64,000 bases of DNA from a virus, in the IMG/VR virus record IMGVR_UViG_3300028588_000016, positions 96,001-160,000 of that record; one strand, 5' to 3'. The notes below the pieces were generated by a model. The model did no database searches, was not told the origin of the DNA, and saw only the letters and a list, made by a program, of their open reading frames with translations. Below, one piece after another: positions 1 to 64,000 of this stretch. Both the position numbers and the translations under genes were made by a program. Every line of letters starts with the position of its first letter. Positions within the stretch are counted from its first letter, which is position 1.

Positions 1-1
1 C

Positions 2-2149
2 ATTAATGTACATACGTCTAGCGTCTAGACTAAAAGCTGCACCTTGGATAGTTCCTGTACCGCTTGCAGCAGTAGAACTCTGATTAGCTAGCTTAGAGAA
101 TCTATTCGCTAAAGGAATATTCTTTCTGTCTTTAACAGCTCTAGTTCCTTCTGAAACTTTAGGAGCATAAACAAATCGACTAGTGGCCATTGATTTGTTT
201 AGTCTATATTTTAAAGAATTTATATTAGTTAACGTCCAACTAGCTGTCGTAGTAGGGTTAATGTTAGCATCTCCTCCAAATCCTTCATTAGTAATAACAG
301 GCGTAATACTAGAAACATCAGCAAACTCTATACCTATAATAGGAGATTTAAAGTTACCAAATATGTTTTCGGAACCACTAACAGATAAGTCAATATCCAT
401 ATTATTGGATCTTGTATATTTGTTTCCTCCTTTGTAATAACCTCCAGTAGTAGCAGATTCTTGAATAGAATAAAAAGGTTTATTAGTTACAACACCTGTA
501 TCTGTTACAACCGTAGCTTCTTTATTTTCTATTGCAATAGATTCAGTAGTCTTGTTAGAATACTTAATTATGTCTTCAATCTTGAAATCCACTGTATTAA
601 AATCTGGAGTATATAGAGGATCAGTATTAGTAATAATATTTTGCTTAACGTAAAGATCATTTAATAATTTATTAGTAAACATTCCTTTATAGAAATCGAA
701 ATGTTTATAAGTAGGTACTTGTGTAGAGTAATCTATATCAACGCCGCTTATCCTAACTATATAGAAATGATTTCTTCTTAAAGCGGTAGAGTTCCTAATT
801 AATCCTGTAGAGTTCAATAAAGTCTTCTGTATTGTAACATCTGGATTAGGGATAAGATTAACTCTTGCCGTACCTCCTGCAGTAGTACTATTGAAAGTAG
901 TTATAGCAGGTTCCTCAACTAATTCCATTTGAATAGAATTAACACCGTAGTAAGTAGGGTTATCAATCACTTTCACAACTGAATAGTCAGACCATGGATC
1001 ATAGAATTCTACATACAATATTAAACCGTTAGGATTGTCTCCTTCAAACTTGAAATCAAAGTCTACTTTAGCAGAATTGTTGTCAATGTAATACCTAAAT
1101 ATATCGTTAACTCCTGTACCTGCAGAAGCGTATTTACCTAATTCTAGATTAAAATCTTTTCTAAGTTTAGGATAAAGAGCGTAATCAGAATAAGGAGTAA
1201 CACTACCAATTACTTTAGCGTTAGCGGCTAAGTCTCCGAGTTTAGCAGCGACTTTTTTAACTGAACCTACTTTATCAACATAGAAGTTTTCTACAGTAGG
1301 TGAGCTAATCTGTACTTGCATACCTTTGAAATCTGCTAACGAATTACTAAATCCAATAGCTTCAATTACTGCTGATTTTTGAATATCAGTTCTTCTAGAG
1401 GTATCTACTACATTAATGTCGAATTGATCTATAGTTTCTAATTCTAGACCTACAGCAATAGTACCTTGATTCTTTTCTTTGAAATATACATACTGACCCT
1501 CTAAATCATCATCTGCATCTACTAACTTAACATCTTCTGATTTTATTTCAGCAAGGTTGTTGTCGTCTGTAACTTTATAGAACTTAAGCTTAAATAACTT
1601 TCTACTAGCAGGATTAGTACTAATGTATTTATCCATCTTAGTTTTGTTATCAATCTCGTCTTCTACAGATGCGGCAGTTGGATCATGTATATCGTATGTT
1701 ACTAAAAACATATCGCCTGGATTTAACTGCAATAGTTCAGGTTCAACTAATTTAGTCAAGACAGCTGTCTTTTCTTTAGTCGCAGGATTACCTGTATTAA
1801 CTATAAATTGACTAGTCTTGAAGTTCGCCGGTGAAAGGTTCTCAAAGTCACTAGTATTAAAATCTCTTTCTGGTGAAGGGAAAGAACCAACTTCTCCTTC
1901 TCCTGTTTCAGGATTGTATATTGCTAAGTAAATTATTCCACCATATTCTTGTATACCGACAGGTATAAAGCCTACAGGTAGTCTAGCTCGCTCAACTTTA
2001 CAATTACCTTTATCATTTTGCAGAACAAATTCGTTTCCATCGAATGTGATAACAGTAGCATTAAGTGCATCTGTTAGAACAGTCTTAGGTGTCGTTAATG
2101 GATTCAAATCCATTATCATTCCATCTGTAAATGTATTTTGCGTTTTCAT
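2..2149 (-). CDS. crAss-like tail stabilisation / muzzle protein (partial, runs off window start; not in ORF track)
   Basis: ATG at 2149 gives MKTQNTFTDGMIMDLNPLTTPKTVLTDALNATVITFDGNEFVLQNDKGN...GIIYLAIYNPETGEGEVGSFPSPER, the N-terminus I recognise from the crAss-like family; frame open wherever spot-checked, including the window edge. Confidence 0.85.
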   Translation of the reverse strand, partial: MKTQNTFTDGMIMDLNPLTTPKTVLTDALNATVITFDGNEFVLQNDKGNCKVERARLPVGFIPVGIQEYGGIIYLAIYNPETGEGEVGSFPSPERDFNTSDFENLSPANFKTSQFIVNTGNPATKEKTAVLTKLVEPELLQLNPGDMFLVTYDIHDPTAASVEDEIDNKTKMDKYISTNPASRKLFKLKFYKVTDDNNLAEIKSEDVKLVDADDDLEGQYVYFKEKNQGTIAVGLELETIDQFDINVVDTSRRTDIQKSAVIEAIGFSNSLADFKGMQVQISSPTVENFYVDKVGSVKKVAAKLGDLAANAKVIGSVTPYSDYALYPKLRKDFNLELGKYASAGTGVNDIFRYYIDNNSAKVDFDFKFEGDNPNGLILYVEFYDPWSDYSVVKVIDNPTYYGVNSIQMELVEEPAITTFNSTTAGGTARVNLIPNPDVTIQKTLLNSTGLIRNSTALRRNHFYIVRISGVDIDYSTQVPTYKHFDFYKGMFTNKLLNDLYVKQNIITNTDPLYTPDFNTVDFKIEDIIKYSNKTTESIAIENKEATVVTDTGVVTNKPFYSIQESATTGGYYKGGNKYTRSNNMDIDLSVSGSENIFGNFKSPIIGIEFADVSSITPVITNEGFGGDANINPTTTASWTLTNINSLKYRLNKSMATSRFVYAPKVSEGTRAVKDRKNIPLANRFSKLANQSSTAASGTGTIQGAAFSLDARRMYIN

Positions 2150-3044
2150 TGTCTATTTGAATGTCTTGGAAAAAAGCGTATCTTAAATCGTCCTTAAACT
2201 CCATTTTATATATGTTCATAGCATAATTCTTACAAGCTGTCAACTCTTCCAAGTATCTTGTAAAACTAGCCTTAACCGTTTCTCCCTTGTTAAACAGTTC
2301 CATGTTTTTATCAGTAAGTGAGAAGTAGAAAGTACCATCATGTTTCGGTTTATTCTTCTTATTCTTCATTAGAAACCTGACTTTCCTACGAACTTTTACA
2401 TATTGAGTAGGGCTAAAGGAACCACTAAGATACACAAAAAATGCGTCTTTTCCGCTATCTAAATTAATATAACTATCTACTCGATGTATCATTCCTTTAA
2501 ACATCATATTTAAACCATGTCTAATACAAGAAGATATAGAAGATCTCTGTATCTCTGGAAACATCTCTTCCATCTGAGTAGTTATCTCTGTAAGCGTACT
2601 GATGTTACTATTTTGATAAGTTAAGTTTTTGGCTTTATTATCAATCATAATGTCATACATATGTTTAGGTACGTGTATACCAAATCTGTGAGTCGGTCTA
2701 TTAGGGTACTTTATTTCAATACATATACCATTCATCTGAAATCCTAAATCAAAAGGATCAGCTCTACCTTTACAATATCTGAACAAAGGTTTACTTTGTT
2801 TTTGATTTAACTCTATTACTTTTATCTTAGCATCTAAGTTCTTATAAGGTAGTTTAAATATAAATTCTCGATTTACTACGCCATTAATTATTAGACGTAA
2901 AGCATGTAAAAATATACGATGTATAATCCTAATCTTAGTAGAGTTACTACCTTCTCCAAGAACACGCCTAATAGCGTATCCTTGGTTAGGTATAACTTTC
3001 ATAAGTTTCGTATCGTAAGACTCAAATAAATCTTTCATACGCAT
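2085..3044 (-). CDS. conserved crAss-like protein (IHF-like annotation) between ring and muzzle genes
   Basis: ORF track start 3188 lies inside the upstream gene; ATG at 3044 (MRMKDLF) is more plausible; synteny with crAss tail module. Confidence 0.6.
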   Translation of the reverse strand: MRMKDLFESYDTKLMKVIPNQGYAIRRVLGEGSNSTKIRIIHRIFLHALRLIINGVVNREFIFKLPYKNLDAKIKVIELNQKQSKPLFRYCKGRADPFDLGFQMNGICIEIKYPNRPTHRFGIHVPKHMYDIMIDNKAKNLTYQNSNISTLTEITTQMEEMFPEIQRSSISSCIRHGLNMMFKGMIHRVDSYINLDSGKDAFFVYLSGSFSPTQYVKVRRKVRFLMKNKKNKPKHDGTFYFSLTDKNMELFNKGETVKASFTRYLEELTACKNYAMNIYKMEFKDDLRYAFFQDIQIDNENAKYIYRWNDNGFESINDT

Positions 3045-3072
3045 GCTATGTGAAAATCTGGAGAAAGGGTAT

Positions 3073-3762
3073 TTACCTGTAGAGTTTAAGAGAGATTCCG
3101 TATCTCTTTCTGTCCCATGATCCTTTAACATCCAATATTTGATCCATTTCGTTCTGGTTAAGATACATTGGTGTGCGTGCATTGTCACACATTCTTTGCC
3201 AGTCCTGTTTTAACATTTGTGCTAACTGAATTGTAGCTTGATCTCTTGCTGTCATTCCTCTCTTATTCAAAGTAACATATGCACAATAAGTTGCAATAGC
3301 TGCTACTTCCTTAACGTTAAGAGAAGGTAAACCATTTTCATCTAATTCTACTCCTTTATAAATCATAAATACGGTAGATAGATTTTTATTATCTAAATGT
3401 AAAGTATCACCTACTCTACTATATGTAAGCATACCGCCTGGAGAATAAAGGCTATGATGATGTGTTTGATAAGCTTGTACATATTGTTCTATATACTGTC
3501 TAGAAAAATCATCAACAGATACATTGTCTGTACTTTGATATTGTTCTTGACCGCCTGTTATCACTTCAATTACATCTACATTACAAGGTAATTCTAGAAT
3601 ACCGTCAGTACATGTAAAAACATGTTTATATGTACGAGTATATTTATTACCTATTAAATCCCAAGCATGTAAGCCTATGTTTTCAAACTCATCATCTTCT
3701 AAAGTAATATCGTAGAAAGTCTTAAGATGAGTAATTGCGTTATAAAATGGATATAGTTTCAT
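3073..3762 (-). CDS. tail tubular / ring protein (P22 gp4-like, crAss type)
   Basis: DEFENIGLHAWDLIGNK and LELPCNVDVIE motifs; synteny. Confidence 0.75.
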   Translation of the reverse strand: MKLYPFYNAITHLKTFYDITLEDDEFENIGLHAWDLIGNKYTRTYKHVFTCTDGILELPCNVDVIEVITGGQEQYQSTDNVSVDDFSRQYIEQYVQAYQTHHHSLYSPGGMLTYSRVGDTLHLDNKNLSTVFMIYKGVELDENGLPSLNVKEVAAIATYCAYVTLNKRGMTARDQATIQLAQMLKQDWQRMCDNARTPMYLNQNEMDQILDVKGSWDRKRYGISLKLYR

Positions 3763-4430
3763 TATTTAACTGCTTGATCATTAGGTGTGTGGGCTGTTGC
3801 CATTTGTCTATAGTATCTAATATATTCTTCTGTAACTCTTTTAATAATTTCTTTATCTAAGAATGAATCATTATAAACATCGATTCCATTGCAGCAACCG
3901 AATTCAGCTACTTGTCTAGGATCTTTAAAGATACCTACTACAGATAACGAAGTTATTAAAGGTAAGTTGAATAAGAATACATCATACATGTTATTCGCAT
4001 TAGGTGCAGTATCTACCCAAGCATAAGGTTGATCCGCTCCGCGTCTGTTAAATTTATGATGTCTCCAAGAACTATCTGTGTAAACTTTAAACCTTACACG
4101 TCTATCTGTAGAACCTAAGAAATCAATAGCAGCGCTACCGAAGTCATTGATTAATTGAGGAATTTCAGTATGTTTAACTTTTTCTTCTTCTGCTTTTGTA
4201 GTGCAACATCTATCTAGAGATTCGCAATCTACTGCTAAACAGTTAATAGGAAGAATAAGATCTTTAACTGGAATTAAGTTTTTCATACTATATTCCTTTA
4301 TAATTGCTAACCTAGTACGAATAGCATCATCCTCAATCTGTTCTAATGTAAATCTATTGTTAACGTTTACACCGGATGCTCCCGATACTACGTTATTATA
4401 TATTGCCGAGGTTATACTTTCTAAAGCCAT
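3762..4430 (-). CDS. crAss-like ring (neck) protein
   Basis: SAIYNNVVSG...LEQIEDD...RLAIIKEYS...INCLAVDC motif; synteny. Confidence 0.7.
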   Translation of the reverse strand: MALESITSAIYNNVVSGASGVNVNNRFTLEQIEDDAIRTRLAIIKEYSMKNLIPVKDLILPINCLAVDCESLDRCCTTKAEEEKVKHTEIPQLINDFGSAAIDFLGSTDRRVRFKVYTDSSWRHHKFNRRGADQPYAWVDTAPNANNMYDVFLFNLPLITSLSVVGIFKDPRQVAEFGCCNGIDVYNDSFLDKEIIKRVTEEYIRYYRQMATAHTPNDQAVK

Positions 4431-4444
4431 ATTTGTCTTAAACC

Positions 4445-4479
4445 AAAAAAGGCAGACAGTTTTATGCTGTCTGCCTTTT
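4445..4479 (-). terminator. intrinsic terminator after auxiliary capsid gene
   Basis: GGCAGACAG/CTGTCTGCC 9-bp stem followed by T6 on minus strand. Confidence 0.8.
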
Positions 4480-4500
4480 ATAAATTAGCTATTAAATTGA

Positions 4501-5400
4501 TTATGGATTAGCAACCACACCTGTCTTAGCAACAACTACTGAACCTGCTCCGAAAGCTTCGGTAAGCAAAGTTTGGAAAGCTGCTGACTGAGAAGCTAAT
4601 ACATAGATCGTGTGAATTGTTTTTGAAGTGATCAATTGACCAACTGCACTTTGACCGTAGATGTTACGAACAACTTCCATATAGATGGTATATTGATCGT
4701 AAATTGAATTAGCAACTGGACGCTCATCAAGTAAAGTACCTTGGAAACGAATGTTCTCAACTGTAGGTAATTGGATGTTCTTAGTAATGAACCAAGAAGT
4801 ACCGAAACCTTCTTTACCTGCTGTAGTGATAGTACCTGCAACTAACAAGTTAGTAGCAACTTCACCTGTGTAAGTGTCAGGAATTAAACCAACTGTTTCT
4901 AAAGCTACACCTTGTAGTCTTTTGTATTCATCATTTGCAGTGATTACTAAGTTAGTAGTCGAAGCAGTGATAACTACATCTGGATAAGGAGCTAATGCTT
5001 TATTGAATGAAGCAGCTAAAGCCGTAGCTAAAGCAGCTGCAGATGCAGGAGTTGAAGCAACGTAATATTCTGCGAAAGTTGGACGACCTTGATTAATGTC
5101 CCAACGAGAATAAGCACCAGCTGAACTTCCTGATAATCTTGAATCTAATGATAAACGAATTACTTTACCTGTTAAGTCAGCTAAAGTTAAACCCGCTAAT
5201 GCGATTGTAGCAACCTCTTTTACCGGTGCATAACCAACATTCTTAAATGTACCAGTTACAGCAGATTTGGCAAATTTACCATATCTTTTGATGAATAAGG
5301 CAGTATCGCCATCTTTCAATCCTGGATCTTCTGTACTGTCTAAAACAGTAACGTCTGCTAATGAATTAAGGATTAGCTCGCCTCTTGTGTAATCAAACAT
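4501..5400 (-). CDS. auxiliary (decoration) capsid protein
   Basis: 299 aa, Ala/Thr-rich, followed by its own terminator, in the position of the crAss auxiliary capsid gene. Confidence 0.65.
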   Translation of the reverse strand: MFDYTRGELILNSLADVTVLDSTEDPGLKDGDTALFIKRYGKFAKSAVTGTFKNVGYAPVKEVATIALAGLTLADLTGKVIRLSLDSRLSGSSAGAYSRWDINQGRPTFAEYYVASTPASAAALATALAASFNKALAPYPDVVITASTTNLVITANDEYKRLQGVALETVGLIPDTYTGEVATNLLVAGTITTAGKEGFGTSWFITKNIQLPTVENIRFQGTLLDERPVANSIYDQYTIYMEVVRNIYGQSAVGQLITSKTIHTIYVLASQSAAFQTLLTEAFGAGSVVVAKTGVVANP

Positions 5401-5433
5401 CGTTTAAATAAGTGTTTTATTTGTTATTATTAA

Positions 5434-6258
5434 TTATCTTTTACCTTGCTGCTGTTGTTCTTGTGCAGGGTTGGCTATTGTTTGGTTGACCGGTATATTG
5501 GTCTGTAATCTAGGATCGCTTGCGTTTTCTAATAATAATTTAGTCAACTCTTTGATTATCTCTTGACATACATAATCTGGAAACTCTAACACTTGTGAAG
5601 TATCATCAGTTAGATCAACTTCTGCTTGAGTAAGAACTATACGTCTTGGAGCTTTTAAATAGTCAATGTGAATTCTGGTAAGCGTGAATAACGAATTATC
5701 CTTGCCATATCTGATTTCAACTTTAACTGGTGCACCTCCAGAATATCTAACACCTTCTTGAATCTCCGGAACATTTGGAGAAGTAGGATTAGCTGGTGGT
5801 GGTGTATCTACGGTATTATGAATGTAATAATAAGGTAGCTTATACGATGGTCTCAAATAATAGTTGTTAATTATTTGAGAGTACATATCTGATGTTAATC
5901 TTTTAGCACCGAAGTAAACAGGCTCTGATGGAGTATAACATTTAAACACTTTAGTTGCTGTATATTCTACAATACAATTAAGCATATGAAAATAATCCGC
6001 AGGTAAATCCGCAGTGTAAGTTGCTCCCTGCAGTTTGTTGCCTGTTACTGCAACGATATTTGAGATTGCGACAGTACCTTTTAAGACTCTTAAATCATCT
6101 GTTGTTTGTTGATTTACATCATATACGTTATAACGTAGATTGATGTAATTGTACACCGCTTTATTGATAAAGTAGTTATAATCTTCTAATAAAAGGCTCG
6201 GAGCTTGAACCTTATTCATTTCGATTAACGTGTACTCGAATAATTGTCTTGCTGTCAT
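5434..6258 (-). CDS. crAss-like ring / head-tail connector protein
   Basis: MTARQ...APSLLLEDYNYFINKA...YDVNQQTTDDLRVLK conserved motif. Confidence 0.75.
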   Translation of the reverse strand: MTARQLFEYTLIEMNKVQAPSLLLEDYNYFINKAVYNYINLRYNVYDVNQQTTDDLRVLKGTVAISNIVAVTGNKLQGATYTADLPADYFHMLNCIVEYTATKVFKCYTPSEPVYFGAKRLTSDMYSQIINNYYLRPSYKLPYYYIHNTVDTPPPANPTSPNVPEIQEGVRYSGGAPVKVEIRYGKDNSLFTLTRIHIDYLKAPRRIVLTQAEVDLTDDTSQVLEFPDYVCQEIIKELTKLLLENASDPRLQTNIPVNQTIANPAQEQQQQGKR

Positions 6259-6270
6259 TTATGTTTTTAC

Positions 6271-7149
6271 TTAGGCTTTTGCCTTTTTAGGAGTCGTCTT
6301 AGTCATAGAAATCAACTCTTCTCCTGTATAGTCGTTTGGATCAATCTCCACTTCTAATTCAGCGTAATGCTCTGGATAAGTTTGTTGTTTAATGATGTCT
6401 AAAATTCGCTTGTTCATTGGGTTTTTAAACCATTGAATAACCGCGTCTTGATTCAATCCTAAAATTTGGTTTTCACCATATTGATATACTTTATCTCTGT
6501 ACTGAATTACAAATCTATCTAATGCGTCAAGCAATAGGATACGTAAATTAGTGTCTGCACCAGTGTACAAGTTAATAATTACATCAGGAGTTTCTTTAGC
6601 TAAATCTAAAAGATATTCTTTAACATCTGATAAAGGCAATTGAGTCATAGGATTTCCTAATAATCTAGCCTTTTGATATAGTCCATCATGGCTATCTCCA
6701 AATACGAAAGACTCAGCATTGTGACGTTGTTCACGTAAGCTAACTTTCATTTTAGATACTTGACCTAAATGTTCTACATAGAATTCAGCGCTACCGTATC
6801 GTCTAAGATTACCGTCAATTACAAAGTTTCCTTTTGTATCTCTAATCGTACGATCTAAAGCGATACGTCTAGAGTCTTTAATAGCATCCCACCAAGCGGC
6901 GTCAATTTCGTTATTTAAATCGAAGGTCTTACCATCAAAGATAGTAATGTCCTCGTTTTCTCCGATAACATAGCGTCCTGTTTTTCTATCATCTTCTGTT
7001 TCTTGAATATCGCCTTGCGAATTAACCCTACGAACAGAGTCTGCATAACGTCCTGTAACAGGATGTTTAGCTGGCTGCAATGTTACTTTTGGTATTTTAA
7101 ATACACTTCTAAGGGTAATAATATTACTTTCTTCTGGTAATTTTGACAT
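6271..7149 (-). CDS. conserved crAss-like protein downstream of MCP
   Basis: ITLRSVF...QPAKHPVTGRY..VRRVNSQGD motif; synteny. Confidence 0.65.
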   Translation of the reverse strand: MSKLPEESNIITLRSVFKIPKVTLQPAKHPVTGRYADSVRRVNSQGDIQETEDDRKTGRYVIGENEDITIFDGKTFDLNNEIDAAWWDAIKDSRRIALDRTIRDTKGNFVIDGNLRRYGSAEFYVEHLGQVSKMKVSLREQRHNAESFVFGDSHDGLYQKARLLGNPMTQLPLSDVKEYLLDLAKETPDVIINLYTGADTNLRILLLDALDRFVIQYRDKVYQYGENQILGLNQDAVIQWFKNPMNKRILDIIKQQTYPEHYAELEVEIDPNDYTGEELISMTKTTPKKAKA

Positions 7150-7184
7150 TAATTTATTATTTCGTATTGTTTCAATTTGTAACT

Positions 7185-7220
7185 AAAAAGGAAAGCTGAA
7201 CAATATGCTCAGCTTCCTAA
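7185..7220 (-). terminator. intrinsic terminator after MCP
   Basis: AGGAAGCTGA/TCAGCTTTCCT stem plus T run on minus strand. Confidence 0.7.
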
Positions 7221-7228
7221 TTTATATC

Positions 7229-8647
7229 TTATTGGTTTTCTTCGATGATGAATGAACGATAAGGATTGTATACACCCACACCGGCATAACCCATGTGAAC
7301 GATTTTCGATCCTGCTACTGGAGACGAGATGTCGCCTGAAGTAACACCGTCTAAACCACCAACACCTTTCAATACACCACGAATGAATTCTCCACCTTTT
7401 AAAGTGAACATTTGCATAGCAGGTGTACCGCTAGTAGCATCAGCTGTTAAATCAATAACAATACCGTATGCTCTGTCTGGATACTCTAAAGTAAATGCTT
7501 TATCTACTTGGAATGAAATTTGGTTACCGCCCATTTCGTAAGTATCGAATGTAGTACCTACAGCAACGTTTTTACCAGCTTTCTTAGAGTAGAAGAAAGT
7601 ACCATCAGTTTTCCAATCTTTCAAATATGCACGAAGTACACGTTGAATTTGAGACCACAATCTTTCGTTAACGATAAACACATATTGGTTACCTGTTGAT
7701 TTCTTAGATTTTTGTCTCATGAATTCCATGATAGTATCAAAGATCTCGATTGATAGTTTTGCATAACCGTATTTGTTAGCGAAGCGCTCAATTTGAGGGA
7801 TGATACCATTACCAATCATAATTGGACGATTAGTAGCTGGATCCATAACAGTAGATTTACCGTTAACATCTATACTTGATTTACCGAACAATAATGCGTT
7901 GTTACGTGCTTCTAAGAAGCTAGTAAGCAATTCTTGTTCTTTTCTCTTCATCTTGTAAATGGTTTCAGCAGAAGTACCTTTACCTTCGTTTTTACCAGTA
8001 GAAATGAATACATCTTCTAAAGCAGCAAATTGAGAAGAGAAAGAAACGTCATTTCTGTGAATTGAAATGTGCTCTCTGTGACGCTCAATGTTTGATTGAT
8101 ACTTAGTGTAACCTTCTTCTGATAACTCAGGGTGATAGTTAGTTAAGAAACGAGTCTGCATATTTGGTTGACAAGCTGACGCATCTAACAATGACTGACC
8201 GTCGTTGTCGATGATTTGACCTACAACAACCCAGTGATCAGCAGCGATCTTTTGAGGCGCGTACTTAACAATAACTTGCTGACGAGATTTTTCGATACGG
8301 AATGTATCATATTTCTCGTAGTAACGCTCTTTGAAAGCGAATACGATATCTGAACCGTTTGAACCGTCACCTTCTGGTACAGCAGCGAATTCTACACGTT
8401 TGATGTACTCGATGTCCAATTCCCACTCAAATAACAAAGCGTCGATTTGTTGGAACTTAGATGGAGACTTCTGGTTTGTGTAAATGTTCATTAATGACTC
8501 TGTCAAATAAGACGCAGTCAACTCTGGGTACATTTTGGAAACGATGCCTAATCTATGTGGCTTAGCGCCTAAGAACTTCGCAAAGTCTGCGTAGGTTCTT
8601 GTGTCGCCCATGTTAGGGCGAATGGTAGTCATGTCAAAGACTTTCAT
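7229..8647 (-). CDS. major capsid protein (HK97 fold, crAss type)
   Basis: 472 aa; RPNMGDTRTYADFAKFLG, FKERYYEKYD, GYAGVGVYNPYRSFI motifs; strongly biased codon use. Confidence 0.9.
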   Translation of the reverse strand: MKVFDMTTIRPNMGDTRTYADFAKFLGAKPHRLGIVSKMYPELTASYLTESLMNIYTNQKSPSKFQQIDALLFEWELDIEYIKRVEFAAVPEGDGSNGSDIVFAFKERYYEKYDTFRIEKSRQQVIVKYAPQKIAADHWVVVGQIIDNDGQSLLDASACQPNMQTRFLTNYHPELSEEGYTKYQSNIERHREHISIHRNDVSFSSQFAALEDVFISTGKNEGKGTSAETIYKMKRKEQELLTSFLEARNNALLFGKSSIDVNGKSTVMDPATNRPIMIGNGIIPQIERFANKYGYAKLSIEIFDTIMEFMRQKSKKSTGNQYVFIVNERLWSQIQRVLRAYLKDWKTDGTFFYSKKAGKNVAVGTTFDTYEMGGNQISFQVDKAFTLEYPDRAYGIVIDLTADATSGTPAMQMFTLKGGEFIRGVLKGVGGLDGVTSGDISSPVAGSKIVHMGYAGVGVYNPYRSFIIEENQ

Positions 8648-8692
8648 TTAATTGATTTTAATTAACTTGTAAATAATGTGTGTAACTTGATG

Positions 8693-9886
8693 CTAGTGGA
8701 GGTCGTCAATCGACGCTACCTTTTTCCCATTAGACTTTGATGTATTGGCTCTGACTGCGCTAACTTTGCCACTCGTAGTGGTCTTAGGTTTTGCTTCATC
8801 TTTACCTTTAGCATATGCGGCTTTAGTCCGCACATCGATTTGCTTAATGTAGTAGTCATGGATCATTGCAAAAGCTTCTTCGCCTTTCTCTGCAAACCAT
8901 GCTAATTTAAATAAAGAATCAGGTTGCTCTAACATCTTATGGAATTTACTAACTCCATTGATGTTTTTATTAAGTACCGTATCCAACACCAAGTTCTTAT
9001 CATCGTCGTTTATTGCTAAACCACCGATATCTTCAACCTTAACTGCAACTTCGATTAAGCTGTTAGATAAGTCTTGAAAAGCTTCAAGTTCTTTTTGTTG
9101 TGTAGCTACCTGCTCTTGTTCTTTACTTTGAATTTCAAGTTCAACATACTCTTTACGTAATCTGTCTACTTTCTTCTTGAATAATTCTTCGTACTGTAAT
9201 TCCTTTTCAAGTTCAATTTGCAATTCTTCTTCAGTCCAATCTTCATACTTTAACTGTAAGTCCATTAGGAATAACTCGTTGTCATCATAGTCATCAACCA
9301 TAAAGTTTTGACCGTTCTGTTCGCGTAGATATTCTTCAATAGCTTGACGTTTGGTATATTCTAAAACGTCTTCTAAAGTAGCATTGTTCTGTCTTAACAA
9401 CTCTATAGTTCCAAGCTCATCTTCTGTAAAGGTAGGCTCTTCAACTGTAGTGTCTGTTTTTAAGATTTCAACTTGATCTTCGTAAGGTAAGCTGTAGAAG
9501 TCAACTTCTACAACCTCGTCATTTTCGTCTAAATATTGTAAAGCTCTAGGATCTTGAATCCCTCTACTTTGTAATAGATCGTTAATGATTTTGCTTTCAA
9601 CGATTGAAGGTAGATCAGAGTCATTTCCGGTATTCTCAATTGGATTACCATCCTCGTCTACTTCATCATCGTCTCCGCTATATATAGAATCGCCTGGATC
9701 GTTTCCGATGTGAACGTACATGTCGTCTTCACTCTCGTTTACGAAACCTTCTTCGTCTATTAAATCTAAATCGTCTGGATCGCTTAACTCGTCTCCAATT
9801 AAATCATTTATACCTGATTCGTTTATCGACAAGTTATCCTCTTCTAGATCGTCTAGTAAGTCGTCGTGTGAGTATTCTTGTGCCAT
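8693..9886 (-). CDS. acidic scaffold-like capsid assembly protein
   Basis: Very Asp/Glu-rich, helical, immediately upstream of MCP. Confidence 0.6.
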   Translation of the reverse strand: MAQEYSHDDLLDDLEEDNLSINESGINDLIGDELSDPDDLDLIDEEGFVNESEDDMYVHIGNDPGDSIYSGDDDEVDEDGNPIENTGNDSDLPSIVESKIINDLLQSRGIQDPRALQYLDENDEVVEVDFYSLPYEDQVEILKTDTTVEEPTFTEDELGTIELLRQNNATLEDVLEYTKRQAIEEYLREQNGQNFMVDDYDDNELFLMDLQLKYEDWTEEELQIELEKELQYEELFKKKVDRLRKEYVELEIQSKEQEQVATQQKELEAFQDLSNSLIEVAVKVEDIGGLAINDDDKNLVLDTVLNKNINGVSKFHKMLEQPDSLFKLAWFAEKGEEAFAMIHDYYIKQIDVRTKAAYAKGKDEAKPKTTTSGKVSAVRANTSKSNGKKVASIDDLH

Positions 9887-9910
9887 TATTTCATATTAGT
9901 CATTAATGTG

Positions 9911-9918
9911 CGAAGATA
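9911..9918 (-). promoter_or_regulatory. variant Bacteroidota -7 box TATCTTCG upstream of scaffold-MCP operon
   Basis: One mismatch to TAnnTTTG, 24 nt upstream of ATG. Confidence 0.45.
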
Positions 9919-9960
9919 CTAAATTTAATTAGTAAGTCCTGCATATTAGGTGAATTATTT

Positions 9961-10260
9961 TTACAATAAACTTACAAGGTAATCCTCGAAGTCTAAGATA
10001 TCTTTGTGACCTTGTGGCCAAGCGTGCTCTTTTGCTAACTCAACTACAAACTTTAAATCTTCTTCAGTTAACTCAAAAGTCTCTGCATCTTTAGCTTTTT
10101 CAATTACTTCAAAGATACGCATATCTCTACGCATTTCAGTAGTTGTAATACCTTGTTTTAATGGACGATGCATAATAACCGCCACTAGATCTGCATACTT
10201 AGCCAAGACCGTTTCGTCTAATTTAAGGTTTGTTTCTTTGTTCTCAACAATTTTTGTCAT
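9961..10260 (-). CDS. hypothetical protein (99 aa)
   Basis: Start reassigned to ATG 10260 because a promoter box lies in the longer ORF's 5' extension. Confidence 0.6.
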   Translation of the reverse strand: MTKIVENKETNLKLDETVLAKYADLVAVIMHRPLKQGITTTEMRRDMRIFEVIEKAKDAETFELTEEDLKFVVELAKEHAWPQGHKDILDFEDYLVSLL

Positions 10261-10284
10261 ATTCGTTCTTATTAATTTAAGATG

Positions 10285-10292
10285 CAAATATA
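10285..10292 (-). promoter_or_regulatory. Bacteroidota -7 box TATATTTG
   Basis: Exact TAnnTTTG, 24 nt upstream of ATG 10260. Confidence 0.6.
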
Positions 10293-10335
10293 AGTAAAAA
10301 TTCTCGAAGGACAAAGAAACAACTCCTTATTAATT

Positions 10336-10701
10336 TTATTCAACTACTGTAACAATAGCGAAGAAGTCTTTAAGCTTCTCTGCTAGAGCAGCGTACATCA
10401 AGGTTAGACTTAATGTCTCAACTTGAACATACTGTATTGCTTGTGGAGCACCTGTAATTTGAATCGACTGCTCTCCTACTAAAAAGTCTTCATGCGATTT
10501 GTAAAAAATAATACCTAATTCTGTATTAGGATTTGCAGCTGCTGTGCTTACATTCTCAGGAACAAATTGCTCGTCTTCATCGCCGTAGACATCTATTGTT
10601 TGTCTAACACTGTTAATTTTTACTATTGGAGATTCTACTTTGAATCCACCAGTAACTTTTAAGTTAACTGGGTTTTGTGCATTACCTATTTGTATGTGCA
10701 T
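10336..10701 (-). CDS. hypothetical protein, tail-fibre associated
   Basis: 121-aa ORF in operon. Confidence 0.55.
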   Translation of the reverse strand: MHIQIGNAQNPVNLKVTGGFKVESPIVKINSVRQTIDVYGDEDEQFVPENVSTAAANPNTELGIIFYKSHEDFLVGEQSIQITGAPQAIQYVQVETLSLTLMYAALAEKLKDFFAIVTVVE

Positions 10702-10721
10702 GATTTATTTTATTTAATGGT

Positions 10722-11627
10722 TTAAAATGTATAATTATAGCTACTATCTGATGATGGACTTACTGCAGTTATTAATACTGTAGAGAATGGACTACCTGTT
10801 GGCGTAGATGTAGAAACATTATTGTTTCCAACATTAATAGAAACCAATCCATTTCCTACTGCTCCGTTTTCATCTTGCCAATAAAAGTCTATATTAACAA
10901 CTGATGCAACAGGGCTTGAAGAATTAAAGTAAACATAATAACCATCGTTACTTACTGATATATTATTATTTGATAATTGGCATGAACCCATTTCAGCAAC
11001 ATACGTTTCTATAGTTCCACTTCCTATACCGCCGACATTACGGATAGCCGTTCTTAACCACACTCTAATTCCTGATGTATTAACGTATGAATAATATCCT
11101 GAATTAGTTATTCCACCAGCTTGAGAGCTGTAAATTGTATCTCCTATGTTTGGAACTCCGTTACTGTTTGCTACATATAAAGTACCAGTACTAAACGAAC
11201 TAGTACAAATAGCACTCATATTAAATGTTGGATCAGAATAATAGTATAATTGATTACTAGGAGATAACGAATAGTATTGAACACAAGCACTTACTGCAGC
11301 AATTTTACCACCGGTAGCTAATGTTAAAACCGTTCTAATTCCATTATTATCTATATAAGATAAGAAATTTCCATCAGTATTTATTCCCGGATATATAACT
11401 GCATAATAAGGATTATTAAAAAAGAATATAGTCCTTCCGGCAACTGCTAAACCATCTGGCTCCATTACATACAAAGGCCAATTATAACCAGTAGGTCTGC
11501 TGTCAATTAGTTGACAAGCGTCTCCCGGATTATCAGCACTAACCCAAGTTCTGGTATCTACTTGATTTAATGTAAAAAATGTCTTTGTTACAGGACATTT
11601 AACTGTTATTTTATCAAAATCTGCCAT
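10722..11627 (-). CDS. putative tail-fibre accessory / structural protein
   Basis: 301 aa, beta-rich S/T/N/G composition, coupled to upstream gene. Confidence 0.5.
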   Translation of the reverse strand: MADFDKITVKCPVTKTFFTLNQVDTRTWVSADNPGDACQLIDSRPTGYNWPLYVMEPDGLAVAGRTIFFFNNPYYAVIYPGINTDGNFLSYIDNNGIRTVLTLATGGKIAAVSACVQYYSLSPSNQLYYYSDPTFNMSAICTSSFSTGTLYVANSNGVPNIGDTIYSSQAGGITNSGYYSYVNTSGIRVWLRTAIRNVGGIGSGTIETYVAEMGSCQLSNNNISVSNDGYYVYFNSSSPVASVVNIDFYWQDENGAVGNGLVSINVGNNNVSTSTPTGSPFSTVLITAVSPSSDSSYNYTF

Positions 11628-12133
11628 TATATTACTATTGATTTAGCTACTGTTATTTTAAGACTAGTCGATGTATTGTGCACATAGCTATAAATAATTT
11701 TAGTTGTGAATGTTTCTGTTGGTGCTGAACCAACATACTCATATACTAAACGACTGACATTTTGATACTCTGCGTAAATCCTAATATGTCTTTGATTATT
11801 TGTATAGGTTATATTACAATCTATTTCTATTATACCTGAAAGCGTTCCTATATCGACAGTTTCACTATATTGATCCAATCCTGAATTATATTGAAATTCA
11901 GTTCCACATGCTATATTTAAAATAGCTTGAATTAAAGCTTTCGTAATCCAATTTGTACCACCTCCGCCAATAGGTACTATTCTTAACTTAGTGTTGGCTT
12001 CGTTAGTTGTAATCCAGTTATTATTTGTAGTAACAGACTGACCAGCATTTAGCTGAATCAGTCCGTTATTTATTGCATCTTGGATTTCTGCATTAGTTAT
12101 CCAATCATTTGGACCTCGATCATTATATCCCAT
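11627..12133 (-). CDS. hypothetical protein with three N-x-W-I-T repeats
   Basis: NDWIT, NNWIT, TNWIT; overlaps tail fibre stop. Confidence 0.55.
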   Translation of the reverse strand: MGYNDRGPNDWITNAEIQDAINNGLIQLNAGQSVTTNNNWITTNEANTKLRIVPIGGGGTNWITKALIQAILNIACGTEFQYNSGLDQYSETVDIGTLSGIIEIDCNITYTNNQRHIRIYAEYQNVSRLVYEYVGSAPTETFTTKIIYSYVHNTSTSLKITVAKSIVI

Positions 12134-15100
12134 TTTCTAATTCTGTTACTCTTTCTTTTAAACGTTTAACTTCCAAAGTTAACAATTCTACTTGATTTAA
12201 GGCTAACTTTTCAGGGTTTTCTTTAAACACCAAATCAGGACACCAACTATCAATTTCTTGTGCTGAATATCCATAATGAACTTTAGTATCAAGTCCGTTC
12301 TTCCAAGTAAAAGCAATTGTTCTATCCTTATCTAACCAAGTTAAATCTAAGTTATTATTAACTAGATTTTTATACCTAATGTCTGATGTGCCGCCACCGC
12401 CACTAGCAGTAACATATCCGCTAAATTGTGCATTACCTTGTGTACTTACATAAAATCTTGGATTATTTCTATCACCAAAATGGAAACCTATTGCATCGTT
12501 ACCACCCACTGGTGACCAAGCTTGATAGTAACCTATACCAAATTCTACAGCATTAGCTAGTCTCCAAATGTTATTATGACCCTGCGCATATTCGTTATTA
12601 CTGAAACCTCCATTAGTACCTGTACCTGCTGAAATACCTGCTCTAGTCCAAATACCATTACCAATTGCAGTTTGTGTTACACCTGCTTCTGTAATCAACA
12701 TTTGGTGTCCTAAACCTGCTTTTGATTGACCACCTACATTTGTATGTGTCCAAACAATACCGTAGCTATTAGCTAACGATGTACCATCGGCAGCAGGTCT
12801 GTAACTAGCACCCATTGAAAAAACAGATTGATAACGAGATGCATCGTAGAGACCTACTAAACCAAGACCATAGTCATTTACGTTATAGTTTCCACCCATT
12901 GTCTGATATTCAACTGCTCTAACTTGTGCATCAACCCAAAAAGGTTTACTTCCATAAACCCTTACCCAAGTAGTGTCACTCATATAAACACCACCACCGT
13001 AAGTATCATTAATCCAACCCGATGAACCACCACTTCTAAACCAGTTGCTACAGCTTACTGAACCATTAACACCACTATCATATCCTGTAAAGATTCTACC
13101 GCCACCGACTAATATTGTACCTTCTACTTGAGATGCTCTGAATTTTTCATGTGCAGTTCCCGGATTATTAGTAATTTCAATAGTCCCATCGGTTGCTATA
13201 GTTATACTAGATGCCACTACACCTTGCATATGGAAACCTAATCTTGGTCTAATTGCACCATCCCCTAATAATTCTACTGTAGCTTGATCATATTGATTAC
13301 CTGTACCACCGCCAATTCTCCATCGTGAACTTGATAAAAACCCTACTGATGTAGCAGCTAATGAGTGATATGCAGCACCATCCCACCAATTTTCTCTCCA
13401 CGATAAAGCAGCACCATCAGATAATCTGCTAATATATTTATGGTAAATATCTGACCTCTGATTTTGAACAGCGGTATAGTATGGAGCATCTGCACTTACT
13501 TGTTGTAAAGAAGCACCGTTATGTAACGTAATAGTTCTATATAGATTACTATTCCTTGCTGCAACTGTGTCTAATGTTTCAGCACTTGCACTACCTCTGA
13601 TGTTCATTGGAACACTGTTCCCAAAATCAGAATTATCTACTTTAAAAGTTACGTTACTACCATCCCAACCCCAATTAATTCCGTTAGTGCCATTATAACT
13701 CTTAAGTCTTTCAGCAACAACTGATTGCTCAGAATATCTTGAACTATCCACTCTTACAGCATATGTTGCTACCCCATTCCAACCCATTAAATTTGGAAGT
13801 GCTGCACTCCAAGTGTGTTGTGGATTAGTCCTATCTATTGCAGTACCATTTGGTGCAGTACCGTTTGATGCATCAAAAATTACGTGATCATTTCCATAAT
13901 TTTTCCAACGCAACATTCTGGAAACATTAATGTCTTGAGTTGAATCGGTCATAGGGTTGTTTATGTCGGCTCCGGTTAAAGTACTTCTATATGCTAAAGA
14001 ACCTAAACCTAAATCACTTTTTACTTGATTGGTATCACCGCTATGATATAAATTAAACCAAGGATTCCAAGCTGTTGCATCACCATTTTTTAAACGCATA
14101 GCTAATCTACGACCATCACCGTATTGACCATTTAATTGTAAGCCGTAACCTTGTGCACCAAAGTGACCTAAATAACCATTGTAAGGTGCATTAACTGCAT
14201 AGGTAAAGTTGGAAGTATGTTCTGGTACTGTATTAGCATCTGCTGTAAATGTGTTATATCTATGATATAATAAATAATTTTCAGATGCCATTGATGTTAA
14301 ACCTAAAAATGATTTAACTGTGGCTGCACTACTTCTTCTTAAATAACCATCACCTGCTGTTGTTACTATATCACTAACACCAATAGCATCCACAGCAGGG
14401 CCTGTCATTTTATAGTAAACTGCATTTAGATTACCACCGCTATCTCTTTGTGCAAGTGTCCAAGGGGTTTCACTTGTACTCGGTACTTCACTTCTATATG
14501 CTAGTGAACCTAATATATTATCAGTCACAATAGTTTGCCAGCTACCTATACCACCATCACCATTTGTACGTACGGATACTCTAGCGTTTGCGTTGGGTGG
14601 TGCACTGAATTGTGTTGTGTAAACATCAACACCATAAGATAAAAAGGGACCGTAATCGTTACCACCGCTTGGTACATTACTACCTGCGAATAGTTTACCA
14701 CCACCATTTATATTTTGAGTGTTAGCATCATAACCAGCGTTACCTATGATCTTCATATAAGCACCGGAATTATAATCACCCAACCCTAAATCAGATTTAA
14801 TTTCTGCTGTGTTAGCTGAAGTGTAAATGCTATACCAACTATTCCAAGTAGTTTCAATACCATTTCTTACTCTTAATTGAGGTACACCAGTTGCATTAAG
14901 GAAAGCAGAACCAAAAGCTAATTGGTATGATGCATCACCTGTACTTGCTATTGTACCAGTCCAAGGTGAAAAGGTCATCACACCTCCGTAATTACCACCT
15001 GAATTTATTAGGTTAGCGTTAACAAAATCAAATCTTACCCTGTTAGGGTTCGCACTTGGATGAATATCGTTTGGAACTCTACTACCGTCAGGTGAAATTA

Positions 15101-18100
15101 CATAATTAGAAAATGATGCACCACCTGTTGTAAAACTTGCTATGTTATCTCCGTTGTTAATATATGCTAAACTACCTAAACCCAACCAAGCTTGTACAGC
15201 ACCACTCGCTGCTGGTTGCCACCTGTTGCTTGGTGAATAAGCCATTAAGAATGAATTAACAGTTGGTGTACCTTCACCATGATAATTTTGACCATTCCAT
15301 GCAACTGAATTAGCTACATTAAAATTAGATGGGTTGTAAACGTACATATCTTCTGCTGTACTACTTCCCCATAACCATTGAGGTTGCCCACTTTGACCAT
15401 TCCAATGAAAACGCATTCCTGTCGAATCATTGTTAACTATATTAACACGTTCAGCAGTACCTGTGATATTTATTCCCCAAGTACCACTAGCGTTTTCACC
15501 ACCACTTCTTGCTAACGTTACAACTGAATTACTTGTTGTATGACGCATATAAGGCGCATCAATGCTGTTACCTGCAAATCCAGCATAAGTTGCACCATCA
15601 GCTATTAGCCATCTTGTATCACCTTGAGCAAATGTTATCCAGTTACCATAGTTACCTAAGTCATTAGTAAATTGACTTAAGTTTGTAGGACGATCTGTTA
15701 TTTGTGCCCAAGTATGTGTATGCCCTAGTAAAGAATATCTTGTATCTGCAAAAGTTTGTACTCTTGCATTTGTGAAATATAAGTTACCAAATTCTGTAAC
15801 TTGAGATGTAGTGTAATCACCCGCAGCTGAACTAACCGGGCCAGTTCTTCCGTTAAACGAAGTTACTGCTCCACCTGTTCCTGCTCCGGGAGTGGATGTA
15901 ATAATTACTTTATTAGTGGCAGGATCATAACTGATAGATGTATCACCTGTACCTTCAAACCTTAATAAGTTTTGATTATATAAATTGAACTGTGGAACTC
16001 CTGCACTGTTTGCAATTCCAATATGAACATCTGCAAGTTCTTCTGGAGTTACGTAGTTTAAGTCATCAATAAACTGACTAAGATTAGTAGGTCTATTAGT
16101 AATCTCTGCCCATAAATGAGTATGACCTAACTTAGAGTAAAGAGTATCTGCATACAATTTTACTCTCGCATTTGTATAATATAAGTTAGATCCCTCGGGT
16201 ATCTCTGAAGTAGAAATAGCTCTAGTAGTCCAATTAGTTAAGTGACCGTATTGATCAACCAACAAATTACTTATGAAACTATTACCTGTTAAAGCAGTTT
16301 TGCTAGTCCAAGTACCTACGTTATGTTTGATGTTTATGTTGTTTGCGAAGAGGTTACCTCCACCATTTAAACCATCTGATCCTGTTATATTTCTTGACTT
16401 AATTGTCTCTAAGTCTTTAATCCATAGTACACCGTTTTCGTAATCTAACTCTGTACCTAAGATCATCTTAGTTCCTACATAATTACCTTTAATGTAAGCA
16501 TTATCGGAATAGAAACCCTTTTCTAAATTATCTTCAACTAATCCTAAGTCTTCGTCAACAATGTCAGAAAGATCTCCTACACGCAACCTAAGTTGATCTG
16601 TTTGAGTTTTTAAACCTGTTTCGATTAACTCTTCATCAAAATATATATTGTCTATAAACTCATTAAAAGAGGTTATATTTGAAGACATTTCTATAAACGG
16701 ACTGTTAGAATCAGCACCGTTTAGTTGAATTAAACATTCTTCATCGAATCTGTTACCTAATTTAATAAGTTTAGTTTCTGAGTTTAGACCACTGTCGTAA
16801 GCATAAACATATACACTATTACCAGACTTTTTAATTACTTCTACGTAGCTAGTTTTGGTAACATTCTTATCTTCGTCCCAATAGCGATAGAAGTATAAAT
16901 CACCTAGTTTAACTGAACTGTGATCTGTATTTAGATTAACTTGATATAAGTTGATCGAAAAAGCTTCTACTAAATTACCATTGGTTACAGGTATGAAACT
17001 GTTAGTTCCTGCATCGTAATTATATTCTCCTGTAGGAGTGAATAAGTTACCATTACTGTTTTTATTTAACAGAGAGTAACCAACTGAATTACCAGTAGAA
17101 TCCTTGTCACCTATACCAAAAGCTAAGTCTATGAGATTTAAAGTCTTAACTTCATCTACGTCTTCTTCATCTATAATAGCAGGATTAATCCTTACTACGT
17201 TAGCATAGTGAGAACGATCTTTAAGTTTAAATTCTACACCATTTGATGAGTAACGACCTACTTTAGTTTTATCTAAATATACACCGAAACTTTCTACTAA
17301 AAATGCAGTTAATACGATAGTGCTGAAATTTAAAATTAAAGAACCATCTACTGCATTAGACTTATAAGTAATAGAAGTGTCTGCGTTATTTCTAACAATT
17401 AAATTGTCGACTTCTAGTGTCCAATCATTGTTATAGTTTTTAGTTAAGGCGTAACCTTGTCCACTTAAACCAGATACGAAATCTTTAGATTTAAGTTCTT
17501 TATTAATGTAAACAGTATCTACAAAATTAGAAGTACCACTTACATTAAAGTTATATGCGTAATCAATTGCTCCAACTCCTACGTTGTTAGCTCCTATCGA
17601 TAAAGGATTCTGATATACTTGTGAACTACCACCTGTAATAAATCTAATAACTCCACCGTTAGGATCTTGCGACGATATGTAACTTTCATTACCGTTATTC
17701 CACATAGCAAGACCTTTTGTAAAGTCTTTACCTAAGTAGTAGCCTTTGAATTTACTTTCATTAGGTGGCAAGTAATTTGATAGGTAATCACCTTTAATTT
17801 GAATGTATCCGCTAGTAGTTGAATCTACGATTATAGAACCTGTTACAGTACCGCCTTGTTTAGCTAGATAAAGTTCTTTCCAATTTAAAGGATCTGACGG
17901 ATCACCGCTTTCATAAGCATAGTGTTTCTTATCTTCAATTGAAAATATTAATTGACCTTCGTATACATTAGATAAGTCAAATAATGTAACATCGTTTAGA
18001 GTAGGTATTAAATAACCACTGTTCAATAAAACAGTACGTTTTTCTGTACCTTCTAGTTCTTGAGTTTCATTATAAGCTAAATAAAGTTTACCATCTCCTC

Positions 18101-18458
18101 CCTCATCATCTTCTTGTGCTTGGTTTATCTTTATGTAAGAATTACCATAAGTTATATAGAAAGATTTGTCGTCATTAACATAAACTAGAATACCCTCTCC
18201 AGGATAAGCTAAGGCAGCTAAATCAGAGTTAGTTGCCAATACAATTACAGATCCTGTTATTGTAGAGCTTGAACCGGCTAGGGTAAGAGGAATGTCGTAA
18301 AATTTATTACCTACTTGTACTTTGATACCACCTTGAGTACGAAGTATTAAATCTCTTTCAGCGTTACCAAGAACGGTTTGCTGTTTACCGGCGATAAGTC
18401 CCAGTTCTGCAACTGGGACATTAACGTCGTTTTTATCTTGTATGAATAATCTTTCCAT
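12123..18458 (-). CDS. long tail fibre with C-terminal intramolecular chaperone (peptidase S74-like)
   Basis: 2111 aa Gly/Asn-rich; SDIRYK...GYSAQE...coiled-coil C-terminus; GHTH motifs and LGSLAY repeats. Confidence 0.85.
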   Translation of the reverse strand: MERLFIQDKNDVNVPVAELGLIAGKQQTVLGNAERDLILRTQGGIKVQVGNKFYDIPLTLAGSSSTITGSVIVLATNSDLAALAYPGEGILVYVNDDKSFYITYGNSYIKINQAQEDDEGGDGKLYLAYNETQELEGTEKRTVLLNSGYLIPTLNDVTLFDLSNVYEGQLIFSIEDKKHYAYESGDPSDPLNWKELYLAKQGGTVTGSIIVDSTTSGYIQIKGDYLSNYLPPNESKFKGYYLGKDFTKGLAMWNNGNESYISSQDPNGGVIRFITGGSSQVYQNPLSIGANNVGVGAIDYAYNFNVSGTSNFVDTVYINKELKSKDFVSGLSGQGYALTKNYNNDWTLEVDNLIVRNNADTSITYKSNAVDGSLILNFSTIVLTAFLVESFGVYLDKTKVGRYSSNGVEFKLKDRSHYANVVRINPAIIDEEDVDEVKTLNLIDLAFGIGDKDSTGNSVGYSLLNKNSNGNLFTPTGEYNYDAGTNSFIPVTNGNLVEAFSINLYQVNLNTDHSSVKLGDLYFYRYWDEDKNVTKTSYVEVIKKSGNSVYVYAYDSGLNSETKLIKLGNRFDEECLIQLNGADSNSPFIEMSSNITSFNEFIDNIYFDEELIETGLKTQTDQLRLRVGDLSDIVDEDLGLVEDNLEKGFYSDNAYIKGNYVGTKMILGTELDYENGVLWIKDLETIKSRNITGSDGLNGGGNLFANNINIKHNVGTWTSKTALTGNSFISNLLVDQYGHLTNWTTRAISTSEIPEGSNLYYTNARVKLYADTLYSKLGHTHLWAEITNRPTNLSQFIDDLNYVTPEELADVHIGIANSAGVPQFNLYNQNLLRFEGTGDTSISYDPATNKVIITSTPGAGTGGAVTSFNGRTGPVSSAAGDYTTSQVTEFGNLYFTNARVQTFADTRYSLLGHTHTWAQITDRPTNLSQFTNDLGNYGNWITFAQGDTRWLIADGATYAGFAGNSIDAPYMRHTTSNSVVTLARSGGENASGTWGINITGTAERVNIVNNDSTGMRFHWNGQSGQPQWLWGSSTAEDMYVYNPSNFNVANSVAWNGQNYHGEGTPTVNSFLMAYSPSNRWQPAASGAVQAWLGLGSLAYINNGDNIASFTTGGASFSNYVISPDGSRVPNDIHPSANPNRVRFDFVNANLINSGGNYGGVMTFSPWTGTIASTGDASYQLAFGSAFLNATGVPQLRVRNGIETTWNSWYSIYTSANTAEIKSDLGLGDYNSGAYMKIIGNAGYDANTQNINGGGKLFAGSNVPSGGNDYGPFLSYGVDVYTTQFSAPPNANARVSVRTNGDGGIGSWQTIVTDNILGSLAYRSEVPSTSETPWTLAQRDSGGNLNAVYYKMTGPAVDAIGVSDIVTTAGDGYLRRSSAATVKSFLGLTSMASENYLLYHRYNTFTADANTVPEHTSNFTYAVNAPYNGYLGHFGAQGYGLQLNGQYGDGRRLAMRLKNGDATAWNPWFNLYHSGDTNQVKSDLGLGSLAYRSTLTGADINNPMTDSTQDINVSRMLRWKNYGNDHVIFDASNGTAPNGTAIDRTNPQHTWSAALPNLMGWNGVATYAVRVDSSRYSEQSVVAERLKSYNGTNGINWGWDGSNVTFKVDNSDFGNSVPMNIRGSASAETLDTVAARNSNLYRTITLHNGASLQQVSADAPYYTAVQNQRSDIYHKYISRLSDGAALSWRENWWDGAAYHSLAATSVGFLSSSRWRIGGGTGNQYDQATVELLGDGAIRPRLGFHMQGVVASSITIATDGTIEITNNPGTAHEKFRASQVEGTILVGGGRIFTGYDSGVNGSVSCSNWFRSGGSSGWINDTYGGGVYMSDTTWVRVYGSKPFWVDAQVRAVEYQTMGGNYNVNDYGLGLVGLYDASRYQSVFSMGASYRPAADGTSLANSYGIVWTHTNVGGQSKAGLGHQMLITEAGVTQTAIGNGIWTRAGISAGTGTNGGFSNNEYAQGHNNIWRLANAVEFGIGYYQAWSPVGGNDAIGFHFGDRNNPRFYVSTQGNAQFSGYVTASGGGGTSDIRYKNLVNNNLDLTWLDKDRTIAFTWKNGLDTKVHYGYSAQEIDSWCPDLVFKENPEKLALNQVELLTLEVKRLKERVTELENGI

Positions 18459-18467
18459 TTATGGTAA

Positions 18468-18773
18468 TTATACTGTTGTTATATCTTTATCTGCATTCTT
18501 TGTTAGCAATAAGTCTTCTGACTTTTCTGCTAATACTGTATCTACCGTTGCAAACCTAGATACTAACGCTACAGCTGCTGACATTGCTGCAACATACTTA
18601 GCGATGAATTTATAATCTTCTGGAATGATTGCATCGTTCTCTGCTAAGAAAGTAGAGATACCAGCTAATACAACACCGATCATTGATAAACGTCTCCAAT
18701 ATCTAGGTGTCTCACTTTTAATCCTTTGCCAAGTAACGACAAAGTAATTTTTAATCATATTTAGTATTTCCAT
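18468..18773 (-). CDS. putative holin
   Basis: Two hydrophobic segments, charged C-tail, directly downstream of endolysin; start reassigned to ATG 18773. Confidence 0.55.
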   Translation of the reverse strand: MEILNMIKNYFVVTWQRIKSETPRYWRRLSMIGVVLAGISTFLAENDAIIPEDYKFIAKYVAAMSAAVALVSRFATVDTVLAEKSEDLLLTKNADKDITTV

Positions 18774-18829
18774 GTTTCTATTATTTATTACAAATATAGC
18801 TACAAAATGTCTTATTTCAAAATACTTTA

Positions 18830-19300
18830 TTACGAAGCTATTTCGAAGTGCATCCAATCATAGTTCTTCTCTCTACCTAAAGAAAGGAAACCATGTTTGT
18901 AAAAGATATCAATCATAGCTTTGTATTCCGGTCTTGCAAAACGAGCTGTTCTGCTTGTTTCTTTGAGTAAATTACGATCTGGATCTAAATCAATAGCTGT
19001 TCCCCACGAGTGACGAGACAAGGTAGTCTTACTACCTCTCATTAATCTGTAGTTAAAACAACCACCGTAAAGATCAATACCTAGCTCTACAATCTTTTCG
19101 TAACCATAATGTGCTAAAATATCTTTAAAGACAGCGACTAATTTATCTGCTATTAGTTTATGACATTGAATTCTTGTTGCGTAATTCTTTCTATCCCAAG
19201 CTATTCTCATCTTATAAGGAAGAGTAATATAAGTTAAGTACCCCGCGCCTGTAGCGTTAGGGGTACCATATTTCTTGTTTAATTGTTCTGTTGTTATCAT
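18830..19300 (-). CDS. endolysin, M15-family peptidase
   Basis: NYR...[11 protein letters not shown]...WMHFE zinc-binding motifs. Confidence 0.85.
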
Positions 19301-19344
19301 AATTATTTCTTTCTGTTAAAATTGTTTTAATTCTTGTGCTGTCA

Positions 19345-21687
19345 TTAGAATGGTACTTCTGGAAATTTATATTTAATAAAACCACTTGAGGTTCTATAAG
19401 GAGCGTAATTATCTAAAACACTTAATCCTGATGTATCGTCTATAAGAGGTAAACTTTGTACATAAGCTTTAGTTAATCCAACTGAACCTCCACTACTTTC
19501 AATTTTAATAAGATTACCTGAATCATCAACTCCTAACGCACTCGCTTCACCTGCAAGAGCACTAAGTCTTAAATTACCACTTAATAAAGTATCACCATCA
19601 ACTGTTAATCTATTACCGTTTTCCGTAAAGACACCTCCGTCTTGTAAGATTAAGTTACCAGTCTCTGGCATCATTCTAAACTTGTGAGTATTATTAATCT
19701 TAATACCAAAGAACGAATCACCAGTTGTTGTATTTAATACAGTTTCATTTGGATCTAAATATAAGATTGCTCTTTTAGAACCACCCCAAGTAAGCATGTC
19801 ACCGTTAGCTTCTTTATGGTAACTGTTTGCTTCGATATTGCCAATAACAATCTGATTACCTGTAAAAGAATTGGCGACATCTAATCTAGCGTAATCAGAC
19901 AAATCAATAGGTGTTCCTCCACCTCCAGACTGAGCATCTACATAAGCTTTAGTAGCAAAATCGTCTGGTAAAAATGGGGTACCACCAGATACTCTAGCTA
20001 ATTTATATTCGCCATCTTGAACAAGGTTGAAAACAGCACTTGTTGAATCTGTATTTTCAGAACCGGCACTTAAATGAAGTGATGTAGAATTATTATTGTC
20101 ATGTCTATTTGCAACTAACTTAACACCGGTTATCAAACCATTACCAAATGAAACTTCAAGAGCCGGTTTAATAATACCGTCGTAAACAAAAGAAATCATT
20201 CCATTATTATATGGAGTATTCTTATTAGCTTGAAATAACATACCTCTACCAGTAACAGGTTCATCACCAGGTTCTGTTATAAATAGACCTACATTATTAT
20301 TTATTTTAGAATCAACATAGCGTTTAGTAACAAGAACTTCTTCGTCTCCTACTCCCCAATTAGCGGAATAATCCTCATAATAATATAAACCTTTATTGGT
20401 TAGAGTATCAGTAAATTTAGTAGAAATAGTAGGGTCTGAACTAATATTAAAACCTCTACCATTAGTATTACCTAATATTAAATAATCTCCTGCACTAGAA
20501 ACACCTGCTAGAATACCTACAGTTTTAGCATTCAAAAATCCACTACTAAATACAGCAAAACCTGAAGTTTTAGATAAACTAAATAAACCTCCCCCACTAA
20601 TTGCTCCAATAGTAATGGGGTCTATATAGTCTCCACCTAATCCAACAACTCCTTCAGTTTCAGTAAGACCGTTGTTAAATATATAAGAACTTCCTCCACC
20701 TGTAATATCGGATAATAAAGCAATAACTCCATCTTTATCCTGAAAAGTTTGTAATCTATCGTTACCTGCTGATAAAGTAGATACTAAATTTAAATAACCT
20801 CCTATACCGGCATCTCCAATTGTTATATAATCAGAACCAATATTTGTAGCTTTGGATCCGTTAATAATTCCAATAGAAGTATAATCAATAGATATAGTAT
20901 TTAAATCACCATCACCTAATAATATAAAATTATCTTGAGCTGTTTCAGGACTAGCAATTATATAACCTGTATCACTAATAAGAGCAAAAGTATCTAAAGC
21001 CCATTTAGCATTTGGAATCCAATTATTATCTAAAGGGAATGTTCTTCCTATAGAATAATCATTAGCATAAAAAGCACCTCTCCCTGTAATTTCATCTAAT
21101 AATTGAATACCTAAAAGACTATCTGTTGACGTGGGCGAATTATCTATAATAATAGCACGACTCGTTCCACCAAAGCCACCTGCTCTTAAATCCACATTGA
21201 CTAATGTATCATCTATATTATGAGCTACTATACTGGCTTGATTTGCAGGTGAACTACCTCTAGCAATAAACATTGCTTGAGTATCTGACAAATCTAAAAA
21301 AGTGGAACCTGATAAGTTTGATATATTTATACTACCTTCATAACTACCGCCCAACTGTACAAACCCATCTTCAGTTATATGAAGACCTTGATTAGCTTTA
21401 ACTCCTGCGGAGTTTCCTAAATTTAGCCATTGCTCCCTAGTTAAATGATACCTTTCACTAGCATTACCTCCCTGTATTCCAGTAAGAAGATTATGTATAG
21501 ATAACCAAGGCCCGTTTGACGGGGCTCTTTGGCTTTCTATTCCTAATAAAGGAGGACAATAATCTGGATCTATTTCTAAAGGTTTCTCTAACGTAATAAA
21601 GTTATTATCTGTATAGTTATTTAAATCTACATTCTCTATTTGTTCCTTGAAGTTTTCATCTTCACACGATAAGAATCCTGTTTTCAT
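19345..21687 (-). CDS. putative tail / fibre structural protein
   Basis: 780 aa Gly-rich; GIQGG...YHL motif; repeated GL-x5-VxLGG segments. Confidence 0.55.
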   Translation of the reverse strand: MKTGFLSCEDENFKEQIENVDLNNYTDNNFITLEKPLEIDPDYCPPLLGIESQRAPSNGPWLSIHNLLTGIQGGNASERYHLTREQWLNLGNSAGVKANQGLHITEDGFVQLGGSYEGSINISNLSGSTFLDLSDTQAMFIARGSSPANQASIVAHNIDDTLVNVDLRAGGFGGTSRAIIIDNSPTSTDSLLGIQLLDEITGRGAFYANDYSIGRTFPLDNNWIPNAKWALDTFALISDTGYIIASPETAQDNFILLGDGDLNTISIDYTSIGIINGSKATNIGSDYITIGDAGIGGYLNLVSTLSAGNDRLQTFQDKDGVIALLSDITGGGSSYIFNNGLTETEGVVGLGGDYIDPITIGAISGGGLFSLSKTSGFAVFSSGFLNAKTVGILAGVSSAGDYLILGNTNGRGFNISSDPTISTKFTDTLTNKGLYYYEDYSANWGVGDEEVLVTKRYVDSKINNNVGLFITEPGDEPVTGRGMLFQANKNTPYNNGMISFVYDGIIKPALEVSFGNGLITGVKLVANRHDNNNSTSLHLSAGSENTDSTSAVFNLVQDGEYKLARVSGGTPFLPDDFATKAYVDAQSGGGGTPIDLSDYARLDVANSFTGNQIVIGNIEANSYHKEANGDMLTWGGSKRAILYLDPNETVLNTTTGDSFFGIKINNTHKFRMMPETGNLILQDGGVFTENGNRLTVDGDTLLSGNLRLSALAGEASALGVDDSGNLIKIESSGGSVGLTKAYVQSLPLIDDTSGLSVLDNYAPYRTSSGFIKYKFPEVPF

Positions 21688-21697
21688 TTCTTTCTTA

Positions 21698-24600
21698 TTA
21701 ATTAATTTTTCTAGAGCCTATTGCGTGTATTTTAAATATCGCATTAATAGGATTTGAACCTGTTAGTGATTTAAGAATAAATTGAACAGTATGCGACACA
21801 ATAGCAGGACTACCTGAAGAAATAAGAACAGGAGGTGTTTTGATTGTATATCTACCTTTGGGTAAAAACCAATCATCAGTTACTGTTGGATAATATCCTT
21901 GTGAAGCAGCTAATGTTTGTGCATAACTTGCTGTGTAGACATAAATTTGTGGAGAAATTCCACTAATGTTCACCATATCTTGCATTATTTCGATATCAAC
22001 TATCATTTCAATGACATCTGCTGCAAGGTAAGTAACTCCACTTGTTTTATTTTGTTTATAATTAAATACGCCTTCGTTAGTGTAGTTACCACTAACAGTT
22101 ATTATTTGCTTATTACCTGAAGTTTCTAAAACTTTAGTAGGTGTAACAGTAGCACCGTTGCTATAATTCTCAATACTCCAATTAGTAGCTAAAGGAGAAC
22201 CTGTTGTAAAAAAAGGATTATCTACACTAGCAGGATTAATCTGAAAAGCAATATTCGCATCTTCTATTAGAGTATTTAATACATTTCCCACGATTGTTCC
22301 CAATAGAGTATCACCTTTTGTATTTGGATGTAAACCGTCAGCAAATAAAGTTGAAGTTGTCAATATAGTGGTTGAATCAATAATTCTATCAACATCTTTA
22401 TTGGCTAATATCCAAGCGTTTACTTGTAGTCTAATAGCTTCATTAGCAGCAGACAAAGCCGCTGCTGGTGCAAATCTTGTTGGAATTGTAATAGCGATTA
22501 CTCTACAACCAATTGCTTTTAATCTTCTATATATTGTTGTTAAATTAGAAGTGATAGTATTGAAAGATACTGATTGGGTAACGTCATTTGTTCCAGCCAT
22601 CACAACACAAGCTTTAGGATTTAATGCAATAAGTGTGTTTAATCTAGCTAAGATTTGAGTACTATTTTCTCCGGCAACACCTTGATTACTTCCTACAGGT
22701 CTTTTGTATTTATTACCCGAAATAATACTAGCTATAGTAGAATAACCATCACCTAAGTAATAATTAATTCCATTATTTACAGAATCTCCGTGAGCTGTAA
22801 TACTATCTCCTGTAAATGCCAAAGTAGAATCTATAGGCAATAAAGAATTCACAACTGATATTGGATTAACATCTCCATTAACCCAATTATTTTGTCTGAA
22901 AATAGGAGATACGTAACCATTAAAACTATTTACTAATGTTGTTCCAAATATTTTATTATTTAAAAAGTATACGTTAGATGCAGCTGAATTGTTTGAAGAA
23001 AAGGCATAAACAGGTTGGTTAGTTGAACTTTTAACATCATTACTGTTTATAGTGTTACCACTAATTATAGCTCCTGAATGTGTTGTTACGATACCTGTTT
23101 CCAGTAATCCACCTGTTGCACTATTTAAATAGGTTACATTATTACTTGCAATTGATACAGTACCTGTCTCACTATAAGATGCGGCAAATGTAAATATACC
23201 TGTTCTATTTACTGTAGATGGTTTAGAAAATATTAAAGTATTACTCATAATTTCTACAGATTTACCGTTACCACCCGCTTGCATTAATATACCATATTCA
23301 GATGGATCTTGTATATCGTTATCAGCTATTCTATAATAAGTATTAAAGTTACCTAATGTTTCTATAGCTCTCTTACATCCTGTAATTGTATTACCAGTAA
23401 CAGATGTTACACTAGGTACAGCATCTGTTATTTCAAATAAGTTATTTATAAAAATACCATCACCAATACCAACTGGGTTTTCAATAGCATTACCTTCAAT
23501 AGTTTGACCTGTTTGGCCATTAACTTCTATACCATAAGCTACAAATCCTTTAATAGTATTGTTTCTTACAATAGATTGATAACCAACAGATGAAATACCC
23601 ATTCTATTATCTTCTACTACACCTAAACCTGCATTTAAAACAGTGTTATTAAATATATTACTGTTATAAGTATGTTGTTGATCTTCAATACCTGAGTTAC
23701 CTGATTGTTCAATAATGTTATTAGATATTTGATTTCTATAACAAGGATTGGCTGTACCTCCATTACCTGTACCAGTGAAACCTACTTTACTAGATTTGTA
23801 ACTATAATTGTTGTCTATGATATTATCACTAGCACCATATTCACAATGTCTAACAGCAACTGTATAAAATTTATTATTAATGACTTTATTTCGTTTACAA
23901 GTTAAACCAGATAACCAGACTCCATGAACATCTAAACCATAGATAAAATTAAAATCAAATATGTTATTATCTATTATATTATCTTGTCCGGTTACTCTGA
24001 TTACTGAATTAGTCCATGCCGTTAAAGTACTGTTTGGGAAAGCTACTGTAGGTGGAATAAATCTTAAATCTTTAATAGTTGAATCAGTACCTGTCATAGT
24101 GACATATCGCATGAAATTAAGTAAATCACCAGTTGGATTAATTGCTCCGATAATTGCTTTATTTACACCTCTTACTATTTTGTTAGACGTAATACTTAAA
24201 GGTTTATTAATAAAGTAAGTACCTGGTTTACCGTCAATAATTACCTCGTCATAAGTATTGATAGCTGTTTGTAACGCTGTAGATACTTCTGTGTTAGCAG
24301 GAGCTTTAAATACAAAAGCTGTATTTGGTGCTATTGCTCCAATCGCAGAATCTACGTAAGGTTTTAAAGCTACGTTTCCACTTAATCTTGCGTCATTTAA
24401 TGTTCCGGAAGTGATTTGTGCTGCATTAGTAGTAGCTTCACCTCCACCGCCACTCAGCTTAAAAAAAAAATCTGTTACAAGTGCTGTAAGTAAATCTTGC
24501 TTATTAGACGGAGGATTTACATCTGAACCGTCAATGTTTAGTTTACTAATATCTGACATACTTAGAATAACCCCTGTGTCTCCAAATTTAAGGGAGTTAC

Positions 24601-24703
24601 CTGCAACAACAGATAAAGGAGAGTCTGTTGGAATTTGAGCTACAAATTCATTTGTATCACTTAAGAGTAATACGTTACCGTTACTTAGTTTTTTAAGTTT
24701 CAT
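21698..24703 (-). CDS. tailspike: right-handed beta-helix plus SGNH/GDSL esterase domain
   Basis: Asn-ladder repeats (I.NN.I, .GN.I); GDSIT, G...GENS, AGTND, DGLHP catalytic blocks. Confidence 0.8.
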   Translation of the reverse strand: MKLKKLSNGNVLLLSDTNEFVAQIPTDSPLSVVAGNSLKFGDTGVILSMSDISKLNIDGSDVNPPSNKQDLLTALVTDFFFKLSGGGGEATTNAAQITSGTLNDARLSGNVALKPYVDSAIGAIAPNTAFVFKAPANTEVSTALQTAINTYDEVIIDGKPGTYFINKPLSITSNKIVRGVNKAIIGAINPTGDLLNFMRYVTMTGTDSTIKDLRFIPPTVAFPNSTLTAWTNSVIRVTGQDNIIDNNIFDFNFIYGLDVHGVWLSGLTCKRNKVINNKFYTVAVRHCEYGASDNIIDNNYSYKSSKVGFTGTGNGGTANPCYRNQISNNIIEQSGNSGIEDQQHTYNSNIFNNTVLNAGLGVVEDNRMGISSVGYQSIVRNNTIKGFVAYGIEVNGQTGQTIEGNAIENPVGIGDGIFINNLFEITDAVPSVTSVTGNTITGCKRAIETLGNFNTYYRIADNDIQDPSEYGILMQAGGNGKSVEIMSNTLIFSKPSTVNRTGIFTFAASYSETGTVSIASNNVTYLNSATGGLLETGIVTTHSGAIISGNTINSNDVKSSTNQPVYAFSSNNSAASNVYFLNNKIFGTTLVNSFNGYVSPIFRQNNWVNGDVNPISVVNSLLPIDSTLAFTGDSITAHGDSVNNGINYYLGDGYSTIASIISGNKYKRPVGSNQGVAGENSTQILARLNTLIALNPKACVVMAGTNDVTQSVSFNTITSNLTTIYRRLKAIGCRVIAITIPTRFAPAAALSAANEAIRLQVNAWILANKDVDRIIDSTTILTTSTLFADGLHPNTKGDTLLGTIVGNVLNTLIEDANIAFQINPASVDNPFFTTGSPLATNWSIENYSNGATVTPTKVLETSGNKQIITVSGNYTNEGVFNYKQNKTSGVTYLAADVIEMIVDIEIMQDMVNISGISPQIYVYTASYAQTLAASQGYYPTVTDDWFLPKGRYTIKTPPVLISSGSPAIVSHTVQFILKSLTGSNPINAIFKIHAIGSRKIN
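24461..24470 (-). repeat. T10 homopolymer inside tailspike gene
   Basis: Minus strand GAT TTT TTT TTT AAG (A10 on plus strand). Confidence 0.9.
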
Positions 24704-24715
24704 TATTAATTTATG

Positions 24716-25651
24716 TTATGCTGGTATTGATGTCCATGCTATTGTAGTGTTACCTACTTTATCGGGTGTCAGGCTCTTTATTGTGAGACCTGTTATGAAA
24801 TCACCACCTGTTGTAATCCTGTTATAATCTATTACAGTTATATATGAGACTTCTTCGCCCATTGTAAATACACAATCATATAGGAAAGATCCGCTATTTG
24901 TAAAGACTATTTCAAATTGATAATTAATTGTGAAAGGTGCTATTCTATTTAATGAGTAAATATCCACTAACGCCGCAAATAGTTGTATCGCTGTTATTTG
25001 GTCGTTTTCGTCTGTAATTGGAATTGAGCCTACACTTAATGTAAGAATCTCTTTTCTCTCTGCACAACAATCACTATATTCAAAACTAGATTCAAAACTC
25101 TCACCACTACCTCCTGCGTAATTTAAATCAGCTATGAAACAAGGTTCAATCAAATCTCCATCCTCATTCTTTAAGTAGTTTCTGATACCTATACTACCTT
25201 GATTCCCGTTTTCATTATTTTGAGTATTAACCATTTTAATTACATTAGATGATTGTACTAATGCTGGATCAAAGTAATGAGCTATCATGTTTTCAGGAGG
25301 ACATATAAAGTCTCCATCTATTAATGCGGGAGTATCTAAAGAAGCTATGAATACTGAACCTATTTGTGTATCGTAATTTAAGTCTACGTTTCCGATTAAA
25401 CCGTCGTTTAAGTAAACATTAAAGTTATCATCTTTTGCTGCGTTTGAGTTACATATTTGAAATACTAATACTCTACTAGGACAAACAGGAGGTAACTCTA
25501 TTGGGATCTCTATTATATTAGGTTTAGGTGTTAAACACGAGCTATCCCAAGTTGAATCTTCTTCGTAGATTATCACATCATCCAACTTAGTAATACAACT
25601 AAGATCGGATGACGTAACATCTGTAACATCTTGAATATAACTTTTAGCCAT
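24716..25651 (-). CDS. hypothetical structural protein
   Basis: Start reassigned to ATG 25651, which overlaps the upstream stop. Confidence 0.6.
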   Translation of the reverse strand: MAKSYIQDVTDVTSSDLSCITKLDDVIIYEEDSTWDSSCLTPKPNIIEIPIELPPVCPSRVLVFQICNSNAAKDDNFNVYLNDGLIGNVDLNYDTQIGSVFIASLDTPALIDGDFICPPENMIAHYFDPALVQSSNVIKMVNTQNNENGNQGSIGIRNYLKNEDGDLIEPCFIADLNYAGGSGESFESSFEYSDCCAERKEILTLSVGSIPITDENDQITAIQLFAALVDIYSLNRIAPFTINYQFEIVFTNSGSFLYDCVFTMGEEVSYITVIDYNRITTGGDFITGLTIKSLTPDKVGNTTIAWTSIPA

Positions 25652-25880
25652 TTGATAACTTAACAATAGCGTTATCAAATAGTTGTATCTGTCTGAAAGC
25701 ATCTATCTCAAAATCTTTTATAAAATCGATTACAGTTATTGCTTCCATAATCGGTTCATATCCGTCTAGAGGATGTCCTCTTTGAGCTTTTATAACAAAA
25801 GAAGAATAGGCTTTAATTATTTTTGCTTTGAGCGATTCACGAAGTTTATCCGCAACCGCAGTCTGATCCGTTGTTGCCAT
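25644..25880 (-). CDS. small conserved crAss-like protein
   Basis: 78 aa; synteny downstream of portal. Confidence 0.55.
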   Translation of the reverse strand: MATTDQTAVADKLRESLKAKIIKAYSSFVIKAQRGHPLDGYEPIMEAITVIDFIKDFEIDAFRQIQLFDNAIVKLSNG

Positions 25881-26601
25881 TGATTTGTTTACAAATTAGA
25901 CCACATGAATTACTAGATTCTATTACTTTTTGAACCTCATTCAAATGACCGTCTTCTTTTAAATAGTTAATAACGTTTAAAGTCATTACTATATAATCTC
26001 TTTGTTTTTTATAGATATCTCCTTTACCGTTACAAGCTTCTAAACCTTTTGATAAGATTTCTGTTTGTAATTTAAACAAACATTTGTTAAGATAACAAGT
26101 ACTTATAAATTTATAACTGGTTATAGAACCTGTAGTATCATTACCCATCAGTAAAACTAAATCTTTTAATTCAACTACTTCGTTAGCTGAATTATAATAG
26201 AAACCTGTTTCTGGATCGTAGTAATAAGCAGTCTTAGTTATATTTCCAATATTTGCTAAGTAATAAGCTTTGGTAATTACGAAGGCTCTTTTAAAAGTAT
26301 AGACTCCGTCTTTAGCTAAAGTATAATATTTAGTTTCAAAGTTATCTGCATAAACTGGTTTAACTTCTGAGGTTGTTAAACTAATTACTTCTTCTAATGG
26401 GTTAAGGATTTGCGTATCTCTATTGTAAGGATTATAGATTACAGTATCAATAAAAACACCGTTTGATAATTTATAATCACCTTCTAAGGTAGGAGTACCG
26501 GATTCAATTACGAATCCGTTAGCTCCACCGAAACCTGTAGTATCTTGTATACTTAATATACAATTACTATTAAAGTTGATATTTATTTTTAATTTAGTCA
26601 T
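25846..26601 (-). CDS. conserved crAss-like protein downstream of portal
   Basis: Cys-rich C-terminus (CYLNKC...KQRDY...INYL...CGLIC...DCGC). Confidence 0.65.
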   Translation of the reverse strand: MTKLKININFNSNCILSIQDTTGFGGANGFVIESGTPTLEGDYKLSNGVFIDTVIYNPYNRDTQILNPLEEVISLTTSEVKPVYADNFETKYYTLAKDGVYTFKRAFVITKAYYLANIGNITKTAYYYDPETGFYYNSANEVVELKDLVLLMGNDTTGSITSYKFISTCYLNKCLFKLQTEILSKGLEACNGKGDIYKKQRDYIVMTLNVINYLKEDGHLNEVQKVIESSNSCGLICKQINGNNGSDCGCG

Positions 26602-26603
26602 CT

Positions 26604-28856
26604 TTAGTCCATTTTAACCTCATTGTTATTTGGGTTATTGTCAAACATTTGCAGTTTCTCTAGTTCAACTTTCTCTTCATCAAGCTTAAGTTTACCATCG
26701 TTAAATACTCTAACATTATCGTTAGCTTCACTACGTATAGCAAAATCGTTTTTAACTTTAGCTTCTTCAAGATCCAAGTTACGTTTCTTAAATGCTTCAA
26801 GTTCTCTAGCAATCTTTTGCATTTCTTGTTGCATTTGTTGCTGTTGTTGTTGAGCTTGTTCAAGTTGTTGCTGCAAGTTACCAACAATGTCGTTTTCTTC
26901 TTTCTTCTTAGCTAAACCGTTAAGAATAGATTCTTGCATTTCAGTCATACTTTCGGTAGTAATAGCTTGGAAAACTACTTCTGGATCTACTAGTCCACCT
27001 TTAATAAGTTCCATACTTAATCCTTCAATCTTTTGCATATCTTTGATAATGTCTCCACTATCTGCAATATGTACATCGTGATCAGTAAAACTAAAGTTCT
27101 TAGGATCTACTGTAAAGATTTTACGTTGTTTATCTCCTAATATAATAGAACCTACGAATCCTTTTCTGTATGAATACTTACATTGATTGATAGCGTCAAC
27201 TAATAATTCAGCTGTAATGTTATCCATTAAATGGAAGTAGGATTTAGTAATAATAGCAGATTGTTTTACTCCAACTTCTACGTTAGTTACCGCATCTCTT
27301 TGTTCTATTCCACCAAGTCTTTCTCTGAAGACACCTGTTATATTTGAACAAGCAGCTTCAGTTTGTTGAATAGCTAAACCTATTGCTTGTATTGCATCAC
27401 CTTTAACAGTATCGTCAAATCCACCGAATATAGTATTAAGGTTAGCTGCACGGCCTTCTTGTGAAGAGTCTAACAAAGCAACACCGTTCTTTTTATAACC
27501 TATCCATTTCATCAAACGTTCTGCAGGTTCAGTACCTAAGAAAGCTGGTAATTGCGATACGTCCATAAAGTCACCTTGTACACCAGAGTTAGCCATTAAA
27601 GTGTCTCTCCAGAAGTGTAGTAAATCATACTTATCTTGAATAGAAGCCGCAGCTAAAACTAAAGAATAAGTAGTACCTCTAGCACCAGGACAGAATCCAT
27701 TAACTGATAAGTAAGCAGCGTTAGGTTTTTCGATAGAACGTATAACGTTTTCTTTCTTACCCATATCACAATAAATATCAGCACCTATACGTACACCCTC
27801 ATAGATATCAGTACGATAACCTTTTCCATTAATACCGTCTTTCATTTCGATTTCAGTATTAGTAGTCCATTCAACTTCGTAAACAGGATATAAATTCTGA
27901 GTACTAAAGTCCCTATCGTATTCAGCAGAATAAGGTATAGTTATATCAACATTTGAAATAAGTCCACCACTTGCACTCCTGATGTAGTAAACTTGTGCGG
28001 TATGATCGTAAGCTACCTCGCTATCTAAAGCATCGATATCTTCTTTCTCCATCTTATGACCATACTTAGAAATTATTTCAGTCTTAGTATACCAATAACG
28101 TACAACACTCCTTGCTCTCTTCTTAACGTAGGGAGAAGAATAGTTATTACTATTTTCTATAAATGTATCAAAAGGATTAAGTATTTCAATCTCTGGAGTT
28201 TCTCCTTCATGCTGTAGAGATACTTTGTAATAACATTGACCTGCCACCAAGATATCTAAGAATAGAATCTTTAGTTTAGTGTATAAATCAACTTCTCTAC
28301 TTTGTATTAAGTGAGTAACGATATCTTGAGCAGCTACTTCAAAATCCGATTTAAAGTTTCTACTTAAATCATCCTTTAGTTTACTAATCTCTCTTTCATT
28401 TGCTTTATCGACAGGAGGTTGTTTAGCTTTCTTCTCTTCTTCTGTTTGTAAAGCGTACCAAAGATTATTCATCATTTGGCTTTTTAATCTTTCTAATTCA
28501 CCTGCATAGATTGCTTCCTTACGTTGCTTTTCTATTAAGTTGATAGTCTTTCTATCTTTACAAGTGATTTTCGGTTTAAGTTTGTTCTGTAAATGTTCAC
28601 CGATTAAAACGTCAATATGACTCTTAATCAGAGGAATGAATTCTACAGAAGTAGGTGTACCTATACCGAAGTTATCTTCTAAGTGTTTGTATTGATCTTT
28701 GTCACGTTTACCTTCATAGTAGTTATAAGCTTTTCTTAAAGAATCTTTCTCATACACTAATTCAGAAATAGCGGCATCAATACAATCCATAAGGTATTCT
28801 GGATCTTCCTTTTGTTTCTCTGTCAGTAATACTGATCTGTAATTAACAGTGCCCAT
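26604..28856 (-). CDS. portal protein
   Basis: 750 aa; AYNYYEGKRD..QYKHLEDNFGIGTPTSVEFIPLI, ITGVFRERLGGIEQRDAVTNV motifs. Confidence 0.9.
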   Translation of the reverse strand: MGTVNYRSVLLTEKQKEDPEYLMDCIDAAISELVYEKDSLRKAYNYYEGKRDKDQYKHLEDNFGIGTPTSVEFIPLIKSHIDVLIGEHLQNKLKPKITCKDRKTINLIEKQRKEAIYAGELERLKSQMMNNLWYALQTEEEKKAKQPPVDKANEREISKLKDDLSRNFKSDFEVAAQDIVTHLIQSREVDLYTKLKILFLDILVAGQCYYKVSLQHEGETPEIEILNPFDTFIENSNNYSSPYVKKRARSVVRYWYTKTEIISKYGHKMEKEDIDALDSEVAYDHTAQVYYIRSASGGLISNVDITIPYSAEYDRDFSTQNLYPVYEVEWTTNTEIEMKDGINGKGYRTDIYEGVRIGADIYCDMGKKENVIRSIEKPNAAYLSVNGFCPGARGTTYSLVLAAASIQDKYDLLHFWRDTLMANSGVQGDFMDVSQLPAFLGTEPAERLMKWIGYKKNGVALLDSSQEGRAANLNTIFGGFDDTVKGDAIQAIGLAIQQTEAACSNITGVFRERLGGIEQRDAVTNVEVGVKQSAIITKSYFHLMDNITAELLVDAINQCKYSYRKGFVGSIILGDKQRKIFTVDPKNFSFTDHDVHIADSGDIIKDMQKIEGLSMELIKGGLVDPEVVFQAITTESMTEMQESILNGLAKKKEENDIVGNLQQQLEQAQQQQQQMQQEMQKIARELEAFKKRNLDLEEAKVKNDFAIRSEANDNVRVFNDGKLKLDEEKVELEKLQMFDNNPNNNEVKMD

Positions 28857-29166
28857 CTTTGAAATTCTTTACGTTGCTTTCTGGAACGCTATCTGGCATA
28901 ACTTTAAAAGCGCTGAAATATTTTGTATTATAGAGAGATCTATTACGAAACTCTCTTTTAAAGTAATTTATAAAATCTGCATCAGTCGAGAAATCACCGG
29001 CCAATATGATCGGTCTTTCATCGTTATTTAAATTGAAATGTAATACATATACATTACCTTCACGAAATAACTTTGATCTGCCTGTATACAATAGTTTATA
29101 TTGTGTACAAATATATTCTTTTATTGCATCTAATACTGGATGCTCTGTTACATAGTCTTCTGTCAT
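28843..29166 (-). CDS. conserved small protein between terminase and portal
   Basis: 107 aa overlapping both neighbours. Confidence 0.6.
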   Translation of the reverse strand: MTEDYVTEHPVLDAIKEYICTQYKLLYTGRSKLFREGNVYVLHFNLNNDERPIILAGDFSTDADFINYFKREFRNRSLYNTKYFSAFKVMPDSVPESNVKNFKDGHC

Positions 29167-31286
29167 TGTATCATGTATGGATGGTTAGGGAATAAAGCTT
29201 GAGCTAGTTTATTAGATTCATCTCTTACCCCGAATTGTTTTTTACCGTTGGCATCAGTGAAATATCCAACATCTTTCCACTTGCTAGCTAAATCATCTGT
29301 CTTTCTAATAACTAAATCGTACATATCTTCGTCAGCTATTTCACAATAAACCATAGACATCACTATATCGAACAGACCTTTAGCTTCGTAAGAGAATTTC
29401 TGTAACTGCTCTATCATTTCTATAAAGAAAATACTTTGAGCACCATCTTCAACGAAATCCGTTACCAAACTCAATCCATGCATAATCATCTTTTCAGAAC
29501 CAGGAGTACCCCATAAAGTAGCTGCAGGACGTTTATCTCCTAAAGCAAACGAAGGTCTTTCCATTAGATACTTTCTATCTAATTTCTTTAAACGTAACCA
29601 TGTTCTAAAACCGATCTTCGTATCCTCTAAGTTAGTCTTACAGCTATAATACATAAGTAGCTTTGCACCATTAGTATATGCTTCACGCACGTCCATAGGT
29701 CTATCCATATAATAGGCTACATATTTATTACCTGTATTACCAAATCTTCGTTTCTTAATAGTCATACAGAACTTTGAACCTTTAGCTCCAACAACTGAAT
29801 CGCCTTCACCGTGGTCAATACTATCAGTTCCAGAACAGTATAAGTTTCTTACTGGTACAATACTACCATTTTCATTCTGTTGATGTACAGGATGTTCTGA
29901 TATCATAATCATCCCTTTAGGATTAGGTTCCCATCTAACACCGGTAACTTCATCTGTTCCTTCTTTATATGTCCAAAACAAGTGACCTCTTTCAGGTACA
30001 GGAGTAGACTTTAAGATTTTAATCTCTGTATACTGTTGAGCAAGTAAAGCTTGGTTGAAATCGTTTTGACCTTGTTTAGATAAGGCTTCTTCTGGATAAA
30101 AACAATACTCTGCACAATAGTTCATTAGCTCGACAGGATCGTGTGCTAGTTTTCTACGTTTAGCATTGTAATAATCTTTAGCCATTTGAGAATTAGTAAC
30201 ACCTCTATGATCCATACAACTAACCATTTCACCTGTCTCTTCATCTTTGTATCCGATGAAACAACTGTAAGCTGGTAAGAAGAATCCTGTAAGAGCATAT
30301 TGACCGTCTGTAGTATGATTATGTCTATATGGTAATCCTTCGAACATTGCTGGATTAATAAACATTTTCTCTAAACCTGCTAATGCCGGTCCGCTATCAC
30401 CACCTGTACCAAACACAATACGTGTACCAATCTTTCTACCCAATAGATCTACTAGTGCTTGACCTTTTACATACGTTTCTGTAAGAATTGGATTAGATCC
30501 AGACTCTTCATATATTAAACGATCCACACGACTACCCCTAAGTTTACGTGAGTTATCGGCAACAACTCCCATAATTTCAGATAAGAATCCTTTCTCATTC
30601 TTTTGAGAATCGAGATAAGATGCTTTCTTCCACATAGTGGTATCTTTAACTTGTCTTAATCTAGAAAAGGCTGTTTCTGTTTCTTGATTCAAGTATTCTA
30701 ACTGATCCCAACATTTAGATAATGTAGGAGTTAAAAGACCATCTGAGAAAGCTACATAAAATACTTTATATTTCTTGTTTGTAATGTAAGGTCTAACGCC
30801 TAAACATACCGCCATCTCTGAGAAACCAACACCCCTCGCTTTAAACGCGATAACATCTTTACCCAAATGTTCACATATGTCTATGTAATGAAAGTATTCA
30901 TAGTGTTTTGACCAAAAGTCTGGATGACCAACGTCACGACCAGAACCTGCTTTAGTCACATTACCTAGTTTCTGCAATACGTAAAAGTTAAGAAAGAAAT
31001 AATGGTCACCAGTAATACGGTAACCATTATGTTCAAATCCTTCTTTACACCTACGCATTTGTTCTACCCACCAATCACGATGAGACTTTGTTCCTATAGG
31101 GTAATTAGTATATTTACCGGTGGCGTCTTTTTTAACACCTGCTTCAATAAATGGAGTTTTGTCAAAATCAAGGCCTTTAGTTTCAGTAATAGGACGATAC
31201 TTACTAAGTTCATAAGTTAACTCTGGATCAAAGAATTCAATCTTCCTTCCAATAGGTACGTCCCATTTAAATTGTTCTTTCGCCAT
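29163..31286 (-). CDS. terL: terminase large subunit
   Basis: KARGVGFSE Walker A, LIYEESG Walker B, GTDSID RNase H-like nuclease motif; no intron or intein seen. Confidence 0.92.
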   Translation of the reverse strand: MAKEQFKWDVPIGRKIEFFDPELTYELSKYRPITETKGLDFDKTPFIEAGVKKDATGKYTNYPIGTKSHRDWWVEQMRRCKEGFEHNGYRITGDHYFFLNFYVLQKLGNVTKAGSGRDVGHPDFWSKHYEYFHYIDICEHLGKDVIAFKARGVGFSEMAVCLGVRPYITNKKYKVFYVAFSDGLLTPTLSKCWDQLEYLNQETETAFSRLRQVKDTTMWKKASYLDSQKNEKGFLSEIMGVVADNSRKLRGSRVDRLIYEESGSNPILTETYVKGQALVDLLGRKIGTRIVFGTGGDSGPALAGLEKMFINPAMFEGLPYRHNHTTDGQYALTGFFLPAYSCFIGYKDEETGEMVSCMDHRGVTNSQMAKDYYNAKRRKLAHDPVELMNYCAEYCFYPEEALSKQGQNDFNQALLAQQYTEIKILKSTPVPERGHLFWTYKEGTDEVTGVRWEPNPKGMIMISEHPVHQQNENGSIVPVRNLYCSGTDSIDHGEGDSVVGAKGSKFCMTIKKRRFGNTGNKYVAYYMDRPMDVREAYTNGAKLLMYYSCKTNLEDTKIGFRTWLRLKKLDRKYLMERPSFALGDKRPAATLWGTPGSEKMIMHGLSLVTDFVEDGAQSIFFIEMIEQLQKFSYEAKGLFDIVMSMVYCEIADEDMYDLVIRKTDDLASKWKDVGYFTDANGKKQFGVRDESNKLAQALFPNHPYMIQ

Positions 31287-31288
31287 AA

Positions 31289-31861
31289 TTAATCTTCAAA
31301 CATTCCTTTAGAAGCACCTGCACGTACACCTTTTTCTTTTTCTTGTTCTTTCTTAACCATGAACTCCAGTTGTTGTAAACCTTCTACAGTTTTACCTAGA
31401 GCAGCTAAGTTAGCCATTGCTTCTTTTGCAGAGTGAATTGGTTTACCAGTTTCCATGTCTCTTTCTTGAAGAGAAGTAGTTCTAAAATATAACCTTAACT
31501 CATCAATCATACAGTAAGCATCAGCTAATAGTTTCAGACTTCTTGTCTCTAGCAAAGAACGATATTTAATGATAGCAGCTGTTAGTAATTCGTCATCTAA
31601 ATCCTTTTGAGTTAGTTTAGAATCTTCCATTGCTGCATCAATCTTTTCTTTATCAGAGTATTCCGAGTAAGGAGATTTCCAATCGTATACCAAATAGATA
31701 TAAGTAAATGCTCTAAATGCTTTAAGTCGTTTACGTCCGTCTTTGTCTCCCTCTACTCCAGAGTTATATTTAAGTGTGAATAATTCAGCAAACTCTTTAA
31801 TTAAAAGTAGTTCCGGTTTATTCAGTTCTAAGCGATAGTCTTCGTATATAAATAAATTCAT
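31289..31861 (-). CDS. conserved crAss-like protein, candidate terminase small subunit
   Basis: 190 aa directly upstream of terL; D(W)KSPY motif. Confidence 0.5.
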   Translation of the reverse strand: MNLFIYEDYRLELNKPELLLIKEFAELFTLKYNSGVEGDKDGRKRLKAFRAFTYIYLVYDWKSPYSEYSDKEKIDAAMEDSKLTQKDLDDELLTAAIIKYRSLLETRSLKLLADAYCMIDELRLYFRTTSLQERDMETGKPIHSAKEAMANLAALGKTVEGLQQLEFMVKKEQEKEKGVRAGASKGMFED

Positions 31862-31909
31862 TGTCTTATTATTTTATTATTTCCTATTAATTATTATTGT
31901 TGTGTTAAA

Positions 31910-32881
31910 CTATTTCTTGTTTAACGCTGTATGTTCTGACATACCAGAATCGTGTCTACGACCTAATCCTGTTTTACCATCTTTACCTTTAGGGTTGTTA
32001 CCTAATAAAGCTGTTTTGTGATCCTTACCTTTACTTTTAAGTTTCTTCAAAGCACTTAATTTAGGATTACCATGATCTTTACGACCACCGTGTGCATCAG
32101 CTGAATCCATGCCTTTAGGATTATTTCCTAAAACTGCAGTCTTACCGTCTTGTCCTTTATCTTTAATTGATCCGCCCTTAGCGAATGCTCTAGCTAATTG
32201 ACCTTGTGGTAAAGCTTGTCCCATTTGAGGAAGAGCTTGATTTTGTTTAGCACGATAATCTGTAAGTAATTTATCTACAAGTGGCCATTGACTTTCACTA
32301 GTCAAACCAGATGTAGTACCTTGCATTTTGTATACGTCTTTCATACCTGATTGAGTTCTAACATGATCCCATTCAGACTGTGTCATTTGACGCTGAGCAC
32401 CTCCAACACCTGCAGTGTTACGTCCTTGATTATATGGACCGTAGCCATATGTTTGAGGAGCTGCTCCACCAATTAGAGGTGAACCGCCTGTTTCTGTAGT
32501 TGCTTGCGCTGATCCACTAGATTGAGCTGGTTCGTTAACATATTCGTAACCAGAAGTAGTATTAGCTACACCACGATTACGTTGTGCAACTTGTGATTCC
32601 TGACCACCTTTCTTATAACCCCAACCATCGTAGACTTTAGACCAGTCTTCTTTCGGTGCTGACTTCTTAACTGCACCACCTTGTTGTAGTTTTTGTAAGT
32701 AACTTAACTTACCACCTTTTTGATTCATTGGAGTTTGTTTTTCTTTTTGAAACACCTCATACGCTTGTCTGACACCATCGTCACCCATCTCATTTAATTG
32801 TTGTTGCAATTCATCTTCAGATTCAACCTCTAGCTTTTGAGTTAACCATTCTATGAATTCTGCTTGTGTTTGTTCGTCCAT
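31910..32881 (-). CDS. putative internal virion (cargo) protein
   Basis: Low complexity; repeated QKGG/QQGG/AKGG motifs; duplicated KDxKTAxLGNNPKG near C-terminus. Confidence 0.5.
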   Translation of the reverse strand: MDEQTQAEFIEWLTQKLEVESEDELQQQLNEMGDDGVRQAYEVFQKEKQTPMNQKGGKLSYLQKLQQGGAVKKSAPKEDWSKVYDGWGYKKGGQESQVAQRNRGVANTTSGYEYVNEPAQSSGSAQATTETGGSPLIGGAAPQTYGYGPYNQGRNTAGVGGAQRQMTQSEWDHVRTQSGMKDVYKMQGTTSGLTSESQWPLVDKLLTDYRAKQNQALPQMGQALPQGQLARAFAKGGSIKDKGQDGKTAVLGNNPKGMDSADAHGGRKDHGNPKLSALKKLKSKGKDHKTALLGNNPKGKDGKTGLGRRHDSGMSEHTALNKK

Positions 32882-33366
32882 TATTGTTTCTTATCGTTTA
32901 ATTTTTCGAGTATGACTTTTCTAAGATTTAATGAAGCCCTATTATTATAAAGCATATCCTTGCCTATTATACCGTCTATTGAGTAACCAGTATGCCATTT
33001 TACATTAGCTTTAGTTTGTTTAAAGTTGTGTACATAAAATGTGTTATCCATGATACTAACTGCACGTGTTCTATTATTCGTATCTCCAGTTACAAGTACC
33101 AATTCCTCAGATGTTACGTTTTTAACTCGTAGTCTTTTCTTGATAACAACTAAGGAGTCTATGAAAGAAACCGGTGATTGTGAGTCTAATAGAAATATAT
33201 AATCTTCGCCTTGGATAGAAACTTTAATAATAGGTACCTTAGTTTCTGCCGTAAATTGTACTATCTGTATACTGTCTTTCGCGCCAACATAATCTGTACA
33301 TGTGATTGATGTTGTGCTTATGAACAATATAGCTAACAGTATTTGAATGCTCTTAATGATATTCAT
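32881..33366 (-). CDS. retropepsin-like aspartic protease with N-terminal hydrophobic segment
   Basis: FLLDSQS (variant of DT/SG) and DGIIGKDML motifs. Confidence 0.6.
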   Translation of the reverse strand: MNIIKSIQILLAILFISTTSITCTDYVGAKDSIQIVQFTAETKVPIIKVSIQGEDYIFLLDSQSPVSFIDSLVVIKKRLRVKNVTSEELVLVTGDTNNRTRAVSIMDNTFYVHNFKQTKANVKWHTGYSIDGIIGKDMLYNNRASLNLRKVILEKLNDKKQ

Positions 33367-33420
33367 TCTCTGTAATTATTTGTATAATTCGTTTAATTGA
33401 TTTGTTGTTATTAGCAAATG

Positions 33421-33428
33421 CAAATATA
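33421..33428 (-). promoter_or_regulatory. Bacteroidota -7 box TATATTTG
   Basis: Exact match immediately after a terminator. Confidence 0.6.
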
Positions 33429-33431
33429 TAC

Positions 33432-33462
33432 AAAAAAAGCGAGTATATTGCTATACTCGCTT
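33432..33462 (-). terminator. intrinsic terminator
   Basis: AAGCGAGTATA/TATACTCGCTT stem plus T run. Confidence 0.8.
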
Positions 33463-33503
33463 CATTCATTATAGATAAATTGTAGGTAATGAGATAAGAC
33501 TCA

Positions 33504-33788
33504 TTACAATTTCTGTAGATCTTTGGTGTTAAAAATAGCTTCTTGAAGCTTATTGTCTGTTGAAAACCATAAACACTTCATTCCTTCAAAGCTAGTCTTA
33601 CCTTCTTTAACGTGTAAAGTTTGAACCTTTTCTTTGATTAGCATGATTGGTTTATTGGGAATATCGTGTTTAATTGTAACACGATCTCCGGGGATAAAGA
33701 AAACTTTATCTTTGTTAGTTGTGAAGCTCTGGATCATCGAATATTCTTGATTGAAGGTTTTGCTCGTTAATTTGTTTATAACCTCCAT
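33504..33788 (-). CDS. conserved small beta protein (YodC/DUF2158-like); true start may be ATG 33737
   Basis: GDRVT.K...PIM...C.WF...LQEA.F motif. Confidence 0.5.
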   Translation of the reverse strand: MEVINKLTSKTFNQEYSMIQSFTTNKDKVFFIPGDRVTIKHDIPNKPIMLIKEKVQTLHVKEGKTSFEGMKCLWFSTDNKLQEAIFNTKDLQKL

Positions 33789-34074
33789 CTAGAATAGGCA
33801 ATACCCTACCTAACGTTCTTGGAAAATAAACCTCATCTCCTATTTGTACTGACTGTACTGTGTTACCTATAGCAACAACAGTAGCCATAACGATCTCTAA
33901 AGGATCTTGCTCAGCTTCACCACTCTCTTGCGAATGTGTCATGCTCTGACCACTCAATAGAATGCCGCCTTCGCTTTTGCTCTCTAGATATTTGTTTTCT
34001 TGTATTTCGTGAACCTTCACGATAATATAGTTCATTAAAGGTGCTAATACCTTTCCTCCGCCTAGTTTGATCAT
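33715..34074 (-). CDS. groES: co-chaperonin GroES-like protein
   Basis: PL.N.IIVK, GGILL mobile loop, VVAIG..V..VQIGDEV motifs. Confidence 0.75.
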   Translation of the reverse strand: MIKLGGGKVLAPLMNYIIVKVHEIQENKYLESKSEGGILLSGQSMTHSQESGEAEQDPLEIVMATVVAIGNTVQSVQIGDEVYFPRTLGRVLPILDGGYKQINEQNLQSRIFDDPELHN

Positions 34075-34103
34075 TGTCTTATTATTTATTTAGTTTTTAT
34101 TGT

Positions 34104-34373
34104 TTAATCGCAATTTTCAGCAACTTCTAAATCGATATCTTCTTTATCGTCTTCATTCAAGTCAATCATTAAATCATCTAGTGTAACAGGGCAACCCACG
34201 TTTCTAGTGTCTAATGAATTCTTTATTAAGTTACTTACTTGTGTTAATACTACAGCAATGTTTAATGCTGAAACGTTTGGTTTATTTCGTAAGCCGTCTA
34301 AAACGTCTACTACTGATTGAACCTCTTGTAAGGTTGTGTGAGTGTTCCCACTAATTGTAATCTTGATTTTCAT
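34104..34373 (-). CDS. hypothetical protein
   Basis: 89-aa ORF in operon. Confidence 0.55.
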   Translation of the reverse strand: MKIKITISGNTHTTLQEVQSVVDVLDGLRNKPNVSALNIAVVLTQVSNLIKNSLDTRNVGCPVTLDDLMIDLNEDDKEDIDLEVAENCD

Positions 34374-34397
34374 ATTATTTCTTATTAGTTTGTTATG

Positions 34398-34664
34398 TTA
34401 CCATTTCCCTGAAGGACAGTGAGCTTCTGGTTTACGAGTCTTAGCGTGTAATCTACAATTACAGCCTTTAAAGTAACCAGGTTTTTCTGTATAAGAAGTG
34501 TCACCTGTCTGAGGATTGAGCCATAGGTCTGGGTTACAAACCCAGCCTAAGAAGCTCTTATGATAAAGGGGACACACTTTGCATATTGCCAGCCTTTCGT
34601 TTGAGAGTTGCTCTTCGCGATTAAAAAGCTCGTTGAAGTGTCCACCGATTATGTCTTTTATCAT
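34398..34664 (-). CDS. small Cys-rich zinc-binding protein
   Basis: RLAICKVCP...GCNCRLHAKTR...HCPSGKW. Confidence 0.7.
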   Translation of the reverse strand: MIKDIIGGHFNELFNREEQLSNERLAICKVCPLYHKSFLGWVCNPDLWLNPQTGDTSYTEKPGYFKGCNCRLHAKTRKPEAHCPSGKW

Positions 34665-34690
34665 TGTGCAAATTTATGTTTAATTATTGA

Positions 34691-35656
34691 TTATAACAAC
34701 TTTTTATGATCTTCTTTAAATTGTTCCTGCACTAATTGACGTTTGTAATGAATTAATAGTCTGCCTACTTCTTCCTTTAAATAAGGTACTTCGTAATCAG
34801 TTTCTTTACCTTCACCGTCAATGTGTAATAATCTTAAAACCTTTATATTAAATTCTGGATTAATTCTTTGTAACATGAAAGCATATATAGATAACTGTAA
34901 CGCATAGTGATTAAGCATATGGTTATCTAAGTTGTTAATAGGGAAGAACATTTTCTCTGCTTTCTTCTTCTTAAAATCAAAGAAGGCTTTGTCTTTCATA
35001 CCTTTAGCATTAGTCTTGTAGTCAAGAATATAAATATCATTACCGTCTTTTATAAGTAAATCAATTTGTCCTGCTAAATGTAGTATGTTATCTTTATCAG
35101 AGAAGTAAACTAAATACTCCGGTAAGATAGCTTTCTGACGATTTAAGTCAAAGTTGTTTTTCTCACATACGAAATCCTCATCTCCTTCTACAGGTAGAAT
35201 CTCAGATAAGTTAGGACGTTGTTTGGTGTACCATTTATTCTCTTTTTGTAAGTGATGACTAGTGCCACGCTCACAAGCATCGTCTGCTGCTTTCTTATAA
35301 GAAGCTTTAATATTCTGTACTTCAGTTTCAAATGCAGGAATTTCTATTCCGTTATCTGTAACATAACGATAATCAAATCTCTTCTTATCTAATAGTATTC
35401 TTTTTAAATCAGAAGCAGGACCTCGCTTAACTGTACCATCTTTAGCTGTTGACTTAATCGGTCCACTAAAGATATCTTCTCCGATTAACTTTTCTAAAGC
35501 TTTATATCTAGCCCAAAACTCTTCATCAAAGTGAGGATAGTATTTACCAATTAAGGTTGTTACTGATGTGTAGCTTCTGTCATTGTAACGAGTATTCCAA
35601 TATTTATGGAACTCTTCGTTAAAGGCCATTTCGCCATTTACTTTGTCTATATGCAT
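34691..35656 (-). CDS. PD-(D/E)XK (Cas4-like) exonuclease
   Basis: RGTSHH, AGQIDLL...ILDYKT, YALQLSIY motifs. Confidence 0.8.
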   Translation of the reverse strand: MHIDKVNGEMAFNEEFHKYWNTRYNDRSYTSVTTLIGKYYPHFDEEFWARYKALEKLIGEDIFSGPIKSTAKDGTVKRGPASDLKRILLDKKRFDYRYVTDNGIEIPAFETEVQNIKASYKKAADDACERGTSHHLQKENKWYTKQRPNLSEILPVEGDEDFVCEKNNFDLNRQKAILPEYLVYFSDKDNILHLAGQIDLLIKDGNDIYILDYKTNAKGMKDKAFFDFKKKKAEKMFFPINNLDNHMLNHYALQLSIYAFMLQRINPEFNIKVLRLLHIDGEGKETDYEVPYLKEEVGRLLIHYKRQLVQEQFKEDHKKLL

Positions 35657-35683
35657 TGTGGTATTATTTCAAGTGTTAAAATA

Positions 35684-35691
35684 CAAATATA
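35684..35691 (-). promoter_or_regulatory. Bacteroidota -7 box TATATTTG
   Basis: Exact match directly after groEL terminator. Confidence 0.6.
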
Positions 35692-35695
35692 CGAA

Positions 35696-35743
35696 AAAAG
35701 GAGAACAAATCCCAACTATACAGTCAGCACTTGTTCTCCTTTT
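35696..35743 (-). terminator. intrinsic terminator after groEL
   Basis: AAAAGGAGAACAA/TTGTTCTCCTTTT 13-bp stem. Confidence 0.75.
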
Positions 35744-35749
35744 GTAATA

Positions 35750-37312
35750 TTATGAATCAGCTAAAACACATTCTGTAGTAAGAAGCATAGACGCTACGGA
35801 TGCAGCGTTTTCTAATGCAACTCTAGTTACTTTAGCCGGATCAATGATACCGTCTTTAACTAGGTCTGTGATTTCTTCATCAAGTACATTATATCCATAA
35901 TTGACACTTGTGTATTGTTCTAGATTATGTAGTTCTGTTTTGGCATCAATACCTGCGTTATTTAGTATAGCAGTCATAGGTACTCTTAAAGATTCTTTAA
36001 CAATTCTGTAACCGATACTAAAATCGTTATCTTGATGATCTGAACTTAGTTCATCGTAAGCGTGATAAAGCGTAGCACCACCACCTGCAACAATACCTTC
36101 TTCGATTGCAGCCTTAGTAGCAGCTAGAGCGTCATCTATTCTGTCAGTCTTTTCGCGTAATTCAATTTCTGAACCTGCACCGATATAGATAATTCCTATT
36201 CCACCATCTAACTTAGCAATACGATCTCTAAGTTTTTCTTTATCCCAATCTTCTTTAGTTGTAGATAATTGTTGTTGTAAGATATTTACTCTTTCAGTAA
36301 TAGCTTCTTTATCGGTAGCGTGCTTAATGAATGTAGTTTTCTCTTTACCAACGATTACTTTATTAGCGAAACCTAAATCGGCCATTGTGGCTTTGTCTAA
36401 CTTCATGCCATCTGCTTCACTAATTAAAGTAGCGCCAGTTATAATAGCTAAATCTTCTAAGTATGCACGTCTTGTTTCGTTAAAACCAGGTGCTTTAATA
36501 GCGGCAAATTTAATTATACCTTGATTAGCGTTTAATATTAAGCTACTTAAAGCTTCTCCTTCTAAGTCTTCGCACACAAGTAACATTGGCTTATCTAGCT
36601 TAGCTACTTGTTCTAAGATTGGAAGAATTTGTTTTATGTTAGTTACTTTTCTATCAAATAATAAAATAGCAACATCTTCTAATTCTGCTTGCATCTTACC
36701 CATATCAGTTACGAAATGAGCAGATATGTAACCTCTGTCAATCTCAACGCCATTAACAATTTCTACATAAGTAGAAGTGTTTTGACTTTGAGCAGTTTTA
36801 ACTACACCGTTTTTACCTACAGCTTCAATAGCTGTTGAGATAAGTTCACCGATATATTCATCGTTATTGGCAGATACTGTAGCTACTTGTTGAATTACTT
36901 CTTTAGTGTGTACACTTTGACGCACATTCTTTATAAAGCTAGTAACTTGTTTAACAGCAGCATCCATACCTTTTTTAATTCCCATAGGATTAACACCGTT
37001 CTTAACGTGAGGTAATCCTAATTCGATCATACTTTGTGCTAATACTGTAGCAGTAGTAGTTCCATCTCCCGCTTGATCTGCTTGTCTTGAAGCAACATCT
37101 TTTACCATTTCCACACCCATATTTTGTAATGAGTCATTTAGTGTTACAGCTTTAGCAACTGTTACACCATCTTTAGTCATTACAGGTGATCCATTTCTGT
37201 CGATAACTACCGTTCGTCCTTTTGGACCTAGAGTTACCTTTACTGCATTCGCTAAAATATCAACGCCTTCTTTCAGACCTTGTCTAGCTTCATTCCCATA
37301 TATTGCTTTCAC
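35750..37312 (-). CDS. groEL: chaperonin GroEL
   Basis: VKVTLGPKGR, TKDGVTVAK, AGDGTTTATVLA, GIIDPAKVTRVALENAAS; GTG start; no GGM tail. Confidence 0.95.
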   Translation of the reverse strand: MKAIYGNEARQGLKEGVDILANAVKVTLGPKGRTVVIDRNGSPVMTKDGVTVAKAVTLNDSLQNMGVEMVKDVASRQADQAGDGTTTATVLAQSMIELGLPHVKNGVNPMGIKKGMDAAVKQVTSFIKNVRQSVHTKEVIQQVATVSANNDEYIGELISTAIEAVGKNGVVKTAQSQNTSTYVEIVNGVEIDRGYISAHFVTDMGKMQAELEDVAILLFDRKVTNIKQILPILEQVAKLDKPMLLVCEDLEGEALSSLILNANQGIIKFAAIKAPGFNETRRAYLEDLAIITGATLISEADGMKLDKATMADLGFANKVIVGKEKTTFIKHATDKEAITERVNILQQQLSTTKEDWDKEKLRDRIAKLDGGIGIIYIGAGSEIELREKTDRIDDALAATKAAIEEGIVAGGGATLYHAYDELSSDHQDNDFSIGYRIVKESLRVPMTAILNNAGIDAKTELHNLEQYTSVNYGYNVLDEEITDLVKDGIIDPAKVTRVALENAASVASMLLTTECVLADS

Positions 37313-37315
37313 GAA

Positions 37316-37558
37316 TTAAATTAGTCTTAAAAGTTCAATAGCTTTATCTTCTAAGTGATCGGTTAATCTACTATGTTTAGGTATTGCATGTAGTAAAGCC
37401 ACTACAGCGTTAACCTTGTCATTAAAAGTAATAGTTGTGCTGTCATAGTAACCGTAATTAAAACTTGTAGTACCTAAGTTTAGACTAGCGTTCTGCGTGT
37501 GTACGTAATTAACTGATTCTTGATAACCGTTGTTTAAATCATTTTCTGTCATTGTCAT
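37316..37558 (-). CDS. hypothetical protein
   Basis: 80-aa ORF between tRNA-Thr and groEL. Confidence 0.5.
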   Translation of the reverse strand: MTMTENDLNNGYQESVNYVHTQNASLNLGTTSFNYGYYDSTTITFNDKVNAVVALLHAIPKHSRLTDHLEDKAIELLRLI

Positions 37559-37570
37559 ATTTTTAATTTG

Positions 37571-37644
37571 AGCATCCGAACGGCCTCGAACCGATAACCT
37601 CCGCGTTACAAAGGCGGTGCTCTACCTACTTGAGCTACAGATGC
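37571..37644 (-). tRNA. tRNA-Thr(UGU)
   Basis: Cloverleaf folded by hand; loop TT-TGT-AA. Confidence 0.85.
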
Positions 37645-37719
37645 AGGAGCAGACGAATTTATATACCGGCAGTTAATTGTCCACAGCTCCGGTGTGTACT
37701 TTAAATTGTTAGAAGGGTG

Positions 37720-37792
37720 TAGCCCGCCAGGGAATCGAACCCTGATCTGCTGAGGGAAAGTCAACCGTCCTAAACCGTTAGACGAACGGGCC
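37720..37792 (-). tRNA. tRNA-Glu(UUC)
   Basis: Cloverleaf; loop CT-TTC-CC. Confidence 0.85.
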
Positions 37793-37917
37793 ATTTTACT
37801 TTTTATAATAACCTGAGAAGTATAACTCCGCCAACCTACGATTTGGAGGGAGAAGTGTGCATAGAAGAGGCACTCCCTATCTTCGATCCTTACTCGTGCA
37901 CAAGCAGAGGGCTAATG

Positions 37918-37991
37918 TTGCGGGAGGTCGGATTCGAACCGACGATTTCAGGCTTATGAGACCTACGAGATAACCACTTCTCTACTCCGCA
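37918..37991 (-). tRNA. tRNA-Met(CAU), initiator-like, one extra C in acceptor 3' strand
   Basis: Loop CT-CAT-AA; TGCGGAG pairs with CTCC(C)GCA. Confidence 0.75.
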
Positions 37992-38001
37992 ATCTATTTG
38001 T

Positions 38002-38259
38002 TTATTTTGTTTGTAGTTCTTCTTGTTTCAGATCATGAACTATTTTATCAATTAAAGCACGTTCAGCAGCTTCTGCTTCATAAGCTTTAGCCATAGCACC
38101 CATAGTTTCAGCTTCAATTTCATAAACTTCACCTGTTTCGTAATCTAATAAAGCTGTAGTCAATAGATCGGCTTTAAACCTAGGATTCTCACAGATTGAA
38201 TCTGGACAAACCTCATCCTCTGATACGTAATCAAAGTCTTCAATACTTGTTATTTCCAT
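38002..38259 (-). CDS. hypothetical acidic protein
   Basis: 85 aa; ATG abuts 3' end of tRNA-Leu. Confidence 0.6.
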   Translation of the reverse strand: MEITSIEDFDYVSEDEVCPDSICENPRFKADLLTTALLDYETGEVYEIEAETMGAMAKAYEAEAAERALIDKIVHDLKQEELQTK

Positions 38260-38260
38260 G

Positions 38261-38336
38261 TAGCCTTGGAGAGACTCGAACTCTCAAAATCTCTTGATCC
38301 TAAGTCAAGCGGCTTTACCAATTTACCCACAAAGCT
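38261..38336 (-). tRNA. tRNA-Leu(UAG), short variable region
   Basis: Cloverleaf; loop CT-TAG-GA. Confidence 0.85.
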
Positions 38337-38339
38337 ATG

Positions 38340-38411
38340 TTATCCTATATAGATTCGAACTACAATCTTCTGAACCAAAATCAGACGTGCTAACCGTTGC
38401 ACCATAGGATA
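38340..38411 (-). tRNA. tRNA-Gln(UUG)
   Basis: Cloverleaf; loop TT-TTG-GT. Confidence 0.85.
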
Positions 38412-38469
38412 GTATGCAGGAGCGTCACTTCCTGCGATTTAACGACGCCCTGTAACAATTGGGAGAAGG

Positions 38470-38772
38470 TTACGCTTTTCGGATTCTTAATCCATTAATA
38501 TAGTCAGTAATTGAATCTCTATAATTAGGAGACAATTTAGATAGTTCTTCTATAACAGCTTCATAGACATCTTTAACAGGACGAATCACGTAGTGACTGT
38601 CAGATTCTCCTACACCTTCATTATGAATAGTACAAAGGTTACTATCGTATCCTAAGTTTTCTATAAATGTACGTGCTAGTTTATCTCTAACGTCGTCTGT
38701 TCCGTATGCTACTGTAGCACGTATTACTGGTTTCATTAAACCATCAAAATCATAAGTTACTTTACTTTTCAT
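38470..38772 (-). CDS. hypothetical protein
   Basis: 100-aa ORF within tRNA cluster. Confidence 0.6.
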   Translation of the reverse strand: MKSKVTYDFDGLMKPVIRATVAYGTDDVRDKLARTFIENLGYDSNLCTIHNEGVGESDSHYVIRPVKDVYEAVIEELSKLSPNYRDSITDYINGLRIRKA

Positions 38773-38808
38773 TGTGTTATTTATAACCTGCCTAAATTGG
38801 TCAAGGTG

Positions 38809-38881
38809 TTCACAACAGAAGAGTCGAACTTCTGACGCCTAGCTCTTCAGGCTAGCGCTCTACCACCTGAGCTAGTTGTGA
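38809..38881 (-). tRNA. tRNA-Phe(GAA)
   Basis: Cloverleaf; loop CT-GAA-GA. Confidence 0.9.
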
Positions 38882-38887
38882 ATATAG

Positions 38888-38961
38888 TTGGCAATACAGG
38901 ATTCGAACCTGTCACCTATTGATTAGAAGTCAATCGCTCTATCCGAATGAGCTAATCGCCA
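38888..38961 (-). tRNA. tRNA-Arg(UCU)
   Basis: Cloverleaf; loop CT-TCT-AA. Confidence 0.9.
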
Positions 38962-38964
38962 ATG

Positions 38965-39039
38965 TAGACAATGCAGGATTTGAACCTGCGACATCGAAAG
39001 TATCAGTTTCGCGCTCTAACCAGGCTGAGCTAATTGTCT
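38965..39039 (-). tRNA. tRNA-Ile(GAU)
   Basis: Cloverleaf; loop CT-GAT-AC. Confidence 0.9.
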
Positions 39040-39341
39040 ATTCTGTATGCTTTACGTCTTTCAGCCGAAGTAAGATCGTCGTTAAGCAATAAATTCTTAC
39101 ATCTTTTAATCTCTTCCTTAGTAGGCTTCCTGAAGCAGTCTATGTTTCTATAGAAGTCTACAAATGGAATATGACGTCCCAAAGTATAGAAATCATCCAT
39201 AACGTTATTTAAGAAGTAATAGTAATAAAGTATTTGTCCAACTCTAACATGCAAAGGATTATCTTTAATACATACCCAAATAGGAACTCCATACTCAGTT
39301 TCATGTGCCTCTTGTAACCAAGAATCTAATATTTGTTTCAT
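39030..39341 (-). CDS. hypothetical protein (103 aa)
   Basis: ATG 39341 abuts tRNA-Val 3' end; TAG stop lies inside tRNA-Ile. Confidence 0.6.
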   Translation of the reverse strand: MKQILDSWLQEAHETEYGVPIWVCIKDNPLHVRVGQILYYYYFLNNVMDDFYTLGRHIPFVDFYRNIDCFRKPTKEEIKRCKNLLLNDDLTSAERRKAYRIDN

Positions 39342-39342
39342 G

Positions 39343-39416
39343 TAGAGAATATAGGGTTCGAACCTATGATCCTTCGGATGTAAACCGAATGCTTTCAACC
39401 GCTAAGCTAATTCTCT
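39343..39416 (-). tRNA. tRNA-Val(UAC)
   Basis: Cloverleaf; loop TT-TAC-AT. Confidence 0.85.
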
Positions 39417-39424
39417 ATTTATTG

Positions 39425-39497
39425 CAGTCCCGATGGGAGTCGAACCCACTAAACCCCGATAGACAGTCGGGTACAACAGCCGTTATGCGCCGAGACC
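39425..39497 (-). tRNA. tRNA-Asp(GUC)
   Basis: Cloverleaf with weak D-arm; loop CT-GTC-TA. Confidence 0.8.
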
Positions 39498-39505
39498 AAG
39501 TTATG

Positions 39506-39590
39506 TGAGATAGGTAGGATTCGAACCTACTGCGTATCTTAGTGACGGATTTACAGTCCGTTGCTACTCCACCGTCGTAGCCGCTATCCC
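39506..39590 (-). tRNA. tRNA-Tyr(GUA)
   Basis: Cloverleaf with long variable region; loop CT-GTA-AA. Confidence 0.9.
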
Positions 39591-39845
39591 AATTATCTTT
39601 TTGTTTAAATCATCTTGGTTAAATGTAACCATCCAGCAACTGCATGACCTGCTTGAAACTAATTAACATATAATTCATGTAAGCTACGTATCGCTTATAA
39701 GAATTAGCATTCGCGGTTCATCGAACTCTTATGTTAGTTTTGTTTAAGAGTTAGTATTCTAATAAGCCTTTGCACAAGGTACGTCTTATTAAATTACCAA
39801 CAGTTTTTATGGTTGTGATCTATTTACAGTTTGTGCTAACTGTTG

Positions 39846-39935
39846 AAGTAGATGTGAGATTCGAACTCACGATGCTCTTGCGAGACATGACGGTTTTCAA
39901 GACCGTTGCAATAAGCCGGACTCTTCCAATCTACT
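39846..39935 (-). tRNA. tRNA-Ser(UGA)
   Basis: Long variable arm; loop CT-TGA-AA. Confidence 0.9.
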
Positions 39936-39936
39936 A

Positions 39937-40012
39937 TGGTGGACACGCACAGATTTGAACTGTATCTTCCGAGGTGCAAGCTCGGCGCATTTGCCATTTA
40001 TGCTAACGGCCC
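39937..40012 (-). tRNA. tRNA-Ala(UGC), encoded CCA, imperfect acceptor stem
   Basis: G3-U70 pair; loop CT-TGC-AC. Confidence 0.75.
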
Positions 40013-40018
40013 ATTTAG

Positions 40019-40106
40019 AAGTGAATACAGGATTCGAACCTGTGGAGGTGATTAACCCCGCTCGGATAGCAACCGAGTACGATAAGCCAGGCTCTGTCAA
40101 TTCACT
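40019..40106 (-). tRNA. tRNA-Ser(GCU)
   Basis: Long variable arm; loop TT-GCT-AT. Confidence 0.9.
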
Positions 40107-40110
40107 ATTG

Positions 40111-40182
40111 AGGGAAAGCTAGGGATCGAACCTAGGACCCAGACTTTAACAAAGTCTCGCTCTACCGCTGAGCTACTTACCC
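40111..40182 (-). tRNA. tRNA-Asn(GUU)
   Basis: Cloverleaf; loop TT-GTT-AA. Confidence 0.85.
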
Positions 40183-40185
40183 TTA

Positions 40186-40374
40186 TTATCTTTGCCAAGC
40201 ACTAAACTTTCTAAGTCTATCAGCTTCGCTTTTAAATTCTTCTGTAGTTCCATTAAAGAACGGATTACGAGATTTAACGTAAAACCAGTTGTCGTATGTT
40301 TCCCATTCTTTCATGTTAACCACATACTCTTGACCAAGTACGTTAAATTTTATTATTTCTTGTTCCATCTTCAT
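40186..40374 (-). CDS. hypothetical protein
   Basis: Small ORF ending 3 nt before tRNA-Asn. Confidence 0.5.
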   Translation of the reverse strand: MKMEQEIIKFNVLGQEYVVNMKEWETYDNWFYVKSRNPFFNGTTEEFKSEADRLRKFSAWQR

Positions 40375-40552
40375 TACGATGTTTAAGTTCTTCTAACAAC
40401 TCTTTAGGAGCGTTATGTTCAGTACAGTAACCACGTTTATTACTAGAACGCATTTTACTTTCTAATTGACACTTAGTGTCAGCAATATAAATGTAAACAT
40501 TATTAACGATGTATTTACATTTAGCCCAATTGGGTTTTGTTAAGTCGATCAT
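40343..40552 (-). CDS. hypothetical protein
   Basis: 69 aa, downstream of a promoter box. Confidence 0.55.
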   Translation of the reverse strand: MIDLTKPNWAKCKYIVNNVYIYIADTKCQLESKMRSSNKRGYCTEHNAPKELLEELKHRNEDGTRNNKI

Positions 40553-40562
40553 TTCAATAGTA

Positions 40563-40570
40563 CAAATGTA
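40563..40570 (-). promoter_or_regulatory. Bacteroidota -7 box TACATTTG
   Basis: Context TTATTCGTACATTTGTA nearly identical to the box at 42140. Confidence 0.6.
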
Positions 40571-40581
40571 CGAATAATAAT

Positions 40582-40818
40582 CTAATTGTTAGTCACTGAA
40601 CTGTCATTACCAGAAGTTCCGTAAATAATATTTGTAAATGTAGTATCATTAAGAAACATCTTATGTAGTTCTTCTAACTCGTTTAGGATTTTTAAAGCAT
40701 TAGCTTCTCCACCACAAGCAGCAGTTACTTCATCTATCTGTACCAGACTTCTAGGTCTTTTGCCGTTATTTCTGTCCATGGATTCCATATGCGTTCGTCT
40801 AAAGGTTCTCGTTTCCAT
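40582..40818 (-). CDS. hypothetical protein
   Basis: 78-aa ORF. Confidence 0.45.
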   Translation of the reverse strand: METRTFRRTHMESMDRNNGKRPRSLVQIDEVTAACGGEANALKILNELEELHKMFLNDTTFTNIIYGTSGNDSSVTNN

Positions 40819-40949
40819 GCTTTATACAATGGATTATTTATGTAGTCTAAAGTCTCTTTCGTAAGAGGATCAGCTGACATAGCTTTAACAAGTGAATCCC
40901 ATTCAGTCTGGAGTTCACCTGTAGCTTGTACGCTTATTAATTGTACCAT
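40734..40949 (-). CDS. hypothetical protein
   Basis: 71-aa ORF overlapping neighbours. Confidence 0.45.
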   Translation of the reverse strand: MVQLISVQATGELQTEWDSLVKAMSADPLTKETLDYINNPLYKAWKREPLDERIWNPWTEITAKDLEVWYR

Positions 40950-41257
40950 TCTGTAGCGGTTAACATATCCAATGTAGCATTACCGGTAGAATATCCCATT
41001 ATTTGATCACTGATCTCTTTATCAATTCTTTTAATCTCGTCAGCATAATGCTGTGCTAATTCTTCTTTATGTTGCTCTTGACTTAAAGTAGGCTTTTGTG
41101 CTTCGAACTTCTCTTGTAATTCAATTACGAAGTTAACAGGAATAACTACTTCTCCACTTTCCATGTGTTGAACGAAGTCTTCGTATGTAGAGTAAAACTG
41201 ACCGTAGTTCAACTGTAACTGTGCGTGTAAGTAATTCTTAAAGGTTTTGTATTTCAT
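40937..41257 (-). CDS. hypothetical protein (106 aa)
   Basis: Start reassigned to ATG 41257, 3 nt after tRNA-His. Confidence 0.6.
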   Translation of the reverse strand: MKYKTFKNYLHAQLQLNYGQFYSTYEDFVQHMESGEVVIPVNFVIELQEKFEAQKPTLSQEQHKEELAQHYADEIKRIDKEISDQIMGYSTGNATLDMLTATEWYN

Positions 41258-41260
41258 ATG

Positions 41261-41333
41261 GGTGTAATAAGGGGATCGAACCCTTGTGCGACGAACCACA
41301 ACCGTCTGCTTTACCTACTAAGCTAAGAACACC
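41261..41333 (-). tRNA. tRNA-His(GUG)
   Basis: G-1/C73 pair; loop TT-GTG-GT. Confidence 0.85.
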
Positions 41334-41344
41334 ATTTATAATTG

Positions 41345-41417
41345 TCAGGAAGGCAAGGCTCGAACTTGCGGCCAAATCGTCCCAAACGATTCAATCTACC
41401 AACTGATATACTTCCTG
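41345..41417 (-). tRNA. tRNA-Pro(UGG)
   Basis: Cloverleaf; loop TT-TGG-GA. Confidence 0.9.
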
Positions 41418-41433
41418 ATTGTTTATTGTAAGA

Positions 41434-41464
41434 CAAAGATAGTCAAATAATCTTAGATTGCAAA
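41434..41464 (-). promoter_or_regulatory. complete Bacteroidota promoter of tRNA operon (TTTG-N19-TATCTTTG)
   Basis: -33 TTTG at 41461-41464 and -7 TATCTTTG at 41434-41441, 16 nt upstream of tRNA-Pro. Confidence 0.75.
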
Positions 41465-41483
41465 CTTACTAAGATTATTTGAC
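41442..41483. repeat. perfect 15-bp inverted repeat overlapping tRNA promoter
   Basis: GTCAAATAATCTTAG-N12-CTAAGATTATTTGAC. Confidence 0.9.
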
Positions 41484-41494
41484 ACTTATGATAT

Positions 41495-42079
41495 TTATAT
41501 GATATAAATGTGAACCAGTGGTGATAGAGTTTTCACCAAGTGGCTAAGCTCTCCTTGAGTGGGAGAATGTGTGAGGTTTAAATGTATTTCTCCTATTACA
41601 GTTTTATATTGTAACTTGTATACGAGTAAATGGTCTATGCCTAATTCGGTCATAAATTGAGTATCTGTTCCTTCAATCGTGTTATCAATTAGTAAATAAT
41701 TCTTCGTGAGAAAAGCTTCATTAATAGTTGCTTGATCTTCTAAGTAAGATCCTTGTAAGGAAGTGGTTGATTTTACAATATCGTCATTAGTTAAAATAAC
41801 TTTCTTGTAATAAGATCTTTCTTTTGGTTGATAGATGTATACACTAAAACTTTTAATTAAGGTATCCGTTTTCTGTATTTGCTGTAAAGCAACTTCCAAT
41901 CCCTTCAAGTCTCTGCATTCTCTAAATTCTACTCTTGAAAAACTCACGTCTTTCACGGCTACACTGATAGTATCTTTATACATATTACCTACTATAAGTA
42001 AGAATATGAGAGTTACTATGAAATAAAACCTTGCTCCTGCAAGATCTTTGAGAGCCTTAACTAATTCAGGCCAATTCAT
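41495..42079 (-). CDS. single-TM protein with soluble C-domain, possibly T4 T-like holin
   Basis: One N-terminal TM helix, then about 155 aa alpha/beta domain. Confidence 0.35.
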   Translation of the reverse strand: MNWPELVKALKDLAGARFYFIVTLIFLLIVGNMYKDTISVAVKDVSFSRVEFRECRDLKGLEVALQQIQKTDTLIKSFSVYIYQPKERSYYKKVILTNDDIVKSTTSLQGSYLEDQATINEAFLTKNYLLIDNTIEGTDTQFMTELGIDHLLVYKLQYKTVIGEIHLNLTHSPTQGELSHLVKTLSPLVHIYII

Positions 42080-42139
42080 TTAACTGTTCAATTTTAATAG
42101 ATGTTATATAATTTAAAAGCTATTAATCCATATTATTCG

Positions 42140-42162
42140 TATATTTGTATGATGCAAATATA
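42140..42162. promoter_or_regulatory. face-to-face pair of TATATTTG boxes
   Basis: Plus box 42140-42147 and minus box 42155-42162 between divergent genes. Confidence 0.65.
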
Positions 42163-42185
42163 CAAAATAAATCACAATATATGAC

Positions 42186-43895
42186 ATGTCAGAAAGACAA
42201 ATAATTAAAGCGCAACAGGGAGGATCCTTACGAGACTTTATAGGTCGGTATAAGTTTCAACGTCCTACTGCACAAGCATCTTCTACTGCTGTAGCTCCCA
42301 AAGTATCGTTGACTAAAAAGCAAGCAGAAGAAAATAGAGATAAAGTTGCGTACAATAATTACGTTGCACAACAGAAAGAAAGAGATAGAGTGCAAGCACT
42401 AAAGCAGAAAGGTCAAACAGACGGAGGTAATTTAGCAAGCGATATAGGTACTAGTTTACTTAAACAAGTAACTGAATTTAGATTTGCTAACGATCAAGAC
42501 TTTGAAAAAGGTAGAGGGAGTTGGAAAGGTAGACAAGAACTTTTAGTAGACGGAGCAATTAATGGTATGGCTAATGAAATGACAGGTGGTGCTATGAATT
42601 ACGTAGGTAGTAAAATAGCATCGGGAGCAGCTAAGCAAGTAATAGGTAAAACTGTAGACTTAGCAAAGAAGGCTGTAAATAATGCTCACGTATTAAACCC
42701 TAATGCTTTCAAACCTAATCCTAATAGTTACTATAGAATTGTAGGAACTGATGCTACCGAAGACGCTCTTGCTAATGGAGTAATTAGAAGTAAAGCAGGT
42801 GCAGGAGTCGTATCTGAAAAAGTAGGAGGTATTAATTTAGGTAGTAGACCTACAGCTTACCCTTCATTTAGTAAAGGTAAAGTTAGTACTGAATATGCCA
42901 AAGGTTTACCAGAACATTCTTTAATAGAAACCCAAAGACCTATGGCAGCTAGTACAGTAGGAAGGCACGGTAAAGGTACTACTCAATTTCCTGTAGATGA
43001 AGCTGGTAACTATATGAAAGAGTTTCCTTTAAGTGAAGCTAAGATTATGCAACCACATTGGTGGAAAGGTTATAAAGAAGTACCTCAAATAGCTGCTATG
43101 GCAGACGAAGTTGTTGCTCCTAAGATAGGTATGGGTGAGAGGATAAAGAATTCTTTATACGATAACGTAGTTTATCCTGTTAAACATGCTAGAAGTATTT
43201 ACGGACTCAAAGGTAAGATTAATAGTCGTATAGCCGAAATGAATACTCCAGAAGGTATAGCTAGACTTGAAGCACAACATATTAACAGTAAAGAGTTCTT
43301 TGATAAACCAGTTAAAGTAACCAGTAAACCTACTGAGAAAGGTTCATCTTATAATTTTGATAACGATACAATTAATATAGACTTCGATCAAATGAACAGA
43401 TTTAAAACAACTGAGCCTACTCTTAATTTAAGCGCAACAATAGATCATGAACTAGCACACAGAACTCAAGGATTCGGTAAGACTAATTCAGTAACGAATT
43501 ACGTAAAAGGTGAATATGGTAAAGAGGCTCCTACAGAAGTTCAACGTATACTAACTCCATTGGATCTAAATTCACGTAGGATGTTACGTCACGATATTAA
43601 AACCAGTAGAGGTCATGATAATGCTGATTACTTTTATAGCAATAAACCAGAACCTATGCCTCACTTAGCAGAGTCTAGAAGGAACATGATAGATCAGAAA
43701 ATCTTAAACAATAGATATGATGAGATTACAGTAGATAAGTTGTATGAATATCAAAAAGCTAATCCTACAGATCGTATAGGTAGTTTTATGACTAAAGACT
43801 TTTCTAACTATGATGTTTTACAAAGTTTAATGAATAAGCTTCCGGCTGTTGCACCTATAGTAGGAGCTGCAGTTATTGCAAATAAAAACAAATAA
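42186..43895 (+). CDS. putative virion-internal multidomain protein with HExxH motif
   Basis: KAQQGG at N-terminus; IDHELAH zincin-like motif; hydrophobic C-tail. Confidence 0.55.
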   Translation: MSERQIIKAQQGGSLRDFIGRYKFQRPTAQASSTAVAPKVSLTKKQAEENRDKVAYNNYVAQQKERDRVQALKQKGQTDGGNLASDIGTSLLKQVTEFRFANDQDFEKGRGSWKGRQELLVDGAINGMANEMTGGAMNYVGSKIASGAAKQVIGKTVDLAKKAVNNAHVLNPNAFKPNPNSYYRIVGTDATEDALANGVIRSKAGAGVVSEKVGGINLGSRPTAYPSFSKGKVSTEYAKGLPEHSLIETQRPMAASTVGRHGKGTTQFPVDEAGNYMKEFPLSEAKIMQPHWWKGYKEVPQIAAMADEVVAPKIGMGERIKNSLYDNVVYPVKHARSIYGLKGKINSRIAEMNTPEGIARLEAQHINSKEFFDKPVKVTSKPTEKGSSYNFDNDTINIDFDQMNRFKTTEPTLNLSATIDHELAHRTQGFGKTNSVTNYVKGEYGKEAPTEVQRILTPLDLNSRRMLRHDIKTSRGHDNADYFYSNKPEPMPHLAESRRNMIDQKILNNRYDEITVDKLYEYQKANPTDRIGSFMTKDFSNYDVLQSLMNKLPAVAPIVGAAVIANKNK

Positions 43896-43896
43896 G

Positions 43897-43937
43897 AAAA
43901 GCCCAGCTACTTGATTGTAGACTGGGCTTTAATTTTT
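43897..43937. terminator. bidirectional terminator between convergent genes
   Basis: AAAGCCCAG-CTAC...GTAG-A-CTGGGCTTT with A and T flanks. Confidence 0.75.
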
Positions 43938-44599
43938 TAATCGTCTTCTTTCTTTCCTATGATATGAATAAACTTTTGTTTGTTTACTTTCATTAATGGA
44001 TTACTATTTATAACTTCTGCTTTAACAACAGTCGTTTTTTCCTTTTGTTGGAACCAACGTTTTAAGAAGAAGTCGTATCTTCTAGGTATAAAGGTCTTTA
44101 TAGTAGAATCACTGAATAATAGATATTGTGTATTATAAAATTCTATATCAGATGATATACGATAAGGTGATAAAGTGATAACGTTCTTAATATCCTTGTT
44201 AGATAAATCAACTACTGTATCAGGTAGCTTAGTTTGTATTTCTTTAGTAAGTTGTGTAGTAACAGCAGTAGTAACGTAACTAGCTTGTCTTAACTTACGA
44301 ATGTCATAGTTCTGTTCTTTTATAATCTTAATCAATTCAAGAGTTTGAGAATCAGCTTCTAATTTAAAATCAGTTAAGTTCTGATTAAACATTATAGTCT
44401 TAGCGTGTTCCTGTCCGTAACGATCTTCCCATTTCTTCATTTCTGTTTTAGCAGCAACCTCGTTATTTTTAGTAATGGCGTAAGCTATCTTTGTATTAGC
44501 AAGTTCGGTTCTTGTAATCCATAACATTGCTAGTAATGCACCTATGATAATTATAACGTAAGTCCATGAACTCTTTAATAAACTAGCAATCAAATTCAT
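43937..44599 (-). CDS. putative inner-membrane spanin (Rz-like)
   Basis: N-terminal TM helix followed by coiled coil; 220 aa. Confidence 0.45.
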   Translation of the reverse strand: MNLIASLLKSSWTYVIIIIGALLAMLWITRTELANTKIAYAITKNNEVAAKTEMKKWEDRYGQEHAKTIMFNQNLTDFKLEADSQTLELIKIIKEQNYDIRKLRQASYVTTAVTTQLTKEIQTKLPDTVVDLSNKDIKNVITLSPYRISSDIEFYNTQYLLFSDSTIKTFIPRRYDFFLKRWFQQKEKTTVVKAEVINSNPLMKVNKQKFIHIIGKKEDD

Positions 44600-44744
44600 C
44601 TAACCAAGCGTTATCAATTACCATCCTACCATCTGCTTTAAATGTAAACGAACCTACCTTTGTGGGATAAGGAATCGTAGCTGTAACCTTACTCTTATTG
44701 TAATTAGGTGCACGCTTTGTTTTTGTTTTACTCTCCTTCTTCAT
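44583..44744 (-). CDS. small basic protein (53 aa, below ORF-track cutoff)
   Basis: MKKESKTKTKRAPNY...; overlaps both neighbours. Confidence 0.4.
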   Translation of the reverse strand: MKKESKTKTKRAPNYNKSKVTATIPYPTKVGSFTFKADGRMVIDNAWLDEFDC

Positions 44745-45240
44745 TATTTACTTTGTTAATATTAATTCCATATACCCCATTAGCTACTACAAACATTACC
44801 TCACTCTTAACTAACTTGTTAATCATAGGTTGTATATTTTTAGCAGCTGTCTTTATTGCCTTTGCCCATTTACTAATAAAATACTTAGTAATAGGAAAGC
44901 TTCTAGGTTCCTTTACGGTTTCAAGTAAATGCTCAATTAAAGCATCCTCTTTACCTTTCTGTTTTGCTCTTACCGAGACTTCATCCTCCACCCAATGTTT
45001 ATACTTCTCTCTAATGTATTCTATTTGATACCTAACATAATCATCAATATAAAACCATTCGAGTCTGTAATGATAATCTTTTAATTCCCTATGTATCTCT
45101 TTCTCTAACTTCTCATCTCCCTCAATAACATATAAAAGATGGAAGTCTGGGTTATGTGTAGCATACTGTTTCATACGATTAGTAATGTTACTTGTATAAC
45201 CTACTTTTAAATAGTTATTGCTTTCTATGAAGTATATCAT
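44728..45240 (-). CDS. GIY-YIG superfamily (T5orf172-like) nuclease-domain protein
   Basis: IYFI...LKVGYT.N...R...E..IH..L...EWF. Confidence 0.7.
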   Translation of the reverse strand: MIYFIESNNYLKVGYTSNITNRMKQYATHNPDFHLLYVIEGDEKLEKEIHRELKDYHYRLEWFYIDDYVRYQIEYIREKYKHWVEDEVSVRAKQKGKEDALIEHLLETVKEPRSFPITKYFISKWAKAIKTAAKNIQPMINKLVKSEVMFVVANGVYGININKVNNEEGE

Positions 45241-45518
45241 TATTGATTAATTTTATCTTTAAATACTTCCAAGGCATACCGCATTAAGTCAAACGGTATT
45301 CTAGATAAAAATCTTTGCCTACGTGCTTCACAGTTATCGCAACCATCTATTTTAATTTTATCAAATGTAGATACTGTAATATTATCATTGAAGCCGTTCC
45401 AACCTATATAATAACGCTTGTCTTTATAAATTACGGTGTGAGTCTGATAAGGATGCTCACTTGTAGATCTGGAACTATTTATTTCTACTAGTTCTATATC
45501 ATTCTTCGAAGCTTCCAT
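45240..45518 (-). CDS. hypothetical protein
   Basis: 92 aa; GCDNCEARR motif. Confidence 0.55.
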   Translation of the reverse strand: MEASKNDIELVEINSSRSTSEHPYQTHTVIYKDKRYYIGWNGFNDNITVSTFDKIKIDGCDNCEARRQRFLSRIPFDLMRYALEVFKDKINQ

Positions 45519-45656
45519 ATTCTACTTTAGTATTAGGATTCTCATTTAGTATTGGTTTATTATCTTCAATCTTTAGCCAGCCTTGTGATATAAAGAATTC
45601 ATAGATAGACTTTTGTTTTTCAAAGTAGTCTATATCTTCTTGTGTTAAAGCAAACA

Positions 45657-46109
45657 TTATTTTTCTAAGTCTTTATTAAGTGCTACTATTAACTCAATAG
45701 GCACACTCTCTAGTACCATTCTATACTGTGGATCTATAAACGTAAATGAATTATTATGTTCATTATGTCTTACAACAATAGCTCTATTGTGATCTGGCCA
45801 ACATACATAGTAATAACATTTAACAAACTCATCATCTTGGAATTCAGTTAACTTTCTGTATTCTATTTTACGATCAAATAACTTATCAGATATACTTTCT
45901 ATAGGTTCTGGAAATGAATCCTCTTCCACTTCTCTAAATAGATCGGCAATAGTATTAGGCTTTTCTAAACGTCTAGATTGTCTCTCTCTTAATTCTCTAT
46001 GCATATCTGCTATTCCTTTACCTATATCTGTTTGTTCTTGAAGTGGGTTCTTAATAAACTGTATACCCTGCTTGATATAATGATCCTTTTGGGATTCTGT
46101 GAAGTTCAT
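45657..46109 (-). CDS. hypothetical protein
   Basis: 150-aa ORF. Confidence 0.55.
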   Translation of the reverse strand: MNFTESQKDHYIKQGIQFIKNPLQEQTDIGKGIADMHRELRERQSRRLEKPNTIADLFREVEEDSFPEPIESISDKLFDRKIEYRKLTEFQDDEFVKCYYYVCWPDHNRAIVVRHNEHNNSFTFIDPQYRMVLESVPIELIVALNKDLEK

Positions 46110-46242
46110 TCTTTAATTGTTGTTTAAGTGACGGTGTCATTAGTATATGATTATCTGTTTCTATTTCTGATTCCATGAAAGCGATACCTTTATTGTATGC
46201 AGCTAACTCTTCTTCTATTTGCTTTTTACTTTTTCGTGGCAT
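46051..46242 (-). CDS. hypothetical protein
   Basis: 63-aa ORF. Confidence 0.5.
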   Translation of the reverse strand: MPRKSKKQIEEELAAYNKGIAFMESEIETDNHILMTPSLKQQLKNELHRIPKGSLYQAGYTVY

Positions 46243-46544
46243 GTTTTATCTCCTTCAAATAAAGCGAGAGGTCTTCTGTGTACTAGTTCCTCTAATAATA
46301 TAACAGGTATCTTAGATGTACGTTTATAATATAATACAGTATTAGTATCAAAATCATAATCTTGTATAAAGAATATATACTCTCCACGCATATCGTGATT
46401 AAACATAGCATATCTGCTATGACCATATGTAGTTGTATTCTCATACACTGTATAGACAGGAGCGTAGAATTCTATTCGATCTCCTGTAGGTTTAAAGAAT
46501 TCGTTAGTCTGTACATGGCATATTCCGTTGTTTGCTATTTTCAT
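46215..46544 (-). CDS. hypothetical protein
   Basis: 109-aa ORF. Confidence 0.55.
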   Translation of the reverse strand: MKIANNGICHVQTNEFFKPTGDRIEFYAPVYTVYENTTTYGHSRYAMFNHDMRGEYIFFIQDYDFDTNTVLYYKRTSKIPVILLEELVHRRPLALFEGDKTCHEKVKSK

Positions 46545-46810
46545 TAGTACTTATCTATATTAGCTAAACAAGTATCTAGATCTTCTGTAATTTGTTTCAA
46601 TAGTTCATGAGGAATTTCAAATAAAGAACATGGTGTCATATGTAAATGTAGAGAATTGGTGATTGTGTAGAATATAGTAACCATTCCTCTTTCATTTCTA
46701 TATGTACTATAAGTTATTCCCTTGTGTTCATCTTGTCCTATGTGTGCCATCCTTACGAACTTACCATATTCGTTTTGTCCGCTTCCTTGATTTAATAGTT
46801 TGAATTTCAT
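46544..46810 (-). CDS. hypothetical protein, first gene of leftward unit
   Basis: 88 aa downstream of promoter box. Confidence 0.55.
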   Translation of the reverse strand: MKFKLLNQGSGQNEYGKFVRMAHIGQDEHKGITYSTYRNERGMVTIFYTITNSLHLHMTPCSLFEIPHELLKQITEDLDTCLANIDKY

Positions 46811-46843
46811 TTATCGTTTGTCTTATTAGTTCATTTAATAATA

Positions 46844-46851
46844 CAAAGATA
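46844..46851 (-). promoter_or_regulatory. Bacteroidota -7 box TATCTTTG
   Basis: Exact match at start of leftward gene block. Confidence 0.6.
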
Positions 46852-46900
46852 CTAATTAAATGTTAAAGGAAAGTCATAGATAGGTTAAAGTCGAAAATAG

Positions 46901-46929
46901 CCCCTACCCCTTTCTGAAACCCACCCCCC
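46901..46929 (-). other. G-quadruplex-like motif at strand switch
   Basis: Minus strand G6-T-G3-N9-G4-TA-G4. Confidence 0.5.
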
Positions 46930-47020
46930 GGCCTTTTCTATATGGGTTTCCCTAATATAAAATAGTTGGCTGTGTGTTGAGCGTGAAGGTTATATCATTT
47001 CATACCCCCGCCTTTTTCTA
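46924..47020 (+). repeat. imperfect direct repeat CCCCC(C)G(G)CCTTTT(T)CTA
   Basis: Copies at 46924-46940 and 47005-47020. Confidence 0.7.
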
Positions 47021-47045
47021 GTGTAAAACATAAAATAAATTCATT

Positions 47046-47648
47046 ATGAAAAACTTTCAAGAATTATTAGCCGCTGGAACTATCAGCGAAGAATCTGCAG
47101 CTACTCTAGGAGCAGGCATCAAGATTAACAAAAATGCTAAACTTAAAGACTTCAATGCCGTTAACACTGGTAATGTGACTTCTACTTTCAAAGTTGGCGA
47201 CACTTTCAAAATTGTTGGCATTGGTATTGCTGACGGTAAAGTTGCTGGCGCGACTCGTACTAACATGCCAGTGTTTGAGATTGAAGACTTAGCAGGTGCT
47301 AAACGTACCGTATTTGCTTCAAGCCTTATCCGTTCTACTCCTACGTCTAACAACGAGGCTAACGGAAACGTATACGACGGCGATGATGCTCCTACCTCAG
47401 AGAAAGGTACAGCTTTATTGCAATTCGATCGTGGTATTTTGCAAGATGCCGTTGGCGCATTCCCTGCATTGGTTGACAAATTAATGGAGGCCGGCGAATA
47501 TATCCGTATTGAGGATATCATCCGTTATACTTCTAACATTAAATTGCAATCGGATCAACCTAACGGTAAAGCAGGAGACACGGTGCAAGCGCGCAATGTT
47601 GCTTATCGCTTAGTTGGTCTTAAAGACAAGGCAGAGGCAAAAGCATAA
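47046..47648 (+). CDS. hypothetical protein, first rightward gene, monocistronic
   Basis: 200 aa, visibly more GC-rich codons than neighbours, followed by strong terminator. Confidence 0.75.
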   Translation: MKNFQELLAAGTISEESAATLGAGIKINKNAKLKDFNAVNTGNVTSTFKVGDTFKIVGIGIADGKVAGATRTNMPVFEIEDLAGAKRTVFASSLIRSTPTSNNEANGNVYDGDDAPTSEKGTALLQFDRGILQDAVGAFPALVDKLMEAGEYIRIEDIIRYTSNIKLQSDQPNGKAGDTVQARNVAYRLVGLKDKAEAKA

Positions 47649-47652
47649 ACAT

Positions 47653-47685
47653 AAATAAGGGGCACTAACGTGTCCCTTATTTTTT
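47653..47685 (+). terminator. intrinsic terminator
   Basis: AAATAAGGGGCAC-TAAC-GTGTCCCTTATTT plus T run. Confidence 0.85.
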
Positions 47686-48301
47686 GTGTTTTAAGCGTAG
47701 CTTTCAGCTATCAGCTCACGTAACACATTCAAGATTGCGTAGCTTAAGAAATTAAATACTTTAATTAGTATTAAACAAATACCAACATCTCATTGGAGAT
47801 TTAAACAACTTACACTGTCGCTCTGTGGGGTGTTGTTATTTGTTATCCTTCGGGAAATGGCTCAAAGTGCAGCCATTGTAAGTACATGCTCACTTTATAT
47901 GAGAATGTATAAGTTAGTGTATTAGTATATTATTGTATTAAGTATATAATAAAGTATTAATAAGAATAAAAAATACACTTAATTAGTTAGAGTAAGAAAT
48001 TCCTAGCTGATTAAATGAAAATAAATTTAGAGTTTGTATGATAATGTAGAAGAGTTGGAAAGTTTTTAATGTGTTATGTGATAACAAGGCTGCGCCTACA
48101 ACACAACCCAACAATCTCACCAAATCTCACCACTTTCTCAAAACCCAACATACAACTCACTCATATAGACCAATTCGACAAATCTTCTCACAATTTTCAA
48201 GATTTCTCATATTTGGTATATAAGATCATCCACAACGCAATAAGTAATAGTAGCAATATTCTACTATCAAAACATATAAAAACCCATTAAACCCTACAAC
48301 A

Positions 48302-48781
48302 ATGAAGAAAATAGCAACCATTTCTAACAACCCATTAGAAGCTAACAACGCCATTAAAGTCCTATCTGTAAAACAATACAGTAAAACTTACAGTAAACAA
48401 CGTAAAAGTGAAGTTAAATCACTTAATCGTGCCAATCTCACTGTGTCAAGCACACTTAATCAGAAAGAACGTAAATTTGCAATTATGTATCCATCAGCTT
48501 CGTCTGGTATATCTGTAAATCCTATTTACAATCTATCTATTAAAGAGATAAGAAAACAAGGTTTAACATACACCAATGTCACAACAATCACTGCTAAACA
48601 TTTAATGCAGATAGTAAATGAAGAATACGTATTCAAACAATTAGGTCTAAGACGTATTTACAATGGTGATGTTATTATAGACCTTAAAGAAGAAATTATC
48701 TACAAAGTCACCCCAAATGGTTTTGATAAGATTGCATTCAACGATTTCTGGCCATTAGTGGCAGTTAAAGCTGAAGCATAA
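48302..48781 (+). CDS. hypothetical protein
   Basis: 159 aa with A/C-rich leader. Confidence 0.65.
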   Translation: MKKIATISNNPLEANNAIKVLSVKQYSKTYSKQRKSEVKSLNRANLTVSSTLNQKERKFAIMYPSASSGISVNPIYNLSIKEIRKQGLTYTNVTTITAKHLMQIVNEEYVFKQLGLRRIYNGDVIIDLKEEIIYKVTPNGFDKIAFNDFWPLVAVKAEA

Positions 48782-49088
48782 GAGTCTGCACTTGATAGGT
48801 CAGGTTTATTAATTACAGTAATTTTGGGACAGTTAACCAAGCCACATCGCGTGACTTGGTTTTCTTTATTAAACAAACTCAACCAGGAGAGTATAAAATA
48901 GTTTGTGATCAGACTGGACGAAACATATATTTATGTCAAACTGTAAAACAATATTTAAAATGGTAATGATTCAAGGAGTTCTTATGTCTTTAGAAGACGC
49001 GAGAGAGTACGATTTCAATTAAACATTTATTAACCCACACAGTTAGAGTAACAGGTTATGCTGACTCTAACTTTAAAATTATTTTAAC

Positions 49089-49331
49089 ATGACATACCAA
49101 GAAAGAATTGATCTAGCTATATCAAAAGTAATAATGTATCAAGCAGATTCAAACTGCATTAGAGTGTTACACAGAACTGAAAGAGGTTTTAATGTAATCA
49201 CCTTTAGTTATTCTTGGTGTAACATGGAACTACTAAGAGATGCAAGAAAAGTAAACATAGATGTAAACTTATATACATTCAAACAATATTTAAACAATCT
49301 GTTAACACCTGTACTATTGTTGGCAGCTTAA
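49089..49331 (+). CDS. hypothetical protein
   Basis: 80-aa ORF. Confidence 0.55.
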   Translation: MTYQERIDLAISKVIMYQADSNCIRVLHRTERGFNVITFSYSWCNMELLRDARKVNIDVNLYTFKQYLNNLLTPVLLLAA

Positions 49332-49347
49332 TCTAAAACCCAACCCA

Positions 49348-49653
49348 ATGAAAAGATTTATCTTATTACTAGTTGTAGCTATGGTAGCTACACTAGCTTC
49401 GTGTTCTAAAGAGTCTGAACCAACAACAGACGATGTTCAAATCGATCAGTCTCAATTAAAGACTCAGATCATCATGAAAGTGAGAGACGCAGGAACAAAC
49501 TTCAAAAATTACATCTTAGTAGACAGCGTAACTAATATCTATGAATCAGGTGATTCAGTGATGTTTGACGTTAGAACACATAAGACGATATACGGAACTG
49601 AATTAGCAGACGTAAATCCAGATGATGTTGCTGTAGGTGTAATAGAGTATTAA
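49348..49653 (+). CDS. putative lipoprotein
   Basis: MKRFILLLVVAMVATLAS-C lipobox. Confidence 0.7.
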   Translation: MKRFILLLVVAMVATLASCSKESEPTTDDVQIDQSQLKTQIIMKVRDAGTNFKNYILVDSVTNIYESGDSVMFDVRTHKTIYGTELADVNPDDVAVGVIEY

Positions 49654-49710
49654 CCATTAAACAATGTAAGTGGATCCAACTACTTGCATTGTTTAATAAA
49701 TTCATTCACA

Positions 49711-49860
49711 ATGAGAAGAGCAAGACGTATTGGTGATGCACCAATTGACCATAAGAGAGAATTATCTAAGATAGAGATGCAATTAGACGCATTGAGCTTA
49801 GTTCGTACACAACTTAGAGCTAACTTCCAACGTCAGATGCGTGAGCAAGACAAGATTTAA
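49711..49860 (+). CDS. small helical protein (49 aa)
   Basis: Stop abuts next ATG. Confidence 0.5.
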   Translation: MRRARRIGDAPIDHKRELSKIEMQLDALSLVRTQLRANFQRQMREQDKI

Positions 49861-50223
49861 ATGGAGATCTTTAAGACTGCAATGAAGAGTTATACACCTG
49901 ATACGTGGATATCTGATATTGTAGGATTAACAGGTATTGCCAAGACTACGATCTCTAAATTAGTTAAAGGTCACAAGATCTCTGACTTACATTTACTAGA
50001 ACGTGATGAACTTGCAAACTATCGTAATCTATCTGATAGAAACGTAGAGATTCTTCTAGCTTTAGAAGCTAAAGGTCTATGTAAATACATGGAAAGTAAA
50101 CTAAAAGAAAACCCTGTTCCAATTATTCACAACGAAGTTAAAGGTTATTTCGATACTCCTGAATGGCAACAAGTATTTGCTAATCAAAGGGAAAGAGAAA
50201 GACTAAGAGCAGAAAATAAATAG
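49861..50223 (+). CDS. HTH-containing protein (XRE-like)
   Basis: IVGLTGIAKTTISKLVKG helix-turn-helix-like segment. Confidence 0.45.
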   Translation: MEIFKTAMKSYTPDTWISDIVGLTGIAKTTISKLVKGHKISDLHLLERDELANYRNLSDRNVEILLALEAKGLCKYMESKLKENPVPIIHNEVKGYFDTPEWQQVFANQRERERLRAENK

Positions 50224-50246
50224 CGCATAATCTATCACGATTAGGT

Positions 50247-50318
50247 CTATTAATAACCGGTTGCGTTGCTGCCATGCCTTTCGTCGCTGTACGTCTGTTA
50301 GCGACCGGTTATTAATAG
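50247..50318 (+). repeat. 18-bp hairpin upstream of ROOL-like RNA
   Basis: CTATTAATAACCGGTTGC / GCGACCGGTTATTAATAG. Confidence 0.85.
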
Positions 50319-50915
50319 GTTTAGGCCCTCAGAGGCGCTCAAGCTAGGCATAGCCCCAAAATCCATTACATGATGTGATCCCATAAAGACACATCGGCTG
50401 TCAAACAATCCTTAGTACTGCAAATATATGCCAGAGGATATGTAATGAGTATGATCGCAAATCATACAGAACCCACAAAGGCCTATCGAAGTCGAACAGA
50501 TAGGATTGCACCGACACAAAACTCTATGACAAGAGTTGACGACCAACATATGACGTTGAAAATAACCGGATCACACGTAGTCTATTACGTGCCACAACCA
50601 CACTCAAACGAACAGCCCGTAAAAAGCCGAAAGGCATGTGGGGCTGTCACGGTAGAAGTCCGGTATTAATAACTAGGAGTAGTCGCCAATTAAGGTTGAG
50701 CTTATCTAGCCGTGGAAGTCGGTTTATCATGGAAAGGTAACGTGGCCGCCTTTAATGTGCCCAATTCGAATACAACTTGCGTGGTTAATGCACAGCAAGA
50801 CGCAGGCGTATTCGGATACATTTAACCACACCGAAGAACCCTGAGCAAGTTCTGTATTTCAGCCGTCTGAAGTATTAAGTCTCAATTACAACACTAACAG
50901 TGCAAACCATTACGA
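50313..50915 (+). ncRNA. ROOL-like large structured RNA (~600 nt; boundaries approximate)
   Basis: Dense hairpins plus collinear blocks matching ROOL as I recall it: GCATAGCC, CCTTAGTAcTGCAA, AGGAGTAGTcGCCAATtAAGGTtGAGCTTATC, CGTGGAAgTCGGTTTATCAT..AAAGGTAACGTG, CAATTCGAATAC, CACACCGAAGAA, GTATTTCAGcCGTCTGAAgTATTAAGTCTCAA. Confidence 0.75.
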
Positions 50916-50940
50916 ATTAACTTCGTTAGGTTGGTCTATT

Positions 50941-50980
50941 TAAACAGGAAGTATAGAGTCGTTGACCGGCTTCCTGTTTA
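50941..50980 (+). repeat. 11-bp hairpin downstream of ROOL-like RNA
   Basis: TAAACAGGAAG / CTTCCTGTTTA. Confidence 0.85.
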
Positions 50981-51027
50981 CTTAGGTTTAGGTCTATAAG
51001 ATGCTCAAACTGTAAAACCCATTAAAG

Positions 51028-51252
51028 ATGAGAATAGAAATTCATTTAGGATATGCTCTCTATTTAGAGTGTATTCGCAAAGATCTTCAAGATCAAGCAT
51101 TAGATGTATTAATAGCTGGTCCAGATTCAGCATTAAGATGTCTGTTAGCAGATTTCAGAGAGAATAACAATCAAGCATCATTCAGCGAGTTTCATAAGTT
51201 CGCAATAGATGCCGCGATTATTGTCCAAGAATTCTTTTTACCAGAAATGTAA
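51028..51252 (+). CDS. hypothetical protein
   Basis: 74 aa with A/C-rich leader. Confidence 0.55.
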   Translation: MRIEIHLGYALYLECIRKDLQDQALDVLIAGPDSALRCLLADFRENNNQASFSEFHKFAIDAAIIVQEFFLPEM

Positions 51253-51368
51253 TGCAATTGATCAAAATTCAAGGAACATATGTAGATATATTGTCTATAG
51301 ATGTACCAGAGTAAGAACCTACAGTTAGCCGGCGATAACATCAATGGCTACTGTTTAAAATTAAAACA

Positions 51369-51545
51369 ATGGCACAAGAAACTGTAACAATAGAAGATAA
51401 AGACTACTTCATTGAGTGTAGAGATACAAAGATTGGTGATGTAGTGTATGATAAAAATAGTAAAACTACTTACGTAGCTAGTATATCAGATGCTGATGAT
51501 CTAAATTGGATCGTAGTAGAACAAATCAATCACTCAACTATTTAG
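51369..51545 (+). CDS. small hypothetical protein (58 aa)
   Basis: MAQETVTIEDKDY...; below ORF-track cutoff. Confidence 0.5.
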   Translation: MAQETVTIEDKDYFIECRDTKIGDVVYDKNSKTTYVASISDADDLNWIVVEQINHSTI

Positions 51546-51548
51546 TCA

Positions 51549-51743
51549 ATGAAATACTTAATACTTATACTCATCTTATCTACTTTAAGTTGTGGAGATG
51601 TAACAATAGCAAAACAAGTAACTAAAATAGAAAGATACAACAAAAAGCTTTCTTATTATTGGTATAATTACAGTAATGATCGTGTACTAGACACAAACAA
51701 TCGTTATAAGATAGGTGATACTGTAAACTTAGTAGAATACTAA
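51549..51743 (+). CDS. putative small lipoprotein
   Basis: MKYLILILILSTLS-C. Confidence 0.6.
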   Translation: MKYLILILILSTLSCGDVTIAKQVTKIERYNKKLSYYWYNYSNDRVLDTNNRYKIGDTVNLVEY

Positions 51744-51747
51744 CACA

Positions 51748-51969
51748 ATGGAGATAGAAATCAACGAAGAAAACCTAAACTTACTACTCAATCAAATAAG
51801 AAAACATCTGAATGATAACTCTATGGAGTTTATACTTCTTGGAAAAGATGTAACGTTCTTATCGGTAATGGACAAGATAAAGAAAGATGATCCTGGTCAT
51901 CCTATCGAAGTCTATCTATTAGCGAGTCGGTATATTAGTGATATCGTAGATGACTTCTTTAAACCGTAA
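51748..51969 (+). CDS. hypothetical protein
   Basis: 73-aa ORF. Confidence 0.55.
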   Translation: MEIEINEENLNLLLNQIRKHLNDNSMEFILLGKDVTFLSVMDKIKKDDPGHPIEVYLLASRYISDIVDDFFKP

Positions 51970-51999
51970 ACAATTTAAAAACCCATAAAACCCAAAACA

Positions 52000-52449
52000 A
52001 TGAATTCAACTCAAATCACACTAGGATCATTCAGAATGAAATCAGTGGCAAACAAAACAGTTACAAGAGTAGTAAATGCTGAACTAAATGAGTCAGGCAT
52101 GTTCTCTTTCAGTAAAGAAATGTTAAAGCACATTGGTCAAGGTATTCACCTTGTTAACCTAAAGAGTAAAGTATCTGATCCACAAGTATTATTGTCTTTA
52201 TTAGGCTTAATAACTGAAGCTTTATACGCAGAAGACGCTGATCTTGAGTTCGCTCAGAGAGAATTTACTCGTGAAGAAATTCACTTCATCCGCAAAGCTA
52301 TCTTAGCTAAGCTTGAACATTGCGAGAAACAAAAACAAGTTGAAGATGCTGATGAGAATACCACAGCGAAAACATTCAACGAAAACTCATACATCAATAT
52401 GAAGTTACTTCTTATTGACTTAGGTGAGTGGTTATCTGTTTCTATTTAA
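52000..52449 (+). CDS. hypothetical protein
   Basis: 149-aa ORF. Confidence 0.65.
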   Translation: MNSTQITLGSFRMKSVANKTVTRVVNAELNESGMFSFSKEMLKHIGQGIHLVNLKSKVSDPQVLLSLLGLITEALYAEDADLEFAQREFTREEIHFIRKAILAKLEHCEKQKQVEDADENTTAKTFNENSYINMKLLLIDLGEWLSVSI

Positions 52450-52516
52450 ACTTAATCATTAACTAAACCTAGATTGGGCGGACGTCGCTGTTTCGCCCTT
52501 TCTTAAACTTAACACA

Positions 52517-53026
52517 ATGAAGAAGATAATAGCAATAGAAACTTGGGGAGGGACCGCAGGTGGATATAAGGTAGAGTTAAACCTAGAATTAACTAAAGAC
52601 AGAGAATTAACGCAAGATGAAGTGTATTTTGCTCATACCAAAGTGCAAGAAATCATGGCGCACATAGACACCAACACGATTAAAACATCTGTTGAGTTTA
52701 TTAAAAATACAGCATCTGAACGTGAGCAACTGCTCAACTGTTTCGGTGATCATAAGATCTATGCCAAAGAAATACCATCAGAATATGGTAATCTTGAACC
52801 ATGGTTCTTAGTCACAACGCCTAAAGGTGTTATTAAGATTGGATGGCGTAAGCGTGTGATTAATATTGATTGGTCAGACTCTGATATTAAGTTCAAAACC
52901 GATGCAGAAGCTGCTATAGCCATAGAGATAGAAGATCTTCACCATACACACGGTAGAGATTACGTTCACGCTTATGGTTACGCAAAAGCAACTAAATACA
53001 TTCAACGCTTACTAAACGAAGAATAA
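52517..53026 (+). CDS. conserved phage hypothetical protein
   Basis: PWFLVTTPKGVIKIGWRKRVINIDW motif. Confidence 0.7.
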   Translation: MKKIIAIETWGGTAGGYKVELNLELTKDRELTQDEVYFAHTKVQEIMAHIDTNTIKTSVEFIKNTASEREQLLNCFGDHKIYAKEIPSEYGNLEPWFLVTTPKGVIKIGWRKRVINIDWSDSDIKFKTDAEAAIAIEIEDLHHTHGRDYVHAYGYAKATKYIQRLLNEE

Positions 53027-53242
53027 ATGCATTACGTACAGATAACAGACGAACAAGATATCAACTTCACTACTAATCTACCTATCATGCCTGAAATAGG
53101 ACATCATGTAGTAATAGACAATGAGTCACGTGAAGTATTAGAAGTTAGACATTTTATTAAACTTGATGGAGTGAGGACAACCTTCTTGAATACACAAATA
53201 TTAATTAATAGTACTTTCCACACATTACACAATGGACGCTAA
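53027..53242 (+). CDS. hypothetical protein
   Basis: 71-aa ORF. Confidence 0.55.
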   Translation: MHYVQITDEQDINFTTNLPIMPEIGHHVVIDNESREVLEVRHFIKLDGVRTTFLNTQILINSTFHTLHNGR

Positions 53243-53320
53243 AGAACCTTTATACTTAAATTCTTAGTTATACACGGTGGTGCTTGGATAAGACTATCGT
53301 GTACTTTTAAACTAAAACAA

Positions 53321-53650
53321 ATGAACAAGATACAAATCATCATCGCTTTTTATAGAAGTATGAAAACGTTTAGTAAACCTTTCAGTAAAGTAAACAATAA
53401 TCATTCGGGTATGTGTAATTTCTTTTATACCATGTATGCCAAGAGACAACTAAACGACGATAAAGCGCTAGAAAATCTTAGAATACTTAGAGGGATACTT
53501 GAACCAATGTATTTGAGTGAGTTCGAAGAAGGTAGATTACCTAGTTCAAATCAAGTGTATTGGTACTCTGTAAGTGAGTTAGGTAATAAACAAAGAGTTA
53601 AGCTTTTAAAGAAAGCCATCTACAAGACAATTAAATCCATATTCGTATGA
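53321..53650 (+). CDS. hypothetical protein, paralog of 55242-55583
   Basis: SGMCNFF...W......GNKQRVKLL. Confidence 0.65.
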   Translation: MNKIQIIIAFYRSMKTFSKPFSKVNNNHSGMCNFFYTMYAKRQLNDDKALENLRILRGILEPMYLSEFEEGRLPSSNQVYWYSVSELGNKQRVKLLKKAIYKTIKSIFV

Positions 53651-53835
53651 AAAGATTAACAACAATTCTATTACTAATAGGTGCATTTATTTGGTCTGTT
53701 GTGATAATTACAAACCCTCTTACAAGCTTAGCAATTTGTTTGTTTTGCTTAATAGCAGTAGCAATATTAGGAGGTTCTTTCTCCCTTTTCGGTAGTAGAA
53801 AAGCCTTATCAAGAGACATATACGTAAGAAGATGA
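53647..53835 (+). CDS. small membrane protein
   Basis: Two hydrophobic segments. Confidence 0.55.
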   Translation: MKRLTTILLLIGAFIWSVVIITNPLTSLAICLFCLIAVAILGGSFSLFGSRKALSRDIYVRR

Positions 53836-54224
53836 GAGCAGAATTAAAATTTACTGTATTAACAGCTAAATCAAACATACAACAATTTATGCAAGCTGCA
53901 GATGTATTCTCACCTCATAAAGTTTTGGTAGCAATACAAACAATGACTTTAACTGTTGAGTGGCCTCTCATAGATGCCGAATACATAGCTAAATGTCAAG
54001 ATAGTCTTAAACAAGCGTTAGAGAAATCTGGTTCTGTAATAACTTTTATGGGTTATCAAGGAGAAACTGAAGTTCCTGTGTATTTTAGACCAGAAGTACA
54101 ACAAATATCTAATGGTAAATCATGGGGTATGTTTCACAAATTCTTAAAGAGCATTGGCTACGAAGTAGAAACAAACGAATATGTGATGGTAACATCATGC
54201 AAAAGAATGCCGAAAGGTATTTAA
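53832..54224 (+). CDS. hypothetical protein
   Basis: 130-aa ORF. Confidence 0.6.
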   Translation: MRAELKFTVLTAKSNIQQFMQAADVFSPHKVLVAIQTMTLTVEWPLIDAEYIAKCQDSLKQALEKSGSVITFMGYQGETEVPVYFRPEVQQISNGKSWGMFHKFLKSIGYEVETNEYVMVTSCKRMPKGI

Positions 54225-54228
54225 AGAA

Positions 54229-54395
54229 TTAACCATTAACCGGATATCATAGGTAAGTCGGAATCATGACCCGGAACATAAATCTTCACATAAATAAAAC
54301 AAGAGCCTAGTGGAGTACGTGACAATATGTTCTAATAGCACTCGAGAAAGCTCTAGAAGGTAGCTGCGGGAGGCATAACGAAAGTTAATGGTTAA
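54229..54395 (+). ncRNA. candidate structured RNA, unidentified
   Basis: Perfect 12-bp closing stem TTAACCATTAAC/GTTAATGGTTAA with internal stems; no ORF. Confidence 0.5.
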
Positions 54396-54398
54396 AAT

Positions 54399-54482
54399 TA
54401 CGTCTTAGCTCAGTCTGGTCAGAGTGCCCGCATCCGCATTAACATAAGCGGGAGGTCCGAGGTTCGAATCCTTGAGACGTAA
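54399..54482 (+). tRNA. tRNA-like gene with 16-nt anticodon loop (possibly CAU-derived)
   Basis: Perfect acceptor TACGTCT/AGACGTA, D-arm, T-arm TTCGAAT; stem CCCGC/GCGGG encloses ATCCGCATTAACATAA. Confidence 0.8.
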
Positions 54483-54561
54483 CGACGTTACTAGCTAAAC
54501 GTCATTTGAGTACCGTTTTCGTTTAAATGGTGTGCAGGTTCTAGACGCCCTGCACACAACT

Positions 54562-54634
54562 TACACCGTAGCTCAGTTGGTAGAGCTTCCCGCTCTTAAC
54601 GGGAAAGTCCTTGGTTCGAGTCCAAGCGGTGTAA
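54562..54634 (+). tRNA. tRNA-Lys(CUU)
   Basis: Cloverleaf; loop CT-CTT-AA. Confidence 0.92.
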
Positions 54635-54639
54635 CAATA

Positions 54640-54712
54640 GACAATGTGGCTCGAGTGGCTAGGCGGCAGACTGCAACTCTGTCCTACAGCGGTTCGAATC
54701 CGTTCATTGTCT
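54640..54712 (+). tRNA. tRNA-Cys(GCA)
   Basis: Cloverleaf; loop CT-GCA-AC; U73. Confidence 0.9.
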
Positions 54713-54859
54713 CATTAATTGAATAACAGTATGAAACAAGCAAATAGCGGCTTTATGCACAGCACGCGAAAAATAAATCACTTCGAAACCGACTATCGGG
54801 AAAGCTTGGAAGGTCTGAATGCAAGCTTGTTATATCTGACTGCAGAGAAGATATAATAT

Positions 54860-55120
54860 GTGAGGACGTAGAGGAACACTATTAAACAATAATTGCTAAA
54901 CCCTGAAAGAAACTACGAGGTAACTCGTAGAATGGATGCTGTCATATGACTTACACAGCTATATACCATTGGGAGTGTCAAGCTAGATCCTTATTATCGA
55001 GTGCTGAAGATAATGAGGATGCTAAAGCAAGGGGTGAGAGCCCTGCAGTCACAATCATAAAGATTGAGAGCGTTAATTTAGATAGCAATTAGAGGGCGCG
55101 ATGCCCTCTATTGTTTTTAA
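54860..55120 (+). ncRNA. candidate multi-branched structured RNA, unidentified
   Basis: Closing stems AAACAAT/ATTGTTT and AATTGCTA/TAGCAATT enclosing five hairpins, two with GNRA loops. Confidence 0.6.
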
Positions 55121-55241
55121 TTGTCCACTATTCACATCCTAATCACTAAAGCTATGGAACCACTAGAAGCTTTATTAATCATTACAGGTATAGGAGCAGT
55201 ATTGCTCGTTTCTTATTTGTACAGCAAACACTTTATTGAAA

Positions 55242-55583
55242 ATGACAAAACAAGAAGTACTTAAAGAACTAAGGATAGCTAGATTCTGGTATTGGATCGG
55301 AATCTATCTTCCTTTTGCTGAAATGTTTATAAATATATTCAGCTACAAACCTAACACATCTTCTGGATTGTGTAATTATTTTAGAATAAGACACAGTAGA
55401 TCTAGATTTGTTAAGATGTATCTAGTTGATTTTGCTCCTAAAGCACTTAGAGAATGTAGATCAACAGCTTTTCTAGGCATAACAGGTATAGCTTGGTTTC
55501 CTATGACCCGTAAAGGCGATAAACAACGCTTAGAAATACTAAGAGAAGCTTATGAATATTATAAATACTTTGGAATAGAATAG
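55242..55583 (+). CDS. hypothetical protein, paralog of 53321-53650
   Basis: SGLCNYF...W......GDKQRLEIL; start taken as ATG 55242. Confidence 0.65.
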   Translation: MTKQEVLKELRIARFWYWIGIYLPFAEMFINIFSYKPNTSSGLCNYFRIRHSRSRFVKMYLVDFAPKALRECRSTAFLGITGIAWFPMTRKGDKQRLEILREAYEYYKYFGIE

Positions 55584-55597
55584 AGGAGGAACATTAA

Positions 55598-55972
55598 ATG
55601 GCAGAAGGATGCAGTGATGGAAACAGAGTCTTTCCTAACACAACAAATCGATTTGATATACCTTTCAATCCACGGGTTGAGAGGTTTTCTAATACAAATC
55701 CTATAATAATTAGGAACTGGGAAGGAGATCCAGTTAAATGTGGCATATTGAGAAGTAAACTCATGAGAACAGGTAAACCGTGCTTTATTGGCGAAGGTTT
55801 CCTATTTGGTTACGGAGAAGGAATAGTAGAGTACAATCCTATGGATAATACTTGTGCTCCACCTCCTGTTGAGAATGCTGACTTAGATACACTAACTCCA
55901 GCTCTATTAACGGTCATGACGGCACTTGTGTTGTTGAGACCTAAACGTTTACTTAGATGGTTTAACAAATAA
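55598..55972 (+). CDS. C-terminally anchored membrane protein
   Basis: Pro linker, hydrophobic helix, basic tail. Confidence 0.55.
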   Translation: MAEGCSDGNRVFPNTTNRFDIPFNPRVERFSNTNPIIIRNWEGDPVKCGILRSKLMRTGKPCFIGEGFLFGYGEGIVEYNPMDNTCAPPPVENADLDTLTPALLTVMTALVLLRPKRLLRWFNK

Positions 55973-56358
55973 TGCAAATACCTATACAAGAGGTACTAAA
56001 CCACAAAAAGTGGTTAGGTGCAGAAATAATCTCATCAGTCAGTAACATGACTAATGAAGAAGTTCATCAAATAGCTGAAAAAGCAAAAGAGCAAGGTTAC
56101 TACGAACTTAAAATCATAGTAAACGGTGTAACAACTGAACCTTATTGGTTAAAAGAAATGCTTGATAATACTGAAAAGTATATTGATGCAGAAGCTAAAT
56201 CGTTACAACGTAATCTATACGGTGACACCAATGATGAATTTAGAGAAGTTGTTAACAAGTTCACTCGTGAATTAGATGCAGCTAGATTAGCTTTATTTGA
56301 AAAGCATTTCACTCCTGAACAAATTCAAGAATTTGCTTATCATGACGGAAGCTATTAA
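55972..56358 (+). CDS. hypothetical protein
   Basis: 128-aa ORF. Confidence 0.65.
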   Translation: MQIPIQEVLNHKKWLGAEIISSVSNMTNEEVHQIAEKAKEQGYYELKIIVNGVTTEPYWLKEMLDNTEKYIDAEAKSLQRNLYGDTNDEFREVVNKFTRELDAARLALFEKHFTPEQIQEFAYHDGSY

Positions 56359-56524
56359 GAGAATACTCACACCTTGGAGTATTCACAAAACAAATTGGGA
56401 ACGTAATATGTTACATCTTATAGTAAAATGGGAAGTTCATTACGACATCCCTCAATACGGTGCTAGGCACATTACTTTCACGTTGAGTGATGGTAGTAAA
56501 CAAAATTTTAGCGAAACATTCTAA
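56342..56524 (+). CDS. hypothetical protein
   Basis: Likely ATG 56342 overlapping upstream stop. Confidence 0.5.
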   Translation: MTEAIKRILTPWSIHKTNWERNMLHLIVKWEVHYDIPQYGARHITFTLSDGSKQNFSETF

Positions 56525-56742
56525 TGGCAATTAACTTAACTACATTAAGAGAACAACATAACATCGAAGTTATGATTAAGTCTTGGAAAGAAGGTGGCGA
56601 TATTGTCTATGTATATAGCGTAAACGAATTAGGAAAACCCTCTAAATACAGTTTAGAAAACAAGTCTCTAACTTATCGTGAAGCACTAGCTAAAGCGTTT
56701 AACAAAGCTAACGAACAAATTCAAAATGAAAAGAGAATTTAA
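56524..56742 (+). CDS. hypothetical protein
   Basis: 72-aa ORF. Confidence 0.55.
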   Translation: MAINLTTLREQHNIEVMIKSWKEGGDIVYVYSVNELGKPSKYSLENKSLTYREALAKAFNKANEQIQNEKRI

Positions 56743-57907
56743 ATTAATAAAAGAGTATCCAGGTTCTCCTAAGAAAGGTGCTGTAATTACAGAATCATTA
56801 CGCGTTACTATAAACAATAGTAGAACAGCGAACAAGGAAGAGAATCAATACACTATCAAAGTGGACAGTCAACACTGTGACGGTTGTAGATTCAATATAA
56901 AGAACCCACAAGACTTCCCAGAATTCTGGCAAGAGGTTACTAAGGATTACGAAATATTATCCTTTACAAACGAAGCTGGTAGTATCTTTACTAGAACTGA
57001 AGATAGAAGATATTGGTTAAATCATCATCCTTTTACTGAACGTTGGTTAATTGATAACAAAGATATGTTCATACATTCAGTCAAACGTCTAAAAGACGGA
57101 CAAATCTTTACAGTAGGCGATCTAATTGAACGTAGCCGTGAGTATAAAGTATACAATACTATTAAGAAGATAGAGTTCGGTAGTGACTTGGGTTCTGATC
57201 TTAAAATTCGTATAGACTTTGAAAAGGCTTCTAACAAAACTGAAGAGCATGGTTACAATCGTTTCGCATGGTTAAACGAGTTGAGAAAACCAGAAGAAGA
57301 GAAGTATCTTATTGAATCTTTTATCATTAAGTTACCAAGTGGTAAAGAAGAAGTTGCTTACATACGCGATCAAGGTGGTTATTCAACTATAGACGACGGT
57401 ATTACTTATCCTGCATTAGCTTATCTAAATGAGACCTCTAAAGCTAACGGATGGAGAATACGTTCAGTTATGCGTATCGAAGACAAAGAAGTATTTAAAC
57501 TAGGCGACTTTTGTGCTCCAGATAGTGTAATAACTAACAGAGCACCTATAGATAAGATAGAATTCTGTAAAGCAGGTTATCTTAGATTTCAAGCTAAAGA
57601 TAAGTATTACGTTGGTATTGACAATCTTGTTAAGCTTGAAGTAATACTTAACACAAGAGACGGTGTCAACAAGTACAAAGGTGACAAAGTCTATTGGACT
57701 AAGGAAGACATCTTTTCTACTACTAACATACCTATTAGGCTCAGTGCAGGTTATCGACCTAAACCTGATATGATTTACTTCGATTCAAAAGATTTATTAC
57801 AAGACTATATCACTACAAATAAACCGTTACTGTCTCATCGTGAAGCAACTACGCTAAGTCATTTAGAAATGTATCAGTTAGTTAAATCACGCTTAAATTT
57901 TAAATAA
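56726..57907 (+). CDS. hypothetical protein with two internal repeats
   Basis: IHSVKRLKDGQIFTVGD and IRSVMRIEDKEVFKLGD. Confidence 0.75.
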   Translation: MKREFKLIKEYPGSPKKGAVITESLRVTINNSRTANKEENQYTIKVDSQHCDGCRFNIKNPQDFPEFWQEVTKDYEILSFTNEAGSIFTRTEDRRYWLNHHPFTERWLIDNKDMFIHSVKRLKDGQIFTVGDLIERSREYKVYNTIKKIEFGSDLGSDLKIRIDFEKASNKTEEHGYNRFAWLNELRKPEEEKYLIESFIIKLPSGKEEVAYIRDQGGYSTIDDGITYPALAYLNETSKANGWRIRSVMRIEDKEVFKLGDFCAPDSVITNRAPIDKIEFCKAGYLRFQAKDKYYVGIDNLVKLEVILNTRDGVNKYKGDKVYWTKEDIFSTTNIPIRLSAGYRPKPDMIYFDSKDLLQDYITTNKPLLSHREATTLSHLEMYQLVKSRLNFK

Positions 57908-58035
57908 TGGATAAATTCCTTATATTAACACCCGCTGTTCAAATAACAGCTATAATAGCATTCATGGTATGTTTTGCTGTATTCTGGATCTCATTTACTG
58001 ATTCATGGGGAAGTATCTTTAGAAAGAAAAGATGA
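57907..58035 (+). CDS. small membrane peptide (42 aa)
   Basis: Hydrophobic; overlaps both neighbours. Confidence 0.45.
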   Translation: MDKFLILTPAVQITAIIAFMVCFAVFWISFTDSWGSIFRKKR

Positions 58036-58532
58036 ACTATATAGAGAAATTAGATTTGACTCTGAAGAACCTTCAGAAGGTTTATGACGAGTTACCTGCA
58101 TTAGCAGAAAAGATACCGGCAATACGTACTGATTTCGACATATGTCACTTCGGTGTATATTGGGCACAAACTAAACAATTTGTACTCACTAACGATTGTG
58201 GTACAACAGGTTGTCTATTAGGTAATGCTGCTAGACTATTTGATTTACAAAATAATGCTTATTATCATCATGTAGGTGCTAGATTAGAGTTTTCTTACAT
58301 GCATTTCGGATCAACTATTTTTCCTGCTCTTTATCGTGCTTATAAAGACGGTACACCTAATATGTGGCAACCTAACGATATGTGGGATTATCTATTCAGT
58401 GAACATTGGGCACACACTCAGCCAACCTTTGATCAAGCTATTGCACGTCTCAAATACTTCTTAGAAGTTAAAGGTGATGTAGGTGAAGAAGGTGTTGATT
58501 GGTTTTTCAGACCAGAAGTAGAAGACTATTAA
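58032..58532 (+). CDS. hypothetical phage protein with CGTxxCxxG motif
   Basis: NDCGTTGCLLG. Confidence 0.7.
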   Translation: MNYIEKLDLTLKNLQKVYDELPALAEKIPAIRTDFDICHFGVYWAQTKQFVLTNDCGTTGCLLGNAARLFDLQNNAYYHHVGARLEFSYMHFGSTIFPALYRAYKDGTPNMWQPNDMWDYLFSEHWAHTQPTFDQAIARLKYFLEVKGDVGEEGVDWFFRPEVEDY

Positions 58533-58544
58533 TTATAAATAACT

Positions 58545-58781
58545 ATGAAACTACCTAGAAAATTAAAGAAGCTGTTTAATAAGCTATACATTGGTGAAAA
58601 AACTCAACAGAACTTTAACTGGGTATTTCATAAACGTATGGTTATTATTCACAACTACGTACTAGGAGAGATACCTATCAAACTAACAAAACAAGACGAG
58701 ACGTTCATAAGGAACGGCTTATTAGTTAACCCTAAATTTAAAGTTCCTTATGGCGAAGTACGGAATACAAAAAGGCGATAA
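58545..58781 (+). CDS. hypothetical protein
   Basis: 78 aa, KLPRKLKK start. Confidence 0.55.
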   Translation: MKLPRKLKKLFNKLYIGEKTQQNFNWVFHKRMVIIHNYVLGEIPIKLTKQDETFIRNGLLVNPKFKVPYGEVRNTKRR

Positions 58782-58950
58782 AATACGCGCACGTTACAAT
58801 CACACACGTGAAGAGAACGGTCCTACTATTGTTCACGAAGGTGGAGATATAGGTAAAGAGTTAACTGTAACCAAAGTTTGGAGTCACGGTGTGAGAACAA
58901 GAGAACATGGTTACATTCACAATAACAGAATACTAAGTAAAGCTGAATAA
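58750..58950 (+). CDS. small SH3/KOW-like protein
   Basis: IQKGDKIR...G..LTVTKV. Confidence 0.5.
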   Translation: MAKYGIQKGDKIRARYNHTREENGPTIVHEGGDIGKELTVTKVWSHGVRTREHGYIHNNRILSKAE

Positions 58951-59240
58951 TGGAAGACTTTATAAAAGAAAACATTGAGAAGCTAGGCTTCAAATTAATT
59001 AAATACGAAGAAAGCACTTGGGATAAAGGTGTTTTCTACGGAGTTGCTCACGATATTAAAGCTAACGGCATGACTCAACTACAATGGTGTAGCGGAGGTC
59101 ACAGTTGTACTTATTTCGGTGACAAATTAGAAAAGAACATCTCTATCGGTGTTAAAAAAGATGGTGGAACTCGTCACGCATTTAATGGTTATGTGTTCAC
59201 ACTTGAAGACTTCGAACGCGTACTTAAACTTACTTGGTAA
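58950..59240 (+). CDS. hypothetical protein
   Basis: 96-aa ORF. Confidence 0.6.
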   Translation: MEDFIKENIEKLGFKLIKYEESTWDKGVFYGVAHDIKANGMTQLQWCSGGHSCTYFGDKLEKNISIGVKKDGGTRHAFNGYVFTLEDFERVLKLTW

Positions 59241-59416
59241 TGAACGGAGAACAATACAATCAAGCACTTATCGCTTTCAGTGATGCAGAAAGAATCATCA
59301 TCACTTTAAATAAAATACGTGCTGATAAGAGAGATCCTTTCCTTAACGATCAAGAGAAAGCCGAAGTTCTATCAGAACAATTAAGTAAGTTTGGATTAAC
59401 AATTTACGAGCCATGA
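59234..59416 (+). CDS. hypothetical protein
   Basis: 60-aa ORF. Confidence 0.5.
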   Translation: MVMNGEQYNQALIAFSDAERIIITLNKIRADKRDPFLNDQEKAEVLSEQLSKFGLTIYEP

Positions 59417-59790
59417 CATTAGAAGCACTAAACATAACACTAATCATCTTATTTTGGCATTTCATAGCTGACTTCTTATGTCAAACTGATTGGATGGCTA
59501 ACAATAAGAGTAAGGGTTGGGATGCGTTGCTATGGCATACGGCTATTTACAGCGTATTGTGGTTTTTTCCTGTAATAACTTACGGAATAATATACGATGC
59601 TCCACAAAGAATAATACTATTTGTACCTATTACATTCGTAGCACATACTGTTACTGATTATATTACAAGTAGAGAAACTACTAAATTGTGGACAGATGGT
59701 AAAATTAGACCTTTCTTTCATGTTATAGGATTAGATCAATACTTGCACTACATACAATTATTTGTAACCTTTTACGCACTAACACGATGA
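59413..59790 (+). CDS. DUF3307-like membrane protein
   Basis: HFIADFLCQT.WMA..K, H...D, DQYLH motifs. Confidence 0.75.
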   Translation: MTLEALNITLIILFWHFIADFLCQTDWMANNKSKGWDALLWHTAIYSVLWFFPVITYGIIYDAPQRIILFVPITFVAHTVTDYITSRETTKLWTDGKIRPFFHVIGLDQYLHYIQLFVTFYALTR

Positions 59791-60185
59791 AAGACGGAGA
59801 CTTAAAATACTATCCATTTCTTAATAGTTGGATTAATCATGTTTTACTGAATCCTCAAGTTCAGCCAGAAAAGTTTGGTATAACTATAGACGTGTATCGT
59901 TATCATAGTAAAACTAATTATCCATTTTATTTAGATCGCCCTAATTACTACGAAGCTTTTAAATCTATCTTCATTAGAGAAGACTCTATAGAGGTTCGCA
60001 AGAATCTAGATAGTATAGTTAAAATGGGTTGGGCTGATCCTCGTATTCTATCTCCAAGTATTGAAGAAACTATTCAATTAGTGCGTTCACGCTTCGGATG
60101 GAAACCTTTTGATCTTACTGAATTCAGTCGAGATTTTGATGAAGAAGTAACCAGAGATACACAATGCTACAAGAACAATTCGTAA
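59787..60185 (+). CDS. hypothetical protein
   Basis: 132-aa ORF. Confidence 0.6.
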   Translation: MKDGDLKYYPFLNSWINHVLLNPQVQPEKFGITIDVYRYHSKTNYPFYLDRPNYYEAFKSIFIREDSIEVRKNLDSIVKMGWADPRILSPSIEETIQLVRSRFGWKPFDLTEFSRDFDEEVTRDTQCYKNNS

Positions 60186-60529
60186 CAAAAGAGATAGCTT
60201 ATACTTTAAAGAGAATGGGTTTCTCTGAAAAGTGTTTTGGTTATTACAGTGCAATGGCTGATCGCGTTTCGTTACAAGTAGGTTGTTCCAATCCAGGATT
60301 TGTTAAACAGTCTGAAGGAATAGCACACGGTAAGAGTATTCGTATGAGAGCTAGAATAGCTGCGCCTTTATGGCAACAAGCTCAAGATTTCTTAAACTGT
60401 AAACTATATTCTAACGAAATAACGGATCATTTAGTAGACACTAGAGAAATCATCATCTTACAATTAATTGATTACGTAACAGAACATGAACGCAATAGAA
60501 ATACTGAAGATACAACAAGAAATTATTAA
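60164..60529 (+). CDS. hypothetical protein
   Basis: FV..EIA..LK..GF.E.C.GYY...APLWQQ motif common in Bacteroidota phages. Confidence 0.65.
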   Translation: MLQEQFVTKEIAYTLKRMGFSEKCFGYYSAMADRVSLQVGCSNPGFVKQSEGIAHGKSIRMRARIAAPLWQQAQDFLNCKLYSNEITDHLVDTREIIILQLIDYVTEHERNRNTEDTTRNY

Positions 60530-60896
60530 ACGTGAGTGGTTTAAAGCTTACGGTAGTGTACCCAATCTATCAGGAATGTGTCTAGTAGGTTACGAATGTA
60601 ACTCTATGGCTAATTGGTTTGGAGACAACGGATTAGATATCGATTTGTTTAATGTTGAACATGATGCAGACGGTATATTCTCTATTCATCCTAAATCACT
60701 TGAAGGTTTATGGGATAATAACGGTTGGACTATTTACGAAGGTTATGATAAACTACCTAAAGAAGAAGCTTATTACGAAATGGTAGACAGAGCTGCAAAC
60801 ATAAGTGTAGTATCTGTATGTGATCTCATGAGAGCAGCTTCAAATGCCACATTAACTCACTACAGGAAGTACGAACCCAAACTTCCTTTTTATTAA
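60486..60896 (+). CDS. hypothetical protein
   Basis: 136-aa ORF. Confidence 0.6.
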   Translation: MNAIEILKIQQEIIKREWFKAYGSVPNLSGMCLVGYECNSMANWFGDNGLDIDLFNVEHDADGIFSIHPKSLEGLWDNNGWTIYEGYDKLPKEEAYYEMVDRAANISVVSVCDLMRAASNATLTHYRKYEPKLPFY

Positions 60897-60932
60897 AATA
60901 TTCTAACTTTCATTGTTAGGACTATTGGGTTG

Positions 60933-60962
60933 CCGGCGGGATGGGGATCCTGCCGGTTTTTT
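60933..60962 (+). terminator. intrinsic terminator
   Basis: CCGGCGGGAT-GGGG-ATCCTGCCGG plus T6. Confidence 0.85.
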
Positions 60963-60982
60963 ACTTATCTAAATTAACTCTA

Positions 60983-61231
60983 ATGATTAAAACAGATCCA
61001 CTCAAAGACTTAGAAGCCACAAAGGCTATCGCTCTTAAATATGCTAGAGCAAACAACAAGAATTATCATATAATTCTATTTAATCCAGTTAAAGGTCAAT
61101 TCGATCCAGAAACTTCAACCTACTCATTTGTAGAAGATGATTACTTCAAAATTGAAAGACCTAATTCATTAAAATTAACGACAACCGATGAACTTCGTGG
61201 AAAAGAGAAAGCCGCTGCTACAATTAGATAA
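60983..61231 (+). CDS. hypothetical protein
   Basis: Start moved to ATG 60983 because the track start lies within the terminator. Confidence 0.6.
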   Translation: MIKTDPLKDLEATKAIALKYARANNKNYHIILFNPVKGQFDPETSTYSFVEDDYFKIERPNSLKLTTTDELRGKEKAAATIR

Positions 61232-61246
61232 GGATGCTAAGTTTGG

Positions 61247-61525
61247 TTGGGGAATTATAATCTTCATTGTAGCGTTAGCAGCTCATTCTATTTACCGATT
61301 AATGCACACATTCTAATGTACGATATCCCAATTAAGCAACAAGCAAGGTTTTACAGCTTATGCTGTAATCGTATGGTAAGTACTATGCCTAGAACTCTTA
61401 GTGAATTCTTAGCAGGAGTAGAAGAAGTACACATCTGTAAAGGTTGTACTGAAATTTGTAATGTAGAATTAAAACCAGTTTATGAAGAAGTCAACAAAGG
61501 AATCTATCGTAAAATCGAGTACTGA
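61247..61525 (+). CDS. hypothetical Cys-containing protein
   Basis: SLCC...CKGCTEIC possible Zn ribbon. Confidence 0.5.
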   Translation: MGNYNLHCSVSSSFYLPINAHILMYDIPIKQQARFYSLCCNRMVSTMPRTLSEFLAGVEEVHICKGCTEICNVELKPVYEEVNKGIYRKIEY

Positions 61526-61742
61526 CATTCCTATACCTCAAACTATTGTTTGTCTAAATAAAACATGGTTATACGATAGCACTAACGGAGCAAAGATTAA
61601 AGCAAGAAACATACAAGCCTATCTAAGAACTAAGTTAGGGTTACCTACTTTAACTCCACCTGTTATTCCACAAAAGCATCGTGCAATTAAACGTAAAGGA
61701 GCAATTACTCCTAGATGGATTGATAACTATTACGGAAACTAA
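61482..61742 (+). CDS. hypothetical basic protein
   Basis: 86-aa ORF. Confidence 0.55.
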   Translation: MKKSTKESIVKSSTDIPIPQTIVCLNKTWLYDSTNGAKIKARNIQAYLRTKLGLPTLTPPVIPQKHRAIKRKGAITPRWIDNYYGN

Positions 61743-61918
61743 CTATGCGACTAAAGAAAAAAGAAAAACAGGGACTAGGTTGCTTAACTATTTTGATTTT
61801 AGCAACAGGCATACCTATAGCTACATGGTTGTATTACGAATTTAAAGAGCCAGAACGTTATTACTTTATTGATATGTATCAAGAACAAGCTAATGAAGCT
61901 GCTGAGAAGAATAAGTAA

Positions 61919-62134
61919 ATGTATTATCGAAACTATCCACTAAGTCTACACAATAAAATACCATTTGGCAAATTCCGCGGAACTCCTGTGCGTATGATGT
62001 TTAGTAAACGTTATTGGTATTTGGTTTGGTTGCATGAAGTAACAAATTGTAAACTTGAACAATGGATATATGAGTTAGCTCTTAAGATTCGTTCTAACAG
62101 TAAAAGATACAAAAAGCGCTACACCATTAGCTAA
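61919..62134 (+). CDS. DUF3820-like small protein
   Basis: IPFGKFRG...Y..WL motif. Confidence 0.65.
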   Translation: MYYRNYPLSLHNKIPFGKFRGTPVRMMFSKRYWYLVWLHEVTNCKLEQWIYELALKIRSNSKRYKKRYTIS

Positions 62135-62149
62135 AAAGTTATGGCTTAT

Positions 62150-62325
62150 GAGGAGTGATGTCCGATGAGCTGAACCAAACCTTGTGTGATTGTAATGATC
62201 ACATTAGCAAGGACAGTGGTATTATGATTAATTACTAATCACGTGAGAATTTGAGAACTAACTGGCTGTAAAGACACAGGTAAATCCTCAATAAGCTGTA
62301 TTCTGACATCAATCGGACAATGCAG
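62150..62325 (+). ncRNA. candidate structured RNA, unidentified
   Basis: Closing stem TGTCCGAT/ATCGGACA with at least four internal helices; no ORF. Confidence 0.55.
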
Positions 62326-62379
62326 GTTCTATTTAACAAGTACGATAAACTTGTTTATTTTAACTTAAACTAAACTATC

Positions 62380-62775
62380 ATGATTATAAATAAAGACGTC
62401 GACTCATACAGTAATGTTACATATCACTTCTATATTCATAATGGATGTGTAGTGTATGTTCATAATTACAAAACCCTTTACGTATTCAAAGACGTATCTC
62501 CTAAGAGAGTAACCAGATCTAATCGTTGGAACAGTGTTAAAATGCCTGGCTTTAAGAAGATGAAGACTGTATACGTATCTAATGAACAACTTAAAGATCC
62601 TACGTTTTTACCTAATCTTTGGGCTGCTGAAACTATACGTAATATAGTATTCGGTGGTAAATTAGGTACTAAATATACTATGGACTGTATCGGATGGGGT
62701 GCTTCTAACGTTAGTTATTTTGGCGCAATGAGTTCTTCAAATAAACCTGGGTTTAAGATGCGAATTAATAAATAA
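62380..62775 (+). CDS. hypothetical protein
   Basis: 131 aa ending 2 nt before tmRNA. Confidence 0.6.
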   Translation: MIINKDVDSYSNVTYHFYIHNGCVVYVHNYKTLYVFKDVSPKRVTRSNRWNSVKMPGFKKMKTVYVSNEQLKDPTFLPNLWAAETIRNIVFGGKLGTKYTMDCIGWGASNVSYFGAMSSSNKPGFKMRINK

Positions 62776-62777
62776 AA

Positions 62778-63133
62778 GGGCGCGTTCTTGGTACTTGAGC
62801 GGGTAAGAACTAAAAGAGAAGCATGTAGTGCGTTGTTTGTGTGCACTTAAAAGAAGCATTCACATTTTTAACTGGCACTCCGGTGTACAGAATGGCTGCC
62901 TAGTCTCTAGGAGACGTAGTCATTCGCCCAGAAATGGGTTCGCGATCCATGACACTTGGGATCACATACTCGTGTTTAGACTTTGGCTGCAGTTGTGAGA
63001 CATCTGAACTGCAGATAGTTGTCTGTTTACAACAGAATAGGCCGTTCCTTATAGCCAATAAATGTAGGATAAACATGTAATGAAGGCTTTTACTATTTAC
63101 AACGTGACGAGGGTTCGACTCCCTCCGCGTCCA
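62778..63133 (+). ncRNA. ssrA: tmRNA
   Basis: Acceptor GGGCGCG/CGCGTCC with G3-U70 and A73; T-arm GAGGG-TTCGACT-CCCTC; tag ORF 62874-62903 after TAACT. Confidence 0.9.
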
Positions 63134-63170
63134 CTATGCACATGGTGTGCATCAATTAAATTAAATTACG

Positions 63171-63554
63171 ATGTTAAACGACAACAAACAACAACAATCG
63201 GTAATCCTTAAAGGCATTGCACAACAATTATTAACTATGCAAATGCCTACTTTTGACGAAGCAAACAAATTATTAGCTAGCTTCAGTGTCCGTTTAGTAA
63301 CAGAAGAAGAAGAACATAGACAATCTATTATTGCCGCATTAGCCGCAAATGAGAAGACTGTGTATTTTTGTTACGAATGTGAAGGCCCTAACAAAGAAAC
63401 TTTACGTTATAAAGTAGCTTTATCTTGGGAAAAGAGAAATCCAGAAACAATGGATCGCTTAGTCGCTTTAGAAAGTGTTAAAAGGTCTGCTTTTACAACA
63501 ACTAGTAAATCTGACGCTGAACATTTCATCAATAATCACATTATGCCTAGATAG
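63171..63554 (+). CDS. hypothetical protein
   Basis: 127-aa ORF. Confidence 0.6.
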   Translation: MLNDNKQQQSVILKGIAQQLLTMQMPTFDEANKLLASFSVRLVTEEEEHRQSIIAALAANEKTVYFCYECEGPNKETLRYKVALSWEKRNPETMDRLVALESVKRSAFTTTSKSDAEHFINNHIMPR

Positions 63555-63555
63555 T

Positions 63556-63756
63556 ATGTCAAAGAACTCAATGGAAAGACACAACAAAGGTAGAGTGAAC
63601 GGTGCTGATAGTTTCTTAGCAGACATCAGTAAAGCCGAAGCACTTACCTTAGCTGAGAAACACGGTTATGACGTAATGTTAAAATGTGTACCTAGAAGAA
63701 TCAAACGAGAAGTAGCTAGGAATAAAGCAAAGAAACAAAGAAACGAGCCTCTGTAG
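63556..63756 (+). CDS. small basic hypothetical protein
   Basis: Likely ATG 63556 just after upstream stop. Confidence 0.5.
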   Translation: MSKNSMERHNKGRVNGADSFLADISKAEALTLAEKHGYDVMLKCVPRRIKREVARNKAKKQRNEPL

Positions 63757-63995
63757 TTAACTGGCTAGTGTATCCTGCACGATAGAGAAATGATGTGACA
63801 ATCATAAGGAGCATGTAAGTTAGTTCAACTTACTCAGTCGGACAACAGTCTGTGAGTGTACTGAAGGCAGTGGTCTAAACACCTTAAATCCCTAACTTTC
63901 GAGGACAGCGTTAATCCATTATTCTAGTCAACGACGCCTTTAACGAGGTTTATAGTCAGGCAATACGGTAAATGGTAGTTGGGATTTTAAATAAC
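63757..63995 (+). ncRNA. candidate structured RNA, unidentified (may extend past window)
   Basis: Serial hairpins plus AAATCCC(T)AACT/AGTTGGGATTT closing stem. Confidence 0.55.
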
Positions 63996-64000
63996 AAAAC

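Follow-up and report, generated by a model that had tools for sequence, protein, structure and literature searches.

RNA genes of the early arm

The DNA considered here is the early (plus-strand) arm of an uncultured tailed phage of 183 kb, below the 200-kb cut-off for "huge" phages, whose host probably belongs to the Bacteroidota. Small orphan genes make up this arm, with RNA genes dispersed among them; no early promoters are recognizable in it, and the Bacteroidota −7 motif shows no enrichment. Positions (Table 1) are those of the window, that is, the whole 64,000-nucleotide stretch that was analyzed. Comparisons are with three related phages of 172–181 kb, for which terminase identity is 50–64%.

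Table 1. Coordinates of features in the window, with the evidence for each
Feature	Position	Strand	Evidence or description
Cpn10-like co-chaperonin	33715–34074	−	Pfam Cpn10, 22.9 bits (cut-off 21.1)
Phage GroEL	35750–37312	−	PHROG 5725, 1.8e-152; Pfam Cpn60_TCP1, 8.7e-72
Array of 17 tRNA genes	37570–41417	−	ARAGORN 15, Rfam only 2
Promoter, Bacteroidota type, ahead of the tRNA array	41434–41464	−	TTTG-N19-TAnnTTTG
ORF-free GC-enriched region, 0.8 kb (804 nt)	50224–51027	+	No convincing ORF; codon statistics
ORF-free leader, 167 nt	54229–54395	+	Immediately 5′ of the tRNA-like gene
tRNA look-alike, 16-nt anticodon loop (AUCCGCAUUAACAUAA)	54399–54482	+	Rfam tRNA, 51 bits
tRNA-Lys(CUU)	54562–54635	+	ARAGORN and Rfam, 68.5 bits; canonical loop
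tRNA-Cys(GCA)	54640–54713	+	ARAGORN and Rfam, 44.7 bits; canonical loop
Non-coding tail 3′ of tRNA-Cys	54714–54945	+	Codon statistics
48-aa ORF, gene-like codon usage	54946–55092	+	Codon LLR +0.37
Intrinsic terminator	55090–55118	+	9-bp GC-rich stem, then TTGTTTTT
Predicted terminator	60932–60965		
Ordinary intergenic spacer	62135–62379	+	z −1.6, GC 0.35
One-piece tmRNA, tag (A)GTPVYRMAA	62778–63136	+	ARAGORN and Rfam RF00023

The original prediction placed two normal tRNAs, a loop-expanded tRNA and a tmRNA among the early genes, and all of these are confirmed. The tRNA genes appear to form an operon that would run from an ORF-free leader through the look-alike, tRNA-Lys(CUU), tRNA-Cys(GCA), a non-coding tail and a probable 48-aa gene to an intrinsic terminator, which is predicted to end the transcription unit. 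The leader has a closing stem of 11–12 bp that ends 3 nt short of the tRNA-like gene; its fold (z −2.0; 9 of 200 shuffles were equally stable) lies inside the early-arm background, and it could represent either a 5′ leader or a small RNA. In the tail, the sole ORF has 45 aa and a codon LLR of −0.05, and the fold of 54714–55089 gives a z-score of −2.8. The 48-aa ORF, for which a search for a family match returned none, is probably a gene on the strength of its codon usage; small early genes have a mean LLR of 0.32 (sd 0.17), whereas non-coding ORFs lie near −0.05. None of the operon's tRNA genes encodes CCA; 3′ processing and CCA addition are therefore required, and an ORF elsewhere in the phage genome belongs to the family of the CCA-adding enzyme (78.8 bits). 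Early in infection, the two canonical tRNAs may add to the host's tRNAs or take their place.

The tmRNA gene, 8 kb 3′ of the tRNA operon, scores 59.7 bits against RF00023 (gathering score 47) over model positions 1–374. It has the acceptor stem GGGCGCG/CGCGUCC with G3:U70, the T arm GGGUUCGACUCCC and a tag frame reading GTPVYRMAA-stop; the tag thus ends in RMAA, unlike the usual ALAA. The acceptor stem covaries across three phages, the relatives having GGGGGUG/CACCUCC and GGGCCCG/CGGGUCC. Two of the three relatives carry a tmRNA in the early arm and the third has a 71-nt fragment-like match, so that at least three members of the group share the early-arm position, a conserved trait of these poorly known phages of about 170–183 kb. 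Charging would have to be by the host AlaRS, for which the G3:U70 pair is present, and the partner would have to be the host SmpB, because the phage genome has no SmpB of its own. By its family, this tmRNA would act during takeover to release ribosomes that have stalled on broken mRNAs.

Four multi-stem RNAs had also been proposed, and these fare less well, most of them having nothing in their favor except a lack of genes. The only one to fold better than its shuffles is 54860–55120 (z −4.2), the others giving z-scores of −2.0 (54229–54395, the leader), −1.6 (62140–62379) and +0.1 (63555–64000). Proposed as a 261-nt ornate RNA, 54860–55120 holds the 48-aa gene-like ORF and the intrinsic terminator, and is not supported as an RNA gene. 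A candidate 170-nt RNA falls in what is read as an ordinary spacer, of which 16 of 200 shuffles fold equally well; its sequence shows, at ~62333–62360, an AT-rich hairpin with a T run after it. More generally, because coding sequence scores the same, neither MFE z-scores nor a hairpin-rich look can count as evidence for RNA genes in this genome.

The late side carries 17 tRNA genes, GroEL and a Cpn10-like gene, as had been predicted, but the atypical loops also claimed for these tRNAs number only about 3 of 17. ARAGORN found 15 of them, and in 14 of these the loop is 7 nt long, with U33 and R37; Glu (C37), Asp (U37) and a weak Ala depart from the pattern. A homologue of the Cpn10-like gene is conserved in the relatives, and the tRNA array and GroEL are absent at the syntenic late-arm site in all three.

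A non-coding slot of variable sequence

Region 50224–51027, which had been taken for a ROOL-like RNA, is non-coding. Under table 11, and also with TAG read as Q or TGA as W, it lacks any ORF that reaches 100 aa. Reading through TAA yields frames of 100–224 aa, each with 3–10 readthroughs, the longest of which extends into downstream genes, and the single 74-aa ORF has a codon LLR of −0.05, as do ORFs that overlap tRNAs. ROOL membership was judged by the RF03087 covariance model (cut-off 99.1 bits), which finds no match at E ≤ 10 either in 50200–51050 or in the whole 183-kb genome (6 candidates scored); by this measure a ROOL identity is not supported. Nor does any other Rfam model, GOLLD included, match the region. 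Its fold gives z-scores of −3.3 (20 shuffles) and −2.3 (30 shuffles), compared with −1.7, −2.4, +0.2, −2.3 and −2.1 for five coding controls of the same length; it is no better than these and has no strand asymmetry. Four pattern scans and BLAST against phage records found no homologue.

It is informative to examine this region in light of the relatives, each of which has an ORF-free slot of 0.9–2.0 kb, 2.3–3.2 kb into the early arm. The sequences of the four slots do not align (12 common 8-mers, compared with 13.4 expected), leaving the region a single sequence with no alignment in which to seek covariation. Region 50224–51027 would then be the non-coding, GC-rich sequence filling a variable slot, which is present in all sampled relatives, conserved in position and variable in sequence.

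One explanation, which we consider possible if rather doubtful, is that the region and the relatives' slots act at the DNA level or are junk: a recombination-prone site, gene remnants, or a region with long inverted repeats that serves regulation or replication. The retention of position with unrelated sequence in every phage speaks for this, as does a thermodynamic signal that equals background. Likewise, the region contains an 18-bp perfect inverted repeat on the palindrome TTAATAACCGGTTATTAA that occurs nowhere else in the genome, and the slots of relatives L021 and L022 have in common only one hairpin of ~100 nt with a palindromic center. However, iterons and repeat arrays were not found, and the region's GC content (0.44, compared with about 0.33 in the flanks) would be unexpected if it consisted of AT-rich phage genes in decay or of a typical AT-rich origin.

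It is unlikely, in our judgment, that the region encodes a large structured phage RNA of a new type, functionally analogous to ROOL or GOLLD but outside their families, and evolving too fast to align. ROOL and GOLLD are described from phages (ROOL also from prophages), within a few kb of tRNAs (PMC5737381), and the region, on the early-gene strand and 3.2 kb (about 12 ORFs) upstream of the tRNA operon, shares this context, which is non-specific, and a size of several hundred nucleotides. Furthermore, 804 nt with no convincing ORF stand out inside a gene-dense genome, and the slot of relative L015 folds with a z-score of −7.2. A GC content equal to that of the verified tRNA and tmRNA genes and an ORF-free slot kept in four of four phages fit a real, fast-evolving RNA gene that escapes detection. 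Against this stand the failure of Rfam and homology searches, a fold at the level of coding controls and with no strand asymmetry, and slots that cannot be aligned, one of which is AT-rich (GC 0.33). Unlike ROOL and GOLLD, the region also has no evident conserved junctions or pseudoknots. It is at most a candidate RNA gene.

tRNA look-alikes

The look-alike matches the RF00005 cloverleaf well above the 29-bit threshold, and ARAGORN makes no call on it. Its acceptor, D and T arms and variable loop are all canonical (a 7-bp acceptor, a D loop with GG, the variable loop AGGUC and the T loop UUCGAAU), and a GC-rich anticodon stem of 5 bp, CCCGC/GCGGG, encloses the 16-nt loop. There is no 7-nt anticodon loop presenting a triplet anticodon, and from its sequence the RNA, as encoded, is unable to decode. 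The gene lies 79 nt 5′ of tRNA-Lys within the same terminator-bounded unit. A second look-alike, with a 19-nt anticodon loop, is found in the same genome outside the window. In the relatives, the tRNA-like genes are different in every genome, and several are long and non-canonical with intact acceptor and T arms. Across the four phages, the repertoire includes genes with expanded anticodon loops, class-II bodies that bear class-I anticodons, and, in relatives, permuted YrlA-like modules. The latter match the YrlA/Y-RNA model (RF02553) only in part (43 bits; gathering score 69); YrlA has no match in the window and a Ro60/TROVE gene is absent from this genome.

The 16-nt loop could be read as damage, the gene being a decaying pseudogene that was once a tRNA(CAU) and has been enlarged by small insertions or duplications. 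The loop does hold CCGCAU twice in tandem, along with a repeated UAA, deletion of 9 nt gives back AU-CAU-AA, and conservation is not demonstrable for a gene with no available homologue. Nonetheless, the remainder of the gene is flawless, and random decay is disfavored because a second gene in this genome has the same type of defect at the same place and because the relatives' long tRNA-like genes keep their acceptor and T arms. Hence, we think the pseudogene explanation improbable.

By analogy, the look-alikes with 16-nt and 19-nt loops belong instead with phage tRNA-like stable RNAs such as rnaC and rnaD of T4 (species 1 and 2), which lie at the distal end of the T4 tRNA cluster (NC_000866 70908–71171). 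Like the window look-alike, these are small non-decoding RNAs encoded inside or beside a phage tRNA transcription unit, in positions comparable to those of the tRNA-like gene and the tail that follows tRNA-Cys. In contrast, the window look-alike keeps a full cloverleaf with the anticodon loop alone enlarged, and the likeness drawn is one of layout, sequence homology not being expected. As non-decoding RNAs with an intact "top half," the look-alikes may be recognized by RNase P, RNase Z or the CCA-adding enzyme, and would most likely serve in processing or stability, or as decoys. The partial YrlA matches in the relatives show that mimics of the tRNA top half recur in this phage group, which is unusually rich in non-canonical tRNA-like genes and offers more cases for the 50-year-old question of look-alike function. 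We consider it quite unlikely that the slot (0.8–2.0 kb in four of four phages) encodes fast-evolving large noncoding RNAs acting like ROOL and GOLLD, with the changing set of look-alikes as a possible second RNA layer manipulating host tRNA-handling enzymes.

Separate genes or one system

Among the three relatives, the elements of the early arm and the late side occur independently, an outcome that the original prediction had itself named as counting against it: the tmRNA is kept in two and the late tRNA array with GroEL, at the syntenic site, in none, the tRNA-like genes all differ, and the slots are unrelated. In the window, two predicted terminators (55090–55118 and 60932–60965) lie between the tRNA operon and the tmRNA, which on these predictions alone would be different transcription units. 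We therefore favor, as probable though well short of certain, the view that the early arm carries several separate RNA genes of known kinds and not one system, with look-alikes of the T4 rnaC/rnaD kind and a region 50224–51027 that is not ROOL. What the evidence favors is a set of familiar phage parts, namely tRNAs, a tmRNA and a tRNA look-alike.

The original prediction had joined all these RNAs into one coordinated early system that guards or rebuilds translation against tRNA- and ribosome-targeting defenses, with the large RNAs as decoys, scaffolds or containers. The verified elements do all serve translation, and the verified RNAs do sit in the early arm, but neither the coordination nor the roles given to large RNAs, themselves unverified by Rfam, fold or codon analysis, could be upheld; given also the independent variation, the intervening terminators, the failure to find the tRNA-repair genes RtcB and RNA ligase, and loops of 16–19 nt that do not mimic the 7-nt loops cut by anticodon nucleases, such a system is very improbable. 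If true, it would be a new kind of composite arsenal, an RNA-only counter-defense module.

Phage tRNAs are published counter-measures against tRNA-cleaving defenses (PMC10264068, PMC11555353). Those of the window could likewise refill pools drained by anticodon nucleases, and an early tRNA-Lys suits this theme. The two canonical early tRNAs differ from the published ones in having ordinary loops, and the expanded-loop RNA cannot replace a cleaved tRNA because it is unable to decode.

It is also worth considering that independent occurrence among relatives this distant is compatible with functional cooperation within this phage.

Sets of tmRNA and tRNA genes are known from large phages (Al-Shayeb et al. 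2020, PMC7162821). As in those sets, a one-piece tmRNA is combined here with many tRNAs and an enzyme of tRNA maturation, with a presumed role in sustaining translation during infection; the present genome differs in its size, in having no phage SmpB and in placing its tmRNA in the early arm.

RNA genes of known kinds

The original prediction that this stretch is rich in RNA genes is partly confirmed, but its synthesis of those genes into one system is not. The IMG/VR virus record (183,312 bp, rated complete by CheckV), of which the window covers 96001-160000, carries late genes on the minus strand up to ~46 kb in the window, and an early plus-strand arm of small orphan genes starts at 47046. 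For ten of the largest early-arm genes no Pfam family was found, and PHROG gave weak matches only, for three of the ten. We infer that the host is probably a member of the Bacteroidota, because the late side has a promoter of the type used in that phylum and because a 393-aa early protein has N-terminal homology to Flavobacterium and Cellulophaga phage proteins. The promoter motif is not enriched in the early arm, and a search with GroEL returned a single match, a Clostridia MAG protein (45% identical) that is uninformative on the host.

The RNA genes here are phage tRNAs, a phage tmRNA and a phage tRNA look-alike, all of known kinds (see table). As predicted, the early arm holds two normal tRNAs and a tmRNA, each found by both ARAGORN and Rfam, together with a loop-expanded tRNA, and the late side holds GroEL and a Cpn10-like gene. 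The 17 late tRNAs were also counted correctly, but their supposedly atypical loops were overstated, given that 14 of the 15 ARAGORN tRNAs have textbook loops; the two found by Rfam only are Asp(GUC) with U37 and Ala(UGC) with a poor acceptor stem.

Genes and signals located in the window
Feature	Position	Strand	Basis or detail
Portal	26604-28856	-	
Terminase	29163-31286	-	
Cpn10-like gene	33715-34074	-	
GroEL	35750-37312	-	
17-gene tRNA array	37570-41417	-	15 ARAGORN, 2 Rfam only
Bacteroidota-type promoter	41434-41464		TTTG-N19-TAnnTTTG, ahead of tRNA array
tRNA look-alike	54399-54482		Rfam alone, 51 bits; 16-nt anticodon loop
tRNA-Lys(CUU)	54562-54635		ARAGORN and Rfam agree
tRNA-Cys(GCA)	54640-54713		ARAGORN and Rfam agree
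One-piece tmRNA	62778-63136		ARAGORN and Rfam agree
Predicted terminators	47653-47682, 55090-55118, 60932-60965		

CCA is not encoded in the tRNA genes, and the genome contains an ORF of the CCA-adding-enzyme family (PF01743, 78.8 bits), which fits with the lack of it in the tRNA and tmRNA genes of this phage. This CCA-adding-enzyme/PolyA_pol ORF (412 aa; G000:C1:51099-51494, locus L043) lies elsewhere in the record, outside the window. No SmpB, RtcB, RNA ligase or TROVE gene was found in the genome. Published roles of phage tRNAs are codon compensation or anti-nuclease activity (PMC10264068, PMC11555353), and by family the early tRNAs would supplement or substitute host tRNAs. The tmRNA scores 59.7 bits over the full model (gathering score 47), has G3:U70 and specifies the tag GTPVYRMAA. 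If it behaves as its family does, it would be charged by host AlaRS, partner with host SmpB and release ribosomes stuck on damaged messages during takeover (PMC7162821).

Immediately beyond the end of the window, at G000:C1:160001-160084 (window-equivalent 64001-64084; 1001-1084 of L016, the locus beyond the window), lies a tRNA with the anticodon CCA (Trp) on a class-II body, with a 15-nt variable arm that has a 3-bp stem, a D loop of the Ser/Leu type and a G73 discriminator. Most tRNAs of the early arm are C34 isoacceptors (CUU, CCA, CAU), and the canonical tRNAs of the phage cover every amino acid except Gly.

Distribution of the elements among relatives

The original prediction bound the early RNAs, the late tRNAs and GroEL/ES into a single coordinated system protecting translation. 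Three long relatives were compared, of 172 kb (terminase, 62%), 181 kb (terminase, 55%) and 178 kb (194-aa anchor protein, 51%); for closer ones (terminase 68-69% or 194-aa protein 61-80% identical) the contigs are all short, 0.65-11.6 kb, and a search of 5.8 billion proteins with the 393-aa early protein gave nothing more than 36% identical. Synteny with the relatives holds for the late-arm genes; in the early arm, the nearest long relative does not share the proteins of the window phage. At their syntenic late-arm site, the tRNA array and GroEL are present in the window phage and in none of the three relatives. An early-arm tmRNA is present in the window phage, the 181-kb phage (40 bits, called also by ARAGORN) and the 178-kb phage (85 bits), with compensatory acceptor-stem changes among the three and G3:U70 kept; in the 172-kb phage the tmRNA model matches only 71 nt (L020 17140-17210, 31.8 bits). 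The early-arm tRNA and tRNA-like genes, in the window phage Lys, Cys and one expanded-loop look-alike, differ in every genome. An ORF-free slot 2.3-3.2 kb past the first early gene measures 804 nt in the window phage and 893, 2028 and 1245 nt in the relatives. Slot sequences are unrelated (those of the window and the 172-kb phage share 12 8-mers, with 13.4 expected), apart from one hairpin block of ~100 nt shared between the 181- and 178-kb phages only, and the slots are not more structured than flanking coding windows.

These distributions indicate that the parts were gained and lost independently, and the predicted terminators would assign the tmRNA to a transcription unit other than that of the tRNA operon. 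Both points argue against a single coordinated system; across the three relatives, the elements occur independently of one another, an outcome that the original prediction itself had named as refuting it.

In the window phage, GroEL and the array (35750-41417, minus strand) are flanked by the exonuclease gene and the 194-aa gene, both conserved, and nothing occupies this site in the corresponding loci of the relatives (L015, L017 and L018, from the 172-, 178- and 181-kb phages respectively); the 6-kb block may have been either gained in the lineage of the window phage or lost from its relatives. The relatives' tmRNAs (L021 13369-13753 in the 181-kb phage; L022 14137-14508 in the 178-kb phage) have unusually long ARAGORN tags of 27-32 aa, ending RLRVA and RLRAA, and their resume codons may be mis-assigned; the window phage has a 9-aa tag ending RMAA. 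The first early gene (47046-47648, plus strand) has counterparts at L015 10001-10696, L021 3062-3667 and L022 4490-5089; it encodes ~200-231 aa and is markedly GC-rich (0.40-0.52) in all four phages, and comparison of the window and L015 versions revealed no similarity in sequence.

tRNA look-alikes with expanded anticodon loops

In the sequence of the early-arm look-alike one can read a 7-bp acceptor, a GG-containing D loop and a 5-bp stem CCCGC/GCGGG; the variable loop and the T arm are normal. The 16-nt anticodon loop (AUCCGCAUUAACAUAA) is too long to present a triplet. The look-alike keeps the acceptor arm, T arm and elbow, which are the parts read by RNase P, RNase Z and the CCA-adding enzyme, and loses the decoding loop alone. 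A second look-alike, at L016 12519-12611 (window-equivalent 75519-75611; Rfam 34.7 bits), has a 19-nt anticodon loop (AUCCCAGGCACCAGAAGCA), and AUCC opens both expanded loops. This shared start, the missing Gly tRNA and the prevalence of C34 may be coincidental, or CCG and CCC anticodons may be concealed in the loops. An archaeal-type bulge-helix-bulge mini-intron was rejected, since no such pairing was found by eye. Because the processing parts are intact, because there is a second expanded-loop gene and because the relatives carry varied tRNA-likes, we read the look-alikes as non-decoding tRNA mimics, probably under selection and of the T4 rnaC/rnaD kind, that are most likely elements for processing or stability, or decoys for enzymes. 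In T4, by annotation, the stable RNAs rnaD and rnaC end the tRNA cluster; in the window, the part after tRNA-Cys that is left as non-coding, 54714-54945, lies in a comparable place.

Among the relatives' forms are tRNA-likes of 93-96 nt, a class-II-shaped tRNA(CAU) (L020 9732-9820) and permuted YrlA-like modules. The latter, at L015 19601-19663 (= L020 10455-10517) and 20192-20285, consist of a T arm, an acceptor stem closed by a linker and a D arm, and match the Y-RNA-like family YrlA partly (43 and 27 bits; gathering score 69). A Ro60/Y-RNA arrangement was rejected for the window phage, whose genome has no TROVE gene and no YrlA match. A TROVE/Ro60-family protein is encoded at L008 2432-4006, adjoining a 9-tRNA array, in a distant 169-kb phage that shares only the 393-aa early protein (27% identity) with the window phage, and ORF-free gaps on either side of that gene could hold Y RNAs. 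A minihelix of acceptor stem and T arm lies between two ORFs at L016 1483-1527 (window-equivalent 64483-64527), 1.35 kb downstream of the tmRNA.

The large ORF-free region and other candidate RNAs

The slot of the window phage, 50224-51027, is non-coding. Under table 11, TAG=Q or TGA=W it contains no ORF of at least 100 aa, and its sole 74-aa ORF scores -0.05 in codon log-likelihood, compared with -0.004 and -0.29 for ORFs overlapping the tRNAs and tmRNA and a mean of 0.32 (sd 0.17) for 60 small early ORFs. A gene hidden by TAA=Q was rejected, as frames of 100-224 aa each need 3-10 readthroughs; no suppressor tRNA was found among the phage tRNAs. GC content is 0.44 vs ~0.33 in the flanks.

The description of this region as a ROOL-like RNA does not hold: searched for both locally and across the whole genome, RF03087 has no match at E<=10, and gathering-threshold, E<=1 and E<=10 scans of the region matched no other Rfam family, GOLLD included. 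Its fold has z-scores against shuffled sequence of -3.3 (20 shuffles) and -2.3 (30 shuffles), and five same-length coding stretches of the same arm give -1.7, -2.4, +0.2, -2.3 and -2.1. On the reverse strand the fold is slightly better, and the hairpin density of the region does not stand out. No homologues were found by megablast or blastn in 50,697 phage records, and pattern scans, two viral (IMG/VR) and two metagenome, gave nothing or chance matches without BLAST similarity. We consider it unlikely that this GC-rich non-coding region is an RNA; the variable slot would matter more if shown to encode real large RNAs. A 150-nt sliding z-score was rejected as an RNA-gene screen and dropped as evidence because it failed to single out even the true tRNAs and tmRNA.

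Four multi-stem RNAs had also been proposed, without coordinates, and four candidates were chosen from ORF-free gaps and other sequence-only notes. Three are at or near background: 54229-54395 (z -2.0, a fold equalled by 9 of 200 shuffles) is marginal and inside the early-arm background, 62140-62379 has z -1.6, and 63555-64000 has z +0.1 and overlaps in part a plausible 93-aa ORF. The strongest, 54860-55120 (z -4.2), includes the intrinsic terminator at 55090-55118 and a 48-aa ORF with a gene-like codon score (+0.37), and is most likely a small gene plus terminator.

Two further features lie upstream on the plus strand. After the terminator of the first early gene, a ~600-nt AT-rich stretch (47690-48300) has several long perfect hairpins and a z of -4.4, stronger than any region of the original prediction; a 73-aa ORF within it looks non-coding (log-likelihood -0.05), and 47805-47829 is a 25-nt copy of the tRNA-Lys 5′ end, 84% identical. 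Between two early ORFs, 1.3 kb upstream of the large region, 48876-48942 matches the RAGATH-1-type hammerhead ribozyme (60.7 bits vs a gathering score of 56.3). Its core reads GUGAUCAG in place of CUGAUGAG, so that the C3 and G8 partners are swapped; such a swap is compensatory and can keep activity. The ribozyme would cleave the early transcript after GUC at ~48937.

What the first reader, a model, noticed from the sequence alone, without database searches (positions are those of the whole stretch)
54399..54482. tRNA body with a 16-nt anticodon loop
Seen: flawless acceptor, D and T arms and a CCCGC/GCGGG stem, but the loop is ATCCGCATTAACATAA with a tandem CCGCAT-CCGCAT and near-repeat CATTAA/CATAA. 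Removing 9 nt would give AT-CAT-AA. The intact body argues against simple decay. Inference: a mini-intron tRNA(CAU), a decoy or substrate mimic for anticodon nucleases or tRNA-sensing defences, a synthetase sponge, or a frameshift/stall effector.
Basis: partly seen in the sequence, partly recalled or inferred. Interest (0 to 1): 0.75.

Follow-up and report, generated by a model that had tools for sequence, protein, structure and literature searches.

The report
Phage tRNA gene with swollen anticodon loop
A 183-kb crAss-like phage from leaf litter carries an otherwise perfect transfer-RNA gene whose codon-reading loop holds 16 bases instead of 7, most likely because a small duplication disabled a methionine-type tRNA, so it is a curiosity rather than a new mechanism.

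Summary
Window 54399-54482 (+) is a full tRNA cloverleaf (Rfam RF00005, 51 bits). Its anticodon stem CCCGC/GCGGG closes an unstructured 16-nt loop, ATCCGCATTAACATAA. An independent assembly of the probable source run gives the same sequence.

Removing 9 nt restores AUCAUAA, and ARAGORN in intron mode then calls tRNA-Met(CAT). A tRNA-Met of an unrelated 310-kb phage has exactly that loop. The insert carries a duplication signature: CCGCAT twice in tandem (p about 0.002) and CAT three times at a 6-nt period (p about 0.0002).

Nothing supports splicing. The loop has no hairpin or bulge-helix-bulge motif. The phage encodes no detectable RtcB, Rnl1, Rnl2 or tRNA-intron endonuclease. No single excision register works for both this gene and a second loop-expanded tRNA in the same genome (19-nt loop, outside the window).

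No orthologue could be found, so conservation and expression remain untested. The phage is a near-singleton.

Best reading (about 0.5): a slippage-disabled, non-decoding derivative of a phage tRNA(CAU) that is still processed within an RNA-rich operon. Rivals are a retained tRNA-shaped RNA like T4 species 1/2 RNAs (0.25) and an unknown mini-intron (0.15). Earlier notes of this scan describe 21-108-nt tRNA inserts in other phages. Nothing this short or unstructured was listed there.

The parts
54399..54482 (+). tRNA-shaped gene, 84 nt including discriminator A, no encoded CCA
   Evidence: Rfam RF00005 51.0 bits. ARAGORN -i calls tRNA-Met(cat) with a 9-nt insert. The cloverleaf is the minimum-free-energy fold.
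54427..54452 (+). Anticodon arm: 5-bp stem CCCGC/GCGGG closing a 16-nt open loop (54432-54447)
   Evidence: Sequence. The arm alone folds as the stem plus an empty loop (-8.2 kcal/mol). The next register, in which the second CCGC pairs, scores -5.6. No hairpin or bulge-helix-bulge forms.
54428..54439 (+). Perfect tandem hexamer CCGCAT-CCGCAT; with TAACAT it gives CAT three times at a 6-nt period
   Evidence: Sequence. Simulation gives p about 0.002-0.003 for the tandem hexamer and about 0.0002 for the CAT periodicity.
54434..54442 (+). The 9 extra nucleotides CCGCATTAA (equally 54435-54443, CGCATTAAC); removal leaves the loop AUCAUAA
   Evidence: ARAGORN -i. The same 7-nt loop occurs in tRNA-Met(cat) at L052:13954-14030. 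Other registers with a purine at position 37 would give CCU or CCG, by my enumeration from the sequence.
54229..54395 (+). Structured non-coding leader ending 3 nt before the tRNA; its 3' strand GTTAATG (54384-54390) is complementary to loop residues CATTAAC (54437-54443)
   Evidence: The fold of 54225-54398 gives -37.7 kcal/mol, z = -2.4, with a 13-bp closing stem. A 7-nt complementarity is within chance (about 0.1).
54562..54635 (+). Normal tRNA-Lys(CTT), 79 nt downstream on the same strand
   Evidence: ARAGORN; Rfam 68.5 bits.
54640..54713 (+). Normal tRNA-Cys(GCA)
   Evidence: ARAGORN; Rfam 44.7 bits.
54800..55115 (+). Strongly structured non-coding RNA that ends the same intergenic block, closed by a terminator-like hairpin at 55090-55110 plus a T run
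   Evidence: Fold z = -4.3. Terminator-like site. A 175-nt metatranscriptome contig, 100% identical, lies at 54812-54986.

Best explanation
This is a phage tRNA gene of the CAU (methionine-type) kind. Its anticodon loop was enlarged from AUCAUAA to 16 nt by a 9-nt insertion of replication-slippage type. The starting sequence C-AU-CAU-AA already contained a CAU-CAU repeat, which would make it prone to slippage. Because the acceptor, D and T arms are intact, the RNA is probably still transcribed with its neighbours in one unit: structured leader, this gene, tRNA-Lys, tRNA-Cys, structured RNA, terminator. It is probably also cut out by RNase P and 3' trimming and given CCA. An open 16-nt loop cannot present an anticodon in the ribosomal A site. 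It also removes the anticodon that MetRS or IleRS must read. The product is therefore most likely a translationally inert pseudo-tRNA. SHOWN: the cloverleaf, the loop, the repeat signature, the agreement of two assemblies, and the lack of loop structure. Also shown: no detectable match to the RNA-ligase (RtcB, Rnl2) and splicing-endonuclease families searched in the phage; the Rnl1 search was uninformative. INFERRED: the ancestral CAU identity, the slippage origin, processing of the transcript, and inability to decode.
For: (1) The body is a complete tRNA: Rfam 51 bits despite the insert, with all tertiary positions present.
(2) Removing 9 nt gives AUCAUAA and ARAGORN then calls tRNA-Met(cat). 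A tRNA-Met(cat) with that same loop, and stems differing by compensatory changes, exists in a 310-kb phage contig.
(3) The genome has two other CAT tRNAs. One is initiator-like (A11-U24, window 37917-37991). The other is Ile2-like (its antisense strand hits the plastid trnI-CAU-derived model RF04354 at 41 bits). The elongator-Met slot is therefore the one this gene would fill.
(4) The loop carries a tandem CCGCAT repeat (p about 0.002) and CAT three times at a 6-nt period (p about 0.0002). That is a mutational signature, not a designed structure.
(5) The loop is unstructured.
(6) The phage has no RtcB, Rnl2-type ligase or EndA-type endonuclease.
(7) The three tRNA(CAT) genes found in the walked part (about 41 kb) of the closest long relative (terminase 62% identical), and the tRNA(CAT) genes in a more distant relative, all have 7-nt loops.
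(8) By established knowledge, natural and engineered expanded loops that still decode have 8-10 nt, not 16.
Against: A second tRNA-shaped gene in the same genome also has an enlarged anticodon loop (19 nt; genome 171519-171611). Two independent disabling insertions in the same loop within one phage suggest either a loop-specific mechanism or selection for a body without an anticodon. Detection bias explains part of this, because the covariance model tolerates insertions there and not in stems. The body shows no decay at all. The gene's U1-A72 acceptor start matches the style of the phage's other tRNAs, so it is an old resident. If the insertion took two steps (6 nt plus 3 nt), both fell in the loop and none in the 68-nt body. 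Neither expression nor population variation could be examined.
Confidence: 0.5

Rival explanations
1. This is a retained tRNA-shaped RNA that is not meant to decode. The phage keeps the tRNA body as a handle for RNase P, 3' processing and CCA addition in an operon of structured RNAs. Alternatively it acts as a mimic or decoy for a host factor that recognises the tRNA body rather than the anticodon. It would be the smallest departure from a real tRNA in the class typified by T4 species 1 and 2 RNAs.
For: The body is intact with every tertiary position present. A second loop-expanded tRNA-shaped gene sits in the same genome, again between non-coding stretches and next to a normal tRNA. The gene lies 3 nt after a structured leader, in a block whose downstream RNA is strongly structured (z = -4.3) and present in a metatranscriptome. 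Relatives of this phage clade also carry aberrant tRNA-like genes: an initiator-like tRNA with a class-II-type variable hairpin and a truncated tRNA-like element. T4 rnaC and rnaD are annotated stable RNAs within a tRNA cluster.
Against: No conserved family could be found for this element. The perfect tandem repeat in the loop looks like a fresh mutation rather than a selected sequence. Neighbouring normal tRNAs would serve equally well as processing handles. Known anticodon nucleases read the anticodon loop itself, so a decoy with a foreign loop has no obvious target (PMC10264068). No complementarity of 12 nt or more to the loop exists elsewhere in the genome.
Confidence: 0.25
2. The 9 nt are a mini-intron. 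They would be cut out by an unidentified host or phage endonuclease and the halves rejoined, for example by host RtcB. The product would be a working tRNA-Met(CAU). This would place it alongside the unexplained inserts reported in tRNAs of Lak megaphages and other large phages.
For: Excision restores a canonical loop AUCAUAA that occurs in a real phage tRNA-Met. One of the two equivalent registers is 34/35, the position reported by earlier notes of this scan for 21-108-nt inserts in jumbo-phage tRNAs (AI notes, not verified here). Devoto et al. 2019 describe 'enigmatic' introns in tRNAs of phages that infect Bacteroidota (PMC6784885). RtcB is present in Bacteroides thetaiotaomicron, one of the search tool's named control genomes. 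This would be the phage's only elongator-Met tRNA, and ATG makes up 24.8 per 1000 codons.
Against: The insert has no structure an endonuclease could recognise: no hairpin, no bulge-helix-bulge, no mini-tRNA shape. It is far too short for a group I intron. The phage lacks RtcB, Rnl2 and EndA homologues; the Rnl1 search was uninformative because its control was silent. The second expanded tRNA needs a different register (37/38) to keep a purine at position 37. No single ruler-type rule therefore fits both genes (my enumeration). The Lak inserts shown are 79-93 nt long, and the paper reports them as identical across cohorts. This one is 9 nt and a singleton.
Confidence: 0.15
3. The RNA still takes part in translation with its expanded loop, for example as a frameshift or stalling effector or a multi-base decoder.
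For: There is only the general precedent that 8-10-nt anticodon loops can read four- or five-base codons (reviews found).
Against: A 16-nt open loop lacks the stacked 3' side and U-turn geometry needed in the A site (established knowledge). MetRS and IleRS need the anticodon for charging. No programmed site in the genome was found to match the loop.
Confidence: 0.03
4. The 9 nt are an assembly or sequencing artefact, or a minor allele.
For: Only one sample holds the DNA. Contigs drop rare variants.
Against: Two assemblies (the IMG/VR record and the Logan contig) agree exactly over 1.3 kb at depth about 18, with no indel reported at the site. Short-read assemblers do not typically create 9-nt insertions in unique sequence.
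Confidence: 0.04

Closest known systems
Ordinary phage-encoded tRNA-Met(CAU), e.g. the tRNA-Met(cat) at L052:13954-14030 of a 310-kb IMG/VR phage contig
   Same: Same cloverleaf, discriminator A73, T loop TTCGAAT and G50.U64 wobble. It has the loop AUCAUAA that this gene would have without its 9 extra nt. Stem differences are compensatory.
   Different: This gene has 16 rather than 7 loop residues, so no defined anticodon. Part of the similarity was forced by the search pattern. In bacteria the same acceptor/D/T pattern belongs to tRNA-Thr and tRNA-Arg(CCT), so the body alone does not fix the isotype.
Phage tRNA-like stable RNAs: T4 species 1 and species 2 RNAs (rnaC, rnaD; NC_000866 70908-71171)
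   Same: They are encoded inside a phage tRNA cluster, and their function is still unknown (my knowledge). The T4 record annotates them as 'small, stable RNA'. That they are tRNA-sized or slightly larger RNAs released by tRNA processing enzymes is also from my knowledge.
   Different: rnaC and rnaD are 139 and 119 nt with large rearranged arms and are shown to accumulate. This gene is a canonical tRNA plus only 9 nt, and its expression is unknown.
'Enigmatic' tRNA introns of Lak megaphages (Devoto et al. 2019, PMC6784885)
   Same: Inserts at the anticodon in tRNA genes of phages that infect Bacteroidota. They are found only when intron-aware settings are used. The removal route is unknown.
   Different: The Lak inserts shown are 79-93 nt, and at least one may itself encode a tRNA. 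The paper reports that the same insert is typically identical across cohorts. Here the insert is 9 nt, unstructured, repeat-derived and seen in one genome only.
Frameshift-suppressor and engineered tRNAs with expanded anticodon loops (8-10 nt)
   Same: Extra residues in the anticodon loop of an otherwise normal tRNA.
   Different: Those have 1-3 extra residues and still decode. This gene has 9 extra residues.
Phage tRNAs with anticodon-loop substitutions proposed to evade host anticodon nucleases (van den Berg et al. 2023, PMC10264068)
   Same: A phage tRNA whose anticodon loop departs from the host-type sequence.
   Different: Those are point substitutions within a 7-nt loop of working tRNAs, and the paper mentions no insertions. 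This is a loop expansion that should abolish decoding.

Membership tests
tRNA (Rfam RF00005) | Cloverleaf with 7-bp acceptor, D, anticodon and T arms and conserved tertiary residues | tested here: met
   51.0 bits against a gathering score of 29. U8, A14, G18G19, G15-C48 and the TTCGAAT T loop were read.
tRNA (functional decoder) | 7-nt anticodon loop with U33, a defined anticodon at 34-36 and a purine at 37 | tested here: not met
   The loop has 16 nt. Default ARAGORN rejects it. Three different 7-nt sub-loops (CAU, CCU, CCG) are formally possible.
Archaeal/eukaryal protein-spliced tRNA intron | Bulge-helix-bulge (or relaxed) motif at the exon-intron junctions, usually at 37/38 | tested here: not met
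   The arm folds as a stem plus an open loop, with no helix inside the loop. The 37/38 register would leave C37.
Archaeal/eukaryal protein-spliced tRNA intron | Splicing endonuclease (EndA/Sen) and RNA ligase available | tested here: not met
   PF01974, PF01139 and PF09414 are absent from the 183-kb phage genome. The controls gave hits for all three families, so the searches could have found them. PF09511 is also absent, but its control was silent. The host genome is unknown.
Group I intron in a bacterial tRNA anticodon loop | Catalytic core P3-P9, typically 200 nt or more | tested here: not met
   The insert is 9 nt. Rfam finds no intron family here.
Lak-type / large-phage tRNA mini-introns | Structured insert (hairpin or mini-tRNA) conserved among related phages | tested here: not met
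   The insert is unstructured. No related copy was found in IMG/VR or JGI metagenomes. tRNA(CAT) genes of relatives have 7-nt loops.
Phage tRNA-like stable RNAs (T4 rnaC/rnaD type) | Encoded in a tRNA cluster, tRNA-like ends, no usable anticodon | tested here: met
   The gene lies in a cluster with tRNA-Lys and tRNA-Cys. It has an intact acceptor and T arm and no defined anticodon.
Phage tRNA-like stable RNAs (T4 rnaC/rnaD type) | Accumulates as a stable processed RNA | not testable with these tools
   The only RNA run holds a contig at 54812-54986 and nothing over the tRNA. Contigs of a metatranscriptome cannot show small RNAs.
Pseudo-tRNA (recently disabled gene) | Disabling lesion with a mutational signature; orthologues intact | tested here: inconclusive
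   The lesion has a tandem-duplication signature. No orthologue could be recovered, because the early region has no homologues in the nearest long relative.

The most novel reading that the evidence does not exclude
The 9 nt (and the 12 nt in the second gene) are the shortest members of a class of protein-processed inserts in phage tRNAs. Alternatively, the phage deliberately keeps tRNA bodies with scrambled anticodon loops as decoys or handles for a host tRNA-binding factor. Either case would mean a tRNA-processing or tRNA-mimicry route in Bacteroidota phages that is not yet described.
Probability: 0.2. Interest if true: 0.7.

Novelty: new member of a known kind. Interest (0 to 1): 0.3.

Why it matters
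If this is simply a slippage-disabled tRNA, it matters mainly for annotation. Intron-aware tRNA finders will call it 'tRNA-Met with intron', and codon-supply analyses would then count a tRNA that probably does not work. It also shows how a CAU-CAU repeat at the stem-loop junction can make a tRNA(CAU) gene prone to slippage. If the loop expansion is instead maintained, this phage would offer the smallest and cleanest test case for two questions. One is how phages use tRNA-shaped RNAs that cannot decode. The other is whether bacteria or their phages can excise very short tRNA inserts. The case for maintenance rests on a second example in the same genome and on the many aberrant tRNAs in this clade. 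Neither question is settled for T4 species 1/2 RNAs or for the Lak megaphage introns.

Tried and rejected
**Search for orthologues**
- Exact-pattern scans anchored on the anticodon arm found nothing in IMG/VR.
- The same kind of scan in JGI metagenomes found only unrelated bacterial tRNA-Asp and tRNA-Pro with the same stem and 7-nt loops.
- The flanking ORFs 53832-54224 and 55598-55972 have no relatives in IMG/VR.
- The nearest sizeable ORF (56726-57907) has no relative above 36% identity among the 5.8 billion non-redundant proteins (clustered at 90% identity) searched.
- blastn of 54000-55000 against 50,697 phage records matched only the tRNA-Lys.
- The closest GenBank phage record (MT835470.1, terminase 45.6% identical) has no tRNAs at all.
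- Walking about 41 kb along a 171.8-kb relative (terminase 62% identical) found normal CAT tRNAs but no homologue of this early region.
- Records behind ENA and JGI loci are not held for whole-record searches.

**Isotype from the body**
- In bacterial genomes the same acceptor/D/T pattern belongs to tRNA-Thr (71 of 80) and tRNA-Arg(CCT) (9 of 80), so the body does not decide the isotype.
- Arginine identity is unlikely because position 20 is U rather than A (my reading, from established ArgRS identity rules).

**Guide or target idea**
- No complementarity of 12 nt or more to either expanded loop exists anywhere in the genome.
- The 7-nt match to the leader is within chance.

**Other checks**
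- The phage encodes no Ro60/TROVE or TilS.
- Bacteroidota-type promoter motifs are not enriched and none lies just upstream.
- Sigma-70-like sites are below the shuffle expectation.
- The RNA run has no contig over the tRNA. This says nothing about expression.
- The Rnl1 search is uninformative because its control was silent.

Full report
**What is there**

The window is bases 96001-160000 of a 183,312-bp IMG/VR virus record, which CheckV rates 100% complete. The large terminase is most similar to those of crAss-like phages. The best GenBank phage match is 45.6% identical, followed by many crAss-like records. The DNA comes from a leaf-litter metagenome. The genome is 35% G+C.

At 54399-54482 (+) the sequence folds into a complete cloverleaf:
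- Acceptor stem TACGTCT/AGACGTA, 7 Watson-Crick pairs.
- D stem GCTC/GAGT, with one G.U.
- Anticodon stem CCCGC/GCGGG.
- Variable loop AGGTC.
- T stem CGAGG/CCTTG, with one G.U, and T loop TTCGAAT.
- Discriminator A.

The standard tertiary positions (U8, A14, G18G19, G15-C48, G26) are all present. Rfam's tRNA model scores 51 bits even though 14 residues sit where it expects 5. Between the anticodon stem strands lie 16 residues, ATCCGCATTAACATAA. ARAGORN ignores the gene by default. With introns allowed, it calls tRNA-Met(cat) with a 9-nt insert.

**Is it an artefact?**

A 16.7-kb Logan contig of run X1 covers 53800-55078 without a single difference, at depth about 18. No indel is reported at the site. 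X1 is probably the sample from which the record was assembled. This rules out an assembler quirk, but it is not an independent population.

**Anatomy of the loop**

The anticodon arm on its own folds as the 5-bp stem plus an empty 16-nt loop (-8.2 kcal/mol). The only competitor pairs the second CCGC with the 3' strand, leaving a 10-nt loop (-5.6 kcal/mol). There is no internal hairpin and no bulge-helix-bulge.

The loop is internally repetitive:
- CCGCAT occurs twice in tandem (54428-54439).
- CAT recurs three times at a 6-nt period: CCG-CAT, CCG-CAT, TAA-CAT.
- In random or shuffled loops these features occur with frequencies of about 0.002-0.003 and 0.0002.

Without the 9 nt the junction would read C-AU-CAU-AA, which already holds a CAU-CAU repeat. 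The simplest origin is therefore replication slippage, possibly in two steps (6 nt plus 3 nt).

**Which tRNA was it?**

Removing 9 nt at 33/34 or 34/35 gives AUCAUAA (anticodon CAU). Two other registers also leave a purine at position 37: AUCCUAA (CCU) and AUCCGAA (CCG). U at position 20 argues against arginine identity, by the established ArgRS requirement for A20.

A pattern scan of IMG/VR for the same acceptor, D and T features found a tRNA-Met(cat) in a 310-kb phage contig (L052:13954-14030). Its loop is exactly AUCAUAA, including the unusual A32. Its stems differ from this gene by compensatory changes.

The genome has two other CAT tRNAs:
- One has the initiator mark A11-U24 (window 37917-37991).
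- The other, at genome 171865-171939, is Ile2-like. Its antisense strand matches the Rfam model RF04354 at 41 bits. My reading is that this model is the complement of plastid trnI-CAU.

The odd gene would thus fill the elongator-Met slot. The body alone is not diagnostic, however. In bacterial genomes the same pattern belongs to tRNA-Thr and tRNA-Arg(CCT).

**Could it be spliced?**

I found nothing to support splicing:
- The insert is unstructured.
- It is far too short for a group I intron.
- The phage has no match to RtcB, Rnl2-type ligase or tRNA-intron endonuclease. The controls gave hits for all three families, so the searches could have found them.
- Rnl1 was also absent, but its control was silent, so that result is uninformative.

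The genome holds a second tRNA-shaped gene with a swollen anticodon loop, outside the window at genome 171519-171611 (Rfam 34.7 bits). Its stem is GCCAA/TTGGC and its loop is ATCCCAGGCACCAGAAGCA, 19 nt. It has a Gly-like D arm, G3.U70 and four extra residues in the variable region. That gene keeps a purine at position 37 only if 12 nt are removed at 37/38 or 38/39. The present gene needs removal at 33/34 to 36/37. No single ruler-type rule fits both.

The introns of Lak megaphage tRNAs shown are 79-93 nt, and the paper reports that the same intron is typically identical across cohorts (PMC6784885). Earlier notes of this scan describe 21-108-nt structured inserts in jumbo-phage tRNAs (I did not verify them). 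This 9-nt insert shares only its position with those.

**Conservation**

Conservation could not be tested, because the phage is close to a singleton:
- Arm-anchored pattern scans found no copy in IMG/VR or in JGI metagenomes.
- The flanking small ORFs have no relatives.
- Terminase relatives reach only 62-69% identity.
- I walked about 41 kb of a 171.8-kb relative. Its early region shares no ORF with this one. It carries three CAT tRNAs with normal loops, an initiator-like tRNA with a class-II-type variable hairpin, and a truncated tRNA-like element.
- A more distant relative has two normal CAT tRNAs.

Relatives therefore show normal loops in CAT tRNAs, but none is a demonstrable orthologue. 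The clade is clearly rich in aberrant tRNA genes.

**Context**

The gene lies in a 1-kb non-coding block on the + strand, in this order:
- a structured leader ending 3 nt before the tRNA (z = -2.4);
- the odd tRNA;
- a 79-nt spacer containing a 9-bp hairpin;
- tRNA-Lys(CTT) and tRNA-Cys(GCA);
- a strongly structured RNA (z = -4.3);
- a terminator-like hairpin.

A metatranscriptome from another leaf-litter study holds a 175-nt contig identical to 54812-54986. No RNA evidence covers the tRNA itself, and none would be expected from such data.

**Verdict**

The most economical reading is a tRNA(CAU) gene whose anticodon loop was expanded by slippage. The result is a transcript that is still processed like a tRNA but cannot be charged by an anticodon-reading synthetase or read a codon. 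I give this about 0.5.

The second expanded-loop gene, the undecayed body and the RNA-operon setting keep a 'retained tRNA-shaped RNA' reading alive at about 0.25. That reading would be analogous to T4 species 1/2 RNAs, whose annotation I checked. An unknown mini-intron route gets about 0.15. Artefact and exotic decoding together get well under 0.1.

The feature is real and somewhat unusual. On present evidence it does not point to a new mechanism.

Noticed in passing
L035:1501-1593 (= genome 171519-171611, + strand; outside the window): A second tRNA-shaped gene with an enlarged anticodon loop. Its stem is GCCAA/TTGGC and its 19-nt loop is ATCCCAGGCACCAGAAGCA. It has a Gly-like D arm, a G3.U70 pair (the alanine identity mark) and a 9-nt variable region. 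Rfam scores it 34.7 bits and ARAGORN -i calls 'Gly(ccc), 12-nt intron at 37/38'. Both expanded loops begin AUCC and end A.
   Followed up: partly
genome 160001-160084 (+), starting one base after the window's end (L027): ARAGORN calls a 'tRNA-Trp(cca)' of 84 nt. It has a class-II-like D arm and a long variable hairpin, and a C.C mismatch at 31:39. This is a Leu/Ser/Tyr-type body carrying a tryptophan anticodon. Rfam scores it 46.3 bits.
   Followed up: no
window 54800-55115 (+): About 300 nt of strongly structured non-coding RNA (z = -4.3) sit downstream of tRNA-Cys and end in a terminator-like hairpin at 55090-55110. A 175-nt contig from a leaf-litter metatranscriptome (a different study) is 100% identical to 54812-54986 at depth 117. 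There is no Rfam family; the best match is BTnc231 at 18.9 bits, far below its threshold.
   Followed up: partly
window 54229-54395 (+): A structured leader closed by a 13-bp stem built from tandem ATTAACC repeats (z = -2.4) ends 3 nt before the odd tRNA. RNase P cleavage of the tRNA would therefore create the leader's 3' end.
   Followed up: partly
window 48876-48942 (+): RAGATH-1 hammerhead ribozyme, 60.7 bits against a gathering score of 56.3, in the early small-ORF region.
   Followed up: no
window 62778-63134 (+): Phage-encoded one-piece tmRNA with the tag GTPVYRMAA (ARAGORN and Rfam, 59.7 bits).
   Followed up: no
window 39940-40012 (-) and 39425-39497 (-): Two tRNAs that ARAGORN misses and Rfam finds. 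They are Ala(TGC), with a shortened T arm, and Asp(GTC). Both have normal 7-nt anticodon loops.
   Followed up: partly
L049:18878-18966 and L050:12335-12393 (171.8-kb relative, NCBI contig JBMFGH010001505): The relative carries an initiator-like tRNA(CAT) (C1.U72, A11-U24) with a class-II-type variable hairpin, 89 nt long. It also carries a truncated tRNA-like element covering model positions 8-63, with a loop that contains UCA.
   Followed up: no
L009:2432-4006 (169-kb ENA contig, distant relative): A phage-encoded Ro60/TROVE-domain protein lies next to a tRNA array. The phage studied here has none.
   Followed up: no
window 35750-37312 (-): Phage-encoded GroEL-type chaperonin (PHROG 5725, E 1.8e-152) directly beside the 17-gene tRNA array at 37570-41417.
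   Followed up: no
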